DNA of 64,000 bases, taken from sequence record SRR20825019_46. One strand, given 5' to 3'. Below, one piece after another: positions 1 to 64,000 of this stretch. Each line of letters starts with the position of its first letter. Within the stretch, counting starts at the first letter, position 1. Position numbers and translations under genes: made by a program. The notes below the pieces were generated by a model, which worked only from the letters and a program-made list of their open reading frames with translations, was not told where the DNA came from and ran no database searches.

Positions 1-18
1 CCTTTGTAGGCCACTTTG

Positions 19-92
19 TCGGGATGACTGGATTCGAACCAGCGACCACACGCACCCCATGCGTGTACGCTACCAGACTGCGCCACATCCCG
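19..92 (-). tRNA. tRNA-Pro (anticodon GGG)
   Basis: Reverse complement CGGGATGTGGCGCAGTCTGGTAGCGTACACGCATGGGGTGCGTGTGGTCGCTGGTTCGAATCCAGTCATCCCGA folds as a cloverleaf: acceptor CGGGATG/CATCCCG, anticodon stem CACGC/GCGTG with loop ATGGGGT, T-loop GTTCGAATC. CCA not encoded. Confidence 0.97.
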
Positions 93-103
93 AAAAGGGA
101 TTG

Positions 104-111
104 CAAAAATA
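104..111 (-). promoter_or_regulatory. Bacteroidota sigma70 -7 element (TAnnTTTG) for tRNA-Pro
   Basis: CAAAAATA on + reads TATTTTTG on -, 11 nt upstream of the tRNA 5' end. Confidence 0.65.
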
Positions 112-206
112 TAAATTTTGGTGATACTATCACCCAGCACAACTAAAACTTTTTTGGTGCTAAGTTAGTCCTTGTTGAAGTCATTTTTCAAGAACAGGAC
201 CTCCAC

Positions 207-3200
207 TTACTCCCTATATAGTGTAAAGTGGCCTACAAAGCGTTGTTTTTCAGTGTCGTTTGCATTTACCACGTACCAGTAGTCTCCTGTTGGAAGAGGT
301 TTTCCATCATAGTTTCCGTCCCATTTTTTCACCTGGTCCAAATGTGCAACCACTCTACCATAGCGGTCATAGATAATCACATCTATATGTGGGAAGTATT
401 CACGGTTCCCGGGATACCAATAGTCGTTCATGTTATCACCGTCAGGAGTAAAGAAATTGGGCATTTCCGGCATTCCTTCAAAATTAAATGGCATTACAAG
501 AGTGGCCTCACAACCATTTTGGTCACGCACCATAATGGTGATATTAGAATCTTGTATGATATTAAAGACATTCTCTTCACCAAAAGATTCTCCTTGGAAG
601 AAGTACTCATAACCTCCAAAACCCCCAGTTGCAATAGCCGTGACTTCATCAGGACCTGTTTTGGTCGCTTCCAAAGTCAGTGGCTCATAAGCTTCAACTT
701 CAAACTCAACAAAGGTTACACATCCGTTAGCATGATAAATGTAAACGGTGTGCCCTCCCGCTGGTAAATCACCAAAAATCCGCTGATTGGTAGCCATCTG
801 TATGTCATCCACATCCAAAGAGAACAATAGATTTGACAATTGGGAACCATCCGCAATATTTATGGTGACCGTACTATTTGGGAATATACCCTCACAACCA
901 TACTCCACAACCGGTTCGGCAACAATATCCACACCTATTCCAATTTCAGCAATCACATTGGTCTGGCAACCATTGGCGTCACGAACAAAAACCACATAGG
1001 ATTCACCCCCTTGAAGGTTATCGAAGAACAGACTATCATTTTGTACAAAGTCTGCATCGTCCGCAGAATTTACACTTGTATAATAGGGTCCCGTTCCTCC
1101 GGTAACTTCAAGAATCATGCTACCGTCTCCATCTCCCATACAGGTTTCCGGGGTAGTTTCCACAACTCCAGCCAAAAGTTCCATAGGCTGTGTAATCTCT
1201 ACCGTTCTGGTAATGGTACAACCTAAATCATCCTGAATAATGATGTCATAGGTTCTCGGAGCCAAATCATTGAAGGTTTTCCTATTTGGATTGGCTGGGT
1301 CATCACCTTCGAAGAATTCACTTAACGTATCGGAGATGGAATATCTTATCTGACCTGTTCCCCCACTTGCTTCAATAATAATCTGTCCGTTCATATCCCC
1401 TGCACACAATACAGGCACAGCTTCCAAATAATCCAACACCAATGGGTCTTTTGGTTCAATATCAATCGGGGTCGACATCACTTCACATCCACCACTCTGA
1501 GCATATACAAAGTATGTTCCGGGGTTAAGTTCCCTGAATATCCCTGAATCCTGGGTCGGGCGTACAATAGATGAAGCCGTCACAGGCAGCGTGTTGGAGT
1601 TGACCAAGGTATAGGTATAATTTCCAATCCCACCAAAAGCTTCGGAACGAATGATTCCCGTGGCTTCACCTGCACAGTTGATGGTTGCATTGGTCAAATC
1701 TAGGTTGATGACCAATGGTGCAGCAGGGTCCAAAGAAACTAAGTTGGATGTTTCATAAGGACACCCATTGTCGTTTTGTACTTCGTATTGGAATGGACCT
1801 GCATCAGTACTAATATCCGCAGAAATTTGAACACTTGTCACACCTGCTCCGAAATCAACAAATACATCACTTGTTCCCGCTCTTCGGTAAGAATAATTGA
1901 CTCCCGGTTCTGGATTGGTCACTCTAAGTTCCATTAAACCTAGATTCCCACAACCAGGCGGTTGAAGCTCCCTCAATTCAGCAACCACTATTTCCGGATC
2001 TAAAATGGTTATCTCATCTGTTTGGGCGCTACAGTTCCAGCCATCAAAAATGGTAATCCTGTAGACCCCTTCGGACAAATTACCAAAACGAGGGGTAGTC
2101 TGTAAACCACTATTGGTACCGTCCGTAATTCTGTTTAATTGATATAGATAGTTTCCGGGTCCTTGACCACCTGCTTCGTTATAAGCCTCAATTATGGCAT
2201 CGTTATCATTGTTACAGGCCAACGGACTCACAATACGAATATCCGCTGTAATATCTATTGGAGGTGGCAAGAATAAGTTTCCGCTAGATTCACAGCCTTC
2301 TATGTCTCTGACATTTACCGTATAGGTGTCGGTTGATAGATTTTCGAATACTGGATTGGTGTTTGGATAATCTACCACAATGGTTCCATCGGAAGCAACC
2401 AATTGGTATTCGTAGGTTCCCCATCCTCCATCTCCTGAAGCTGTGATCTCTCCCAAACCAGGCACATTACAGGTAACCGGGGAAGTTTGCAATAAGTCAA
2501 CGGTGAGCCCCCTATCCGGAGATCGTACCGTGGTAACATTGCTGACGGTATCACAATATGGTGAATCCAAAGCTTCTATACGCACTACCAAGTTGCCTGC
2601 AGGAACATTTTCAATACGCTCTGGAGTGTTGATAGGTGAATTGGTATCGAAAGTACCGGTTATGCCCGTAGAAGTCTCTACCCCAGAATTATCTCGGGTG
2701 AACACTTCATAATTATATTGACCATTATAATTATTGATATCCAAACTGATGACGCCATCCGAACCATTGAAACACATTACCGGTTCCACTTCGGCGATAA
2801 CAGCTTCAATAGTATTATACTCTGGCATATTGACGGTAGCCGTCAAATAAGTACATCCGCCACTTCCCACATCGGTAACCGCAAAAATGTAGTTGCCGGG
2901 CGTAGCAATATCCCAAGTGACCCTATCACTTCCTCCTGAACTACGGGCAGGTTCGGAGCCCAAGGGCAGTATCTGCACTTCATAATCTCCAGGACCCTCG
3001 TTTACTATGATATCAATGGAACCTGCGCTTACGCCACTTCCTGATGCATCACAGGTAATCGGATTCACATTGTAGCTGAAAGTAATATCTGTAGGAGTGT
3101 TGATGTTTACCGTATCGGTAATTTCACATCCGTTTTGATCCCTTGCGGCAAGGACAATGGTCTGATTGGTTCCATTATCGATTACTTCAAAAGTGTTGCT

Positions 3201-6200
3201 TGTTTGAAAATTGGTTCCATCAAATTGTGGGGTTCCATCATTCATACTGTACGTGAACGACCCCGACCCGGTAGCCGCTCCTGTTCCGTCACCATTGGTA
3301 TCGGTGTATATTGTGATGGTTGCCGTACTAAATTGGTTGCTCGATGGATTACAACTGAACTCGGTATTGACCGCATTAATCTGAACTTGCGTAGGTTCGT
3401 CTATTATGATATCCCCTGAACGATCGGTACATCCCCTATCGGAAACTACCTCAACTTGATAGGTTCCTTGTGGTAAATTATCAAAAAGATTGGTTAATTG
3501 CGGTCCTGCCACAATTGTTGATGTTGAACCTTGGTACAATACATAGTTTATCGGGGTATCGGTAGCGGTTAACGGGTCCAATTCCACAGAAATGGTTCCA
3601 TCATCAGCTCCAAAACAGGTGATATCGCTTTTTGGTGTGGCGGTAATAGCAGGTGTATCCACTGTGGAGACAATCACCTCAGCTTCATCGGAACATAAAG
3701 GACTTGTATTTGAATCCAAATCCGTCACCAAGATATTGTAATCCCCGGGATCTACATTATTGAACACATTATTGGATTGAGGCAGCCCTATATCCGTTAG
3801 TGTAGCGGCATCCCTTAATTGATACCTAAAATTACCACTACCCCCCGTGGTATTCACGGTAATTACACCATCACCCGCATTACAAGTGGGATACGATGTT
3901 GCATCTGCTGAAATCGCGAAGAAATCAAATACCTCTGCTGTTACCGTGTTCGTACATCCGTTCCCGTCCCTTACGGTGATCACATAGCTTCCCGGATTAG
4001 GAACAACAAATGACGTACTTGATTGGAAACCGCTTCCAAGATCATATTGAAAAGTATTTTCTGGCTCCGGACCCGTTGTAAGTGGAGAAACAATATTGAT
4101 TTGATACCCACTTGTGGCGGTACATTGATTTACCACGTCGATTACGGGGTCGGGAACGCCTGCTTCTTGGGTCACTGTAAGTGTGGTCATGGCGGTACAG
4201 CCATTGGCATCCTGTGCATAAAAATCGTAAGCTGCAGGGTATGGTCCTGGAACTTCAAAAGTAGTTTCCGATGTAAATGTGGATGGTGCTGCACCTCCAT
4301 TTGGCACATAGGCATAACTGTATGGTTCCGTGCTTCCAAAGCCTCTTACCGTAACCAAAGCTCCTGCATTACAGGTAGCTTCCACAAAATTGTCGATGGC
4401 TATGGAGACGGAACTGATATCGATGAAAGCTAAAGTACTTCCACTACATCCGTTGGTGTCGTCGGTAACAATGATTTGATAGTTTCCGGGAGCCAACCCT
4501 GTTACCGTTCCATTGTACGGTATGGTTTCACCAGTAAATGTATCTGTTGAAACGGTTGCCCCAGTATCCGTATTCTCGACGGTCACGGTAAAATTGCCCG
4601 GTGCCGAAATTCCAGAGACCTCATAGTCAATGGAACCGCTGCCCGCTACGTTACACGAAGCCGCCAATGATGTTGCGGTTACCGCAACAGGGTTAGTTGG
4701 ACCGATGGGGTCAATTTCTTCAATATAGGTACAGCCGTTAGCATCCCTTACCTCTACAAAATAAGTGACTCCTGGAACCACTTGACCGGTTACATCAAAA
4801 ATATCGTTGTTAGGGCCCTCTCCAAGTGTCCATGTCGGGTCTCCCACAAGTCTAAATTCATAAGGGTCGGTCCCCCCACTGGCCTGAACACGATATGGGA
4901 ATGAAGTATCAGAACATATGGTTGGTTCTGCATTAATAGGTGTCAAATCCAATTGATTTTGGTCGATAACCACCTGAACGCGGTCCTCGCACCCAAGAGC
5001 ATTGGTTACTACCACGGTATAGTTCCCTAGTGGTAGGTTAGGAAAATTCACAGTTGTATTTGTGGTTCCTGTAGATGAACTTACGGTTCCACCAAATTCA
5101 TCTACCAACACATAATCATAAGGTGCTGCACCACCAGAAGCTATATTCGCTTCAATAGATCCATAAACTTGATTAAATATTGATGAGCAAACGGCATCCG
5201 TAGGCGTGGCTGTGACTTCCAATGGGGCACTGGAACCTATGGTTACATCGTATATCGGGCTGATACATCCTCTGCTATCGCGAATTACAAAACCGGTATG
5301 TGTTCCCGCTCCATATCCTGAAAATATGTTCTGGCTGCCAAAGGTTGTCCCTCCATCATTACTGTATTCATAGGGAGGGATTCCTTGGGTGGTATCCGGA
5401 ATCAATTCCACAATACCACTTGTATCATCCCCACATTGTGTGTCTGTTCCCACCACACTACCTGCAATGGTCTCAGGTGGCGAAATTGTCACGGTATTGG
5501 TTTCCGTGGTACAGCCTCGTGCATCGGTAATAGTAAATTGAAAGGTAGTATCAGAAATAATAGAACCATCATTCGGAATACTGTACACAAAGGAATTTCC
5601 TGTAATGTTGTTATTATCCGTAGTATATGGAGCACCGTTGATGCTCACTTCATAAGTACCATAATCGCCTGATGAGGTGTATCCATTGCTAATGTTTACC
5701 TGTATTTGACCAGGAGGTCCTGCACAATCCAGCTCTTGAATAGTTGTGGCACTCGCCATTAATTGAGGTTCGATAGTGGCGGTTATAGTATCCCTACAAT
5801 CGTTGGCGTCCACCACCTCAATGGTATAGGTTCCTGGTGTAAGGCCCGCAAAACTATTGCTTGCCCCCAATACACCATTGTTGATTCGATATTGGTAAGG
5901 TGCCAATCCGCCCGAAGCATTTACCACAAGGGTAGCTGCTGTAAAGTTGTCATAACAAAAATCAGAAGCTCCCATATCCAATGTAAGGGTCGGAGCATCC
6001 AAACGAGTCAATGTAAAACTATCGGTAACGGTACATCCGTTGGCATCGGTCACACTAACTTGATAGGTTCCTTCTTGTGAAAGATTGGAGAAGGTACTCC
6101 CGTTCTTTGGTCCTCTTGTGGAACCATCGGGCTGGGTCAACGTATATCGATTACCTCCCCATCCCCCAACGGTATTAACCCGTACAGCACCTGTATTTGC

Positions 6201-8522
6201 ATTTTGGCAGCTCATTGCAGTAACATCCAAACCGGAGATACTGAAAGCTGTGGATGGTTCTTCTATCACCAATGTGGCCGTATCGGTACAATTGGTTTCT
6301 TCATCGGTCACCGAAATCACGTAGCTTCCGGCAGCCAACCCTGTCAATGCTATAATGCTATTGGTTTGACTTGTGGAAACCGGTCCGCCATCAATACTAT
6401 AACTATAAGTAGAGTTGAATCCATCTACCAGAAACCTTCCCTCTCCGTCGGAATCGCCAACGCAGGTAACCACTCGGGTCTGTTGGCCCTGCACTCCTAT
6501 AGAACTGATATCGGTAATGGCATAGTTTTCTTCATAAGAACACCCCTCATCATCGGTCACCCTAAAAGTATAAGTTCCTAATCCCAAACCTGCAAACGTA
6601 TTATTGTTCCCATTGTTTACGGCACTGGCTGATGGAGATATAATTTCATAGGTATAAGTGCCCGAACCACCCGTTACGCTCAAATCCAAAGAGGCCGTAG
6701 TGGTGATACAATCCAAGCTGGAGATACTGAAATCAATATCCGTTGGCTTGTTCAAGGTGTTAAAAGGAATATCCGGTAAGGTTTGCACACATCCGTTTGC
6801 ATCTCGAACCATGGGGGTATACGTTCCCACACCCAAATTTGGAAACACATTGTTGCTTCCAAAACCGGCTCCAATACTATATTCATATGGTGCCGTTCCC
6901 CCGGAAACTCCAGAAATGGTTATTTGTCCTCCATTTTCATCGGTACAATCCGGGAAACTATCTGGTACAGCCGATGCCAATATGGTAGATGGCGTTCCTA
7001 TAGTTACTGTTTGGGGCGTGGTTGTACAGGTAAAAGAATCTTGCTCATACCTCAGCACCAAATCGTAAGTACCCGGTGCCAAGTTTGAAAACACATTGCT
7101 TATCTGAAAACTACTTCCATTATTAATGCTGTACGTAATTTCATAACCGAATCCGCTGGTTACGTTTACGGTTACCCTACCGTCGTTGGCGCCACCACAA
7201 TTGGCATCTTCTTCCGTAAAATTGAATACTGGTGGCGGAATATTTTCAACATCTACAGCAGCAGTCCGTTGACATCCGTTCGCATCTTCAACCAAAATAT
7301 TGTAGGTTCCAGCAGTTGAAACGGAAAAGCTTGATGTACTGGAATAAGTTGCACCAAAGGGCCCTCCATCCACACTAAATCGATAAGGTGCGGTACCTCC
7401 GGCGGTAGACACATTAACATTTACAGATGTTGCGCCGCATCCAAAACTGTCGGATGCAGTAGCTGAAACCGCCAATGGGCTTATTCCTCCTCCTATTACG
7501 ATTGGGTCGCCATCAATATCGGTAGTAACCATTTCAGAACAGTTATTGGTTTCTACACGAATGTTGTAAGTGCCGGGACTTACATTGGCAAAAGTATAAG
7601 TATCTGAACCGTTGGGACCAAAAGTGTCCACGGTAACACCGTTTTTCACCAATCTATAAGTATAAAAACCAGGAACTCCCGACACGGCCACGTCTATGCT
7701 CCCCAATTCTCCGCTACATAAAATATCATGCGTAGTAACATCTACATTGATATCCAAATCTTCAACCCTCAACATATTTGATGGAAAAACGCAGGCGGTT
7801 TCGGAAACATTTTTCAATCGAACATAAACACGATAATCCCCAGGGGCCGTAATATCAAAAAACGGGTCATCTTGGTAAGGCCCTGCTTGACTGTTCAAAC
7901 TGTATTCGTAACCTGCGGGAACATTCGTAACCTCCACTCTTCCCGGGCTCCCACAAACGATATCTTCCTTGATAAGTTGAGGATTCAACGGGTTAAGTGT
8001 TGATTTGAAGTAATAATATTGACCAGAATTTACTCGTACTCGAAATTCCCCTGCAGTGGCCAGGTTAAAGGTAGCTCCAGTACCAACTGTATTCCATGTA
8101 CAGGCATTATTAATAGTAGGACAATCTTCCACCACAGTAGGTGCACAACTATTTGGATCTAATTGCTGCCATTGGTAAGAACTCCCCGACTGACTTAGCG
8201 TAAGTGTTCTAGTATCGCTAGTACCGCACAAAAAGAACTTGGCCACCGTGCTCCCATCATTGGGGCAGGTAACCTCTTGATTGGCACCATTGATTATGGT
8301 AGCAAACATTACGGTCGTTGCGAACAGCTCTCTTTCTTCGTTGGACGCATTTTTTGAGGTTGCATCTAGATTCTTTTCTTGGGTATCGGCCTCTGTTGTT
8401 TTGGAAACCATATTTACTATAGCCCGAGCAACATGAGTTTTTGCTAATACTGTAGAACCGAAGATTGAAATGAACACCAACAACACGGCATATAATAAAT
8501 GCCTTGTTTTTTGTGGGAGCAT
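207..8522 (-). CDS. Large SprB-repeat surface adhesin with T9SS type-B C-terminal sorting domain
   Basis: 2771-aa ORF with N-terminal signal peptide, more than 20 degenerate SprB-type units (GG.xPYxY...PGTY.V.V.DxNGC) and a C-terminus matching type-B CTD motifs (PNFFTPDGDNMND, IYDRYGR, WDG, LPTGDYWY, GHFTLYR). Confidence 0.9.
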   Translation of the reverse strand: MLPQKTRHLLYAVLLVFISIFGSTVLAKTHVARAIVNMVSKTTEADTQEKNLDATSKNASNEERELFATTVMFATIINGANQEVTCPNDGSTVAKFFLCGTSDTRTLTLSQSGSSYQWQQLDPNSCAPTVVEDCPTINNACTWNTVGTGATFNLATAGEFRVRVNSGQYYYFKSTLNPLNPQLIKEDIVCGSPGRVEVTNVPAGYEYSLNSQAGPYQDDPFFDITAPGDYRVYVRLKNVSETACVFPSNMLRVEDLDINVDVTTHDILCSGELGSIDVAVSGVPGFYTYRLVKNGVTVDTFGPNGSDTYTFANVSPGTYNIRVETNNCSEMVTTDIDGDPIVIGGGISPLAVSATASDSFGCGATSVNVNVSTAGGTAPYRFSVDGGPFGATYSSTSSFSVSTAGTYNILVEDANGCQRTAAVDVENIPPPVFNFTEEDANCGGANDGRVTVNVTSGFGYEITYSINNGSSFQISNVFSNLAPGTYDLVLRYEQDSFTCTTTPQTVTIGTPSTILASAVPDSFPDCTDENGGQITISGVSGGTAPYEYSIGAGFGSNNVFPNLGVGTYTPMVRDANGCVQTLPDIPFNTLNKPTDIDFSISSLDCITTTASLDLSVTGGSGTYTYEIISPSASAVNNGNNNTFAGLGLGTYTFRVTDDEGCSYEENYAITDISSIGVQGQQTRVVTCVGDSDGEGRFLVDGFNSTYSYSIDGGPVSTSQTNSIIALTGLAAGSYVISVTDEETNCTDTATLVIEEPSTAFSISGLDVTAMSCQNANTGAVRVNTVGGWGGNRYTLTQPDGSTRGPKNGSTFSNLSQEGTYQVSVTDANGCTVTDSFTLTRLDAPTLTLDMGASDFCYDNFTAATLVVNASGGLAPYQYRINNGVLGASNSFAGLTPGTYTIEVVDANDCRDTITATIEPQLMASATTIQELDCAGPPGQIQVNISNGYTSSGDYGTYEVSINGAPYTTDNNNITGNSFVYSIPNDGSIISDTTFQFTITDARGCTTETNTVTISPPETIAGSVVGTDTQCGDDTSGIVELIPDTTQGIPPYEYSNDGGTTFGSQNIFSGYGAGTHTGFVIRDSRGCISPIYDVTIGSSAPLEVTATPTDAVCSSIFNQVYGSIEANIASGGAAPYDYVLVDEFGGTVSSSTGTTNTTVNFPNLPLGNYTVVVTNALGCEDRVQVVIDQNQLDLTPINAEPTICSDTSFPYRVQASGGTDPYEFRLVGDPTWTLGEGPNNDIFDVTGQVVPGVTYFVEVRDANGCTYIEEIDPIGPTNPVAVTATSLAASCNVAGSGSIDYEVSGISAPGNFTVTVENTDTGATVSTDTFTGETIPYNGTVTGLAPGNYQIIVTDDTNGCSGSTLAFIDISSVSIAIDNFVEATCNAGALVTVRGFGSTEPYSYAYVPNGGAAPSTFTSETTFEVPGPYPAAYDFYAQDANGCTAMTTLTVTQEAGVPDPVIDVVNQCTATSGYQINIVSPLTTGPEPENTFQYDLGSGFQSSTSFVVPNPGSYVITVRDGNGCTNTVTAEVFDFFAISADATSYPTCNAGDGVITVNTTGGSGNFRYQLRDAATLTDIGLPQSNNVFNNVDPGDYNILVTDLDSNTSPLCSDEAEVIVSTVDTPAITATPKSDITCFGADDGTISVELDPLTATDTPINYVLYQGSTSTIVAGPQLTNLFDNLPQGTYQVEVVSDRGCTDRSGDIIIDEPTQVQINAVNTEFSCNPSSNQFSTATITIYTDTNGDGTGAATGSGSFTYSMNDGTPQFDGTNFQTSNTFEVIDNGTNQTIVLAARDQNGCEITDTVNINTPTDITFSYNVNPITCDASGSGVSAGSIDIIVNEGPGDYEVQILPLGSEPARSSGGSDRVTWDIATPGNYIFAVTDVGSGGCTYLTATVNMPEYNTIEAVIAEVEPVMCFNGSDGVISLDINNYNGQYNYEVFTRDNSGVETSTGITGTFDTNSPINTPERIENVPAGNLVVRIEALDSPYCDTVSNVTTVRSPDRGLTVDLLQTSPVTCNVPGLGEITASGDGGWGTYEYQLVASDGTIVVDYPNTNPVFENLSTDTYTVNVRDIEGCESSGNLFLPPPIDITADIRIVSPLACNNDNDAIIEAYNEAGGQGPGNYLYQLNRITDGTNSGLQTTPRFGNLSEGVYRITIFDGWNCSAQTDEITILDPEIVVAELRELQPPGCGNLGLMELRVTNPEPGVNYSYRRAGTSDVFVDFGAGVTSVQISADISTDAGPFQYEVQNDNGCPYETSNLVSLDPAAPLVINLDLTNATINCAGEATGIIRSEAFGGIGNYTYTLVNSNTLPVTASSIVRPTQDSGIFRELNPGTYFVYAQSGGCEVMSTPIDIEPKDPLVLDYLEAVPVLCAGDMNGQIIIEASGGTGQIRYSISDTLSEFFEGDDPANPNRKTFNDLAPRTYDIIIQDDLGCTITRTVEITQPMELLAGVVETTPETCMGDGDGSMILEVTGGTGPYYTSVNSADDADFVQNDSLFFDNLQGGESYVVFVRDANGCQTNVIAEIGIGVDIVAEPVVEYGCEGIFPNSTVTINIADGSQLSNLLFSLDVDDIQMATNQRIFGDLPAGGHTVYIYHANGCVTFVEFEVEAYEPLTLEATKTGPDEVTAIATGGFGGYEYFFQGESFGEENVFNIIQDSNITIMVRDQNGCEATLVMPFNFEGMPEMPNFFTPDGDNMNDYWYPGNREYFPHIDVIIYDRYGRVVAHLDQVKKWDGNYDGKPLPTGDYWYVVNANDTEKQRFVGHFTLYRE

Positions 8523-8674
8523 AGGTTAAGTCTTGTTAAGAAGAATATTCAGATTTGGGATCTCAACACTCTTTAATAGTAATTTTCTGTTCTTATAAAA
8601 TTTCTCTTTATCTTTTCTGGAACGACATAAAAAATGCCGTTTATCCATAAAATCTGTTATTTCAACGTAAAATT

Positions 8675-9793
8675 ATGCAAAATAGTCTCTTATTTCCCAT
8701 TTTTTTCGTTGTACTGCTAGGTACATCGTGCGCACAAACCCGTGACAAAGACATCAATACGCCAAAAACCCTTGATTTTACTAAGGAATTGGTAGTTGAT
8801 GGTATTCAGAACGGATGGGGTATGGTTTTCTTGCCCGATGGTGCTATTTTAACATCCGACAAATCCGGACGGCTACTTTTATATAAATCTGACATAACCG
8901 TGGAAATTGAAAATCCTCCAAAAGTTTACAATAGAGGACAAGGCGGTTTAATGGATATTGAACTACATCCAAACTACGGTAAAAATGGATGGATATATTT
9001 CTCCTATGCCTCAACCGAAGGTGATGATAAGGGAGGCCATACAGCCATAATGAGGGCGAAATTAGCCAATACCAAGCTGGTAGACATTCAGCAACTTTAC
9101 AAAGCAAGCCCCAACTCAACCAGAGGACAACACTTTGGATCAAGAATTGAATTTGACCAAAAGGGATACCTGTACTTTTCCATTGGAGAAAGAGGCAACA
9201 GAGATGTGAATCCACAAGATATTACCCGGGATGGCGGTAAAATTTATCGGTTACATGATGATGGCAGCATTCCCAAAGACAATCCGTTTGTTAATGAAAA
9301 AGGTGCAAAACAGGCCATATGGAGCTATGGACACCGAAATCCTCAGGGCCTGGCATTGCATCCGGAAACAGGGGTCTTGTGGGAACACGAGCATGGTCCA
9401 AGGGGCGGGTATGAAATTAATATTATTCAAAAAGGAAAAAATTACGGGTGGCCCGTTGTTACTTACGGTATCAACTATAGTGGTACAAAAATCACCGATG
9501 AAACCTCCAAACCGGGCATGGAACAACCATTATATCAATGGACGCCTTCCATTGCCCCATCTGGAATGACATTCGTTACATCGGATAAGTATCCAAAATG
9601 GAAAGGCAGCTTACTGGTCGGCTCTTTGGCATTTCAATATTTGGAACGATTAGAACTAAAGAACGACAAAATAATATACCGGGAAAAGCTACTGGATGGC
9701 ATAGGAAGGGTCCGCAATGTGCGCCAAGCCCCAGACGGTTTTATCTACGTTAGCGTAGAGGGCCAAGGCATTTATCGTTTGGTTCCTAAATAA
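8675..9793 (+). CDS. PQQ-dependent soluble aldose sugar dehydrogenase (YliI/GSDH family), probable lipoprotein
   Basis: GQGGLMDI, HFGSRI, IWSYGHRNPQG, HEHGPRGG, NYGWP, SIAPSG, GRVRNV motifs; lipobox-like GTSC. Confidence 0.88.
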   Translation: MQNSLLFPIFFVVLLGTSCAQTRDKDINTPKTLDFTKELVVDGIQNGWGMVFLPDGAILTSDKSGRLLLYKSDITVEIENPPKVYNRGQGGLMDIELHPNYGKNGWIYFSYASTEGDDKGGHTAIMRAKLANTKLVDIQQLYKASPNSTRGQHFGSRIEFDQKGYLYFSIGERGNRDVNPQDITRDGGKIYRLHDDGSIPKDNPFVNEKGAKQAIWSYGHRNPQGLALHPETGVLWEHEHGPRGGYEINIIQKGKNYGWPVVTYGINYSGTKITDETSKPGMEQPLYQWTPSIAPSGMTFVTSDKYPKWKGSLLVGSLAFQYLERLELKNDKIIYREKLLDGIGRVRNVRQAPDGFIYVSVEGQGIYRLVPK

Positions 9794-9798
9794 ATGGG

Positions 9799-10617
9799 TT
9801 ACTTTTTGAGTGCGTCTACCGCTAACTTCACCGAGCCATATTTCATTAACGCTTTTTCAGCATCTTTATAATCAAGACCAAGCTCCTCCATAATATAGCG
9901 GGTTCCTCTATCCACTAATTTGGTGTTGCTAAGTTGCATATTCACCATTTTATTTCCTTTTACCCTACCTACTCGAATCATAAGGGCTGTGGAAATCATG
10001 TTGAGCACCAATTTTTGGCTGGTACCACTTTTCATGCGGGTGCTACCGGTCAAGAACTCGGGCCCCACGTTCACTTCAATGGGAATATCGGTGGATTGAG
10101 CCAATGGTGAACCCGGATTGTTGGTAATTCCCACTGTTAAAATTCCATGGGCTTTGGCGTCAGCAACCCCGCCAAGAACATAAGGAGTGGTGCCAGAAGC
10201 AGCGATACCCACCAGAACATCATTTTCATTGATACTGTATTCCTGGAGGTCTTTCCAAGCTTGTGCCGTGTCATCTTCTGCATTTTCCACTGCTTTGCGA
10301 ATAGCTTGGTCCCCTCCTGCAATAAGTCCAACCACCTTATCGTAGGGCATTCCGAAGGTTGGCGGAATCTCAGAGGCATCAAGTATCCCAAGTCTTCCAC
10401 TTGTACCTGCACCAATATAAAATAGCCTGCCCCCTTTTTCAAAACGTTTGGCCATTTCATCAACCACTTTTGCCACTTGAGGGAGCACCAACTCAACAGC
10501 ATCCGCTATTTTCTTGTCTTCATTGTTGATATTGGTCACGATATCCAAAGTATCCATTTCATCCAATCGATCATAATTGGATGGTTCCTCAGTAATCTTG
10601 ATATGTTTCTCTACCAC
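9799..10617 (-). CDS. murQ: N-acetylmuramic acid 6-phosphate etherase
   Basis: GAGTSGRLGILDASEIPPTF, AVENAED, GIAASGTTPYV, GPEFLTGSTRMKSGTSQKLVLNMIST, N.KL.DR motifs; GTG start. Confidence 0.95.
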   Translation of the reverse strand: MVEKHIKITEEPSNYDRLDEMDTLDIVTNINNEDKKIADAVELVLPQVAKVVDEMAKRFEKGGRLFYIGAGTSGRLGILDASEIPPTFGMPYDKVVGLIAGGDQAIRKAVENAEDDTAQAWKDLQEYSINENDVLVGIAASGTTPYVLGGVADAKAHGILTVGITNNPGSPLAQSTDIPIEVNVGPEFLTGSTRMKSGTSQKLVLNMISTALMIRVGRVKGNKMVNMQLSNTKLVDRGTRYIMEELGLDYKDAEKALMKYGSVKLAVDALKK

Positions 10618-10621
10618 TACT

Positions 10622-11371
10622 TTATAGTATTTGTATGTTCAAATTTTTGAATGCCTCTAATTTTGCGTCCCAAGGATCCAGTTCTGTAATCATTACATCA
10701 ACCTCCTCTACCCCACATATTTTATAACGCTGCAGGGAGCCTATTTTTTCTGAAATACATGGAGAAACCACTTTTCTGGAACTATGGATCATCGCCTTTT
10801 TCATTTGGACAATCTCCCAATCAAATTCTGTTAAACCTTCCGTAGGATGAATGGAGTTGGTCCCCAAAAAACAAATATCAACCTTTATTTCAGACAGCAT
10901 ATTAATGGCACTACCTCCAATTGTTATCTGGGAATCCTTAGATAAACGACCTCCAATAAAAATAACCTCTATGTTGCTTTTTCCCAATAACTGCACCGCA
11001 ATGGGCAGGCTTGGAGTAAAACAGGTCAGCTTCATTTTTGGCGGCAATTTTCTGGCCAATTCCAAATTGGTCGTACCCCCGCTCAACAAAATAACCTGTC
11101 CATCTTTAATCAAACTCAAGGCTTTCTCCGCAATCTGGGACTTTTTATCCAAAGAATAAATCTTCTTGCCGGTCGGATTATAATTATTAAACCCTAAGGA
11201 AACCGCCCCACCGTGAACCTTTTTCAACTGCTTGGCACTATGTAATTCTTTGATATCCCTACGTATGGTATCGACCGAGACATTAAGCTGATCAGCTACG
11301 TCGGTCAAAAGAATCCTATTATGGATTCCCACCTCGTTGAGTATAAACTGTTGCCTTTCTTCCTTTAACAT
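10622..11371 (-). CDS. DeoR/GlpR family transcriptional regulator
   Basis: MLKEERQQFIL...NVSVDTIRRDIKEL..KKVHGGA HTH plus sugar-phosphate sensor domain (SGGTT, DICFLG). Start moved to the ATG at 11371; the ORF track gives 11431. Confidence 0.92.
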   Translation of the reverse strand: MLKEERQQFILNEVGIHNRILLTDVADQLNVSVDTIRRDIKELHSAKQLKKVHGGAVSLGFNNYNPTGKKIYSLDKKSQIAEKALSLIKDGQVILLSGGTTNLELARKLPPKMKLTCFTPSLPIAVQLLGKSNIEVIFIGGRLSKDSQITIGGSAINMLSEIKVDICFLGTNSIHPTEGLTEFDWEIVQMKKAMIHSSRKVVSPCISEKIGSLQRYKICGVEEVDVMITELDPWDAKLEAFKNLNIQIL

Positions 11372-11410
11372 ATAGTGGGTTAAAGTTAAATAAATATTAA
11401 AGCTCCGAAC

Positions 11411-11500
11411 AAGAACAGCAAAATACAGCAAAAAATTGCAGAATTCAATGACTTATTATCAAAAATAGCAGTTAGTTGCATTATTTGCAGTTTTTTGCAT
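11411..11500. repeat. ~10-bp-phased (C/T)(A/T)GCA direct-repeat array, candidate DeoR operator
   Basis: GCA ends at 11420, 11430, 11440, 11470, 11480, 11489 and 11499, in A/T-rich spacers between the divergent deoR and nagB genes. Confidence 0.55.
11460..11467 (-). promoter_or_regulatory. -7 element for the deoR-murQ transcript
   Basis: CAAAAATA on + reads TATTTTTG on -. Confidence 0.5.
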
Positions 11501-11507
11501 ATATTTG
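11500..11507 (+). promoter_or_regulatory. -7 element for the nagB-susCD operon
   Basis: TATATTTG exact TAnnTTTG match; TTG at 11476-11478 lies 21 nt upstream (-33-like); ATG at 11552. Confidence 0.6.
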
Positions 11508-11551
11508 GAATTAACTTTTCAGCATTTTGCTAGAACATTATAAATTTTCTT

Positions 11552-13459
11552 ATGTACCAGCCTTATCAGGAAGAATTAAGATTTGAAAAAATCCACACTA
11601 TTATTCATGGGGATTCAGATGAAGCTTCGTTGTCAGTTGCCAACGAAATTGCAAGCTTAATCAAGCAAAAACAAGAACAGGGAACCAAAGCTGTTTTAGG
11701 TTTGGCAACAGGCTCCACGCCTGTAAAGGTTTATGATTACTTGGTCCAATTCCATAAAGAAGGAAGACTGAGCTTCAAAAATGTGATCACTTTTAACTTG
11801 GACGAGTACTTTCCAATGGAACCCGACTCCATCCACAGTTATGTACGATTTATGAACGAACACTTGTTCGATCATATTGACATAGAGCCACACAACATCC
11901 ATATTCCCGATGGAAACCTTTCCATGGAGGAAGTGAGAAAGTACTGTGAGGACTACGAAGAAAAAATCAAGAATGTTGGTGGCATCGATATTCAGGTGTT
12001 GGGTATCGGTAGAACCGGACACATTGGTTTTAACGAACCGGGTTCTACCTTGAGCAGCAAAACTCGTTTGATTCGTTTGGACAGGGTAACACGATTGGAT
12101 GCCGCAAGCGACTTTTTTGGCGAAGAGAACGTTCCCAAGAGAGCCATCACCATGGGGGTAGGAACTATTATGAATGCCCGCAAAATCATTTTGATGGCCT
12201 GGGGCGAAGGTAAGTCCAATATTATCCAGCAAGCAGTTGAAGGAGAAATCAAAGAATCCGTACCTGCAACATTCCTTCAGCATCATGAAAATTGTGATTT
12301 TGTTTTGGATGAAGCCGCCGCTTCTTCATTAACAAGAATCAAAACACCTTGGTTGGCAACGGAATGTGATTGGAATGAAAAGCTCATCAAGACCGCCACT
12401 ATTTGGTTATCAGAAAAACTGAACAAAGCAATCCTTAAATTGACCAACGAGGATTACAATGAATACGGCATGGGTAATTTAATTGCTGAAATAGGCTCGG
12501 CCGAACAAATCAACCTTCAGGTTTTCAATCAATTACAACACACAATAACAGGTTGGCCAGGAGGTAAACCCAATGCAGACGATAGTCAAAGACCCGAAAG
12601 AGCTCAGCCTCACCCGAAAACCTCGTTGATTTTTAGTCCTCACCCCGATGATGACGTCATTTCCATGGGAGGAACTTTACTAAGGTTGGTAGACCAAGGA
12701 CACGATGTACACGTGGCTTATCAAACCTCGGGGAACATTGCCGTGTTTGATGACGAAGTAATCCGCTTCTTGGATTTTGCCACGGACATCCAAAAAGAAA
12801 ACAAAGAACTTAGAAAGAAATTTAAAGAAGTTCGCGAATTTTTGGCCAATAAAAAGCCTGGGGAGCTTGACAGTCCAGAAGTACAGCAATTCAAGGGACT
12901 CATTAGAAAAGGAGAAGCATTGGCCGCTTGTAGGTACTGTGGCGTACCAGAAGATAACGCGCACTTTCAAAATCTTCCTTTCTACGAAACGGGTGCGGTT
13001 AGAAAAAAACCTCTTTCGGATGAAGATGTTCAAATAACCTATGACCTCTTGAACAAGCTTAAACCGCATCAAATTTTTGCCGCAGGAGATTTATCCGACC
13101 CGCATGGAACGCACAGAGTATGTCTTCAAATCATATTCAAAGCGCTGGAAAGATTAAAAGAAGATAGAGTGGAGTGGATCAGGAACTGCTACGTATGGTT
13201 GTACCGCGGAGCTTGGCAGGAATGGGACATCGCCGATATGGAAATGGCCGTGCCGATAGGGCCAAAGGATATGTCCAGAAAAATCAACGCTATTTTTAAG
13301 CACCAGTCACAAAAAGACAGTGCCATGTTCCCTGGAAACGATGAAAGGGAGTTCTGGCAACGTGCAGAACAAAGAAATAAAGAAACAGCCAACCGATATA
13401 ACTCGCTCGGTATGGCAGAGTATGAAGCCATGGAAGGCTTTGTGCGCTATCATTTTTAA
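11552..13459 (+). CDS. nagB: Glucosamine-6-phosphate deaminase fused to a PIG-L/LmbE-like deacetylase domain
   Basis: N-terminal LGLATGSTP, TFNLDEY, LGIGRTGHIGFNEPG, AITMGVGTI; C-terminal SPHPDDDVISMGG, DPHGTH, HQSQ. Confidence 0.93.
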   Translation: MYQPYQEELRFEKIHTIIHGDSDEASLSVANEIASLIKQKQEQGTKAVLGLATGSTPVKVYDYLVQFHKEGRLSFKNVITFNLDEYFPMEPDSIHSYVRFMNEHLFDHIDIEPHNIHIPDGNLSMEEVRKYCEDYEEKIKNVGGIDIQVLGIGRTGHIGFNEPGSTLSSKTRLIRLDRVTRLDAASDFFGEENVPKRAITMGVGTIMNARKIILMAWGEGKSNIIQQAVEGEIKESVPATFLQHHENCDFVLDEAAASSLTRIKTPWLATECDWNEKLIKTATIWLSEKLNKAILKLTNEDYNEYGMGNLIAEIGSAEQINLQVFNQLQHTITGWPGGKPNADDSQRPERAQPHPKTSLIFSPHPDDDVISMGGTLLRLVDQGHDVHVAYQTSGNIAVFDDEVIRFLDFATDIQKENKELRKKFKEVREFLANKKPGELDSPEVQQFKGLIRKGEALAACRYCGVPEDNAHFQNLPFYETGAVRKKPLSDEDVQITYDLLNKLKPHQIFAAGDLSDPHGTHRVCLQIIFKALERLKEDRVEWIRNCYVWLYRGAWQEWDIADMEMAVPIGPKDMSRKINAIFKHQSQKDSAMFPGNDEREFWQRAEQRNKETANRYNSLGMAEYEAMEGFVRYHF

Positions 13460-13515
13460 ACTCGCAAAATCTACTCTTTTCAAACTAAACTCAATTAAAT
13501 TAAACTACTCATTTT

Positions 13516-16488
13516 ATGCGAAAACTTCATGATTATCTTGGATTGAGGTTCCGATTGGTTTTGTTCGCGCTTATGGTTTCTACGCTTTCCGCGTTTGGCC
13601 AGAGCCAATATACCTTTACGGGAACCATTACTGAAACCGGCACAAATCTGCCACTGGCAGGCGCATCGGTTTTTGTTGAAAACACATCTTTCGGTACAGT
13701 AACCGATTTTGATGGTAACTACAGCTTTACAGCTACTTTGGACTCCGGTTCGTACAACTTAGTATTCAGTTCGCTAGGTTTTACCACTCAGAAGGTATCC
13801 GTTAATGCTGGCGGAAGCACCACAATAACCAATGACATAGCACTTGCAGAAGACCTTTTGAGTCTTGATGAAGTAGTCGTTACAGGTACGGGATCCGGAG
13901 CCAACAAAAGGGCATTGGGTAACGCTATTTCCTCGGTCAAGGCCGAAGAGCTTACCGACAATGGTGCCACGCAAATTGACCAAGCCATTGCCGGTAAAAT
14001 CACGGGTGCCTTGGTTCAACAGAACTCGGGTGACCCTGCCGGTGGTATCAGTATCCGTTTAAGGGGTCCGAGTACCATAGCAGGTAACTCCGACCCACTT
14101 TATATTGTGGATGGAATCATTATCAGTAATAGCAGTAACGAACTTGTAGACCTTGGGGGTAATGCCCAAAACCGTTTGGCGGACATCAACCCCAACGACA
14201 TCGAGAAAATTGAGGTGATAAAAGGTGCTGCTGCTGCTGCAATATATGGTTCCCGGGCAAGTAATGGTGTGGTACAGATCTTTACAAAACAAGGTAGAAG
14301 CGGCGAACCAAAATTCTCCTTTATGACCAATGTTAGGGTAAACGAACTAAGAAAAGAGATTGATTACAATACCGTACCATTGGCGTGGGAGGTTCCCGGT
14401 GACAGAACCAACTTAGCTACTTACGAAGTAGAACGCTACAACCTTCAAGATTCTTTCTTTGATACAGGTTTCGGAATAGAAAACTACTTATCTATGACAG
14501 GTGGTTCAGAAAAAACATCTTATTACCTGTCCGCTTCTCACTTGGACAATGAAGGTATTGTCGAAAACACCAACTTTAAGAGATATGGTTTCAAAGCCAA
14601 CTTGACTCAAAAAGCATTTGATTGGCTAGATATTACAGGTGGTTTCAACTTTATAAGAAGTGTAAGCAAAGATGTGCCAAATGGTGGTATCAACAATGCA
14701 TATGGCGCGATTACAGGCTTTGTTTTCAGCGATAACTCAATAAATCCCTCACCAGATGAATCCGGAGTTTATCCTATAACTTCTCCTGCAGTTCCAAGAA
14801 CAAATCCTGCCGAGGCCGTGGCCCGATTTGATTTTGGCCAAAAAACCAATCGTTTTATCACAAGTATTGCTTTGGATGCCAACTTTAATGAGCATTTGAG
14901 TGCGAAATATACTTTGGGTATGGATTACTACAATCAGTCTGCGACAGCTTATATCCCAATTGGAAACACATCCCCAAACCCTGATGGATATGCAAGAAGG
15001 GCTGATTTGAACAATTTTCAATACAACTCTGACCTTAATGTGACATACGACACGGATTTAACGGATGCCATTACATCAACTTCTACGTTAGGCGGGTCAT
15101 GGCAGTATGAAGAGCGTGATCGTGTAGGAATTAATGCCACTGGTCTTCCACCCGTTGTTCAGACTGCCACAGGAGGTAGTATATTGGAACAAGGCGAAAC
15201 AAGGTCTCAAATTTCTTACTGGGGTGCTTTTTTACAGCAATCCTTCTCTTTTAACGATAAAATCTACGTGAATGGCGCCGTACGTATGGACGGAGCATCA
15301 ACCTTTGGTGAGGACGAGCGCAACCAGCTGTATTTTAAAGCCAGTGGATCCTATGTAATTTCCGATGAAGATTTTTGGCAGGAATCACTAGGTGGTACGT
15401 TCAACCTATTAAAACTTAGGGCATCTTGGGGTCAAGCTGGTAACTTGACCGCATTGGGAGCCTTTGACAGGTTCTCTATCTACAATCCATCTGCTTTAAC
15501 AGGTTCGGTAAGTTTGATTCCTTCCACGGCCCAGGGTAACGAAGATTTGAAACCAGAAAGACAAGATGAAATTGAACTAGGTTTTGATGCAGGATTGTTC
15601 GACAATAGATTAGGTATCGAATTCTCTTATTATAAACAAAAAGTAACCGATCTTCTTTTGCCAAGGGTATTGGCGCCATCCAGTGGATTTGGCTCCAGAT
15701 TTGAAAATGTTGGCAACTTGGAAAATACAGGTGTTGAGGTTCTTTTAAGAGGTGCCCCGATAAGAACACCCGATTTTAGTTGGAATGTTACAGCAACATT
15801 TTCTACCAACAAAAACGAGGTGACCAGTGTAGCTGGAGGGGGTCGATTAACCTTGGCCGGAAGTTTTTCCACCAACTATGTTATAGAAGGTGAACCACTT
15901 GGTGTATTCTATCGTCAATTCTACGCAAGAAACGAGGATGGATCTATTGCATTGGACGAAGATGGCTATCCTTACAGAGGTACAACGGAAGATGGAGAGT
16001 CCTCTAAGGTAATCGGAGACCCAAACCCAGATTGGTTCGGCTCCTTGATCAATGAGTTCACCTACAAGGATTTTGGACTTAGAGTACAGTTCGATGCCGT
16101 ACAAGGTTACGATGTTTTCAACTGGAACAGAAGATTATTGGACAACGTAGTGTTCGGAGGTGGATACAATGTTGGACAAGAGTTATTGGGCAACCGTCCT
16201 AAAGGTTACGGAAGTGCACAAGCAAACATTTTTGAAGAATTCGTGGAAGATGGATCCTTTGTAAAACTACGAGAGGTAGCATTGAGCTACAATCTTAAAC
16301 CGAGCTGGGAATATATCGACAACATCAAGTTTAGTTTGGTCGGTAGAAACCTATTCTCTTGGGACGATTACTCAGGATGGGATCCAGAAGTTAGTGCTGC
16401 GGGACAAAGCAACGGTGTACGTGGATTCGATTTCGCAACCGTTCCAATTCCAAGAACATATCAGTTAGGCGTTAACGTAAGCTTCTAA
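13516..16488 (+). CDS. susC: SusC/RagA TonB-dependent outer-membrane transporter
   Basis: Signal peptide, GTVTDFDGNY N-terminal domain, LDEVVVTG, PLYIVDG, INPNDIEKIEVIKGAAAAAIYGSRASNGVV plug, C-terminal PRTYQLGVNVSF. Confidence 0.95.
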   Translation: MRKLHDYLGLRFRLVLFALMVSTLSAFGQSQYTFTGTITETGTNLPLAGASVFVENTSFGTVTDFDGNYSFTATLDSGSYNLVFSSLGFTTQKVSVNAGGSTTITNDIALAEDLLSLDEVVVTGTGSGANKRALGNAISSVKAEELTDNGATQIDQAIAGKITGALVQQNSGDPAGGISIRLRGPSTIAGNSDPLYIVDGIIISNSSNELVDLGGNAQNRLADINPNDIEKIEVIKGAAAAAIYGSRASNGVVQIFTKQGRSGEPKFSFMTNVRVNELRKEIDYNTVPLAWEVPGDRTNLATYEVERYNLQDSFFDTGFGIENYLSMTGGSEKTSYYLSASHLDNEGIVENTNFKRYGFKANLTQKAFDWLDITGGFNFIRSVSKDVPNGGINNAYGAITGFVFSDNSINPSPDESGVYPITSPAVPRTNPAEAVARFDFGQKTNRFITSIALDANFNEHLSAKYTLGMDYYNQSATAYIPIGNTSPNPDGYARRADLNNFQYNSDLNVTYDTDLTDAITSTSTLGGSWQYEERDRVGINATGLPPVVQTATGGSILEQGETRSQISYWGAFLQQSFSFNDKIYVNGAVRMDGASTFGEDERNQLYFKASGSYVISDEDFWQESLGGTFNLLKLRASWGQAGNLTALGAFDRFSIYNPSALTGSVSLIPSTAQGNEDLKPERQDEIELGFDAGLFDNRLGIEFSYYKQKVTDLLLPRVLAPSSGFGSRFENVGNLENTGVEVLLRGAPIRTPDFSWNVTATFSTNKNEVTSVAGGGRLTLAGSFSTNYVIEGEPLGVFYRQFYARNEDGSIALDEDGYPYRGTTEDGESSKVIGDPNPDWFGSLINEFTYKDFGLRVQFDAVQGYDVFNWNRRLLDNVVFGGGYNVGQELLGNRPKGYGSAQANIFEEFVEDGSFVKLREVALSYNLKPSWEYIDNIKFSLVGRNLFSWDDYSGWDPEVSAAGQSNGVRGFDFATVPIPRTYQLGVNVSF

Positions 16489-16505
16489 TCTTAAAAAAAT
16501 TGACA

Positions 16506-17846
16506 ATGAAATTTTACAGATATAACACATATAAGCTGATGTTTCTGCTAACAACCGTATTAGCATTTACATCTTGCGAAACCGATTTTGATAATCCAAA
16601 TGCCGCAACCAGCGATCAGGTTTTCTCTTCGAGAGAAGGTATCTTGGCTGCAACCACTGGAATGCAGGAACTGTATTCCACAACAGGTTTGCGATACATT
16701 ATAGAAACACCTGCGATAACAACAAGAGAAGCCGGTATTACCACCACTTTTCAAAACATGATCGATCTAGAGGATGGAGGGGATATTCCAAATACAAACT
16801 CAAATGTAATTGGACTCTGGACCACCATGCTCAGAGTAATAGGTATTGCCGAGGATATTTCAGCAAATGCCGCAACCATAGACATTGATCCAGGAACTCA
16901 AAGTGGATTGATTGCCTATGCAAACCTATACCATGCAATGAGTATTGGCGCCATGGCTCAAAGTTATGAGCAAGTTATTGTGGCAACATCAGAAGACAAC
17001 CCTCCTTTTGTTTCACGTATCGAAGGTTTTAACACTGCCATTACTTTGTTGAACGAGGCTAAAAATACGTTGGCCGCCAATCCAGTTTCTTCAGAATTTG
17101 AAGAAGAGATATTGAGAGGACAAATCGACTTGGAAAACACTTTGGATGCTATGTTGGCAAGGTTTAACCTGTACGCTGGCAATTATGATGCTGCCATTGC
17201 TGCGGCAGCAGAAGTAGACCAATCATCAACTTCTGTGTTCAGCTACGATTCACAAAATCTAAATCCTATTTGGGCAAGGGTATATCAAAATGGAACTCCA
17301 AACTTTAAACCAAGAGATAATTTTGGATTACCAGATTCATTTGATATCGACGAAAATGATGGTAGGACCGAGTTCTACTTAATTCCATTGGACACATTAA
17401 ATCTTAACCAACTTCCTATCGAGGATCTAGCCGGTTTTTTTGATGAAGAGAATGGATCAGAGTCAATTCCATTATATCTACCAGATGAAATGAACTTGAT
17501 CATTGCCGAGGCCAACCTCAGGAAAGCTTCCCCAGATACTGGCGCGGCCATTACAGCCTTAAACTTAGTGTTGACCGACACAGATGATGTGTTCGGAGTA
17601 AACGCCAATTTACCTGAATATGTAGGAGACACTTCAGTAAACGCATTGTTGAACGAAGTTTATAAAAATAGGAGAATAGAATTGTTCTTGACAGGTGCAA
17701 GCTTGGAGGATAGTAGAAGATTTGGAAGGCCGGAACCAACTCCATCTGTCCAAAATTTTGAGGAAGAACGAAACAGAAACTTCTATCCTTATCCTAACAC
17801 TGAAAGAGATAACAATACAAACACACCGGCTGACCCAGCCATCTAA
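16506..17846 (+). CDS. susD: SusD/RagB family nutrient-binding lipoprotein
   Basis: Directly after susC; lipobox FTSC; EMNLIIAEA and RRIELFLTGASLEDSRRFG resemble the SusD C-terminal motif; PYPNTE. Confidence 0.88.
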   Translation: MKFYRYNTYKLMFLLTTVLAFTSCETDFDNPNAATSDQVFSSREGILAATTGMQELYSTTGLRYIIETPAITTREAGITTTFQNMIDLEDGGDIPNTNSNVIGLWTTMLRVIGIAEDISANAATIDIDPGTQSGLIAYANLYHAMSIGAMAQSYEQVIVATSEDNPPFVSRIEGFNTAITLLNEAKNTLAANPVSSEFEEEILRGQIDLENTLDAMLARFNLYAGNYDAAIAAAAEVDQSSTSVFSYDSQNLNPIWARVYQNGTPNFKPRDNFGLPDSFDIDENDGRTEFYLIPLDTLNLNQLPIEDLAGFFDEENGSESIPLYLPDEMNLIIAEANLRKASPDTGAAITALNLVLTDTDDVFGVNANLPEYVGDTSVNALLNEVYKNRRIELFLTGASLEDSRRFGRPEPTPSVQNFEEERNRNFYPYPNTERDNNTNTPADPAI

Positions 17847-17888
17847 AAGGTTAATGTTTTTAAGTTGTTAGTTGTTTAATTAATCTTT

Positions 17889-17926
17889 AAAAGGCCTACA
17901 TTTAGTGCATACGTAGGCCTTTTTTT
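17889..17926 (+). terminator. Intrinsic terminator-like hairpin after susD
   Basis: AAAAGGCCTAC / GTAGGCCTTTT stem followed by a T-run. Confidence 0.7.
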
Positions 17927-17935
17927 ATCATATAT

Positions 17936-19420
17936 ATGCGTCGATTTGTTTACATTCTCCCCCTTATTTTTTTGTTTTCCTGCGCTACCGTAAAAGCGCC
18001 AAAAAAAGAGTTTAGGGGCGTGTGGATAGCTACAGTGGCCAATATTGACTGGCCCAAACATCCCAATGACGATGTTTCCAAGAAAAAAAGGGATTTCATC
18101 GAAATCCTTGACTTCTATCAAAATATGAATTTTAACGCGGCCATCGTACAGGTACGCACAGCGGGAGACGCCCTCTACCCTACCGATTTGGCACCTTGGT
18201 CAAGATACTTGTCAGGAGAGGAAGGAACTGCTCCACAGGGATTCGACGAACCATTGAAATGGATGATAGAAGAAACGCACAAGCGCGGCATGGAGTTCCA
18301 CGCTTGGCTCAATCCGTACAGGGCCACGGTTAGCCCGGACACTTCTTTACTTTCCCAAAAGCACGATTATTACCAACACCCCGATTGGATCATACAATAC
18401 GGGAAAAAGAATTATTACAATCCTGGGATACCAGCAGTCAGGGAAAAATTCAATAAAATTATTGAGGAACTGGTAACGCTTTACGAAGTGGACGCCATCC
18501 ATTTTGATGATTATTTCTATCCCTACAAAGTAGAAGGTGAAATTTTTGATGATGCAGCAACCTATTCCAAATACGGTTTGCCCGATCAAACATTGGAAGA
18601 TTGGCGCCGTAGCAATGTGGATTCCCTGGTACAGGATGTCCATAAAACCATAAAAAAGCACAAGCCGTGGGTTCAATTTGGAATCAGTCCTTTTGGAGTC
18701 TGGAAAAACAAAAGCACCGACGCTATGGGTTCCGATACCAAAGCGGGACAAACCACCTACGAAGATCTATTTGCCGACCCCGTACTTTGGGTCCAAGAAG
18801 GCTGGCTGGATTATTTGGCCCCACAAGTTTATTGGAGCATGGACTATCCGGTGGCATCCCATAAGATCATAACATCTTGGTGGGACCAGCACACACCCAA
18901 CACCAATCTATACATCGGAAATGGCACCTACAAAATAAAGAACAACGCCGACAAGGCTTGGGACAAAAATAATGAGATTCCAAAACAGTTGAACTTTGCC
19001 CGGGAATTGGACCACATTGATGGAAATATTTTCTTTAGTGCCAAATCATTGATAGGTCAGCATGAAAAAGTAAATGAGAAGCTTCAAAAGAAGTATTATC
19101 GTTTGCCTGCCGAAAACCCAGGACCACTCAACAAAGTTGTTCGAGAAGTTCAATTACCGGCCATCAAATCCGTTCAGTTGAACGAACAAATTTTGACTAT
19201 CTGCATCAACCATACAGATGAAATCCCGCGATTTCTAAATCTTTATACATCTAAAAAAGAAAAACACCAACTCGTTGGAAAACAATATCTTTCGGAGAGT
19301 GATATGGAAGGATGCTATCAATTTCAACTGACCAAAAAGCAGTTACGAAACGATATACAAATCAATGTTAGCGATGTTTATGGCAACAAAAGTGCTATGC
19401 TACCATTAAACGTAAATTAG
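17936..19420 (+). CDS. GHL10/DUF187 glycosyl hydrolase lipoprotein (YddW/DigH-like)
   Basis: Lipobox LFSC; EFRGVWIATVANIDWP, GMEFHAWLNPYR, DAIHFDDYFYP, FGISPFGVW, DYLAPQVYW motifs. Confidence 0.88.
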   Translation: MRRFVYILPLIFLFSCATVKAPKKEFRGVWIATVANIDWPKHPNDDVSKKKRDFIEILDFYQNMNFNAAIVQVRTAGDALYPTDLAPWSRYLSGEEGTAPQGFDEPLKWMIEETHKRGMEFHAWLNPYRATVSPDTSLLSQKHDYYQHPDWIIQYGKKNYYNPGIPAVREKFNKIIEELVTLYEVDAIHFDDYFYPYKVEGEIFDDAATYSKYGLPDQTLEDWRRSNVDSLVQDVHKTIKKHKPWVQFGISPFGVWKNKSTDAMGSDTKAGQTTYEDLFADPVLWVQEGWLDYLAPQVYWSMDYPVASHKIITSWWDQHTPNTNLYIGNGTYKIKNNADKAWDKNNEIPKQLNFARELDHIDGNIFFSAKSLIGQHEKVNEKLQKKYYRLPAENPGPLNKVVREVQLPAIKSVQLNEQILTICINHTDEIPRFLNLYTSKKEKHQLVGKQYLSESDMEGCYQFQLTKKQLRNDIQINVSDVYGNKSAMLPLNVN

Positions 19421-19426
19421 ACCCTT

Positions 19427-19909
19427 ATGCAGGATATGCTTGTGCGACTTTTGGACCTACCGGATATTTCAGAAGAGGAAAAAAATCTTTTCGAGATGGA
19501 AGGCATTGTCTTTAAAAGACCTATTACACCAGAAAGGAGTATTGTGGTGGACTGGGTCGGTAAGCATTTCAGCAAAAATTGGGCAGATGAGGCTGAAGCT
19601 GCATTTTCATCACTCCCCGTAAACTGCTATATCGCCCAGCGAGAACATGAGATTCTTGGTTTTGCCTGTTTTGAAAGTACCGCAAAAAACTTTTTTGGCC
19701 CCACGGGGGTTCTCAACAAGGAAAGAGGAAAAAATATAGGTAAAGTCCTTTTGGTAAAATCATTGATGGCACTAAAAGAAATGGGATATACCTATGCCAT
19801 TATCGGAGGTGTTGGACCCGTTTCCTACTACGAACAAACAGTAGATGCAAAAATCATCGATAAATCGGAAAAAAGCATTTATCAAAACCTTTTAAAACAA
19901 CCCAAATGA
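19427..19909 (+). CDS. GNAT family N-acetyltransferase
   Basis: FFGPTGV..ERGKNIGKVLL acetyl-CoA-binding loop; GYTYAIIG..GPVSYY. Confidence 0.85.
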   Translation: MQDMLVRLLDLPDISEEEKNLFEMEGIVFKRPITPERSIVVDWVGKHFSKNWADEAEAAFSSLPVNCYIAQREHEILGFACFESTAKNFFGPTGVLNKERGKNIGKVLLVKSLMALKEMGYTYAIIGGVGPVSYYEQTVDAKIIDKSEKSIYQNLLKQPK

Positions 19910-21186
19910 ATGTAGCTCCGAAAGACAAAAATGCTTGGCTGTGGATTCCATTTCTATATTTCACACAAGGAATACCATACATTCTAGTGGTCACAGTTTC
20001 CGTGATTATGTACAAACGGTTGGGAATTGGCAATGCCGAAATAGGATTGTACACCAGTTGGTTATACCTCCCATGGGTGATAAAACCTCTTTGGAGCCCG
20101 ATTGTTGATTTGAACGGCACCAAGCGCAAATGGTTTTTGGCCATGCAATTGGTAATTTCAATGGCATTTTTAGGAATTGGACTGTTTCTTCCCTCCAATT
20201 CATTTTTTATAATAACGTTAGCGTTCTTTTGGATGGCTGCTTTCGCCTCCGCCACCAATGATATTGCTTCCGATGGGTATTACATGATTGGACTTACTCA
20301 GAAAAAGCAATCCTTTTTTATTGGACTCAGAAGTACATTTTATCGGTTGGCCATGGTTACCGGACAAGGGCTTTTAGTGATTTTCGCAGGTTTTTTGGAG
20401 AATAAGTATGGTGATAATACCAAAGCATGGTCCGTTACTATGATAAGTGCTGCCGTTTTAATGATCATATTGACCGTTTCCAACTTTTTTACGGCACCAA
20501 AATTTGAAGAAACCACAACCGAACCCACTGAAAAACCAGCGGGTTTTTTTGAAGTATTCGCTACATTTTTTAAAAAACATCAAATCGGAGCGGCCCTTTT
20601 ATTTGTTTTGACGTACAGATTGGGTGAGTCACAATTAGTAAAAATGGCATCACCTTTTTTACTGGATGATTTAGAAGTGGGCGGATTGGCCTACTCCACC
20701 GAAGCCGTCGGAACTATTTATGGAACAGTCGGTATCATCATGCTATCACTAGGAGGAATCCTAGGAGGAATTTTAATTTCCCGTGACGGTCTTAAAAAAT
20801 GGATGCTTCCTATGTTATTGTCACTTAATTTACCCAATGCCCTTTATGCACTTCTTGCCATAACACAGACCACAAGTCTGTATGCAGTGGTAGGCACTGT
20901 TGTTCTAGAACAATTTGGATATGGATTCGGCTTTGCCGCATTTATGATGTATTTGATTTATGTGGCAGAAGGTGCTTCCAAAACTTCACATTATGCCATT
21001 GCCACCGGTTTTATGGCTCTGGGCATGATGTTGCCCGGTATGCTGAGCGGTTATATTCAAGAATGGCTAGGGTACGATGGCTTTTTTATCTGGGTGGTCA
21101 TTGCCGCCCTGCCCGCATTTTTTGTGTTACGCTATTTAAAATATCCTGCCGATTATGGTAAAAAAACGGCTGAATCCAATGACTAA
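19906..21186 (+). CDS. ampG: AmpG-like muropeptide MFS permease
   Basis: About 12 hydrophobic segments; LYFTQGIP, LPWVIKPLWSPIVD, RKW, ASATNDIASDGY AmpG-type motifs; ATGA overlap with the GNAT gene. Confidence 0.85.
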   Translation: MNVAPKDKNAWLWIPFLYFTQGIPYILVVTVSVIMYKRLGIGNAEIGLYTSWLYLPWVIKPLWSPIVDLNGTKRKWFLAMQLVISMAFLGIGLFLPSNSFFIITLAFFWMAAFASATNDIASDGYYMIGLTQKKQSFFIGLRSTFYRLAMVTGQGLLVIFAGFLENKYGDNTKAWSVTMISAAVLMIILTVSNFFTAPKFEETTTEPTEKPAGFFEVFATFFKKHQIGAALLFVLTYRLGESQLVKMASPFLLDDLEVGGLAYSTEAVGTIYGTVGIIMLSLGGILGGILISRDGLKKWMLPMLLSLNLPNALYALLAITQTTSLYAVVGTVVLEQFGYGFGFAAFMMYLIYVAEGASKTSHYAIATGFMALGMMLPGMLSGYIQEWLGYDGFFIWVVIAALPAFFVLRYLKYPADYGKKTAESND

Positions 21187-22771
21187 CATATCGAAAACTT
21201 ATACACTTCCCGCTGAACCATTGACCTTAAAACAAAAAGTTGGTCAATTGTTTATGCCCGCTGTTTTCATAAACGATACCGAAGAAGAGCTACAACAAAT
21301 GGAAAAACTTATCAAGGAACAGTATGTAGGTTCCATTTGCTTTTTCCACAGTAGGGCCAGTGCGGCCACCAATTTTGAAGGGAAGAAAAAGATTGTTCAC
21401 AACGAAAAAAGCTACGACCGGTTATTGGAACTTATCGATCGTTATCAAAATGCGGCAAGCGTTCCCTTATTGATTGCCATTGATGCCGAATGGGGCCTTG
21501 CCATGCGTATTGAAAACACACAACAATATCCGTATGCCATTACGTTAGGAGCCTTACAAGATAACCATGAGCTTGTTTTTAAGGTCGGTGAAGCTATCGG
21601 CCAGGATTGTAGAGCAGCAGGCGTACAATGGAATCTCGCCCCGGTTGTGGACATCAACAATAATCCAGAAAATCCTGTAATCGGCTACCGTTCTTTTGGG
21701 GACGACAAAGAAAAAGTTCTTGGAAAAGCTGATGCATTCATCAAAGGAATGACCCATAGCGGAACCTTGAACTCCATAAAACACTTTCCCGGACATGGCG
21801 ACACGGCCACAGATTCCCATTTGGGACTGCCCGCTATAGACAAATCCATGGATGAGCTTATGGAGAATGAGCTGTATCCTTTTAAAAAATTGATAGCATC
21901 CGGTGTAGACTCCGTGATGGTTGGCCATTTGCTCCTGCCGCAACTGGATTCCGATAATCCATCTACCACATCGTCCAAAATTATTTCAGGTTTGCTGAGA
22001 AAACAATTGAGGTTCGACGGGGTCATTATTTCCGATGCTTTGAATATGCATGCCGTTTCCAAAAGATACCCTGAAAAAGGAAAACTGGAATACGCCGCTT
22101 TTGCAGCGGGCATGGATGTGCTCTGTTTTAGCGAAAATGTGAAAGAGGGTATCGATGAAATCCTCACGCAGGCTAGCGAGCATCGAATCCAAGAAAGTTT
22201 TGATAGGGTCTGGGAGTTGAAGAATACGGTTTTCAATAAAGAAAATCATTCGGAAATCCATCCTACTGAACAGGAAAAAAGCTCCAATTTGAACCAAGAA
22301 ATCGCCATCAACAGTATCACGGAATTGTTTGGCAATTCAGCTCTGTTCAATGAGTTGAAAAACAACGATTTTTTGAATGTTTCGGTCAGTTTTGATAAAA
22401 AAAATCGATTTTCCGAGCAAATTTCATCCATTTTTGGTTCAAAAACCATGAATTTGGATGAAGCACTTCTATCAAAAAAAGAATGGGTCCTTCTCAGTAT
22501 ATTTCCTCCAGCCGTAAAGCCTAAAGACCAGTTTGGCTTTAATGAAAAAACATTAGCTGAAATTCATAGATTATTGGCAGAAAAAAACACCATGATCTAT
22601 TTGTTCGGCAATCCTTACGTGCTGGATATTTTACAATTGAAACCATCATCCAATGTGGTAGTGATCTATCAAGACTTTCCAGAATTTCAAGAAGTCGCAT
22701 TTGAACACTTTTCTGGGAATATTGAAGCTCGGGGCCAACTTCCCATTCAATTAAAAACCTTCCGACCATGA
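21179..22771 (+). CDS. nagZ: GH3 beta-N-acetylglucosaminidase (NagZ-type) with C-terminal domain
   Basis: KHFPGHGDTATDSH (NagZ Asp-His dyad motif), IAIDAEWG, NLAPVVD, GYRSFG, ISDALNM nucleophile region; no signal peptide. ATG at 21179 preferred over 21155. Confidence 0.88.
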   Translation: MTNISKTYTLPAEPLTLKQKVGQLFMPAVFINDTEEELQQMEKLIKEQYVGSICFFHSRASAATNFEGKKKIVHNEKSYDRLLELIDRYQNAASVPLLIAIDAEWGLAMRIENTQQYPYAITLGALQDNHELVFKVGEAIGQDCRAAGVQWNLAPVVDINNNPENPVIGYRSFGDDKEKVLGKADAFIKGMTHSGTLNSIKHFPGHGDTATDSHLGLPAIDKSMDELMENELYPFKKLIASGVDSVMVGHLLLPQLDSDNPSTTSSKIISGLLRKQLRFDGVIISDALNMHAVSKRYPEKGKLEYAAFAAGMDVLCFSENVKEGIDEILTQASEHRIQESFDRVWELKNTVFNKENHSEIHPTEQEKSSNLNQEIAINSITELFGNSALFNELKNNDFLNVSVSFDKKNRFSEQISSIFGSKTMNLDEALLSKKEWVLLSIFPPAVKPKDQFGFNEKTLAEIHRLLAEKNTMIYLFGNPYVLDILQLKPSSNVVVIYQDFPEFQEVAFEHFSGNIEARGQLPIQLKTFRP

Positions 22772-23433
22772 GCAATGAGATAAAGGCGTCGTGGAACAAG
22801 AATGCACAAGAATGGATAAAAACCATTCAAAACAATGCCATTCCATCCAGAAAGTTTACGAATCCGGCCATTCTGGAGGCTATTAAAGAGGTACGGGGGA
22901 ATACCATTGTGGACATAGGTTGTGGCGAAGGTTGGCTAACTCGTGAAATGAAAAGTTTGGGATGGACGGCAACTGGATTGGATGCTACTGAAGATTTAAT
23001 TATAGCCGCTCGAGAACAAAGCAACCAGACCTTTGAGGTGTTCACTTTTGAAGATATCATCAAAGGGGAAAAGATGCCCAATCCACCTTTTGATGCTGCC
23101 ATCTTCAATTTCTGTCTTTATGGAAAAGAGGATGTTATCCCATTGATCACAAAAACCCTAAATCAACTGACCACAGAGGGAACTGTTTTAATCCAGACAC
23201 TACATCCCTTTTTTCTTATTCAAAATGGCTTGGCCTACAAGGGGCAATGGGTGTCAGATTCTTGGAATGGGCTGCCGGGCAATTTTACGGACGGACACTC
23301 GTGGTACGCCCGGACCATGGAAGATTGGGTCCAAGAACTCAATCAAATTGAACATATTGAATTCAATATCAAGGAAATCTTGAACGATGATGATAAACCG
23401 ATTTCCCTGATTATAAAAATCAATAAGATATGA
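22768..23433 (+). CDS. Class I SAM-dependent methyltransferase, substrate unknown
   Basis: IVDIGCGEGWL motif I, TGLDA, FDAAIFNF; ATGA overlaps on both sides. Confidence 0.85.
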   Translation: MSNEIKASWNKNAQEWIKTIQNNAIPSRKFTNPAILEAIKEVRGNTIVDIGCGEGWLTREMKSLGWTATGLDATEDLIIAAREQSNQTFEVFTFEDIIKGEKMPNPPFDAAIFNFCLYGKEDVIPLITKTLNQLTTEGTVLIQTLHPFFLIQNGLAYKGQWVSDSWNGLPGNFTDGHSWYARTMEDWVQELNQIEHIEFNIKEILNDDDKPISLIIKINKI

Positions 23434-24515
23434 GGATATATAAAGTTATGGGACTGATGTCGGGAACCTCTTTGGACGGATTGGACATTGCCTATTGCCA
23501 TATTTGGGAGGAAGATGGAAAATGGAGCTTTTCCATTAAAAAAACTGCGGAAATCGATTATTCCGATGAGATGCGGGAATACCTCAAAAATGCGATTCAT
23601 CTTTCTAAAAAAGACCATAATCAATTACATAAAGATTACGGTATTTGGTTAGGGCAACAAACCAAAGCATTTATAACCGAATTGGATGAAGAGGTAGATT
23701 TTATTGCCAGTCACGGGCATACCTCCCACCACCGGCCAGACGACGGCGTTACCTTTCAATTGGGTGATGGGCAACTTTTGGCAAACACTTCTGGAAAACA
23801 AGTAGTCTGTGATTTTAGATCTAAGGATGTGTCCCTAAAAGGCCAAGGGGCCCCACTGGTTCCCATTGGTGATAAATTACTCTTTCATGAATATGATTTT
23901 TGCCTAAACCTAGGAGGTATAAGCAATATTTCTTTCGATAAAAATGGTGAACGGATTGCCTACGATATCGGTTTAGCGAACATGCCCCTTAATTACATCA
24001 CCCATAAAATGGGATTGGCCTATGATGAAAATGGAAAGATTGCAAGATCTGGGAAATTGAACCATGCTCTGCTTCAAAAATTGAACAATCTAACTTATTA
24101 TGCTCTCCCCTATCCAAAATCCACTGGATACGAATGGTTTTCTTCTGAAATAACGCCCTTAATTGAGGGGTCCAAGCTTTCAAATGAAGACTTACTGCAC
24201 ACGTTCATTCATCATAATTGTGAACAGATTGCTTTTGCAGCACTGAAGCACAAGAACAATGGAAAATCCAAAAGTAAACTTCTAGCGACCGGTGGTGGGG
24301 CGCTAAACCAATTCTTTATGGATACGCTTCAAAATAAACTCGGGAGCAGTATTGAGGTCGTGGTACCCACCAAAACGCTTATTGCATACAAAGAAGCGTT
24401 GGTTTTTGCCTTAATGGGCGTACTTCGGTTGGAAGGGGAAACCAATGTACTCAAATCAGTTACCGGCGCGACTTCAGATTCCTGTAGCGGGGAAGTATTT
24501 TTTCCGAGCAACTAA
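23430..24515 (+). CDS. anmK: Anhydro-N-acetylmuramic acid kinase
   Basis: GLMSGTSLDGLD, SHGHT, DFRSKD..GQGAPLVP, LNLGGISN, PKSTG.E, GGGA.N, KEALVFA. Confidence 0.94.
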   Translation: MRIYKVMGLMSGTSLDGLDIAYCHIWEEDGKWSFSIKKTAEIDYSDEMREYLKNAIHLSKKDHNQLHKDYGIWLGQQTKAFITELDEEVDFIASHGHTSHHRPDDGVTFQLGDGQLLANTSGKQVVCDFRSKDVSLKGQGAPLVPIGDKLLFHEYDFCLNLGGISNISFDKNGERIAYDIGLANMPLNYITHKMGLAYDENGKIARSGKLNHALLQKLNNLTYYALPYPKSTGYEWFSSEITPLIEGSKLSNEDLLHTFIHHNCEQIAFAALKHKNNGKSKSKLLATGGGALNQFFMDTLQNKLGSSIEVVVPTKTLIAYKEALVFALMGVLRLEGETNVLKSVTGATSDSCSGEVFFPSN

Positions 24516-24516
24516 T

Positions 24517-25731
24517 TTAGGATGCGGCTATACGTTTGCGTTTGGGCAAATGGGTCAAAAGAAACAGTGCCAGAGCAACCATACCGCAGATGGCCAAACC
24601 TGCAAAAAGGGGCCATACACTATCCTTTACAAAATCACCGATAAACGTAGCGATAGGAATAGAAAGTACGGTTGATACAAACCCATTTATGGCAGCTCCA
24701 ATTCCAGCAATATGGCCAATGGGCTCCATGGCAATGGAACGGAAATTACCCCACATAAATCCAAGGCAGAAAAATTGTACTGACAAAAATCCGACCAACA
24801 CATATATACTTGGATTTGGTGAATTCAAAAACAAAAAAGAATAGGTCAAGGCCACCATACAGAATACGATTGTGGCCATCAACGACAACCTTCTCATTCC
24901 AAAGCGCATCACCAAAGTACCATTCATAAAGGTTGATAATCCAATAGATACGGCCAAACCTGCAAAGATGTATGGAAACACTTCCTTAAGCGCATATTGA
25001 TCTTCAAAAATGTGCTGTGCTGAGCTTAAATACACCAAAAATGCACCAGTGACCAATCCAGAAATCAAGGTAAAGGCTACGGTCTCCCTATATTTTACAA
25101 ATTCTTTTACACCATCAATAAATACATGCCGGGTAAATGGAATCTTATATTCAGGATGCAGCGTTTCCTGCTGGCGTTTCCAGAACCAGAAAGCAACAAC
25201 TAATACAAAGAACATCTGCACATAAAAAATGCCCTGCCATCCAGTTGCGTCCAAAATCAATTTTCCGATTGCAGGAGCCACCACGGGCACCAAAATAAAA
25301 AACGCAGTTACAAAAGACATGATCTTGGCCATGTAATCACCTTCATAAGTATCTCGGATAATGGAAATTGAAATGGTTCTTGGCGCGGACAGTCCAATTC
25401 CCTGTAAAATCCTTCCCACCACCATAACCTCCAATGAGGGCGCCATCAAACATATAACACTGGCCACCAAAAAGATGGAAAAACCCATGTAAACTACTGG
25501 TTTTCTCCCAAAACTATCGGAAATGGGTCCAAAGAAAAGCTGCCCAACGCCCAATCCCAAGAAAATCATGGTCACCAATAACTGATGGTCTGTAGAATCT
25601 GTACTGTTGATTGCATCGCCTATGTTGGAAATTGCGGGCAGTATCGCATCAATTGCCAAGGCTACAATCGACATCAATGCGGCCATCATGGCCACAAATT
25701 CAAAGTTGGGTTTTTGATTTAACTTTTCCAT
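24517..25731 (-). CDS. Bcr/CflA family MFS efflux transporter
   Basis: ALAIDAILPA, GQLFFGPISDSFGRKP, GRILQG, IIRDTY..MAKIMS, APAIG; about 12 TM segments. Confidence 0.9.
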   Translation of the reverse strand: MEKLNQKPNFEFVAMMAALMSIVALAIDAILPAISNIGDAINSTDSTDHQLLVTMIFLGLGVGQLFFGPISDSFGRKPVVYMGFSIFLVASVICLMAPSLEVMVVGRILQGIGLSAPRTISISIIRDTYEGDYMAKIMSFVTAFFILVPVVAPAIGKLILDATGWQGIFYVQMFFVLVVAFWFWKRQQETLHPEYKIPFTRHVFIDGVKEFVKYRETVAFTLISGLVTGAFLVYLSSAQHIFEDQYALKEVFPYIFAGLAVSIGLSTFMNGTLVMRFGMRRLSLMATIVFCMVALTYSFLFLNSPNPSIYVLVGFLSVQFFCLGFMWGNFRSIAMEPIGHIAGIGAAINGFVSTVLSIPIATFIGDFVKDSVWPLFAGLAICGMVALALFLLTHLPKRKRIAAS

Positions 25732-25735
25732 CAGG

Positions 25736-25743
25736 CAAAATTA
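25736..25743 (-). promoter_or_regulatory. -7 element immediately upstream of the Bcr/CflA start codon
   Basis: CAAAATTA on + reads TAATTTTG on -; 4 nt from the ATG. Confidence 0.5.
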
Positions 25744-25917
25744 GTCATACCCAATGGATCGGTAAAGCATTTAAGAAAGGTTTAATGATAAAGAAACATA
25801 TCCAACGTTGTAGTTGAAAATTGTTGCGGGACAAAGGAGCATTTGTCTTTATCTAAACTTGATCGGAGCAGGTAAATCGCTTGGAGTACCTTATATTTAA
25901 ATCAAATTTTTATCGTC

Positions 25918-26979
25918 ATGGCAAGTTTAAAAGTATTGGTGGTCGGATGCGGGAATATGGGTACGTCGCATGCTCGTGCATACCACAAATTAGATGGGTT
26001 TGAAATCGTTGGATTGGTCAGTAGAGGGTCAAAAAGCAGGGAACGGCTTTCCCACGAATTGGGTGGCACCCCTGTGTTTTCAGATTATGCTGAAGCACTT
26101 GCAACCTCGAAACCAGATGTAGTCTCCATCAACACTTACCCGGACACACACTACGATTATGTAAAAATGGCCTTGGAAGCAGGAGTCCATGTTTTTGTTG
26201 AAAAACCATTGGCCTTAACGGTAGAGGAAGCCCAAACATTGGTAGATCTAGCTCAAAAACTACAACTCAAAATGGTGGTGGGCTACATACTGAGAGTTCA
26301 CCCTACTTGGGCCAAATTCACGGAAATGGCCCAAGAACTGGGCAAACCTTTGGTGATGCGTATGAACCTTAACCAGCAAAGCTCCGGAGATCATTGGCAC
26401 ACCCATAAACAATTGATGAATTCCATGTCGCCTATTGTGGATTGTGGCGTCCATTATGTGGATGTGATGTGTTCGATGACTCGTTCCAAACCCATCAGTG
26501 TTTCGGCTATCGGGGCAAATTTATCTGACGAAATCGCTTCCGACATGTACAACTACGGTCAATTACAGGTTCGTTTTGAAGATGGCTCTGTAGGTTGGTA
26601 TGAGGCCGGTTGGGGGCCCATGATGAGCGAAACCGCTTTTTTTATCAAAGATGTAATCGGTCCAAAAGGATGTGTATCCATAAGCGATCAAGACAAAGGT
26701 GCCTCGGACGATGTCGATGGGCATTCCAAAACAGGAAGCTTAAAGTTGCACCTCAGCAAACTTGATGCAAAAGGACACTTCTCCAAAAAAGATGAGATCA
26801 TTGACACGGCCGATGAACCTGACCACGATGGACTTTGCTTGTTGGAACAAGAATATCTGTTGGATGCCATTCGTAACGACCGTGACCTGACCAATCACTT
26901 AAACGACGCAGTCAACAGCTTAAAGATTGTACTCGCAGCGGATGAATCGGTTAAAACGGGAAAAACTGTAATGTTGTAG
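25918..26979 (+). CDS. Gfo/Idh/MocA family NAD(P)-dependent oxidoreductase
   Basis: VVGCGNMG Rossmann motif, HVFVEKPLA, VGYILR, DCGVHYVD. Confidence 0.9.
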   Translation: MASLKVLVVGCGNMGTSHARAYHKLDGFEIVGLVSRGSKSRERLSHELGGTPVFSDYAEALATSKPDVVSINTYPDTHYDYVKMALEAGVHVFVEKPLALTVEEAQTLVDLAQKLQLKMVVGYILRVHPTWAKFTEMAQELGKPLVMRMNLNQQSSGDHWHTHKQLMNSMSPIVDCGVHYVDVMCSMTRSKPISVSAIGANLSDEIASDMYNYGQLQVRFEDGSVGWYEAGWGPMMSETAFFIKDVIGPKGCVSISDQDKGASDDVDGHSKTGSLKLHLSKLDAKGHFSKKDEIIDTADEPDHDGLCLLEQEYLLDAIRNDRDLTNHLNDAVNSLKIVLAADESVKTGKTVML

Positions 26980-27023
26980 GCAGAGTGACAATTCATTGAC
27001 CGTTTACCCTTTAACCATCAACC

Positions 27024-28565
27024 TTACAACGGAATATTCCCATGCTTCTTCCAAGGGGTCTGAACCTCTTTGTTCTCCAGCATGGCAAACGTCTTCAATA
27101 ATTTACGTCTTGTATCCTTTGGCATGATCACCTCATCTATAAAACCACGTTTGGCGGCACGGTATGGATTGGCAAATTTATCGGCATACTCAGTTTCCTT
27201 CTCCTTTAATTTGGCTTCAGGGTCATCGGCTGCGGCAATTTCACGTCTAAAAATGATTTCGCTGGCACCCTTGGCTCCCATTACTGCAATCTCGGCACTC
27301 GGCCATGCAAAATTGAAATCGGCACCAATGTGCTTGGAGTTCATTACATCGTAGGCGCCACCGTAGGCTTTACGGGTAATTACTGTAATCCTAGGCACAG
27401 TAGCTTCGCTCAAGGCATAGAGCAGTTTTGCCCCGTGCATAATAATTCCGCTCCATTCTTGGTCCGTTCCGGGCAGAAATCCGGGAACATCCACCAATAC
27501 CAGCAAGGGGATATTGAAGGAGTCACAAAAACGGGTGAATCGGGCCGCCTTTGTGGAACTGTTCACATCCAACACCCCGGCCAAAAACATAGGTTGATTG
27601 GCGATGATTCCAATGCTCCTCCCTCCCAAACGGGCAAATCCAGTGATGATGTTCTCCGCATAATCCTTATGAATCTCATAAAACGAATCGCTATCTATAA
27701 TGCCCGAAATCACATCATGCATATCGTATGGTTTGTTAGCGTTGTCCGGAACAATACCGGACAGTTCGTCCCTAATTTCATCGCCTAACTCGTATGGAAT
27801 CTTGGGTGTAACTTCTTTATTGTTCTGGGGCAGATAGTCCAACAACTTTCGGATATCGTTCAAACAAGTTGCATCGTTCGCGGATGTTTTGTGCGCGACC
27901 CCAGACTTAACAGCATGTGTACTTGCCCCTCCCAATTCCTCGGCGGTCACATTTTCGTTGGTCACTGTTTTTACAACATTGGGACCCGTTACGAACATAT
28001 AGCTGGTCTCTTCGACCATTACTATAAAATCGGTCATAGCGGGCGAATACACAGCACCCCCCGCACAAGGGCCCATTATGGCAGAAATCTGGGGAATTAC
28101 ACCAGATGCCTGTACATTGCGATAGAAAATATCGGCATAGCCTCCAAGCGATTTCACCCCTTCTTGTATACGTGCTCCACCGGAATCATTAAGTCCAATT
28201 ATTGGGGCACCCACCTTCATCGCCAAGTCCATCACTTTACATATCTTTTCCGCATGGGTTTCTGAAAGGGCGCCTCCGAACACTGTAAAATCCTGTGCAT
28301 ATACATACACCAATCTACCGTTTACGGTTCCATAACCGGTTACTACCCCATCACCATAGTACATTTCTTTGTCCATACCAAAATCGGTGGTACGATGGGT
28401 CACCAAAATGCCCATTTCCTCAAAAGAACCATCATCCAAAAAGTACAGTACCCTTTCACGGGCGGTCAGCTTTTTTTTCTGATGCTGCTTTTCGATTCGT
28501 TTTACACCTCCGCCCAAATGGGCTTCGGCAATTTTTTCCTGCAGTGCTTTTATCTTGGGGTCCAT
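27024..28565 (-). CDS. pccB: Acyl-CoA (propionyl-CoA) carboxylase carboxyltransferase subunit
   Basis: [47 protein letters not shown]-terminal KKHGNIPL. Confidence 0.92.
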
Positions 28566-28570
28566 AGGAT

Positions 28571-30013
28571 TCAATTTGATGGTAATCTTACTATTTTTTT
28601 GTCCTCCAGATATTGGTAGAGAGCTATCATGGCCACAACTTCAGCTTCGGCCGCTGTTTGCTCCTTGATTTTTTCCGGGGAATAATATGTTTTTACAAAA
28701 TGTGTGTCAAAGTTTCCTGACCGGAATGCTTCGTGGGCAAATACAAAACTTCCGAATGGTAAAGTGGTCTGTACTCCCTTTATCTTGTAATTCTGAATGG
28801 CCTCTAGCATGAGTTCAATGGCCTCTTCACGCGTTTTTCCATAAGTAATCAACTTGGACAGCATGGGATCATAATAGATTGGAATATCCATTCCTTCCCG
28901 AAATCCATTGTCTACCCGAACTCCTTCACCCGTTGGCAATTGATAGCTCTCCAGATTGCCCACGCTCGGCAAAAAGTCGTTCAATGGATCTTCAGCATAT
29001 ACCCGAAGTTCCACAGCATGCCCATTAATAGTCAAGTCTTCCTGTTTCATGGGGAGTGCTTCTCCCCTTGCCACTTTTATCTGTAGCTCTACCAAGTCAA
29101 CCCCAGTAATCAATTCGGTCACAGGGTGCTCCACCTGTAAACGGGTATTCATCTCCAAAAAGTAGAAATTGTGGTCGGCATCCATCAAAAATTCAACCGT
29201 ACCAGCTCCAACATAATCACAGGATTTGGCCACTTTACAGGCGGCCTCGCCCATTTTTTTTCGCAATTCGGGGCTTAAAATGGACGATGGTGCTTCTTCC
29301 ACTACTTTTTGGTGGCGTCGCTGAACACTACACTCTCGTTCAAAAAAGTGCAGCACATTGCCGTGCGTATCGGCCATCACCTGCACTTCAATATGTCGTG
29401 GTGACTTTACGTATTTTTCCACAAAAACAGAACCATCGCCAAAGGCTGATGTAGCCTCACTTATGGCCCGTTTCATACCGGATTCCAAATCTTCTTCTTT
29501 CTCAACTATGCGCATTCCCTTTCCGCCTCCACCGGCAGAAGCCTTGATCAAAATAGGATACCCTACCTCGCTTGCAATCTCTTTGGCCTTGTCCACATCG
29601 GTTATGGCCTCATCAATACCGGGAACCATTGGAATGTCGTATTCCTTCACAGTTTCCTTGGCAGCTAACTTGCTGCCCATAATCTTGATGGCCTTGGATT
29701 TTGGGCCTATAAAGGTAATCCCACTATTTTCAACAGCTTCGGCAAAATCAGCATTCTCGCTCAAGAATCCATAGCCCGGATGAATGCCATCAACCTGCAA
29801 TGATTTAGCTACTTCAATGATTTTATCACCTCTCAGATATGATTTATTGGACTGCGCCTCTCCGATGCAAACGGCTTCATCCGCCAGCAAAACATGGGGA
29901 GCATTCCTGTCGGCCTCCGAGAATACGGCAACGGTTTGAATGCCCATTTTTTTGACGGTCTTCATCACCCTGACCGCAATTTCGCCCCTATTGGCGATCA
30001 ATATTTTTTTCAT
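28571..30013 (-). CDS. accC: Biotin carboxylase subunit
   Basis: [64 protein letters not shown]; start at ATG 30013. Confidence 0.93.
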
Positions 30014-30020
30014 GATGTTT

Positions 30021-30521
30021 TTATTGAAATTCAATCAACAATTGCTTCTTGTCCACAGCCTCACCTTTTGATACACTTACTGTTTTGATCACTCCGCTTC
30101 TGGGAGAGGTGATGATGTTTTCCATTTTCATGGCTTCCAAAATCAATAATTGGTCTTCTTCGTTCACCTCTTGGCCTTCTTCCACCAAAATATCCAGAAT
30201 CAGACCTGGCATAGGGGCCGAAATGGAGTCTATGTTTTTTCCCGCATTGACGGCAAATCCCATTTTTTGGATAAGCTCATCCAAAGGCGTTTGTATCGAG
30301 GTCTCAAATTCAGTCCCGTTCACACTAAGGGTATATCTGCCCCTATTAAAGTCAGAGTGCAGAATTTTCAGGTGGTAGGAAGTACCATTTTGAAGCAAAT
30401 GGTACGCATTCTCACCAGTTTTGATCAAATCCAACGAAGAAATAGTGTCCTTGGAAAGTTTAAAGTCAAAGTCATCGCCAACCTTGACCGTATAAGAATC
30501 ATTCATATAGAAATTTTCCAT
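30021..30521 (-). CDS. Biotin carboxyl carrier protein
   Basis: APMPG..LEAMKMEN biotinylation motif; alternative start 30506. Confidence 0.92.
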   Translation of the reverse strand: MENFYMNDSYTVKVGDDFDFKLSKDTISSLDLIKTGENAYHLLQNGTSYHLKILHSDFNRGRYTLSVNGTEFETSIQTPLDELIQKMGFAVNAGKNIDSISAPMPGLILDILVEEGQEVNEEDQLLILEAMKMENIITSPRSGVIKTVSVSKGEAVDKKQLLIEFQ

Positions 30522-30674
30522 TGGTTAGCTTGATAAATATAAGGTTAATGGATTGAAATTACACAAAGCTAACTCCTTAAACTGGTAAGATTTATGACAT
30601 AGATCATTCATTTTTTTGCAAATGATCAGTAATTATGTTGTATCATAGAGAAGCAGTAGATACAATCATTTGTT

Positions 30675-30682
30675 TATTTTTG
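30675..30682 (+). promoter_or_regulatory. -7 element for the udk operon
   Basis: TATTTTTG 17 nt upstream of the udk ATG. Confidence 0.55.
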
Positions 30683-30699
30683 ATGACAAATTTTGAACT

Positions 30700-31308
30700 A
30701 TGTTGATTCTAGGGATTGCCGGTGGCACAGGATGCGGAAAAACAACGGTGGTCAACCAAATTGTAGAGCAATTGCCCAAAGACGAGGTTGGTGTGATTTC
30801 GCAGGATTCCTACTATAACGATCTTTCCCATATGAGCAGGGAAGAAAGGGCGAAGATCAATTTTGATCACCCCAATTCCATCGATTTTGATCTATTGATC
30901 GAGCATATTCATCAGCTGAGGGAAGGAAAGACCGTGGAAACCCCAATTTATTCCTTTGTGGAAGAAACACGCATGAAGGAAACCGTTTCCACAAGCCCTA
31001 GAAAAGTAATGATCGTGGAAGGCATTTTGGTGTTGAGCAATCCCAAATTGAGAGATTTGTTCGATATAAAAATATTCGTCCACGCCGATTCGGACGAACG
31101 CTTGATACGAAGACTGCAGCGGGACACCCAAGAACGGGGACATGACCTAAAAAAAGTGCTTACCCGATACCAAACGGCAGTAAAGCCGATGCACCTTCAA
31201 TTTATAGAACCGTCGAAAGAGTTTGCGGACATCATTATCCCAAACAATCATTACAATACAGTTGCGGTAGATATCGTAAGGACCATCATCAACAACAAAC
31301 TTGCGTAA
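30700..31308 (+). CDS. udk: Uridine kinase
   Basis: GIAGGTGCGKTT P-loop, SQDSYY, NFDHP, IVEGIL, RRLQRDTQERG, FIEPSK.ADIIIP. Confidence 0.95.
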   Translation: MLILGIAGGTGCGKTTVVNQIVEQLPKDEVGVISQDSYYNDLSHMSREERAKINFDHPNSIDFDLLIEHIHQLREGKTVETPIYSFVEETRMKETVSTSPRKVMIVEGILVLSNPKLRDLFDIKIFVHADSDERLIRRLQRDTQERGHDLKKVLTRYQTAVKPMHLQFIEPSKEFADIIIPNNHYNTVAVDIVRTIINNKLA

Positions 31309-31309
31309 C

Positions 31310-31642
31310 ATGGGGCTAAAGGAGTTGCGAAAAAAGAAATGGTTCAAGATTATGACCAACACCTATATACTGGTGTTGAGCATTTTTGTGATATGGATGG
31401 CTTTTTTCGACACCAATTCCCTCATGATTCATTTGGAGCTTGAAAATGAAATCGATAAGTTGGAAAAAGAGAAGGAGTTTCTTAAGGGCGAGATTGCCAA
31501 GGACAAAGAGATCTTGAAAAAGATGTCCGATGAAAAAGAACTTGAGAAGCTTGCCCGCGAGAAATACTATATGAAAAAGGACAACGAAGAAATATTCCTT
31601 ATTGAATATGAAGACAGTCTAAAGAACAAGCAAGATGAGTGA
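31310..31642 (+). CDS. FtsB/DivIC septum-formation initiator family protein
   Basis: Single TM, coiled coil, LEKLAREKYYMKKDNEEIF motif; ATG at 31310. Confidence 0.85.
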   Translation: MGLKELRKKKWFKIMTNTYILVLSIFVIWMAFFDTNSLMIHLELENEIDKLEKEKEFLKGEIAKDKEILKKMSDEKELEKLAREKYYMKKDNEEIFLIEYEDSLKNKQDE

Positions 31643-33023
31643 CACTGGCCTATTTAGTGAATTCCCAGAAGTATCCACCAAACAATGGAAGCAACAAATC
31701 CAGGTGGACCTTAAAGGTGCGGATTATAACGAAGCCTTGGTGTGGGAATCTTTGGAGGGAATCAACGTAAAGCCTTTTTATCATCAAGAAGACCTGGAGC
31801 GAATCCCCACCTTTTCATTGCCAAAAGACCATAAGTGGTCAGTAGCCCAATCCATTTATGCGGGAGATGCAGCAAAAGCAAATACCAAGGCAAAAGAAGT
31901 CCTAAACAAGGGGACGGAAAGTTTAATCTTTAAAGTTCCCACTGAAGAAATTGATTTTGAAGCGTTGTTCGCAGGCATCAATCTAGAAGGAATTGAAAGT
32001 TACTTCAATTTTGAGTTTTTGGCCTTGGAACCGCTCAAAAAGTTGGTCAACCTACTCAAAAACAAAAAAGCAAAGGCCCATTTAAATATCGACATCATCG
32101 GTCATTTGGCCAAAGATGGCAATTGGTTCCACAATTTGGAAAAAGACCATGACCTATTGACCGAATTGGCGTCGCTGGGCACTTCGGACATATCAATTGT
32201 TGGGGTTGACCTGTCACTTTATCAAAATTCGGGTGCGAACATGGTCCAGCAGTTGGCCTACGGTCTGGCACACGCCAATGAATATTTAAACCATGCTGTC
32301 ACTTCGAGCGCAGTCGAGAAGTCTTTCCCCGTTACTTTTAAAGTGGCGGTGGGCAGCAATTATTTCTTCGAAATAGCCAAAATAAAGGCCTTGCGATGGC
32401 TTTGGAACAGCTTGGCAGCCGAATACGGAATCAACAAAAGCGAATGCAACATTTTGGCCGTACCATCAAAGCGAAACAAAACTTTGTACGACTATAATGT
32501 GAACATGCTGCGCACCACTTCTGAATGCATGTCGGCAGTTTTGGGAGGAGCGGACACCGTTTGCAATATGGCCTACGATGCCTTGTACCATAAAGACAAC
32601 GAATTTGGCGAGCGCATTGCACGCAACCAATTATTGTTGTTAAAAGAAGAAGCCTATTTCACCGGGGCGTCACAAATGGCGGAAGGGTCCTATTATATTG
32701 AATCGCTCACCAATCAATTGGCTGAAAAAGCCTTGGTTCTTTTTAAGCAGATTGAAAAAGCAGGTGGTTTTCTGGACAGTTTGAAAAAGGGAATGGTTCA
32801 GCAAAAAATAAAAGAAAGTGCCGAAAAAGAGCAGCAGCTTTTTGATGAAGGCAAAATAGTTTCCCTGGGGACCAACAAATATCAGAATCCCGAAAATCGG
32901 ATGAAGGACAACTTGGAACTCTACCCCTTTGTAAAAACCAAAGCGCGGAAAACAATCATTGAGCCGATCATTGAAAAAAGGTTGGCCGAGGCATCTGAAC
33001 AAAAAAGATTGAACGATGAGTAG
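31635..33023 (+). CDS. Methylmalonyl-CoA mutase small (non-catalytic) subunit
   Basis: [47 protein letters not shown]; no B12-binding domain. Confidence 0.9.
32297..32323 (+). repeat. REP-like palindromic element read in frame inside the mutase small subunit
   Basis: TGTC-ACTTCGA-GCGCAG-TCGAGAAGT-C: bulged hairpin preceded by a TGTC tetranucleotide; encodes VTSSAVEK. Single copy seen in this window. Confidence 0.55.
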
Positions 33024-35088
33024 AAAAGACCTTCAACATCTGGAGTTGGCTGTCGGGTCGAAACCTGCCGGACCCCAAAACTACGGCCACGAAAACTTCG
33101 CTGCGGGCATCTCGCCATTTTTACGTGGTCCCTACTCCACCATGTATGTACGTAGACCTTGGACCATCCGTCAATATGCGGGATTTTCCACTGCAGAAGA
33201 GAGCAATGCATTTTACCGAAGAAACTTGGAGGCGGGCCAAAAAGGACTTTCTGTTGCCTTTGACCTCCCCACGCATAGAGGCTACGACTCAGACAACGAC
33301 CGCGTGGTCGGCGACGTAGGAAAAGCCGGAGTCGCCATAGATTCCATTGAGGATATGAAAATTTTGTTCAACGGCATTCCTCTGGACAAAATGTCGGTTT
33401 CCATGACCATGAATGGCGCTGTGATTCCCATAATGGCCTTTTACATCGTTGCAGGTCTGGAGCAAGGTGTTTCCATGGAGCAACTTTCGGGAACCATTCA
33501 AAACGATATTTTGAAGGAATTCATGGTACGGAACACCTATATCTACCCACCTACTCCCTCCATGCAACTCGTTGCGGATATTTTTGAATTTACCAGTAAA
33601 CATATGCCCCGGTTCAACAGCATCAGTATTTCTGGCTACCACATGCACGAAGCCGGAGCTCCTGCATCCATGGAACTGGCCTATACTTTGGCCGATGGTG
33701 TTGAATACATCCGAACCGGAATAAAAGCAGGTCTTAAAATTGATGAATTTGCTCCACGCCTATCCTTTTTCTGGGGTATTGGAATGAATCATTTCGCAGA
33801 AATCGCGAAAATGCGCGCAGGAAGAATGCTCTGGGCAAAATTGGTGGATCAATTCAATCCTACGAACCCAAAATCCTCCATGCTCCGTACCCACAGTCAA
33901 ACCAGCGGATGGAGCTTAACGGAGCAGGACCCCTTCAACAATGTGGCCAGAACAACCATTGAGGCGATGGCAGCGGCATTTGGTGGCACGCAAAGCCTTC
34001 ACACCAACGCTTTGGACGAAGCCATTGCATTGCCCACCGATTTTTCAGCGCGAATAGCACGGAACACGCAAATCTATTTGCAACAAGAAACCCATATCAC
34101 CAAAACGGTAGACCCTTGGGCCGGAAGCCGAAAAGTAGAGCAATTGACCCGAGAAATTGCCGAAAAAGCTTGGGAATTAATCCAAGAAGTGGAAAAATTG
34201 GGCGGGATGACGAAAGCCATTGAAAAAGGCATCCCAAAAATGCGGATTGAAGAGGCCGCAGCAAAGAAACAGGCCCGAATTGATAGTGGACAAGATGTTA
34301 TCGTCGGGGTGAACAAATACCGATTGGAAAATGAGGATGACCTTCAAATTTTAGAAGTGGACAATGCCAAGGTTCGAAAACAACAAATGGCAAGGCTTGA
34401 CCAAATCCGAAGTAGTAGGGATTCCAAAAAAGTGGAAAAAGCACTCGAAGCTATCCGCATGGCAGCCAAAAAAGCCAATGAAAACAATTCCGACCGTGAA
34501 AATTTATTAGCTTTAGCCGTAGAAGCGGCCAAAGAGCGGGCTACCTTGGAGGAGATCAGTGGTGCCATGGAAAGTGCATTTGGACGCTACAGCGCAAAAA
34601 TTCAATCCTTTACCGGCGTGTATTCCAAAGAAATTAAAAACGACGAAAGTTTTGAAAACGCCCGCAAATTGGCAGACAAGTTTGCCGAGCAAGAAGGGCG
34701 TAGACCTCGTATTATGGTCGCCAAAATGGGTCAGGATGGACACGACCGTGGTGCCAAAGTGGTAGCCACAGGATATGCAGACCTTGGTTTTGATGTGGAT
34801 ATTGGACCCTTGTTCCAGACCCCTGCCGAAGTAGCCAAGCAAGCGATTGAAAACGATGTGCATGTGTTGGGGATATCTTCGTTAGCGGGAGGCCACAAAA
34901 CCTTGGTTCCAGAGGTAGTCCAAGAACTCAAAAAATACGGTCGCGAAGACATTATGGTCATTGTAGGAGGTGTGATACCAAAACAAGATTACAAGCATTT
35001 GTTGGACAATGGGGCCGTGGCCGTATTCGGTCCTGGCACTAAAATAGCCGATGCCGCAACTCAAATCCTCAACATTCTTTTAGATTGA
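33016..35088 (+). CDS. scpA: Methylmalonyl-CoA mutase large (catalytic, B12-binding) subunit
   Basis: [48 protein letters not shown]12 motif, SSLAGGH. Confidence 0.95.
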
Positions 35089-35222
35089 ATCCTATAACGG
35101 TCTAATAAATATTAGTTTAACTTTATTTAACGCTAAATAGCAGGTTTATTCACCCCCTGTTAACAAATTACATTTTATCGCATCTTAAATAATCGTATTT
35201 TTAGCACCTAACTTACTATGAA

Positions 35223-35996
35223 ATGGGCAAGATTATTGCTATAGCAAACCAAAAGGGCGGAGTAGGAAAAACTACCACCACGGTAAACCTTGCAGCCTCC
35301 TTAGGTGTATTGGAAAAAAAGGTGTTATTGATTGATGCCGACCCCCAGGCCAATGCAACATCCGGTTTGGGAATTGATGTTGATTCCGTGGAAAACGGAA
35401 CCTATCAGCTTTTGGAACACACCATGAGCGTTGAGCAGGTCACCGTCTCCACCGATTCCCCGAACGTAGATTTGGTACCGGCCCATATTGACCTGGTCGC
35501 CATCGAGATTGAATTGGTGGACAAGGACAATAGGGAGTACATGCTCAAAGAAGCTTTAAAAAATCTTGGGGACAAATACGATTTTGTATTGATAGATTGC
35601 GCTCCATCATTGGGATTACTGACATTGAACGCCCTAACCGCGGCAGACTCCGTTATGATCCCGATACAATGTGAGTATTTTGCTTTGGAAGGCCTTGGCA
35701 AATTATTGAACACGGTAAAAAGTGTACAAAAAATACATAATAACGATTTGGACATCGAAGGAATGTTGTTGACCATGTACGATTCCAGGTTACGACTTTC
35801 CAACCAAGTTGTTGAAGAAGTGAAAAAACACTTCGCGGATATGGTCTTTGATACCATCATCCAGAGAAACGTTAGGCTGAGCGAAGCACCAAGTTATGGC
35901 GAGAGCATTATAAAATATGATGCAAGCAGCAAAGGTGCCTCCAATTATCTTAACTTAGCCAACGAAATTTTGAAGAAAAACAAGGAGAAAGTTTAG
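35223..35996 (+). CDS. parA: Chromosome partitioning ATPase ParA/Soj
   Basis: NQKGGVGKTTT deviant Walker A, DADPQAN, IDCAPSLG, QCEYFALEG, LSEAPSYG. Confidence 0.95.
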   Translation: MGKIIAIANQKGGVGKTTTTVNLAASLGVLEKKVLLIDADPQANATSGLGIDVDSVENGTYQLLEHTMSVEQVTVSTDSPNVDLVPAHIDLVAIEIELVDKDNREYMLKEALKNLGDKYDFVLIDCAPSLGLLTLNALTAADSVMIPIQCEYFALEGLGKLLNTVKSVQKIHNNDLDIEGMLLTMYDSRLRLSNQVVEEVKKHFADMVFDTIIQRNVRLSEAPSYGESIIKYDASSKGASNYLNLANEILKKNKEKV

Positions 35997-36902
35997 ATGG
36001 CGAAAGCAACAAAAAAACAGGCGTTGGGAAGAGGCCTGTCCGCTCTTTTAAATGATCCCGAAAATGATATTAAGTCAGTTTCGGACAAAAATGCGGACAA
36101 GGTTATAGGTAATGTTGTAGAATTGGATATCGATTCCATTGAAGTAAACCCATTTCAGCCACGTTCCAATTTTAACGACGAAACCCTTGAAGAACTGGCC
36201 AGTTCCATTCGCGAACTGGGCATCATACAGCCCATTACGGTAAGGAAACTGGACTTCAACAAATTTCAGTTGGTCTCAGGTGAACGGAGGTTCCGTGCAT
36301 CAAAATTGGTGGGATTGGAAACCATTCCTGCCTATATCCGCATTGCCAACGACCAAGAATCCTTGGAAATGGCCCTGGTGGAAAATATCCAAAGGCAAGA
36401 TCTTGACCCCATTGAAATTGCACTCTCTTACCAAAGACTTATAGACGAAATTGAAATCACCCAAGAAAAATTGAGTGATCGTGTGGGAAAAAAACGTTCC
36501 ACCATCACCAATTACCTTCGTTTGTTGAAATTGGACCCGATTATCCAAACCGGAATGCGGGATGGATTCATCAGTATGGGTCATGGTAGGGCACTTATCA
36601 ACATTGACAAGAAAAAAGACCAAATCGCCATTTATGAAAAGGTGGTTTCCGATGGCCTATCCGTAAGGGCCACCGAACAATTGGTGAAAGACCATAAAGA
36701 ACCCAAAAGTTCAGGTTCCGAAAAGAAAAAGAGCACTTTGGATGTTCCTGAATTTGTTTCCAGCAGTTTAGACTCCATCAAAGAGCGACTAGCGACCAAA
36801 GTGGACATTACCACTTCAAAAAACGGAAAAGGAAAAATTGTGATACCCTTCCATTCAGAGGAAGATTTTAAACGTATCAAAAAATTGTTGACTGGTGAAT
36901 AA
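35997..36902 (+). CDS. parB: Chromosome partitioning protein ParB/Spo0J
   Basis: ALGRGLSAL, NPFQPR, GIIQPI, SGERRFRA, ENIQRQDL, HTH KKRSTITNYLRLL. Confidence 0.95.
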   Translation: MAKATKKQALGRGLSALLNDPENDIKSVSDKNADKVIGNVVELDIDSIEVNPFQPRSNFNDETLEELASSIRELGIIQPITVRKLDFNKFQLVSGERRFRASKLVGLETIPAYIRIANDQESLEMALVENIQRQDLDPIEIALSYQRLIDEIEITQEKLSDRVGKKRSTITNYLRLLKLDPIIQTGMRDGFISMGHGRALINIDKKKDQIAIYEKVVSDGLSVRATEQLVKDHKEPKSSGSEKKKSTLDVPEFVSSSLDSIKERLATKVDITTSKNGKGKIVIPFHSEEDFKRIKKLLTGE

Positions 36903-37551
36903 AAACCTCCTTTTATTGCTCTTTGCCTTTTTGTTGTTTCATTCAGGTTTTTCCCAAGAAGAAGAGGAAAACAAAGAAAAGGAACAGCCTCAGCAAACCA
37001 AAGAGGTAGACTCTATTACCCAAACCATGGAAGGAGAAGGTGTTACTTTTGAGGAAGTAACAAAGCAAAAGAGCATCAATCCCCTTGCTCCCAGTAAAGC
37101 TGCGTTTTATTCAGCTGTTCTTCCGGGTCTTGGGCAAATCTATAACAAACGCTATTGGAAAGCACCCATAGTTTGGGGCGCCATAGGAACAGGAATTTAT
37201 GTCTATTCCTTCAACAACACCGAATATCGGAGAGCAAGGAATGCTTTTAAACGGCGACTTGCAGGTTTTGAGGATGATGAGTTCTGGGATTTGAACGGAG
37301 ATGGCAATGGTCCGGACCTAACATCCGAAGCACTGCAAGAAGCTCAAGAAAACACCCAACGGGATAGGGATTTGGCCTTGGTGATCACTATTGCCCTTTA
37401 TGCCCTGAACATTATTGACGCCAACGTGGACTCACACTTAAAACAGTATAATGTAAGCGACGACCTTGCCATTGACTTTAACCCTTATTTAGATATAAAT
37501 CCGTTTACCAACAAGCCAAACTACGGTATGGCGATGGTGATAAAATTTTAA
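36895..37551 (+). CDS. DUF5683-like membrane protein
   Basis: PSKAAFYSAVLPGLGQIYN..YWKAPI, NIIDANVDSHL; usual Bacteroidota position between parB and dapB; GTG start. Confidence 0.7.
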   Translation: MNKNLLLLLFAFLLFHSGFSQEEEENKEKEQPQQTKEVDSITQTMEGEGVTFEEVTKQKSINPLAPSKAAFYSAVLPGLGQIYNKRYWKAPIVWGAIGTGIYVYSFNNTEYRRARNAFKRRLAGFEDDEFWDLNGDGNGPDLTSEALQEAQENTQRDRDLALVITIALYALNIIDANVDSHLKQYNVSDDLAIDFNPYLDINPFTNKPNYGMAMVIKF

Positions 37552-37554
37552 TGT

Positions 37555-38256
37555 ATGAAGATTGGTCTGTTTGGATATGGCAAAATGGGAAAGATGATCG
37601 AGCAGATTGCTCAGGATAGAGGCCATTCCATAGTAGCAAAGATTGACGACCCTTCGCAGGATGTGGATTATTCTTCAATGGATGTTGCCATTGACTTTAG
37701 TACTCCAGAAGCCGCTTTTGACAATATCACCAATTGTTTTAAGAACAAGGTTCCCGTAATCAGTGGCACTACGGGATGGTTGGACAAGTATTCTGAAGCC
37801 ATCAAAATTTGTGAAGACAACAAGAGTGCATTTATATATGCCTCCAACTTTAGTTTGGGAGTAAATATCTTTTTTGAGCTGAACAAACAACTAGCCAAGA
37901 TGATGGCCGGATTGGATCAGTACAAGGTTGGCATGGAGGAGATACATCACACACAAAAGTTGGATGCCCCAAGCGGAACTGCCATTACTTTGGCCGAAGG
38001 AATTATTGAAAACACCACATACGAAAACTGGAAATTGGATGGATCGAGCGATAAAACAGTTTCGATAAAATCCATAAGGGAAGGCATGGTGCCCGGTACG
38101 CACAGTATTACTTATGAGAGTCCCGTGGACACTATCGAGATAAAACACGAAGCGCACAACAGGGAAGGGTTTGCTCTTGGAGCCGTAATAGCTTCGGAGT
38201 GGATACAGGGAAAAACAGGTGTTTTCTCTATGAAAGACGTGTTAAACCTAAGCTAA
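37555..38256 (+). CDS. dapB: 4-hydroxy-tetrahydrodipicolinate reductase
   Basis: GYGKMG, DVAIDFS, SGTTGW, ASNFSLGV, EIHHTQKLDAPSGTA, REGFALGA. Confidence 0.95.
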   Translation: MKIGLFGYGKMGKMIEQIAQDRGHSIVAKIDDPSQDVDYSSMDVAIDFSTPEAAFDNITNCFKNKVPVISGTTGWLDKYSEAIKICEDNKSAFIYASNFSLGVNIFFELNKQLAKMMAGLDQYKVGMEEIHHTQKLDAPSGTAITLAEGIIENTTYENWKLDGSSDKTVSIKSIREGMVPGTHSITYESPVDTIEIKHEAHNREGFALGAVIASEWIQGKTGVFSMKDVLNLS

Positions 38257-38306
38257 AAAACGTAACAGGAACATAGACCCAGAGTCTAACAAAGAAACTT
38301 ATTTAT

Positions 38307-40049
38307 ATGGACGGTATACAATGGATCATTTTTATTCTGATCATTCAGGTCATCCATTTCTTGGGAACTTGGAAACTCTACGTTAAGGCCGGCAGAAAAT
38401 CATGGGAAGCCGCCATCCCTGTCTATAACGGGATTGTTTTGATGAAAATCATAAATAGACCTGCTTGGTGGGTACTTTTATTGTTTATTCCCATCATCAA
38501 TTTATTGATGTTCCCCGTAGTTTGGGTGGAAACCATCCGCAGTTTTGGAAAAAAATCGCTTGTAGATACATGGTTGGTCATCCTTACCCTTGGTTTTTAT
38601 ATCTATTACATCAACTACGCAGAGGACGTAAAATATATCGAAGACCGCAGCCTAAAACCGACCACAGGTTTGGGAGAATGGGTAAGTTCCATTGTATTTG
38701 CCATTGTTGCCGCGACTTTTGTACACACGTATTTTATACAGCCTTATGTAATCCCAACGGGGTCACTGGAACGCACGCTACGTGTTGGTGACTTTTTGTT
38801 TGTGAGCAAATTTCATTATGGCGCTAGGGTCCCCATGACAACTTTGGCCGCCCCTATGGTCCATGATACGCTACCTGTGCTAAAAACAAGGTCTTACTTG
38901 GCCGATGTAAATCCGGAGACCCATAAAACCTCATGGATCAACAAATTGCAGTTGCCCTATATGCGTTTGCCCGGGTTTGAGAAAGTTGAAAAAAATGACA
39001 TTGTCGTTTTCAGTCTACCTTCGGATACGCTCTATCAATTTTTTAAGGCACAAAAAGCGGTCATAAAGCCTATCGATAAAAAATCCAACTACGTAAAACG
39101 CTGCGTGGGAACCCCCGGGGATTCCCTGGCAGTTATCGATGGTTTTGTGTATATCAACGGCGAACAGCTCAAGCTATCCGACCGCGCCAAGCCCATGTAT
39201 ATATATGACATCTATTCCAACAATGGAGTGTCGAGCAAGTATTTAGAAGATGTTGACGCTTCGGATTATGTTAGAAAGTACATTGCCAGCAATATCAGCG
39301 AAGCCCAATATAATGCCTTAGCTCCATTTATTTCAGGTGGACGCCCTACAGAAGATGGGAAAATTGAGCTCTATACCAGGGAAGGTGGAATACCCACTGA
39401 TGTAATCCGCCAATTAAGACTCTCATTATCCGAAGAAAAACCACGTTCGAGATCGGCCAACCTTACCGACGAAATGGTTGCCGCATTGGAACAAAATCCT
39501 GCCATTGATTCCGTGGTGAAAACAATTGACCCCAAAGGGATGTACGGTGGTAATATATTTCCACAAAAACCTAACCTGTACCCTTGGAACAACGACAATT
39601 TTGGACCTATTTATATTCCTAAGGCTGGAGCTACGGTAGACATCAATTCCAGGACCATCCCCTTTTACAAAAAAATTATCCGGGACTACGAACACAATGA
39701 CGTGAAAGTAACAGGTGGGAAAGTCCTCATCAACGGCAACGAAGCCAATTCTTACACATTTAAACAGGACTATTATTGGATGATGGGAGATAACCGCGAC
39801 CACTCCGAAGATAGTAGGACTTGGGGGTATGTACCTGCCGATCATATTGTGGGAAAACCAGTTTTCCTTTGGATGAGCTTTGACAACTTTAGACAGGGAA
39901 TCGCCAATTGGAGGGTTCGTTGGGACCGAGTTTTCACAACCGTTGGTGGTAGCGGGGAACCAGTATCCTACTTCTGGTATTTCATAGCCCTATTGGCTGC
40001 TTGGTTTATTTTTGATTTCTTCCGCAAGCGAAAGAAAAAGAATGTATAG
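38307..40049 (+). CDS. lepB: Signal peptidase I with N-terminal membrane extension
   Basis: IPTGSLERTL (Ser), NYVKRC (Lys), MMGDNRDHSEDSR..WG.VP. Confidence 0.93.
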   Translation: MDGIQWIIFILIIQVIHFLGTWKLYVKAGRKSWEAAIPVYNGIVLMKIINRPAWWVLLLFIPIINLLMFPVVWVETIRSFGKKSLVDTWLVILTLGFYIYYINYAEDVKYIEDRSLKPTTGLGEWVSSIVFAIVAATFVHTYFIQPYVIPTGSLERTLRVGDFLFVSKFHYGARVPMTTLAAPMVHDTLPVLKTRSYLADVNPETHKTSWINKLQLPYMRLPGFEKVEKNDIVVFSLPSDTLYQFFKAQKAVIKPIDKKSNYVKRCVGTPGDSLAVIDGFVYINGEQLKLSDRAKPMYIYDIYSNNGVSSKYLEDVDASDYVRKYIASNISEAQYNALAPFISGGRPTEDGKIELYTREGGIPTDVIRQLRLSLSEEKPRSRSANLTDEMVAALEQNPAIDSVVKTIDPKGMYGGNIFPQKPNLYPWNNDNFGPIYIPKAGATVDINSRTIPFYKKIIRDYEHNDVKVTGGKVLINGNEANSYTFKQDYYWMMGDNRDHSEDSRTWGYVPADHIVGKPVFLWMSFDNFRQGIANWRVRWDRVFTTVGGSGEPVSYFWYFIALLAAWFIFDFFRKRKKKNV

Positions 40050-40071
40050 GTAATTTAAACTCATCTGTTCT

Positions 40072-40704
40072 TTGAAAATTCTTATCCATCCTTCCTATTT
40101 TCCCAGCATTGCAACCTTTGCTACTATAGTTCAGCATGAGGTAATTTGGGAGGCGCACGATAATTTTCAGAAACAGACCTACCGGAACCGTTGTTATATT
40201 TCTACGGACAAGGGCAAACATATGCTCAATATCCCTATAAAACACGTTGGTGGCACTGAGGGACGTCAAAAGTATATTGATGTAAACACCGAAAATAGTT
40301 ACAATTGGAAAAAAGAGCATTGGCGCACTTTGGAAACGGCATACAGAACCTCGCCCTTCTTCGAATTTTATGAAGACGATATTCGACCTATCTACGAAGG
40401 AAACGAAGACTCGCTCTATAATCTGAACCTAAAAACCATTGAAGCCATTGCTGATTGTATTGGAATAAAAATTCCAACAGCTAAGACCGAAACGTACCAG
40501 ATTGAACCAACCACCTATTTTGATGCCCGATTTTTGGTAGAGGCCAAAAAAGAAAAAGATTGGAACATAGAACCTTATACACAGGTTTTTGAGGAGCGTC
40601 ATGGTTTTATACCCAATTTGAGCATCTTGGACCTCTTGTTCAATGAGGGCACCAATACACTAAGCTACTTAAAAAATCTATCTTTAGGTTTTACAAATGA
40701 CTAG
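40072..40704 (+). CDS. WbqC-like family protein
   Basis: FQKQTYRNRC, AYRTSPFFEFY, PNLSILDLLFNEG; TTG start. Confidence 0.85.
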   Translation: MKILIHPSYFPSIATFATIVQHEVIWEAHDNFQKQTYRNRCYISTDKGKHMLNIPIKHVGGTEGRQKYIDVNTENSYNWKKEHWRTLETAYRTSPFFEFYEDDIRPIYEGNEDSLYNLNLKTIEAIADCIGIKIPTAKTETYQIEPTTYFDARFLVEAKKEKDWNIEPYTQVFEERHGFIPNLSILDLLFNEGTNTLSYLKNLSLGFTND

Positions 40705-41005
40705 GCATCTCATCCACTACGGTATACATTTTTTGGTTCCCGTTTTAATTGGACTTTGGTTCTTCAAAGGAGATAGTTTTAGGGTTATTTTGATACTTCT
40801 GGCCGGAATCCTAATAGATATAGATCACCTCTGGGCAATTCCTTTGTATGATCCCAACCGTTGCAGTTTGGGGTTTCATATCTTTCATACCTATTGGGCC
40901 ATTATACTCTATATTTTGTTGCTGTTCTTTAAACCTACCCGACTAATCGGTTTAGCTTTGGTCATACACATTATAGCAGATTCCGTGGATTGTTTATTGA
41001 TGTGA
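40697..41005 (+). CDS. Small membrane protein (DUF6122-like, metal-dependent hydrolase-like)
   Basis: HYGIH, LIDIDHL, RCSLGFHIFH, HIIAD with hydrophobic helices. Confidence 0.65.
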   Translation: MTRHLIHYGIHFLVPVLIGLWFFKGDSFRVILILLAGILIDIDHLWAIPLYDPNRCSLGFHIFHTYWAIILYILLLFFKPTRLIGLALVIHIIADSVDCLLM

Positions 41006-42034
41006 ATTTAAACGTACAGTCGCCATTACCGGATAATGATCGGAAAGGCGTTTATCGAAATTCTGATGGGAAATCACTTCAAAATCTTTATCTGTCAAAA
41101 TGTAATCTATTCGAAGTGGTAGCTTCCACAAATCGTATGTACGCCCAAAACCACTTCCCTCTTCTAAAAAAGTATCTTGTAAACCACCTTTTGCAATTTT
41201 ATAAACATTGGAAAATTGAGTATTATTAAAATCTCCGCAAACAATATTTGCATAAGGACTCTCCTCTAAATGACTTCTGAGAATTTCAGCTTGCTCCAAT
41301 TGTTTTGAAAAGGTATCGACCAATATCTTATAAGTTCTTTCCGATTTTTCTCCATCAGAAAAGTTATCCGTACTTGGTATAATCTTAAAAGATTGCAGAT
41401 GTACATTGTAAACCCGCAGAGTATCCTTTCCAACGGTAATATCAGCATAAATAATATTATTGATAGTACCCGGTAAATCCAACGAACCTTCCCCAACAAT
41501 AGGGTGTTTAGAAAATATGGCCTGAGTTGTCCTTGGTACGGCGTTAGGTGTTTCACTCCTATATTTATATTGATTTAGCTGCCTGTAACGATCCCTACTA
41601 TGTTCTTGGACGCAGAGAATGGTCGGGTCCTGATCTTTCACAAATTTCACTATACTATCCCCCACCCCTGGTTGTTTCATCCAACCATTCTTATTAAATC
41701 CCCATGCATTGAAGGACATGATTTTTATATCCGATGACACTCCTTCTTGAGGATCATTATTGCCTCCAAAACCATAAAAAGGTCCGAACATAAGATAACC
41801 GAGAACGATAGCCGTGAACGAAAGCAAAAACTTTCGTTTCTTTTTTGCCGCCCAGTACAATAGAAACAGTACGTTAAGTGCAAATAAAAAAGGTACTACC
41901 AAACTCAGTACCGAGATGGCAGAGAAAAACCGTAATGGCACATAAGAGATGAATCCAGTAAACAGCAATAGAAATGCAATCAAAATATTAATTGCAAACA
42001 CCACCCTATCCCATATTGAGGTAGATTTTTTCAC
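40994..42034 (-). CDS. Endonuclease/exonuclease/phosphatase family protein with N-terminal TMs
   Basis: MSFN, LCVQE, NVHLQS, CGDFN, RIDYI, SDHYPV motifs. Confidence 0.9.
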   Translation of the reverse strand: MKKSTSIWDRVVFAINILIAFLLLFTGFISYVPLRFFSAISVLSLVVPFLFALNVLFLLYWAAKKKRKFLLSFTAIVLGYLMFGPFYGFGGNNDPQEGVSSDIKIMSFNAWGFNKNGWMKQPGVGDSIVKFVKDQDPTILCVQEHSRDRYRQLNQYKYRSETPNAVPRTTQAIFSKHPIVGEGSLDLPGTINNIIYADITVGKDTLRVYNVHLQSFKIIPSTDNFSDGEKSERTYKILVDTFSKQLEQAEILRSHLEESPYANIVCGDFNNTQFSNVYKIAKGGLQDTFLEEGSGFGRTYDLWKLPLRIDYILTDKDFEVISHQNFDKRLSDHYPVMATVRLNSHQ

Positions 42035-42037
42035 TGT

Positions 42038-42901
42038 TTAGTTTTCCTTACCTGCCTTAAACAAAAAGTCCTTTTCCTCTTTGGACAAGCTTTCATAGCC
42101 AGATTTACTGATTTTATCCAAAATCGAATCAATCCTTTTTTGCTTGGCCTGTTTGTTGTAATCTTCTTTGTTGTTAGCGGCTGCCTTTTTCCTGTAAACC
42201 GTCTTTAAGGGTGCCTTTTTCTCCTTTGGCTTAAATATGTTTACGATTGCTTCTCTAAATTTAGTGAAACCGGAACCTATATCATTTCCCTTGAACAATT
42301 GCCGAGCGTACATATATCCTAAAAAGGCTCCCCCAAAATGGGCCATACCACCACCAATGTTATCCCCCATACCGATCAAGACCAAATCCTTTATTACCAA
42401 AGCAAGGCCGATATACCATAATTTTATATTGAAGAAAATTACACGCACCTCTTGATTTGGAATATAGGCACAGACAAAAATAAGCACTGCATTTACTCCT
42501 GCAGATGCGCCTATCAATGCGGTATTGGAGTTGACGAGGGTCGGAAATACATTATAACTTAGTAGAAACACCAAGCCGCCCAACATCAATCCCAAAAAAT
42601 ACACATTGATAAACCGCTGTGAATCAAATAGGTTAAGGAAAATCCGACCTGCAAAATAAAGCACGATCATGTTCCAAAAAATATGTCCAAAACCTGCATG
42701 GAAAAAGGAATAGGTCACCAAGGACCAAGGTTGGGTCAAAAATTCAAAAAAATCTTTTGGTAAATGAAACCAACGTGAAAACGAATGGCCCAACAAGGCG
42801 CCCGATAGTCCGTCCAATAAAAATATAAGCACATTGATGGCAATGAGCTTTTCGGCTATACTAAGCCTTGCAAATTGATATCGTAATCCACCGGTCATCA
42901 T
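42038..42901 (-). CDS. Rhomboid intramembrane serine protease with soluble C-terminal tail
   Basis: HIFWNM, IGASA (Ser), AHFGGA (His); tail IDSILDKISKSGYESLS.EEK. Confidence 0.9.
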   Translation of the reverse strand: MMTGGLRYQFARLSIAEKLIAINVLIFLLDGLSGALLGHSFSRWFHLPKDFFEFLTQPWSLVTYSFFHAGFGHIFWNMIVLYFAGRIFLNLFDSQRFINVYFLGLMLGGLVFLLSYNVFPTLVNSNTALIGASAGVNAVLIFVCAYIPNQEVRVIFFNIKLWYIGLALVIKDLVLIGMGDNIGGGMAHFGGAFLGYMYARQLFKGNDIGSGFTKFREAIVNIFKPKEKKAPLKTVYRKKAAANNKEDYNKQAKQKRIDSILDKISKSGYESLSKEEKDFLFKAGKEN

Positions 42902-42904
42902 AAA

Positions 42905-43660
42905 TTAATTCCACCTATTTTTGTTGAACTGATTTCTTTTCCAGTACCACATTATTATAAATCCGGTAAGCGCTCCTCCAACGTGTGCCATATAGGCAGT
43001 ATTGCTAGGGCTGAAAAAGGACTGCCCGGTAATCGCCGAAATCACATCCAACAAGATTATTCCGGGAATAAAATATTTGGCCTTTATGGGTATGGGCAAA
43101 AATATCAACATAAGCCGAGCTTCTGGGTTCATCATTCCAAACGCGGCCAAAATCCCCATAATACAGCCAGAGGCACCTACCATACTGGCATTGTATATTT
43201 GAGCATACTCTGGCATTACCGCTCTTAGGGTAGAGATCTGAATTTCGGACAGCCCTTCTTGGAGTCGGTTTGAAGCCAACATATCCAATATTTGCTGATT
43301 GGAGAGCCCCGTGCTCAACAATTCCGACTGGGCAGGTAAAAAATTAAAGTAGTAAAACCCTAACTGAAACAACACCGCGCCCAATCCCGCAGAAAAGTAA
43401 ACAAATAGAAACCTATTCTTTCCCAGTACTCGCTCAACAGGGGTTCCAAACATCCAAAGAGCGAACATATTGAAAGCTATGTGCATAAAACCACCATGCA
43501 TGAACATGTGGGTGATTATTTGCCAAATTTGGAAGTTTTCATTTTTGGGAAACCAAAGTGCCAACCATTGATACATTTGATCTCCATATAATTGAGTGGC
43601 AAAAAACAAGATCACGTTAATGATCAAAATGTGCTTTACTGCCTCGGTCATTCTACCCAT
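42905..43660 (-). CDS. Rhomboid intramembrane serine protease
   Basis: WQIITHMFMHGG..HIAFNM, VGASG (Ser), AHVGGA (His). Confidence 0.92.
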   Translation of the reverse strand: MGRMTEAVKHILIINVILFFATQLYGDQMYQWLALWFPKNENFQIWQIITHMFMHGGFMHIAFNMFALWMFGTPVERVLGKNRFLFVYFSAGLGAVLFQLGFYYFNFLPAQSELLSTGLSNQQILDMLASNRLQEGLSEIQISTLRAVMPEYAQIYNASMVGASGCIMGILAAFGMMNPEARLMLIFLPIPIKAKYFIPGIILLDVISAITGQSFFSPSNTAYMAHVGGALTGFIIMWYWKRNQFNKNRWN

Positions 43661-45511
43661 CTAGTTGAATTTTTTATCGATATCCCCTTCGGAGATAATG
43701 GTATATGTTATTTTTTGAAAAGGGCTCAAATTAGGCTCCTTGCATGCAAAAAGATTGTTCACCAACATTAATTGCGATTCAGAATCCAACACATCCCCAG
43801 TGCGTACCGCTAGGTTCCTACTAAGCGCTTTGGCCAACATTTCGGCCTGCGAAATGAAACCATCGGAGTAACCCTCCATATAATCAGCAATCAAGCGATC
43901 CAATACCGTGCCAATCCCACTTTCAGGAACCATCATGGGTACACCTGTCACTTTTACAGTCTCGTGTTCCAAACTATCAAATACAAAACCTATGTTTGTC
44001 AGGCTTTCATGGATTTCTTTGACTACGGCCAATTCCTGCTTGTTAAAACTCAGTTCCAAAGGAAACAATAATTGTTGGCTTACCCCTTCTTTCACCGTAA
44101 TCTCACCCAAAAACTTTTCGAAAAGAATCCGTTCGTGGGCCCTATTCTGATGGATGACCAGCATTCCCGACTTTACGGTGCTGACAACATATTTTCTCCG
44201 CAGTTGAAAGGTACTGGCCAAATGCTCCTCGACACCTTTACCCGAATACAAAGTACCCTGTTCCTCACTTTCAGACTCAATGACCACACTACTGAATTCA
44301 TTGTGGTCGTTCTGATGACCGAGTCCTTCGTACAAGTCCTCCCAGCCTTTAGTGCTCTGTTTACGAAAACTGCCTCCGGACCCGCCTTTCTTTACAGGCT
44401 CTTCCTGAAACGGATTAAAACTGGCATCTACAGTAACTTTTGGAATCACTGCTCCTTTTTCTTTGTATGAATAAGGTGTGTCCAGATTAGGGTCATGGTC
44501 AAAATCCAAAACAGGGGCCACGTTGAATTGTCCTAAACTATGTTTGATCGTTGATCGTAAAATCGCGTACAGCGTATTTTCATCATCGAACTTTACCTCG
44601 GTCTTTGTTGGATGTATATTGATATCGATAGAGGATGGGTCTACCTCCAAAAACAAGAAATAGCCCGGGTGGGTATCGGATTTAATCAAACCCTCAAAAG
44701 CTGCAACCACGGCATGATGTAAATAAGGGCTTTTGATATAACGGTTGTTGGCAAAAAAGAACTGCTCCCCCCTACTCTTTTTAGCGAATTCTGGTTTACA
44801 AATAAATCCGGACACCTTTACCACTTCGGTCTCCTCGGAAACGGGAACCAAACGGTTATCCATTTTACTGCCGAAGATGTGCACGATGCGTTGACGATGC
44901 TTTCCGATAGGAAGATTAAAAATCTCCGACCCATTGTTATAGAAGTGAAATTCGATATTGGGATGGACCAAAGCCACCCTATGGAACTCATCGGTAATAT
45001 GCCGAAGCTCCACTTGTGTCGATTTCAAAAAATTTCGTCTTGCCGGGATATTGAAAAATAGGTTCTTTACGGATATGGAAGTTCCCTCTGGGGTTGCGAT
45101 TACCACCTGGGACACAATTTTGCTCCCCTCAATTTTAAGGTGCGTACCAACCTCATTGGCTGCGGTACGCGTTTGCATATCCACATGTGCTATAGCCGCA
45201 ATGGATGCCAGTGCTTCGCCTCTAAAGCCTTTGGTGGCCAAATTAAAAAGATCTTGTGCGGACGATATCTTGGAAGTAGCGTGGCGTTCAAAGGACAAAC
45301 GGGCATCGGTCTCGCTCATACCCGATCCGTCGTCCACTACCTGGATAAGCGTTTTGCCCCCGTCCTTAACAATCAACTTTATACACGTGGCCCCCGCATC
45401 AATGGCGTTCTCCATAAGTTCCTTTACTACGGAAGCGGGTCGTTGTACCACCTCCCCTGCTGCTATTTGGTTAGCGACATGGTCCGGTAAAAGTTTAATG
45501 ATGTCCGCCAT
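43661..45511 (-). CDS. mutL: DNA mismatch repair endonuclease MutL
   Basis: NQIAAGEVVQRPASVVKELMENAIDAG, RHATSKI, GFRGEALASI, DINIHPTKTEV, HQNRAHER. Confidence 0.96.
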   Translation of the reverse strand: MADIIKLLPDHVANQIAAGEVVQRPASVVKELMENAIDAGATCIKLIVKDGGKTLIQVVDDGSGMSETDARLSFERHATSKISSAQDLFNLATKGFRGEALASIAAIAHVDMQTRTAANEVGTHLKIEGSKIVSQVVIATPEGTSISVKNLFFNIPARRNFLKSTQVELRHITDEFHRVALVHPNIEFHFYNNGSEIFNLPIGKHRQRIVHIFGSKMDNRLVPVSEETEVVKVSGFICKPEFAKKSRGEQFFFANNRYIKSPYLHHAVVAAFEGLIKSDTHPGYFLFLEVDPSSIDINIHPTKTEVKFDDENTLYAILRSTIKHSLGQFNVAPVLDFDHDPNLDTPYSYKEKGAVIPKVTVDASFNPFQEEPVKKGGSGGSFRKQSTKGWEDLYEGLGHQNDHNEFSSVVIESESEEQGTLYSGKGVEEHLASTFQLRRKYVVSTVKSGMLVIHQNRAHERILFEKFLGEITVKEGVSQQLLFPLELSFNKQELAVVKEIHESLTNIGFVFDSLEHETVKVTGVPMMVPESGIGTVLDRLIADYMEGYSDGFISQAEMLAKALSRNLAVRTGDVLDSESQLMLVNNLFACKEPNLSPFQKITYTIISEGDIDKKFN

Positions 45512-45795
45512 TATGGATTCAGGAATATTGATAAGTCAAAATCGATGATAAACAGAAACAGCAAGACCAGAACGGCAACAATGATCCAAAAACGAAGTTT
45601 TAAATTTTTATCCCCTTCGGTCTGTAAATCGTCCATTGCAGAGGTGACTTTGTTTTTAAGTCCCCTGGTGGAATGTGCCGTGGTTCTGAATTTATCAAGT
45701 TTGTGCTCAATTTTATAAGGATTCCCCTCTCCCTTATAATATCTGGGGGAGTAATCGAAGCTCTTATTTTTCCTAAGTTTTAAAGGGTTTCGCAT
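45511..45795 (-). CDS. Small conserved protein with C-terminal membrane anchor
   Basis: 94-aa ORF, F.Y.PRYY motif, C-terminal TM; stop overlaps the mutL ATG (TAATG). Confidence 0.75.
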   Translation of the reverse strand: MRNPLKLRKNKSFDYSPRYYKGEGNPYKIEHKLDKFRTTAHSTRGLKNKVTSAMDDLQTEGDKNLKLRFWIIVAVLVLLFLFIIDFDLSIFLNP

Positions 45796-45817
45796 AGTAT
45801 CCTTATCGCTGCAACCT

Positions 45818-45825
45818 CAAAGGTA
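45818..45825 (-). promoter_or_regulatory. -7 element for the small ORF-mutL-rhomboid operon
   Basis: CAAAGGTA on + reads TACCTTTG on -. Confidence 0.55.
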
Positions 45826-45917
45826 CTTAAAATAGAAAAAAGGGGTTGGACGATCGTCCCAAAAAATGTTAACAGTCCCTAGATGTTTAAATCATTGGAT
45901 GTTGGAAGCAATAGAAC

Positions 45918-46400
45918 TTACGTGCCCAACATAGCCATTTGAATGGCGGCAATAGCGGCTTCAGTTCCCTTGTTGCCGTGCTTACCTCCGCTTCTTGCCC
46001 TGGACTGTTCAATAGTATCGTCCGTCAACACACAAAAAATCACAGGAACATCGTAAGCTACGTTCAAGTCCTTGATGCCTTGGGCCGTTGCGCTACATAC
46101 AAAATCAAAGTGGCTGGTCTCCCCTCGAATAACGCTGCCGATAGCTATAATGGCATCCAATTTTTGGGTCTGAATCATCTTCTTGCAACCAAAAGTAAGT
46201 TCAAAACTACCAGGTACATCCCAGCGTAGAATATTTTCCGATAAAGTCCCACAATCCAATAACGCTTCTTGAGCTCCCTCGTACAAGGCCTCGGTAATCT
46301 CATCGTTCCATTCAGAAACAACAATCCCAAACCGAAGATTCTTCGCATTTGGGATTTTATTTTTATCGTAAACGGATAGGTTTTTGTTCTCTGTGGCCAT
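45918..46400 (-). CDS. ribH: 6,7-dimethyl-8-ribityllumazine synthase
   Basis: VVSEWN, VPGSFEL, GSVIRGETSHFDFV, GNKGTEAA. Confidence 0.95.
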   Translation of the reverse strand: MATENKNLSVYDKNKIPNAKNLRFGIVVSEWNDEITEALYEGAQEALLDCGTLSENILRWDVPGSFELTFGCKKMIQTQKLDAIIAIGSVIRGETSHFDFVCSATAQGIKDLNVAYDVPVIFCVLTDDTIEQSRARSGGKHGNKGTEAAIAAIQMAMLGT

Positions 46401-46403
46401 CTT

Positions 46404-47165
46404 TTAATTTTGCGCCAGTCCGATTAAAGCGTCAACAGCATTGGCTTCTTGAGAGTTCGGATATTCTTCCTTGATTCTTTCAAAATATCCCAAAGCTTTG
46501 CTTTTTTCACCAAGTTCCAATGCTACAACACCGGCCTTATGTAAAAAACGAGGAGCTGTAAATTCGTTATTGCTATGGGAAATTGCCTTTTCATAATAAT
46601 CCAAGGCATCATCATTCTGGTTTAATTGAGAAAAAGCATCACCGATTCCTCCTTTTGCCATAGCCCCCATAATGTCGTCATCGGAAGAAAAACCTTCCAA
46701 ATACTCAATGGCCTGGTCATATTGCTTAAGGTTCAAGTACGTCATACCAGCGGAGTATTTTGCCAAATTGGCCGCTTTGGTACCACTGTATTCCTCGATA
46801 ATGTCCAAGAAACCATACTTACCTTGAGCGCCGTTCAAAGCCAAGGTAAACAAAGAATCCTTTTCGGTTTCACTTGCCAACGCTTGGTCAAAGTATTGTT
46901 GCGGGTAGAAAAGTTCGTTTGCGGCTGTTGCCTCTTTTGGATTCTGGATGAATTGGTGATAGCCCAAGTAAGCTAAAACACCAACGGCAATCACACCGAT
47001 TACACCCAAAATATAATTTTGGTTCTTCTGAACCCATGCTTCGGTCTTGGATGCACCTTCGTCCAAAGTATTGAAAACTTCAGCCGTTGTGCTGTCGTGT
47101 TCCTCTATCTGAGCTTCTTCCTCTTTATTTTTTGGCTTAAAGCCTCTCTTCTTGTATGTTGCCAT
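46404..47165 (-). CDS. Membrane-anchored TPR protein (YfgM-like)
   Basis: Single TM followed by TPR-like helices (A.YSAG, A..YYEKA, AL.YFERIKEEYPNS). Confidence 0.75.
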   Translation of the reverse strand: MATYKKRGFKPKNKEEEAQIEEHDSTTAEVFNTLDEGASKTEAWVQKNQNYILGVIGVIAVGVLAYLGYHQFIQNPKEATAANELFYPQQYFDQALASETEKDSLFTLALNGAQGKYGFLDIIEEYSGTKAANLAKYSAGMTYLNLKQYDQAIEYLEGFSSDDDIMGAMAKGGIGDAFSQLNQNDDALDYYEKAISHSNNEFTAPRFLHKAGVVALELGEKSKALGYFERIKEEYPNSQEANAVDALIGLAQN

Positions 47166-47185
47166 CCGTCATTTAATTGGTCGCG

Positions 47186-47193
47186 CAAAAATA
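47186..47193 (-). promoter_or_regulatory. -7 element for TPR-ribH
   Basis: CAAAAATA on + reads TATTTTTG on -. Confidence 0.55.
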
Positions 47194-47229
47194 AAGTTTT
47201 TATCCAAAACCAAAAGGTAATTTATTCGT

Positions 47230-47237
47230 TATTTTTG
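47230..47237 (+). promoter_or_regulatory. -7 element for the recF operon
   Basis: TATTTTTG upstream of recF, divergent from the TPR promoter. Confidence 0.5.
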
Positions 47238-47291
47238 GATTCCCTTTTTTAAAGGGCTGCCTTTTTATTCCAAACCGTTTCTCTGATTTTT

Positions 47292-48371
47292 ATGTTTTTA
47301 AGACATTTATCTTTAGTCAATTACAAAAACTTTGATTCCAAAACCTTGGAATTCGACCCTGTCATCAACTGTTTGGTGGGCGATAACGGGGTGGGAAAGA
47401 CCAATGTTTTGGATTCCATTTACCACTTGTGCTTTGGCAAAAGCTACTTTAATCCCGTGTCCACGCAAAATATAAAACATGGCACCGATTTTTTTGTTGT
47501 TGAAGGTGAATTTGAGAAAAACGAAAGAACCGAAAAAATACTCTGCTCTTTTAAAAAAGGCACCAAAAAGGTGATAAAACGCAATGGAAAACCTTACGAA
47601 AAGTTTTCCGAGCACATTGGTTTTTTGCCATTAGTGATTATTTCCCCATCTGATCGCGACCTGATTTTGGAAGGCAGCGACACCCGCAGAAAGTTCATGG
47701 ACGGGGTAATTTCCCAATCGGACAAGGTATATCTTCAAAACCTCATCAAATACAACAAGGTGGTGACACAGCGCAATTCGTTGCTCAAGTATTTTGCCGC
47801 AAACCGCACGTTCGACAAAGATACCTTGAGCATTTACAACGAACAGATGAACACCTTGGGCACAGCGATTCATCAAAAAAGAGTAGAATTTATTGAGTCT
47901 TTTCTACCCATTTTCATAGAACAGTACCATAACATCTCCGAAAAAGATGAGCAAATCGACCTCTCCTACGAAAGTCAGTTGAGCGATGAAAGTCTCTTAG
48001 AACTTTTAAAACAAAATATTGATAAGGACCGGGCCTTGCAATATACCTCGGTAGGTGTCCACAAGGACGACCTTAGTTTTACCATTGCAGGCCACCCAAT
48101 TAAAAAATTCGGGAGCCAAGGCCAACAAAAGTCATTTTTGATTGCATTGAAGCTGGCACAGTTTCACTTTATTAAACAATTAGCAGACACTACACCCATT
48201 CTTTTATTGGATGATATTTTTGACAAGTTGGACGAAAACAGGGTGTCACACATCGTTGGACTGGTCAAGGATGAAAATTTTGGTCAGATTTTTATCAGTG
48301 ACACACATGCGGACCGCACCGAAAATGTGGTAAAGAACATTCATCAGAGTTATAAAATATTTACCTTGTAG
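47292..48371 (+). CDS. recF: DNA replication/repair protein RecF
   Basis: [41 protein letters not shown]. Confidence 0.95.
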
Positions 48372-48375
48372 CATC

Positions 48376-48798
48376 ATGAAACGCATACTTCCCTTTTTAT
48401 TGATTTTACTGTTCTGGAGCTGTAATGATTCATCCATAAATAAAGAAGATTTACATTACCTGAACGGTTATTGGGAAATTTCAGAAGTTGAGTTTCCTGA
48501 CGGTTCCATCAAAGAATACGGAATGAACACAAATATCGATTTCATTCAATTGAAAGAAGACAAGGGGTATCGAAAAAAGATGAAACCCCAGTTTGATGGC
48601 ACCTACGACACCTCAAAAGATGTGGAAAGTTTTGAAGTATCGGACATCAACGAAACCTTCACCCTTCGTTATAAAAATGAGTTCAGTGAATGGGAAGAAA
48701 AACTGGTGGAGTTGGATTCGGTTTCATTTTCGGTCACCAACCAAGAAGGTATAACTTATAAGTACAAACGTTTTGAACCCATAAAAATCCCCCAGTAA
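48376..48798 (+). CDS. Lipocalin-like lipoprotein, function unknown
   Basis: Lipobox FWSC; LNGYWEI resembles the lipocalin GxW motif. Confidence 0.6.
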   Translation: MKRILPFLLILLFWSCNDSSINKEDLHYLNGYWEISEVEFPDGSIKEYGMNTNIDFIQLKEDKGYRKKMKPQFDGTYDTSKDVESFEVSDINETFTLRYKNEFSEWEEKLVELDSVSFSVTNQEGITYKYKRFEPIKIPQ

Positions 48799-49094
48799 TG
48801 GCCAAAAGACATAGTTCCCATATTCCATTGAGCGAAGCGCTTAGCGAGTTCATCCAAGAAAACAAACTCCAAAAGGGCATGGACAAAGTGGATGCCAGGG
48901 AGGCCTGGGCAACATTAATGGGCAATGGGGTAAACAACTACACAACAGCTGTTGAACTGAAAAACGATACACTCTACATATCGCTCACCTCTTCTGTATT
49001 ACGCGAGGAATTGAGTTTGGGAAAAACCAAGATCATTAAAATGCTCAATGAGGAATTGGGCAAGGAACTGGTGAAAAAATTGGTGTTGCGATAA
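48798..49094 (+). CDS. DUF721/DciA helicase-loader family protein
   Basis: W..LMG.GV..YT, L.ISL.SSVLREEL, I..LNE.LG pattern; downstream of recF. Confidence 0.8.
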   Translation: MAKRHSSHIPLSEALSEFIQENKLQKGMDKVDAREAWATLMGNGVNNYTTAVELKNDTLYISLTSSVLREELSLGKTKIIKMLNEELGKELVKKLVLR

Positions 49095-49107
49095 TCCAAA
49101 AGGCCAT

Positions 49108-49134
49108 AAAAAAAGCCACCCGAAAAGGTGGCTT
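49108..49134 (-). terminator. Intrinsic terminator between convergent dciA-like gene and ndk
   Basis: AAGCCACC-CGAAAA-GGTGGCTT stem; A-run 49108-49114 gives a U-tract on the minus strand. Confidence 0.8.
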
Positions 49135-49158
49135 CAATAAAATTATCTTGTAAATCGA

Positions 49159-49578
49159 TTAGTAGGTTTCCCTTCCTGAAAAGTGGAAAGCACCTTCGAT
49201 AGCAGCATTTTCATCGCTATCGGAACCGTGAACCGCATTTTCACCAATACTGGCAGCATACAATTTTCTAATGGTTCCTTCAGCAGCTTCTTCTGGATTG
49301 GTTGCACCGATCAAAGCACGGAAATCATCCACGGCATTGTCTTTTTCCAAAATGGCAGCAACAATCGGTCCTCTTGTCATAAACTCCACCAATTCGCCAA
49401 AAAACGGACGCTCTTTGTGGATGGCATAGAATATTTCGGCATCCCTAGTGCTCAATTGTGTGTACTTCATGGCCACAATCCTAAATCCAGCAGCCGTAAT
49501 TTTATCCAAAATTGCCCCGATGTACCCGTTTTCAACGGCATCAGGCTTAATCATGGTAAACGTTCTATTTCCAGTCAT
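49159..49578 (-). CDS. ndk: Nucleoside diphosphate kinase
   Basis: [39 protein letters not shown]. Confidence 0.97.
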
Positions 49579-49593
49579 TTTTTAAATTTTGCG

Positions 49594-49601
49594 CAAACTT
49601 A
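49594..49601 (-). promoter_or_regulatory. -7 element for ndk
   Basis: CAAACTTA on + reads TAAGTTTG on -, 15 nt upstream of the ATG. Confidence 0.6.
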
Positions 49602-49626
49602 AGCTTTTTCGACCAAGGTACAAGGC

Positions 49627-50661
49627 TCAATAGCTTTGTTTTAACTCTTGAAGAACAGTACCATTGTCCCCCATAATTTTGAATTCGGCCCTTTTCTCTT
49701 CAATATTCAGGTTGATGATTCCATAACTTTTATCGGAAACCACCTCCCCTACGCGGTGTTGATTAGGCTCTCCGCTAAAGCTGAAATACGAATGGGTCAG
49801 CCCACTACTGGTAAAGTCCACCAATGGATAGGATAGGCCGTCAACATCAGCTCTGGAGAACTCGGAAATATGTCGGTCGCCCGATAAAATAATCACTCCC
49901 TTTGCTCCTGATTGCTTGATAATGTTTTCCAATTTCTCCACCTCCAATGGAAAATTGCCCCAAGTTTCAAAACCATGTTCGCCCGAAAGCACTTGAATGC
50001 TGGACATAATCAGGTTGAAATCTGCATCCGATTCTTTAAGTTCTTTCCCCAACCATTCCCATTGAGCATTCCCAAGTATTGTAGCCGTGGAATCCATTGT
50101 TGGTTTGTATCTCCTATTTGAATCTTCATCTTTAATCAGCTCACTTCTAAAATAGCGCGTATCCAGTACAATCACTTTTACCTTGCCCGCTGGCACTTCG
50201 TAATCATGGGAGGTATAAACACCTTCTTGGTTTCTTCGCTCACTATCCTCTGGCACTCCCATAAAATCCAAAAACACCTGCTGGCTTTCTGCCTTTATCG
50301 CAAAATCGGACCCTCCGTCATTCACACCAAAATCGTGATCGTCCCAAGTACCGATAATCGGAACTTCTTTTCTCAACTTCGCATATCCTGCCACGGTATC
50401 CTGCATCGCATAGATAGTGCGTAATCGCTCAACATCGTCCGTGTCCGCGTAAACGATGTCCCCACCCCAAATCCAAACATCCGGATACTCGGACAAAATA
50501 TCATCCCAAAATGGATTAGGTTCTTGTGACATATTGCAGGAGCCAAAGGCAACCACAAAATCAGGTGCAGGCTGCTTTTGGGACTCAGTTGTTTGCTCCG
50601 CCTTCTTTTTACAGGAAATAAACAAAACCAATGCCGCTAAAATTAGGTATGATTGCTTCAT
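49627..50661 (-). CDS. phoD: PhoD-family alkaline phosphatase/phosphodiesterase lipoprotein
   Basis: Lipobox FISC; AFGSC, WGGDIVYAD, TWDDHDFGVND, LDTRYFR, LSGDRH. Confidence 0.88.
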   Translation of the reverse strand: MKQSYLILAALVLFISCKKKAEQTTESQKQPAPDFVVAFGSCNMSQEPNPFWDDILSEYPDVWIWGGDIVYADTDDVERLRTIYAMQDTVAGYAKLRKEVPIIGTWDDHDFGVNDGGSDFAIKAESQQVFLDFMGVPEDSERRNQEGVYTSHDYEVPAGKVKVIVLDTRYFRSELIKDEDSNRRYKPTMDSTATILGNAQWEWLGKELKESDADFNLIMSSIQVLSGEHGFETWGNFPLEVEKLENIIKQSGAKGVIILSGDRHISEFSRADVDGLSYPLVDFTSSGLTHSYFSFSGEPNQHRVGEVVSDKSYGIINLNIEEKRAEFKIMGDNGTVLQELKQSY

Positions 50662-50722
50662 GATATGATTTTACAGAATCAAAAATACGGATAAACCAAG
50701 TTACCTCTATATTATATTATTG

Positions 50723-50730
50723 TATATTTG
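50723..50730 (+). promoter_or_regulatory. -7 element immediately upstream of the DHH gene start
   Basis: TATATTTG, 5 nt before the ATG at 50736. A divergent phoD -7 element lies at 50680-50687. Confidence 0.55.
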
Positions 50731-50735
50731 GCCGC

Positions 50736-51752
50736 ATGAATTCAGCGGATATCACGACAGTAAAGTCGATTCTTTCCCAACCTCAAAAGATAGCGATCAT
50801 ACCCCACAGAAATCCTGACGGAGATGCCATCGGGTCCTGCTTGGCACTATATGGATTTTTAAAGAAAAAGGGGCATACCGTACATGTGGTCGCTCCAAAT
50901 GACTATCCAAAATTCCTTAAATGGATGCCGGAGAACGATACCGTTATCAATTTTGAGAGGGAAAATCCAAAGGCAAAAGAAGTTATCAATGAAGCTTCTG
51001 TAATTTTTACCTTGGATTTTAACGACCTTTCCCGTGTTGGGCAAATGGAACAGGTCTTGAAAGAGGCGAGCGCCGATTTTATAATGATAGACCACCACCA
51101 ACAACCGAGCGATTATGCAATGGTGACCTATTCCGATGTGACCATGAGCTCTACCTGCGAGATGGTATACAACTTTATTGATTTTTTAGGTGAAACCGAC
51201 CAAATTGATGCCGATATGGCCACAAACCTGTACACGGGCATTATGACGGACACAGGTTCCTTTAAGTACCGTTCCACATCCAGCAAAACGCACCGCGTAG
51301 TGGCCGAACTTATTGACAAAGGAGCTGACAATATGGCGATTCACCAAGAGGTTTTTGACACCAATTCTCCCTCTCGTCTACATTTGCTAGGCGTGGCACT
51401 AAGCAACATGGTGATTCTGCCCGAATATAGAACCGCTTACATTACCCTAACCCAAGACGAGCTGGACCAGTACGACTTTAAAAAAGGTGATACAGAAGGT
51501 TTTGTAAATTACGGCCTAACTTTGGAAGGGATTATTTTCGCTCTTATTTTTATCGAAAACCGGGAAGAGGGCATTATTAAAATTTCCTTGCGTTCCATAG
51601 GGGATTTTTCTGTTAACGAATTTGCAAGAGCTCATTTTAATGGAGGCGGACATACCAATGCGGCAGGAGGAAGAAGCGAAACCAGTATGGACGAGACCAT
51701 TTCCAGATTCAACGATATTTTAAAAACGTATAAAGACAAATTGAATCCATGA
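50736..51752 (+). CDS. nrnA: DHH-family nanoRNase/pAp phosphatase (NrnA-like)
   Basis: HRNPDGDAIGS, TLDFN, IDHH, GIMTDTGSF, SLRS, GGGHTNAAG. Confidence 0.9.
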   Translation: MNSADITTVKSILSQPQKIAIIPHRNPDGDAIGSCLALYGFLKKKGHTVHVVAPNDYPKFLKWMPENDTVINFERENPKAKEVINEASVIFTLDFNDLSRVGQMEQVLKEASADFIMIDHHQQPSDYAMVTYSDVTMSSTCEMVYNFIDFLGETDQIDADMATNLYTGIMTDTGSFKYRSTSSKTHRVVAELIDKGADNMAIHQEVFDTNSPSRLHLLGVALSNMVILPEYRTAYITLTQDELDQYDFKKGDTEGFVNYGLTLEGIIFALIFIENREEGIIKISLRSIGDFSVNEFARAHFNGGGHTNAAGGRSETSMDETISRFNDILKTYKDKLNP

Positions 51753-52297
51753 GATTTTTTCTAGCCGTTCTGTTGGTTATATCTGTTGCAAGTTGTGGGG
51801 GTCCGGAACCGAGAAGACCTGTAGAGGTTAAATCCGGTAGTTTCTTCAAGGAATCCATTGAGCGCACCAAAAAATTATTGGCCGAGGAAGAAAAAGCAAT
51901 TCAGGAAATCATTTCCAAGGATACAGTCCACGAGTATATGTCGAACCCAAATGGGTTTTGGTATTATTACGAGACCAAGAACGACACTGCCACCTATCAA
52001 TTAAAGTCGGGCGACCAGATTTTGTTTTCTTATAATTTGATGAACTTGGAAGGTGACACCATTTATACAGTAGAAGAAATCGGGCCTAAATCTCATGTTA
52101 TCGACAAACAGCAGCTGTTTCCAGGTCTTCAAAACGCCGTGAAGCTGTTAAAAATAAATGAGAAGGCCACATTTTTGTTCCCTTCCCCCCTAGCTTTTGG
52201 CTATCAAGGCGACAATAAGGCCATTGGACCAAAAACACCACTTAAATCATCTGTAGAATTACATACAATCATTATAGACAACGACAGTTTAAACTAA
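51749..52297 (+). CDS. gldI: Gliding-motility FKBP-type PPIase lipoprotein GldI
   Basis: Lipobox VASC, PEPRRPV, GFWYYY, FPSPLAFGYQGD..IGP; nrnA-gldI-ppi gene order. Confidence 0.85.
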   Translation: MRFFLAVLLVISVASCGGPEPRRPVEVKSGSFFKESIERTKKLLAEEEKAIQEIISKDTVHEYMSNPNGFWYYYETKNDTATYQLKSGDQILFSYNLMNLEGDTIYTVEEIGPKSHVIDKQQLFPGLQNAVKLLKINEKATFLFPSPLAFGYQGDNKAIGPKTPLKSSVELHTIIIDNDSLN

Positions 52298-52308
52298 ATT
52301 CATTAACC

Positions 52309-53412
52309 ATGAAGAAATTATTTTACATTATACCATTATTCCTCCTCGTTATCATGGGGTGCAAATCGAGCAAATATGCCGATTTGGGCGATGGTATCTT
52401 TGCTGATATCCAAACCACTAAAGGTGATATCATCATTCAGCTTGAATACAAAAAAACACCTGTTACAGTGGCCAACTTTGTATCCTTGGCAGAAGGAAAA
52501 AATCCATTTGTAAACGATGAGTATAAGGATAAAAAATTCTATGATGGAATTGTTTTTCATAGGGTCATTAAAGATTTTATGATTCAAGGAGGAGACCCAA
52601 CCGGAAGTGGAAGCGGAAATATTGGATACACGTTCAAAGATGAATTCAATGATTCCTTGAGACACTCCAAAAAAGGTATCCTTTCCATGGCCAACAGGGG
52701 TCCTAAAACCAATAGCAGTCAATTTTTCATCACCCACAAGGCCACGCCTTGGTTGGACGACAAGCACACCGTTTTTGGTGAAGTAGTTGCGGGAATGGAC
52801 GTTGTGGACACAATTGCTAGCGTTGAAACCGGCGCTCAGGACAGACCAAAAACAGACGTTGTGATGAATCACGTAGAAATTGTGCGTAACGGCAAGGATG
52901 CCAAACAATTTGACGCTGTTAAAATAATGAGCGACTACTTTGAAGAAGCAAAACTAGAGGAAGCCGCATTCAAAAAAATGAAGGAAGATTTGGCCGCCCA
53001 ATTTGCTGAGCAAATCGACCAGGCCGAGGAAACTCCAAGTGGATTACGAATTTTAACCTTGAAGGAAGGTGATGGCGAGCAGCCTAAAGTAGGTCAAAAA
53101 GTATTGGTAAACTATGCAGGTTGGTTATTCAACGCAGATTTGTTCGACAGCAATATTCAAGAAATTGCTGAACAATTCAACCAACTGAACCCTGGTAGGA
53201 GAGATCAGGGCGGATATCGTCCATTTCCTATGGACTACAGCCCAGATGCCCAATTGGCTGCAGGCTTCCGTGAAGGATTGTTGACCATGAAAGTTGGGGA
53301 TAAAGTTCGTTTGTTCATCCCTCCACATTTAGGGTATGGCGACAACGATTACGGTCCTATCCCTGGTGGTTCGACCTTAGTTTTTGATATAGAAATAGTT
53401 GGAATCCAATAA
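52309..53412 (+). CDS. Cyclophilin-FKBP fusion peptidyl-prolyl isomerase (lipoprotein)
   Basis: FHRVIKDFMIQGGDP, SMANRGP, SQFFIT, HTVFG (cyclophilin), then V.VNYAG, FDSN, GF.EGL, IPPHLGYG, PIP..STL.FDIE (FKBP). Confidence 0.92.
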   Translation: MKKLFYIIPLFLLVIMGCKSSKYADLGDGIFADIQTTKGDIIIQLEYKKTPVTVANFVSLAEGKNPFVNDEYKDKKFYDGIVFHRVIKDFMIQGGDPTGSGSGNIGYTFKDEFNDSLRHSKKGILSMANRGPKTNSSQFFITHKATPWLDDKHTVFGEVVAGMDVVDTIASVETGAQDRPKTDVVMNHVEIVRNGKDAKQFDAVKIMSDYFEEAKLEEAAFKKMKEDLAAQFAEQIDQAEETPSGLRILTLKEGDGEQPKVGQKVLVNYAGWLFNADLFDSNIQEIAEQFNQLNPGRRDQGGYRPFPMDYSPDAQLAAGFREGLLTMKVGDKVRLFIPPHLGYGDNDYGPIPGGSTLVFDIEIVGIQ

Positions 53413-53434
53413 TAAAATTCCAAAAGCATAACTT

Positions 53435-53470
53435 AAAAAAAGCCGTACTTTTCCGTGCGGCTTTTTTATT
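53435..53470 (+). terminator. Intrinsic terminator after the PPIase gene
   Basis: AAAAAAAGCCGTAC / GTGCGGCTTTTTT stem with one G-U pair and a T-run. Confidence 0.8.
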
Positions 53471-53498
53471 TGCCGTAAAAACAAACTGCTCAATTTTG

Positions 53499-54572
53499 AT
53501 GAGACAAAAAACCAAGACAATTATTGCGATTGCACTCCCAGTTCAAATCATTTTGGTCAAATGGATAGGTAGTTATCCCAACATTGTTGAAGCGTATTAC
53601 AGTAATGGAATATATCCCTACATCTCAAGTTTTCTAAGAATACTTTTTGGCTGGATTCCATTTTCATTTGGGGACATACTCTATACCTTAATTGTACTGG
53701 TGGCCATCCGGTATATCTATAAAAACTGGAGAAGCATCAAGCAAAGACCTCTTTTTTTCCTAAAGGATATTGTCGTCTCACTTTCCGTAGTATTCTTTCT
53801 TTTTCATCTGCTTTGGGGCATGAACTACCACCGCCAACCCATCACTTGGAAGCTCAACCTTGAACATGAATATACGGTCGACGAACTGGTTGAATTGACA
53901 CGGTTCATTGTAAAACAAACGAATCAATATCAAATGGAACTTACCGGAGATACCATCTCTCCTGTCCATATCCCCTACTCAAAAAAGGAAATCTTTGCCA
54001 AAACCGAAGAAGCCTATGTCAACTTTGCAGAGCAATATCCCGATTTCGGATATCAACATCTCAGTCTAAAATCATCCATTTATAGCATACCCTTAACTTT
54101 TATGGGATATGGCGGCTACCTGAACCCTTTTACCAATGAGGCACAAGTGAATGGCGCTACCCCAAAATTTAGACTGCCCACCGTAAGCTGTCACGAAGTA
54201 GGCCATCAACTAGGGTACTCAGCTGAGGGAGCCACTAATTTTATTGGCTATTTGGTCACATCACAGAGCAATGACACCTACTTTAAATACTCTGCTTATA
54301 ACCACGCCCTAGGATACTGCCTTACCGACCTTTTTCATAAGGATGAAGAAAAGTATAATGAGATTGTGGGCACCATCAACATGGGGGTAAAAGAAAATTT
54401 TAATGAATTACGCGAGTTTTGGAAAAAATATGAGAATCCTATGGAACCCATATTCAAATCCGTGTTCAACACTTTTTTAAAGGCGAACAACCAAAAAGAT
54501 GGCATCAAAAGTTACAATGCGGTCGTAGGTCTTATTATCAACTACAGAAAACAACAAATCGGTATTCAATAA
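53499..54572 (+). CDS. DUF3810-like membrane-anchored HExxH metalloprotein
   Basis: YYSNGIYP, PFSFGD, WGMNY.R, GYLNPFTNEAQVN, CHEVGHQLGY. Confidence 0.78.
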   Translation: MRQKTKTIIAIALPVQIILVKWIGSYPNIVEAYYSNGIYPYISSFLRILFGWIPFSFGDILYTLIVLVAIRYIYKNWRSIKQRPLFFLKDIVVSLSVVFFLFHLLWGMNYHRQPITWKLNLEHEYTVDELVELTRFIVKQTNQYQMELTGDTISPVHIPYSKKEIFAKTEEAYVNFAEQYPDFGYQHLSLKSSIYSIPLTFMGYGGYLNPFTNEAQVNGATPKFRLPTVSCHEVGHQLGYSAEGATNFIGYLVTSQSNDTYFKYSAYNHALGYCLTDLFHKDEEKYNEIVGTINMGVKENFNELREFWKKYENPMEPIFKSVFNTFLKANNQKDGIKSYNAVVGLIINYRKQQIGIQ

Positions 54573-54631
54573 GACTTGTAGAGTCCTTGAAGTTGCGTTA
54601 TATTTAAACCGACTAATTCAATTCAAACCTT

Positions 54632-57577
54632 ATGAAACTTAAACTTTTAGCGCTGCTATTCTTTGTAGGCAGCGTTTCTTTGTTTGCACAGGATTACTTT
54701 CCAATCAATGACGGTGTAAAGGCAAAGAAAAACAACAATTACACGGCATTTACCAATGCCAAGATCTATGTAACCCCGACCCAAGTTATCAACAAGGGTA
54801 CTTTGCTGATCCAGAATGGTAAAGTAGTACAAGTTGGTAAATCCGTAAACATCCCAAAAAATGCAGTGGTCGAGGATATGAGCGGTAAGTCCATTTACCC
54901 CTCGTTTATCGATGTGCTTTCCGGTTTTGGGGTAAAACTTCCCAAAGAAGCCAGTGGCGGCGGAAGGTCTGCACAATATGGCCCATCCAGGGAAGGGTTT
55001 TATTGGAACGACCACATTATGCCGGAAAACGATGCCATCAGCAGTTTTGAGTATGATAAAAAACAGGCCGAGGAGTTGAGAAATGCCGGTTTTGGAACCA
55101 TCAATGCCCATATTGAAGATGGTATTGCCAGAGGAACAGGAGTTTTGGTCGCTCTGAACGACGAAGCTTCCGAAGCCCAACGTATCCTTTCCGATAAATC
55201 GGCACAATACTTTTCTTTTGAGAAAAGCCAAGCATCCAGACAATCATACCCAGGTTCATTGATGGGCGCAATGGCCCTAATGAGACAGGTATATTATGAT
55301 ATGGATTGGTACAGCAAGGGCAATGTGGACACCAAAGATCGTTCTTTGGAAGCACTTATTGCCAATAAAGGACTAACCCAGATTTATGTTGCCGGTGATA
55401 ATGGCAACGTATTGAGAGCCGATAAAATCGGTGACCTTTTTGGAATACAGTACACCATTTTAGGCGGTGGTGATGAATACGAGCGCATCGAGGAAATCAA
55501 AGCCACTAATGCCAAATTGATTCTACCCGTTGATTTCCCGGATGCGTTTGACGTATCTAACCCTTATCAAGCAAAATATATTGCTTTAAAAGATATGAGA
55601 CATTGGAACTTGGCACCCTCCAACCCAAAAGTATTGGCGGACAACGGAGTCGAGTTTTCCATCACCCTGCACGGACTCAAGTCTCCAAAAGATTTAAAAG
55701 ACAAAATAATGAAGGCTATTACTTATGGTCTTCCAGAAACCAAAGCACTAGAGGCCCTTACCACAATCCCTGCTTCAATATTGGGTAAATCCAATGAAAT
55801 AGGGTCCTTGCAACCTGGTAGCCAAGCCAATTTCCTGATTACCTCTGGCGATATTTTCGACAAAGGGACTACTCTTTATGAGAACTGGGTACAAGGAACC
55901 AAGAATATTGTGGAGAGCATGGACGTAATCGATATTAGAGGTGATTACGACCTTACAGTTAACGGAAGTACATATAAAGTTTCCTTGACTGGCGATGCCG
56001 ATAAACCAAAGGCTGAAATCAAAAAAGGAGAAGAGAAGGTTGATTCCAAAATCGACTATTCCGCCGACTGGCTAAATATATCCTTTAGTGATGACAATAT
56101 CGGTTCTTACCGATGGGTAGCACAGGTTATGCCTGGCAACAACAGCATAAAAGGCACCATAGTCCTTCCCAATGGAGATGAAACTACCGCTACAATGACC
56201 AAGACATCTCCTTTTGAAGAAAAAGCAGAAGAAGATGAAACCGCAGAAAAGCCACAGCTTATGGCCGTTACCTATCCAAATGTAGGATATGGTTTTAAAG
56301 AAAAACCCAAACAGGAAAGTATTTTGTTCAAAAACGCCACAGTCTGGACCGGGGAGAGCATTTTGGAAAATACAGATGTGCTGATCAAAAACGGGGAAAT
56401 TTCCAAAGTTGGAAAAGACCTAAGAGCTGGAGGAGCCACAGTTGTTGATGCTACAGGTAAGCACTTAACGGCTGGAATTATTGACGAGCACACCCACATT
56501 GCAGCATTGGCCATTAACGAAGGGGGACACAATTCATCTGCCGAAGTACGTATGGAAGACGTAATCGACCCCAAAGACGTTGCCATTTACCGCGATTTGG
56601 CGGGAGGTGTTACCACTGCCCAGTTGTTGCACGGTTCAGCCAACCCGATTGGTGGGCAATCCGCCATTATACGAATGAAATGGGGAGAAAGTGCCGAGGA
56701 TATGGTATTTGACAACTCACCCAAGTTCATCAAGTTTGCTTTGGGAGAAAATGTAAAGCAGTCCAACTGGGGCAGCTACTCACGTTTCCCACAGACAAGA
56801 ATGGGAGTTGAACAGGTGTATACCGACTACTTCCAACGCGCCAAGGAATATGATGAAAAGAAAAAGAGCGGAGAGCCTTATCGCCATGATGAGGAAATGG
56901 AGACCTTGGCCGAAATATTGAACGGAGAGCGTTTCATTTCTTGTCATTCCTATGTACAGAGCGAAATCAACATGATGATGAAAGTCGCAGAAAAGTTTGG
57001 TTTCCGAGTGAACACCTTCACACACATTTTGGAAGGTTACAAAGTAGCCGACAAAATGGCCGAGCATGGAGTTGGTGGAGGTACATTTAGTGACTGGTGG
57101 GCCTACAAATACGAAGTGAACGACGCCATTCCCTACAATGCTGCCATCATGACAAGCCAAGGTGTGACGGTTGCCATCAACAGCGATGATGCCGAAATGT
57201 CCAGAAGATTGAACCAAGAAGCGGGCAAGACCGTCAAATATGGAGGGATGTCAGAAATTGAAGCTTGGAAAATGGTCACGCTGAACCCAGCCAAACTACT
57301 TCACTTGGACGACCGCGTAGGAAGTATCGAGGAAGGCAAGGATGCCGATGTTGTGCTATGGAGCGATCATCCATTATCCGTTTATGCAAAAGCTGAGAAA
57401 ACTTTGATTGAAGGAAAAGTATATTTTGACTTGGAAAAGGACAAAAAACTAAGAGAATCCATCAAAAAGGAACGTAACCAGTTGATTGGAATGATGCTGA
57501 ACGAGAACAAAAAAGGAGGAAAGTCCAGAACTCCTGTGCAGAGCAAGAAAGAAGAATTTAATTGTGACACCCTTTAA
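54632..57577 (+). CDS. Secreted two-domain amidohydrolase family protein
   Basis: Signal peptide; two amidohydrolase repeats; the C-terminal one has GIIDEHTH, SCHSY, FTHILEG, INSDD, GSIEEGKDADVV. Confidence 0.88.
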   Translation: MKLKLLALLFFVGSVSLFAQDYFPINDGVKAKKNNNYTAFTNAKIYVTPTQVINKGTLLIQNGKVVQVGKSVNIPKNAVVEDMSGKSIYPSFIDVLSGFGVKLPKEASGGGRSAQYGPSREGFYWNDHIMPENDAISSFEYDKKQAEELRNAGFGTINAHIEDGIARGTGVLVALNDEASEAQRILSDKSAQYFSFEKSQASRQSYPGSLMGAMALMRQVYYDMDWYSKGNVDTKDRSLEALIANKGLTQIYVAGDNGNVLRADKIGDLFGIQYTILGGGDEYERIEEIKATNAKLILPVDFPDAFDVSNPYQAKYIALKDMRHWNLAPSNPKVLADNGVEFSITLHGLKSPKDLKDKIMKAITYGLPETKALEALTTIPASILGKSNEIGSLQPGSQANFLITSGDIFDKGTTLYENWVQGTKNIVESMDVIDIRGDYDLTVNGSTYKVSLTGDADKPKAEIKKGEEKVDSKIDYSADWLNISFSDDNIGSYRWVAQVMPGNNSIKGTIVLPNGDETTATMTKTSPFEEKAEEDETAEKPQLMAVTYPNVGYGFKEKPKQESILFKNATVWTGESILENTDVLIKNGEISKVGKDLRAGGATVVDATGKHLTAGIIDEHTHIAALAINEGGHNSSAEVRMEDVIDPKDVAIYRDLAGGVTTAQLLHGSANPIGGQSAIIRMKWGESAEDMVFDNSPKFIKFALGENVKQSNWGSYSRFPQTRMGVEQVYTDYFQRAKEYDEKKKSGEPYRHDEEMETLAEILNGERFISCHSYVQSEINMMMKVAEKFGFRVNTFTHILEGYKVADKMAEHGVGGGTFSDWWAYKYEVNDAIPYNAAIMTSQGVTVAINSDDAEMSRRLNQEAGKTVKYGGMSEIEAWKMVTLNPAKLLHLDDRVGSIEEGKDADVVLWSDHPLSVYAKAEKTLIEGKVYFDLEKDKKLRESIKKERNQLIGMMLNENKKGGKSRTPVQSKKEEFNCDTL

Positions 57578-57587
57578 AAAATAGACC

Positions 57588-58886
57588 ATGAAAAAAATAT
57601 TTTTAATCATAGCAATTGTTTTTGGGGTTTCATTGAACGCACAGCAGACCCCTGCCCCGCCTCAATCCGAACAAATTGCCATTATTGGTGCCACAGCCCA
57701 TATTGGCAATGGAGAGGTGATAGAGAACTGTACCATCATTTTTAAGGATGGAAAAATTACCGCTATCGGTTCAGGTTTGATGGCCCCGACCATTGGGACC
57801 ATGATCAATGCCGAAGGCAAACACGTGTATCCAGGTTTCATCGCACCATCCAAATCACTTGGTTTGGTAGAGGTCGATGCCGTTAGGGCCAGTGACGACC
57901 AAGACGAAATCGGAGAAATGATTCCACATGTACGCAGTTTAATCGCATACAATGCAGAATCCAAAGTTGTTGAAAGTATGCGCCCCAACGGCGTACTTAT
58001 CGGACAGGTAACCCCTGTTGGAGGCACCATTTCCGGAACTTCAAGTATTGTTCAGTTCGATGCTTGGAACTGGGAAGACGCAGCAGTCAAAACAGATGAT
58101 GGCATCCACATGAACTGGCCTAACTTTTTTAGAAGAGGCCGTTGGTGGGCTGGTGAAGAAAGAGGTTTCATTCCAAACAAAGAGTATGGCAAAGAAATGG
58201 CCGACATTGAAATGTTCTTCCAAAATTCCATTGCCTACGGAAAAGCCAGTGAGGATGAAAAGAACTTGCCATTTGCCGCTATGCAGGGCTTGTTCGATGG
58301 TTCCCAGCGTCTCTACATCCATGCAGATGGTGAAAAAGAAATGACCGATGCCGTGACAATGGCCAAGGAAATGGGTGTTAAAAACGTAGTGATTGTGGGT
58401 GGATATAGAGCCAATAAAATTGTAGACCTTCTGAAAGAACATAATATTCCTGTTTTGGTCGAGCGCACACATGCATTGCCAAGTTTTGAAGACGATGATT
58501 ACGATATCACCTATAAATTGCCAAAATTATTGGTAGATGCCGGCCTTTTGGTTGGGTTGCAAAATGAAGATGCCGCCAATTTCCAAGTGAGGAACCTTGC
58601 CTTTTATGCGGGACAAACCGTAGCCCAAGGATTGGATAAAGAGACCGCCCTTCAATTGATAACCGGAAATACGGCCAAAATTCTTGGAATTGATGATATG
58701 TACGGAACCTTGGAAGAAGGTAAAAGCGCAACACTGTTCATCTCCGAAGGTGACGCCTTGGACATGAGGACCAACAAACTTACCAAAGCCTACATCGATG
58801 GCAGGGACGTTTCATTGGAAACCCACCAGACCGAACTTTGGAAACGGTATATGGGCAAATACGAAAGAGAAAAGGAAGGACAATAG
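57588..58886 (+). CDS. Secreted amidohydrolase-fold protein, probably lacking the metal-binding HxH
   Basis: Signal peptide; GKHVYPGFIAP, ITGNTAKILG, GTLEEGKSATLF, GDALD. Confidence 0.85.
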   Translation: MKKIFLIIAIVFGVSLNAQQTPAPPQSEQIAIIGATAHIGNGEVIENCTIIFKDGKITAIGSGLMAPTIGTMINAEGKHVYPGFIAPSKSLGLVEVDAVRASDDQDEIGEMIPHVRSLIAYNAESKVVESMRPNGVLIGQVTPVGGTISGTSSIVQFDAWNWEDAAVKTDDGIHMNWPNFFRRGRWWAGEERGFIPNKEYGKEMADIEMFFQNSIAYGKASEDEKNLPFAAMQGLFDGSQRLYIHADGEKEMTDAVTMAKEMGVKNVVIVGGYRANKIVDLLKEHNIPVLVERTHALPSFEDDDYDITYKLPKLLVDAGLLVGLQNEDAANFQVRNLAFYAGQTVAQGLDKETALQLITGNTAKILGIDDMYGTLEEGKSATLFISEGDALDMRTNKLTKAYIDGRDVSLETHQTELWKRYMGKYEREKEGQ

Positions 58887-58898
58887 ATTTTTCCAAAT

Positions 58899-58929
58899 AA
58901 AAAAAGGCGCTCAATTGAGCGCCTTTTTT
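58899..58929. terminator. Bidirectional intrinsic terminator (perfect palindrome)
   Basis: AAAAAAGGCGCTCAATTGAGCGCCTTTTTT between convergent genes. Confidence 0.85.
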
Positions 58930-58940
58930 GTTTTTGTGAA

Positions 58941-59744
58941 TTAATTCATCTTAATGGGAACGTACTCTCCATTTTCTGGTTTTTCGTAAAACGCACTCGG
59001 TTTGGCATCCTCACTCAGCATAACTTCTTCAAAATTGACCGTGCTTGCCGGTTCCATAATCGTTCTGCCTTCATACTTATGCCATGTAATCGATTTTGGC
59101 AGCACCAGTCCATTCACTTCTTGCCAGTTATCGTAGTGAATCCATTTTACATTATCCGAACTTTCCCCAGAACGATAGGTCACGGTATAACCCAACCAAG
59201 CCATCTGGTGGCTCTCTGGATCATAATAAATAAAATATTCATCTTTGGATGAAGCGCCAACACCCGACTCATAGGCTATTTGAAGACCAGGATACTTTTT
59301 GCCATCATATTCTAAATCTTCGGTAGCAGAATATAGGATACCTTCGTCTGCCAACACAAAGGGCATGGCATAAAAGTAAAACATCAAATTATGATAAAAG
59401 CCTGCATCGCCTTCATAGTTCCCACTTTCATTCAAGAGCCAAGCTTGTTCTCCGTCAAAACCCATCGAAAATTGTTCCGTGTCAATTCTATCCTTTCGGG
59501 ACCATAAATCAATGGTATGGGTTTCGGACTGGTTTGGTTTTGGCAGCACAAAGGATATTGTTCGTTGCGACTTCCATTGTTTCAAACCTCCATGTGCATC
59601 AAAAACTTTCGTCAAGGCATCAGGGTAAACAGCTTCATCAACAAGCAGTTCCTGCTGAACTGGCGTTTCATTTTTTTCTGTTTTGAGATTTTGTTTACAG
59701 GCGGTTAGGCCAATAAAAAGTAATAGGATGGTTAATTTGTTCAT
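58941..59744 (-). CDS. Conserved lipoprotein of unknown function (DUF6503-like)
   Basis: Lipobox LTAC; DAHGG...W, FYFYAMPFVLAD.G, D.YFIYYDP motifs. Confidence 0.7.
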   Translation of the reverse strand: MNKLTILLLFIGLTACKQNLKTEKNETPVQQELLVDEAVYPDALTKVFDAHGGLKQWKSQRTISFVLPKPNQSETHTIDLWSRKDRIDTEQFSMGFDGEQAWLLNESGNYEGDAGFYHNLMFYFYAMPFVLADEGILYSATEDLEYDGKKYPGLQIAYESGVGASSKDEYFIYYDPESHQMAWLGYTVTYRSGESSDNVKWIHYDNWQEVNGLVLPKSITWHKYEGRTIMEPASTVNFEEVMLSEDAKPSAFYEKPENGEYVPIKMN

Positions 59745-59812
59745 GGATTAAATTTTACCAGTTGGTCGAAAAGCCCTTTTTATAATTACAGGAATGGCTA
59801 TTTTTACCCCCT

Positions 59813-60613
59813 ATGGAAGCTAAATTCATCAGCAGTGCCCAGAATCCCTTGGTAAAAAAGATTCTGCAACTCAAAGAAAAGTCCCGTGAACGAAGAAAAG
59901 CAGGAGTTTTTGTGGTAGAAGGCCAACGGGAGATTGAATTGGCGCAAAAGGGAGGCTATGTTTTGCAAACGCTTCTCTATTGTCCAGAACTGATGGGTTC
60001 CAGCTCCGTTGAAGCTTTTACCAAGACTTCCGACCAAGAAATTATCCAAGTTTCCGAAAGTGTTTACGGTAAAATTGCCCATCGGGGGACCACCGAAGGC
60101 ATCATGGGCTTGATGCGTTCCAAAGACCATACGCTGGCAAACATCGTTTTCAAAGATGAAACACCTTTGGTACTGGTGGCCGAAGCCACAGAAAAACCAG
60201 GAAACATCGGCGCGCTTTTGCGCACTGCGGATGCCGCAGCCGTGGATGCCGTTTTAATAGCAAACCCCAAATCAGACCTATATAGTCCGAATATTATCCG
60301 TTCCAGCGTGGGCTGCCTGTTTACCAATCAGATTGGCGTAGGAACAACGGACGAAATCATTGATTTTTTACAAACCAACCAAATCAAAATCTACTGTGCC
60401 GCCCTCACCGCTTCCAAAAATTATGTGGAGTGCGATTTTAAAGCCGCTTCTGCCCTTGTAATGGGTACGGAAGCTACTGGATTGACAGAAAAATGGCTTC
60501 AAAATTCCGACCAAAACATAATTATACCGATGCAAGGAGAAATAGACTCCATGAATGTTTCGGTATCCGCTGCAATACTTATATTTGAGGCGAAGCGCCA
60601 GCGCGGATTTTAA
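59813..60613 (+). CDS. TrmH/SpoU family RNA 2'-O-methyltransferase
   Basis: ISSAQNP, VEG.RE, EKPGNIGALLRTADA, MGTEATGL, IPMQGEIDSMNVSVSAAI..FEA.RQR. Confidence 0.93.
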   Translation: MEAKFISSAQNPLVKKILQLKEKSRERRKAGVFVVEGQREIELAQKGGYVLQTLLYCPELMGSSSVEAFTKTSDQEIIQVSESVYGKIAHRGTTEGIMGLMRSKDHTLANIVFKDETPLVLVAEATEKPGNIGALLRTADAAAVDAVLIANPKSDLYSPNIIRSSVGCLFTNQIGVGTTDEIIDFLQTNQIKIYCAALTASKNYVECDFKAASALVMGTEATGLTEKWLQNSDQNIIIPMQGEIDSMNVSVSAAILIFEAKRQRGF

Positions 60614-60616
60614 GCT

Positions 60617-61849
60617 ATGGAAAAAAATGTACTCTTTTATATCATTCTGGCCATACTTGTGGTCCAATACCTGGCTCACCAGTATTTGGAACACTTGAAT
60701 GCCAAGCGTTTCAAATCGGCTTTGCCACCAGAACTTGCCGATGTGTTTGATGAACAGGAATATCAAAAATCGCAACAATACAAGAAAATCAATTATAAAT
60801 TTGGAGTCATTTCGGATGGCTTTTCATTGATTCTGACCATCTGCTTTCTTGCTTTAGGAGGTTTTGAATGGGTGGACCAACTCACGCGTTCCATCACTGA
60901 AAAACCCATTCCGATGGCATTGATTTTCTTTGGAATCGTTATGCTGGGAAGTGCCATTTTGGGACTTCCATTCTCTTATTACCGAACATTTGTGATCGAG
61001 GAAGAATATGGGTTCAACAAAACAACAAAATCCACTTTTTTCACCGATAAAATTAAGGGCAGCATTCTAACCGTTGTTCTTGGAGGAGGGATTTTGACAT
61101 TGTTCATGTTGTTCTATCAATCCACAGGGCAATATTTTTGGATCTACGCATGGATTGCCGTTGGAATCTTCATTTTGTTTATCAACCTATTTTATAGCCG
61201 ATTGATTGTTCCCATCTTCAACAAACAGACACCGCTTGAAGATGGTAGTCTAAAAAGTTCCATTGAAAATTATGCGCAAAAAGTCGGGTTCGAGCTTCAA
61301 AATATATTTGTGATCGATGGTTCCAAGCGATCCACAAAAGCAAATGCCTATTTTTCAGGATTTGGAAAAGAGAAAAGAATCACTTTGTTCGACACCTTGA
61401 TCAACGACCTTAGCGAAGATGAAATTGTGGCTGTATTAGCTCACGAAGTAGGTCACTATAAACGCAACCATATTATTGTAAATCTTGTAGTTTCGCTATT
61501 GACCACAGGTTTGACGTTGTTCGTTCTTTCATTGTTCATCAACCATCCAGAAATATCCTTGGCCATTGGGGTCTCCACACCAAGTTTCCATGCGGCATTG
61601 GTCGGGTTTGCATTGTTATACAGTCCAATATCCGAAGTCACTGGATTGATTATGAACTATTTATCTCGAAAATTCGAATTTCAGGCGGATGACTTTGCGA
61701 AAAATACTTTTGCGGCAACCCCTTTGGTCTCTTCCTTAAAAAAGTTGTCCAAAAAGAGTTTGAGCAATTTAACACCTCACCCAGCTTACGTATTTGTGCA
61801 CTATTCGCACCCCCCTTTAGTGGAACGTATCCGAAACCTAAAGGCATAG
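60617..61849 (+). CDS. M48 (Ste24-like) membrane zinc metallopeptidase
   Basis: DGSKRSTKANAYFSG, AVLAHEVGH, SRKFEFQAD, YSHPPLVERI. Confidence 0.93.
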   Translation: MEKNVLFYIILAILVVQYLAHQYLEHLNAKRFKSALPPELADVFDEQEYQKSQQYKKINYKFGVISDGFSLILTICFLALGGFEWVDQLTRSITEKPIPMALIFFGIVMLGSAILGLPFSYYRTFVIEEEYGFNKTTKSTFFTDKIKGSILTVVLGGGILTLFMLFYQSTGQYFWIYAWIAVGIFILFINLFYSRLIVPIFNKQTPLEDGSLKSSIENYAQKVGFELQNIFVIDGSKRSTKANAYFSGFGKEKRITLFDTLINDLSEDEIVAVLAHEVGHYKRNHIIVNLVVSLLTTGLTLFVLSLFINHPEISLAIGVSTPSFHAALVGFALLYSPISEVTGLIMNYLSRKFEFQADDFAKNTFAATPLVSSLKKLSKKSLSNLTPHPAYVFVHYSHPPLVERIRNLKA

Positions 61850-61893
61850 TTTTTGTTGTTTAGATAATAAGATTATAGTAAATTTAATATACT

Positions 61894-64000
61894 ATGACAG
61901 AGGCTGCTATTGAAAAAGAGAACAAGGAGATTGCGAAGCAGTACAAGGAATTACTTCGCATAAGCTACCAAACATTGACGGACGAGGACAAGAAGTTGAT
62001 TCGTTCCGCCTTTGATGTGGCCGTTGACGCCCACAAGGACCAGCGAAGAAAATCCGGGGAAGCCTACATCTTCCACCCCATTGCCGTGGCTAAGATCGTA
62101 GCTTCGGAAATAGGCCTGGATGCCGTTTCCATTTCCTCTGCCCTGCTGCACGATGTAGTTGAGGATACCGCCTATACATTGGCCGATATTGAGCGGATGT
62201 TCGGTGAGACGGTTGCCCGGATTGTGGATGGACTCACCAAAATTGCTCACCTTAAAAAGGACAAGGATATAAGTCAGCAAGCGGAAAACTTCCGTAAAAT
62301 GCTGCTGACCCTGCATGATGACGTTCGGGTAATCATCATCAAGATAGCCGACCGTTACCACAATATGCTCACCATGGATTCCATGCCGGAGCACAAACAA
62401 GTGAAGATTGCGTCGGAAACCCTCTACATCTATGCGCCACTGGCCCATAGAATTGGGCTGTACAACATCAAAACCCATTTGGAGGACCTTTCCCTAAAGT
62501 ATACGGAACCAGAGGTCTACAACGACATTTATGCCAAAATAGAGGACACCGAAGAAGAGAGCTTGGCCTATATCGAGGATTTTTCCAATGTGATCAGGAC
62601 ATCTTTGGATAAAGAGGGACTCAATTATTTTATCAAGGGCAGGATGAAGTCCATTTTCTCCATCCGTAAAAAGATGAAGACACAAAACGTCACCTTTGAT
62701 GAAGTATATGACAAATTCGCAATCCGTATCATCTATAAATCGGACAAGAAAAACGAAAAGTTCCTTGCCTGGAAAATTTACTCCATAGTTACCGATCACT
62801 TTACTCCCAACCCTATCCGTTTACGCGACTGGATTACCTCACCAAAATCTACGGGTTACGAAGCACTTCACATTACCGTTATGGGCCCCAAGGGCAAATG
62901 GGTAGAAGTACAGATTCGAAGTGAGCGCATGCACGAGATTGCCGAAAAAGGATATGCCGCCCACTTTAAATACAAGCACGGAGCGCAAAAAGAGCAAGGT
63001 ATCGAGGAGTGGCTGAACAAATTACAGGAAGCATTGGAAAGCGCCAATGGCAACGCGGTTGATTTTGTGGAGGAATTTAAGCTCAACCTTTACTCCAAAG
63101 AAATATTCGTATTCACTCCCAAAGGAGATTTAAAATCCATGCCGAAAGGGGCGACGGCTTTGGATTTCGCTTTCAATATCCATACGGAAATTGGGATGAA
63201 GACCCGTGGTGCCAAGGTCAATGGAAAATTGGTTCCGCTGGGAACAAAACTAAGAAGTGGCGATCAGGTTGAGATCATCACCTCCGAAAGTGCCAAACCT
63301 ACACAAACATGGTTGGACTATGCCGAAACGGCCCGCGCACGTTCCAAAATCAAATCATCGCTAAGCGAGGAGAAAAAAGAAGTCGCCGAAGAAGGGAAGG
63401 AAATTCTACGCCGCAAACTCAAGGCACAGAAAATTAACCTGAACGAGGACACCGTGAACAAATTGGTGACCTTTTTCAAACTAAAAACCAGTTTGGACCT
63501 TTTCTACCGGGTCGGCATAGGGGTCATTGACAACGACAAGTTGAAAGATTTCTCTTCGTCCTATCACAACGCATTTATCAATTTCTTCAAAAACAGGATA
63601 CGTAAAAGTCCTACCCCAAAAGATGTTGACAGAAATGAGATTACCACCAAATACGATCTGCTTGTTTTTGGTAAAGAGGAAGAAAGGCTCAACTATAAAT
63701 TGTCACAATGCTGCAACCCCATACCTGGGGACGAGGTATTTGGCTTCGTAAGTGTAAACGATGGCATTAAAGTTCATAAAAAGAACTGTCCCAATGCTAT
63801 TTCACTTCAGTCCAACTATGCCTACCGCATCATTAGTGCAAAATGGATAGATTCATCTCAAGAAGAATTTTCCGTCGACATCCAAATCACGGGCATCGAC
63901 AACATGGGTCTGGTAAAGGATATCACCAAAATTATTTCGGAAAATATGCACGTAAATATGAGGAACCTCAATTTTAGTGCAGATGGCGGAACCTTCAAGG
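61894..64000 (+). CDS. Long RelA/SpoT homologue, (p)ppGpp synthetase/hydrolase; 3' end beyond the window and absent from the ORF track
   Basis: Reads MTEAAIEKENKEIAKQY from 61894; in-frame motifs RKSGEAYIFHP, LLHDVVED (HD), KIADR.HNM, VYDKFAIR, RLRDW..PKSTGYEALH, EVQIR, TGS (TALDFAF.IHTEIG), CCNPIPGD. Confidence 0.93.
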   Translation, partial: MTEAAIEKENKEIAKQYKELLRISYQTLTDEDKKLIRSAFDVAVDAHKDQRRKSGEAYIFHPIAVAKIVASEIGLDAVSISSALLHDVVEDTAYTLADIERMFGETVARIVDGLTKIAHLKKDKDISQQAENFRKMLLTLHDDVRVIIIKIADRYHNMLTMDSMPEHKQVKIASETLYIYAPLAHRIGLYNIKTHLEDLSLKYTEPEVYNDIYAKIEDTEEESLAYIEDFSNVIRTSLDKEGLNYFIKGRMKSIFSIRKKMKTQNVTFDEVYDKFAIRIIYKSDKKNEKFLAWKIYSIVTDHFTPNPIRLRDWITSPKSTGYEALHITVMGPKGKWVEVQIRSERMHEIAEKGYAAHFKYKHGAQKEQGIEEWLNKLQEALESANGNAVDFVEEFKLNLYSKEIFVFTPKGDLKSMPKGATALDFAFNIHTEIGMKTRGAKVNGKLVPLGTKLRSGDQVEIITSESAKPTQTWLDYAETARARSKIKSSLSEEKKEVAEEGKEILRRKLKAQKINLNEDTVNKLVTFFKLKTSLDLFYRVGIGVIDNDKLKDFSSSYHNAFINFFKNRIRKSPTPKDVDRNEITTKYDLLVFGKEEERLNYKLSQCCNPIPGDEVFGFVSVNDGIKVHKKNCPNAISLQSNYAYRIISAKWIDSSQEEFSVDIQITGIDNMGLVKDITKIISENMHVNMRNLNFSADGGTFK

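Follow-up and report, generated by a model that had tools for sequence, protein, structure and literature searches.

The locus raises the question whether a SusC/SusD pair, set among genes for the catabolism of cell-wall amino sugars, serves to import peptidoglycan fragments across the outer membrane or stands there for another reason. The answer considered moderately probable is that the locus is the cell's single peptidoglycan amino-sugar recycling and catabolism operon, into which a SusC/SusD importer of the outer membrane is incorporated. The window, i.e. the whole stretch of 64,000 nucleotides that was analysed (SRR20825019_46), belongs to a Flagellimonas genome rated 100% complete; this marine flavobacterium, whose SusD shares 98% identity with the F. 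aurea protein, is to our knowledge not known as a MurNAc auxotroph. The gene order given by the initial annotation is real, since 11 of its 11 open reading frames were found in place, with murQ and deoR divergent from the remaining genes. The features, in window positions, are the following.

9799..10617, minus strand: murQ, MurNAc-6-phosphate etherase, 272 aa (TIGR00274, NF003915)
10622..11371 (longest ORF to 11431), minus strand: deoR-family repressor, 249 aa from the likely start (HTH_DeoR and DeoRC domains)
11477..11499, no strand: candidate DeoR operator with three TGCA words, in the divergent promoter region
11552..13459, plus strand: nagB–PIG-L fusion, GlcN-6-P deaminase and probable GlcNAc-6-P deacetylase (NF002557, TIGR00502, PF02585)
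13516..16488, plus strand: susC, SusC/RagA-type TonB-dependent outer-membrane transporter (TIGR04056, TIGR04057)
16500..17846, plus strand: predicted susD-like surface lipoprotein (fold of the AlphaFold model; lipobox Cys26)
17889..17923, plus strand: terminator-like hairpin with a trailing U run, in the susD–GHL10 interval (RNA fold against shuffles)
17936..19420, plus strand: GHL10 lipoprotein, Cwp19-like, probable lytic transglycosylase (PF02638, PDB 5oq2)
19427..19909, plus strand: GNAT, 160 aa, glucosamine-N-acetyltransferase-like by fold of the model
19906..21186, plus strand: ampG-like MFS permease (TIGR00901, below cut-off)
21155..22771, plus strand: GH3 beta-N-acetylglucosaminidase, NagZ-like (PF00933; NF003740 below cut-off)
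22768..23433, plus strand: class I SAM-dependent methyltransferase, MT (Pfam methyltransferase families)
23430..24515, plus strand: anmK, anhydro-MurNAc kinase (NF007144, PF03702)

The chaining of the last five genes by overlaps of 4 to 8 nt, also claimed at the outset, holds for GNAT/ampG, nagZ/MT and MT/anmK (4 nt each); ampG and nagZ overlap by 32 nt when the longest nagZ frame is taken, and by 8 nt only when nagZ begins at the ATG at 21179. The GHL10 and GNAT genes are separated by a 6-nt gap, susC and susD by 11 nt. The start of deoR probably lies at 11371 rather than 11431, because its orthologues are 249 aa long.

Proteins encoded in the locus and their copy number

The enzymes specific for MurNAc are recognised above the family cut-offs: MurQ reaches 314.8 bits with TIGR00274 (cut-off 302) and 381 bits with NF003915, and AnmK 502.2 bits with NF007144 (cut-off 436) and 222 bits with PF03702. 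The NagB–PIG-L fusion matches NF002557 with 1073 bits, TIGR00502 with 265 bits and also PF02585. No NagA above cut-off was found in the genome (TIGR00221, best match 29.8 bits against 225.65) and, judging from these profile matches, the PIG-L domain fused to NagB appears to replace it in this host. Such a fusion would be equally useful for any GlcNAc-containing substrate.

The permease scores 183.9 bits with TIGR00901, under the cut-off of 350, and lies further below those of NF008867 (116.7 against 656) and NF008238 (110.7 against 756); it is named AmpG-like because the TIGR00901 match (E 3.8e-54) is full-length and the best among families. The functional AmpG of Tannerella forsythia itself shares only 27% identity with its E. 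coli counterpart, according to the sections of PMC7670621 available to us. The NagZ-like protein matches PF00933 with 251.8 bits and NF003740 with 169.8, under the cut-off of 207; no signal peptide was seen on it, and it is extended at the C-terminus by about 180 aa of no recognised family.

SusC is a clear member of its family, with 618.7 bits against 368.25 for TIGR04056 and 49.3 against 46.2 for the signature TIGR04057; both the plug and the TonB_dep_Rec_b-barrel domains match. SusD is weak by sequence: PF07980 gives 18.8 bits (E 0.0014) against a gathering score of 23.1, and a profile built on 20 orthologues reaches PDB 3jq1 at E 0.0047 only. Its AlphaFold model (pLDDT 87.9, pTM 0.88) has top matches in the PDB that are all SusD/RagB proteins, with TM 0.6-0.7 at 11-16% identity, and SusD, RagB and SGBP-A entries dominate the structures listed for it, at TM 0.56-0.71. 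By its predicted structure, therefore, the protein is a divergent member of the family with a true SusD fold, and its orthologues are named RagB/SusD in the source annotations. The lipobox cysteine, residue 26, is invariant in 30 sequences and is followed by E-T-D-F-D; the acidic residues after this cysteine would serve as a surface-export signal.

The GHL10 protein matches PF02638 with 241.6 bits, and PDB 5oq2, the structure of Cwp19, covers its residues 23-387 at E 1.4e-96. Its lipobox Cys16 is followed by A-T-V-K, free of acidic residues, which by the same rules would suggest that it faces the periplasm. Cwp19 yields 1,6-anhydromuropeptides, as stated in the accessible part of PMC6016235, and by analogy the GHL10 lipoprotein is probably a lytic transglycosylase. 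Since housekeeping lytic transglycosylases are encoded elsewhere in the genome (two with SLT domains and one MltG/YceG), it is an extra enzyme tied to the locus. It is also the sole candidate in the locus for a surface endo-acting enzyme; no surface-exposed endo-enzyme and no amidase were otherwise found encoded there.

Two further proteins accompany these enzymes. The GNAT is weak by sequence (Pfam E 0.003 to 0.009), and its model (pLDDT 87.5) adopts a GNAT fold whose top Foldseek matches are 4zm6 (TM 0.72) and 5kgh/5kf1 (TM 0.68-0.69), at 15-16% identity. These are glucosamine N-acetyltransferases, which the GNAT sequence profile reaches at E 0.07 only. The MT profile, built on 30 orthologues, matches PDB 3e8s over its full length (E 1.3e-48). 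The MT has no role in the textbook recycling pathway.

The initial annotation had suggested looking for separate housekeeping copies of ampG, anmK and nagZ. For ampG and anmK there are none: a single matching place in the genome was found for each of MurQ, DeoR, SusD, GHL10, GNAT, AmpG, MT and AnmK. Lacking a second housekeeping set, the cell must also use the locus to recycle its own wall, and it is not an additional feeding locus.

Association of SusC/SusD with MurNAc genes in other genomes

Three collections were compared: 66 loci longer than 20 kb from close relatives, out of 80 fetched with the SusD profile; 76 loci longer than 18 kb containing a SusD orthologue, in which genes within 10 kb were regarded as linked; and a sample of 401 genomes of the class. 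Among the 66 loci, SusC is present in all 66, followed by MT (64, the tightest partner of the pair), DeoR (62), AnmK (55), MurQ (53), GHL10 and NagZ (52 each), AmpG (51) and GNAT (28).

The expectation that the pair would accompany MurNAc-specific genes elsewhere was borne out in 64 of the 76 long loci, where AnmK, MurQ or NamZ is linked to it, and failed in 12 (L040, L042, L044, L058, L066, L067, L071, L073, L075, L084, L085 and L088), in which none is; five of these (L042, L044, L058, L066, L073) belong to genomes with an AnmK elsewhere. Linked loci show at least five arrangements. They include SusCD-NamZ-(SSF)-MurQ (L030, L079), SusCD-MT-AnmK-SSF-MurQ (L050, L052, L059), MurQ-SusCD-MT-GHL10-SSF-epimerase-NlpC/P60 (L083) and AnmK-SusCD, the latter in four genomes of another family (L086, L087, L089, L090), where SusD is 35-39% identical. 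Some of these variants swap in further proteins of peptidoglycan metabolism, namely an NlpC/P60 peptidase, an enzyme resembling L-Ala-D/L-Glu epimerases, NamZ and a sodium:solute symporter. A small number of related genera (Flagellimonas, Arenibacter) account for most of the linked loci, so these counts overstate the independent support.

In the class sample AnmK is near-universal (377 of 401 genomes), whereas few genomes contain the SusD orthogroup (10 of 401, counting the host genome and one weak match), so that the link between SusC/SusD and recycling genes is a minority architecture. MT was found in 2 of the 401 genomes, each time adjoining a SusD orthologue, and at six loci DeoR and MT are the only partners beside the pair. 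One genome, G403, is split: a MurQ-DeoR<>NagB-GHL10-AmpG-NagZ-AnmK operon is free of SusCD and MT, and DeoR-SusC-SusD-MT lies at another place. The recycling and SusC/SusD modules can therefore work apart.

The candidate operator contains three TGCA words phased at about 10 nt, with a TAnnTTTG-like element just downstream. Over the 220 nt upstream of deoR in 74 loci, the word TGCA was counted 295 times where 61.5 were expected, with 10 nt as the commonest spacing. An 18-mer spanning the candidate operator has no other match in the genome at up to 2 mismatches; a like motif precedes the separate recycling operon of G403. The region 17847-17935 folds into a hairpin at -19.9 kcal/mol (z = -3.93 relative to 200 shuffled sequences); this terminator-like structure sets susD apart from the downstream genes, and was counted against the favoured explanation. 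Also weighed against it were the below-cut-off scores of AmpG and NagZ, the lack of a surface endo-enzyme or amidase among the encoded proteins and the general usefulness of the NagB fusion. One study includes two rRNA-depleted marine metatranscriptome runs with short contigs that match murQ, nagB and the 5' end of susC exactly; they hint weakly at transcription of the locus, and DNA carry-over could also explain them.

A putative uptake route and its alternatives

The locus probably imports and catabolises muropeptides or wall-glycan fragments, a substrate deduced from its gene content. In the proposed route, SusD at the cell surface would catch soluble glycan-strand pieces or muropeptides, derived from other bacteria or from the cell's own leaked turnover, and SusC would draw them into the periplasm with TonB energy. 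There the outer-membrane-anchored GHL10 enzyme would cleave MurNAc-GlcNAc bonds, giving GlcNAc-1,6-anhydroMurNAc with or without peptides, and the AmpG-like permease would move these products to the cytoplasm. GlcNAc would be taken off by the GH3 NagZ, and the peptide by an amidase encoded elsewhere; AnmK would then produce MurNAc-6-P, MurQ would convert it to GlcNAc-6-P and D-lactate, and the two halves of the fusion protein would deacetylate GlcNAc-6-P (PIG-L) and form fructose-6-P (NagB). The small GNAT would probably re-acetylate glucosamine derived from de-N-acetylated walls, and DeoR, a probable sensor of sugar phosphates, may control both divergent units from the phased TGCA repeats. 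With a SusC/SusD importer inside the sole wall-sugar operon, the host probably also feeds on fragments shed by other bacteria, and soluble fragments seem a likelier substrate than intact necromass.

A different reading makes the modules chance neighbours, i.e. a housekeeping wall-recycling operon next to a SusC-SusD-MT unit for another glycan, such as chitooligosaccharides, the two sharing only the NagB exit and a DeoR-type regulator. The split form in G403 fits this arrangement, as do the 12 of 76 loci in which SusCD, with or without MT and DeoR, has no MurNAc gene within 10 kb, the tracking of MT with SusCD instead of the recycling genes, and the hairpin 3' of susD; the NagB-PIG-L, GH3, GH20 and NagX-like genes of related loci would also suit GlcNAc glycans. 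It is nonetheless judged unlikely, given that AnmK, MurQ or NamZ stands directly beside SusCD orthologues in five arrangements, another family included, that no chitinase (GH18 or GH19) occurs in any Pfam-annotated locus, and that both G403 modules have DeoR paralogues, 57-58% identical to the DeoR of the locus, along with similar TGC-repeat motifs.

If the pair served self-recycling only, it would recapture the cell's own anhydromuropeptides leaked through the outer membrane, and no foreign wall would be fed upon. That the genome's sole ampG, anmK and murQ matches lie in the locus, which encodes no evident surface lytic enzyme, agrees with this view, but most of the class recycles without the pair, as the AnmK and SusD counts in the 401 genomes indicate, and its probability is put rather low. 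It differs from the favoured reading merely in ecological weight, because an importer cannot distinguish own from foreign fragments of the same chemistry. Import of a non-glycan or other small molecule modified by MT, with placement in the operon reflecting regulation only, is very improbable. Co-inheritance of MT with SusCD, its absence from the textbook pathway and the peptides or proteins carried by some SusCD/RagAB pairs (PDB titles 6sln, 8ypt) speak for such a unit; the linkage to MurNAc genes in most of the 76 loci speaks against it, and so does the DeoR-type, sugar-phosphate-style regulator, which stays by SusCD even at the six loci where it and MT are alone there.

Returning to the import of wall fragments, it is possible, as a tentative extension, that SusC-SusD-MT constitutes a dedicated uptake system for anhydromuropeptides or wall glycans, coupled to two undescribed cytoplasmic steps, a substrate-linked SAM methylation and the re-acetylation of glucosamine by GNAT. 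If so, SusC-SusD-MT would supply the step at the outer membrane that is missing from peptidoglycan scavenging in Bacteroidota, and through re-acetylation the cell could also feed on lysozyme-resistant walls that have been de-N-acetylated.

Comparison with known systems

The closest described system is the T. forsythia cluster Tanf_08345-08385 (AmpG, MurT, MurK, MurQ and others), in which, as in the locus, AmpG and MurQ of a Bacteroidota member occur together. According to the accessible sections of PMC7670621, AmpG is required there for growth on exogenous peptidoglycan and muropeptides, and the cluster uses MurT and MurK with no AnmK predicted. The locus, in contrast, has AnmK and adds the GHL10 enzyme, GNAT, MT and a catabolic NagB exit. 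Neither MurK nor a symporter of the MurT type was seen there; SSF symporters are present in variant loci. A SusC/SusD or TonB-dependent importer is not named in PMC5388701 or in the NamZ1/2 preprint, and the available portion of PMC7670621 does not mention 'TonB' and has 'outer membrane' only in a cited title. No experimental report of a SusC/SusD pair for peptidoglycan fragments was found in the literature.

The cytoplasmic logic is that of E. coli-type recycling (AmpG-like permease, NagZ-like GH3, AnmK, MurQ). The locus differs in grouping these genes with SusCD, in apparently using PIG-L–NagB instead of NagA, in having a lytic transglycosylase of the GHL10/Cwp19 type and in a DeoR-type regulator instead of MurR (abstract of PMC9177960). 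Cwp19 of Clostridioides difficile carries CWB2 repeats and acts as an autolysin on a Gram-positive surface (PMC6016235, same sections), whereas the GHL10 protein, encoded inside a catabolic locus, is a lipoprotein whose C-terminal 100 aa or so are different.

By the composition that defines a PUL, i.e. a susC/susD pair, co-located glycan-degrading enzymes and a regulator, the locus belongs to this class (SusCD, GH3, GHL10, DeoR). It shares with canonical PULs of the Sus paradigm the adjacent susC and susD, the glycoside hydrolases and the local regulator, and departs from them in having neither an evident surface endo-glycanase nor a HTCS or ECF-sigma regulator and in downstream genes devoted to cytoplasmic recycling. 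Peptidoglycan-targeting CAZyme families are strongly under-represented in predicted PULs, as reported in the part of PMC6499787 at hand. The NanOU pair for sialic acid shows that small acidic N-acetyl amino sugars are within the range of SusCD-like pairs (abstract of PMC3969230), and NanU of B. fragilis (4l7t) is among the fold matches of the SusD model.

Gene content of the locus

The locus is genuine, and the identity of its genes is well supported: the gene order proposed in the initial annotation was confirmed by the list of open reading frames (ORFs) and by family matches. Two genes are divergent from nine plus strand genes, encoding, in order, a NagB–PIG-L fusion, SusC, SusD, a GHL10 lipoprotein, a 160-aa GNAT protein, an AmpG-like permease, a NagZ-like enzyme, a class I SAM-dependent methyltransferase (MT) and AnmK.

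9799-10617, minus strand, murQ (ORF list)
10622-11431, minus strand, deoR (ORF list)
11552-24515, plus strand, the nine genes from nagB–PIG-L to anmK (ORF list)

Curated Pfam or NCBIfam cut-offs were passed by MurQ, AnmK, SusC and the NagB–PIG-L fusion. For the MFS permease and the GH3 enzyme the best families are AmpG and NagZ, respectively, in both cases with scores below the NCBIfam cut-off. SusD and the 160-aa protein are barely detected by Pfam (E 0.0014 and 0.003), and single-sequence searches of PDB with either of them gave no significant match. When structural models were compared, the SusD model (30 sequences, pLDDT 87.9) matched SusD and RagB structures with TM 0.6 to 0.7, and that of the 160-aa protein (24 sequences, pLDDT 87.5) showed a GNAT fold. 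The overlaps by which the last five genes had been described as chained hold, provided that nagZ starts at 21179.

Against PDB, the GHL10 protein gave a match to 5oq2, the catalytic domain of C. difficile Cwp19, with E 1.4e-96. According to the available text of PMC6016235, GHL10 is a new lytic-transglycosylase domain, and digestion of peptidoglycan by Cwp19 yields 1,6-anhydromuropeptides. The product of a Cwp19-type enzyme is exactly what AmpG, NagZ and AnmK take as substrate. In Bacteroidota, the residues following the lipobox cysteine tell surface from periplasmic lipoproteins. At this position SusD has E-T-D-F-D and GHL10 has no acidic residues; by this export rule, SusD would be displayed on the cell surface and GHL10 would point into the periplasm. 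Whether a Gram-negative bacterium uses GHL10 as a lytic transglycosylase in its periplasm is a question that the locus makes testable.

Organism and copy number

The closest SusD relatives belong to Flagellimonas (formerly Muricauda or Allomuricauda), with 98% identity in F. aurea and 95 to 96% in F. oceanensis. The assembly has 4.4 Mb in 111 contigs and is rated 100% complete. Its contig C40 contains window positions 1-58957 only, leaving about 5 kb (58958-64000) outside, and the window contains no N. In this genome, tblastn revealed a single place each for MurQ, DeoR, SusD, GHL10, GNAT, AmpG, MT and AnmK, in agreement with family searches for AnmK and AmpG. The separate housekeeping copies of the recycling genes, for which the initial annotation had suggested a search, were thus not detected by tblastn in the genome, and the locus is therefore itself the recycling operon.

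Candidates for a second copy of the system were evaluated and discarded: the NagZ paralogue on contig C1 is a GH3–beta-lactamase fusion, and a NagB–PIG-L gene on contig C22 is surrounded by sulfatase, GH109, GalK and LacI genes. The latter (G000:C22:96642-98507, locus L093) encodes a second NagB–PIG-L fusion, 59% identical; its cluster includes N-sulfoglucosamine sulfohydrolase, GH109, GHMP kinase, nucleotidyltransferase, LacI and a sodium:solute symporter (SSF), and resembles a locus for the catabolism of sulfated amino sugars (GalNAc- or GlcNAc-type). Elsewhere the genome contains NamZ, one Amidase_2 gene, two SLT-domain genes and one MltG/YceG gene. NamZ, on contig C2, was rejected as part of a second peptidoglycan/chitin PUL, its neighbours being unrelated. 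NagA was not found in the genome with TIGR00221 (best match 29.8 bits vs 225.65), and for this reason the fused PIG-L domain is the likely GlcNAc-6-P deacetylase.

Linkage of SusCD with MurNAc genes

A profile built on 20 SusD orthologues led to 80 loci, all Flavobacteriaceae-like, in species-representative genomes; the identity of their SusD is 56 to 98%. The set was reduced to 66 by removing 14 loci shorter than 20 kb, and genes were scored as present by tblastn at E up to 1e-8 and query coverage of 50% or more. SusC is found in all 66 loci, followed by MT, the gene most faithfully retained with SusCD (64/66), and DeoR (62). AnmK, MurQ, GHL10, NagZ and AmpG occur in 55, 53, 52, 52 and 51 loci, respectively, NagB–PIG-L in 39 and GNAT in 28. 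Pfam annotation of variant loci revealed different arrangements, where this position is taken by other peptidoglycan genes: in L030 and L079 NamZ, an exo-muramidase, and MurQ come after SusCD, L079 additionally containing SSF, GH3, GH20 and an MR_MLE enzyme; L050, L052 and L059 have the order SusCD-MT-AnmK-SSF-MurQ.

In a survey of the class, based on an even sample of 401 genomes, the SusD query matched 10, including the genome under study; a weak match, G132 (27% identity), was afterwards excluded, leaving 8 strong foreign matches. MurNAc genes, i.e. AnmK, MurQ or NamZ, are located within 10 kb of five of these eight, and none was found in L084, L085 and L088. Four of the five come from another family and have NagB–PIG-L divergent from AnmK-SusC-SusD, while genes for DeoR, GHL10 and a NagX-like protein are close by. 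The fifth, L083, shows the order MFS-GH20-MurQ-SusC-SusD-MT-GHL10-SSF-MR_MLE-NlpC/P60. Here (G235:C10, 3058-5326), the gene for the MR_MLE enzyme (L-Ala-D/L-Glu-epimerase-like) and one for a SH3+NlpC/P60 peptidase come after SusCD-MT-GHL10-SSF; as predicted from their sequences, these are genes of stem-peptide catabolism joined to sugar genes.

The pooled set included 88 loci, 12 of which were dropped for length, resulting in 76 loci over 18 kb. The co-occurrence of susCD with murQ and anmK in other genomes, expected from the initial annotation, is borne out: AnmK, MurQ or NamZ is contained in 64 of the 76 loci and none of them in 12. These loci are mutually related and mostly from few genera, and the distinct arrangements (at least five) are better evidence than the counts.

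AnmK is present in 377/401 sampled genomes (375/399 without G180 and G094, flagged unpublished), and only a minority of genomes thus have recycling linked to SusCD. In five genomes whose SusCD locus is devoid of MurNAc genes, AnmK is located elsewhere. In one of the five, G403, the record containing L073, the arrangement is split: MurQ-DeoR is divergent from NagB–PIG-L-GHL10-AmpG-NagZ-AnmK, without SusC, SusD and MT, and DeoR-SusC-SusD-MT is found at a separate place, with its own DeoR paralogue. This separation keeps alive the explanation that the recycling and the SusCD modules are independent of each other; because of it, the locus in the window, by comparison of gene orders, is best seen as two merged modules. 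The best-supported reading of the locus, given moderate confidence, is that recycling and uptake of peptidoglycan fragments are merged in one system, with such fragments as the presumed ligand of SusCD. Its substrate is more probably soluble fragments than intact necromass. The locus is a variant combining two known kinds of system, PUL and wall recycling.

Peptidoglycan is a large marine carbon and nitrogen pool, with quick turnover. Searches of the openly accessible literature turned up no experimentally studied SusCD pair or PUL acting on peptidoglycan. GHL10 is not known as a CAZy family, so that CAZyme-based PUL prediction would see GH3 only and would miss the locus. In the accessible part of Lapébie et al. 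(PMC6499787), GH families aimed at peptidoglycan are described as strongly under-represented in predicted PULs, yet present in several. As to T. forsythia, the available text of PMC7670621 does not contain "TonB", and has "outer membrane" in one cited title only; the only instance of "outer membrane" in PMC5388701 is in the legend of a figure. The available portions of these two papers and of the NamZ1/2 preprint name neither SusC/SusD nor a TonB-dependent importer. Similarly, muropeptides are not mentioned in the accessible sections of a 2026 review of glycoside transporters (PMC13543919), and a Maribacter paper (PMC11345257), in its available text, merely records a GH3 gene adjoining anmK. 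The searchable papers hold no description of the outer-membrane passage of peptidoglycan fragments in Bacteroidota, including the MurNAc auxotroph Tannerella forsythia. With orthologues that adjoin AnmK, MurQ or NamZ in a number of unrelated arrangements, the SusCD pair is a concrete, testable candidate for this step.

Accessory genes, regulation and local divergence

The best structural matches of the GNAT model (gene at 19427-19909) are glucosamine N-acetyltransferases (TM 0.68 to 0.72, identity 15 to 16%). In one of them, 4zm6, the domain is fused to a GH3 N-acetylglucosaminidase of fungal origin; the others, 5kgh/5kf1, are Clostridium acetobutylicum proteins. All these entries also lead the GNAT profile search, whose matches are insignificant. 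On the basis of the model, the protein would re-acetylate glucosamine from de-N-acetylated peptidoglycan. Near the SusD orthologues of L029, L086, L087, L089 and L090, all lacking GNAT, genes for HGSNAT_cat, a NagX-like transmembrane acetyltransferase, were observed, which may provide another route to glucosamine re-acetylation. MT (22768-23433) has a class I SAM fold and a full-length PDB relative, 3e8s (E 1.3e-48), whose function is not assigned; in the class sample it is found in 2/401 genomes, the one under study and G235, adjoining a SusD orthologue in both. ESM Atlas returned only generic names for MT and GNAT. The locus raises the question of the roles of the co-inherited MT and of the glucosamine-acetyltransferase-like GNAT, and of whether PIG-L replaces NagA.

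The spacer between deoR and nagB contains TGCA words about 10 nt apart, adjoining an element that resembles TAnnTTTG, the consensus of the Bacteroidota -7 box. In the 220 nt upstream of deoR, TGCA was observed 295 times in 74 loci, against 61.5 expected, and at least three times in 61 of them; the words are most often spaced 10 nt apart (75 cases), then 19 nt (23) and 9 nt (17). A similar motif, TGC-N-GTTTTTTGC, is found in the separate recycling operon of G403. In the genome under study, an 18-mer across the candidate operator has no second match at up to 2 mismatches, and triple-TGCA arrays are not enriched (4 sites vs about 3 expected from TGCA frequency), the other three looking like chance matches within genes or in unrelated spacers. 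Support for an operator therefore comes from conservation among loci that are mutually related; the candidate fits one local DeoR regulon over both divergent units. Downstream of susD there is a strong hairpin with a U run, which may attenuate read-through into the GHL10-anmK genes. A sigma-70 promoter scan, which omits organisms with other promoter types, detected 21 sites vs 37.2 in shuffles, and a terminator scan 13 vs 18.0; with fewer sites than in shuffled sequence, these predictions were set aside.

Public sequencing runs were also compared with the window. X1 and X2, labelled as RNA, were discarded as expression evidence: their contigs, of 14 and 74 kb and about 93% alike, resemble the DNA of a related strain. 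X4 and X7 contain nine short identical contigs, located on murQ, nagB, the susC 5' end and the neighbouring MFS gene, a weak hint of expression; stretches lacking coverage carry no information.

Several genes flank the locus. A gene for a PQQ-type glucose/sorbosone dehydrogenase (GSDH, 442 bits; 8675-9793, plus strand) is convergent with murQ, with a 5-nt gap, and is retained in 52/66 related loci. A Bcr/CflA-type MFS efflux gene (24517-25731, minus strand), convergent with anmK, is retained in 36/66, and is found about 4 kb from anmK in G403 and G405; a GFO/IDH/MocA oxidoreductase gene (25918-26979, plus strand) is retained in 13/66. At 207-8522, minus strand, a 2771-aa protein is encoded that contains SprB repeats and, at its C terminus, a T9SS type-B sorting domain; with paralogues on contigs C38 and C27, it is predicted to be a giant gliding or adhesion surface protein.

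The region 21709-23019, which extends from the 3' portion of nagZ into the 5' portion of MT, is far more diverged between close strains than its flanks. In L003 (F. aurea), NagZ and MT are 71% and 81% identical, against 93 to 99% for neighbouring genes, and the X1 and X2 contigs carry 1296 other letters in its place. By this pattern, the region looks like a site of local recombination or allele replacement.
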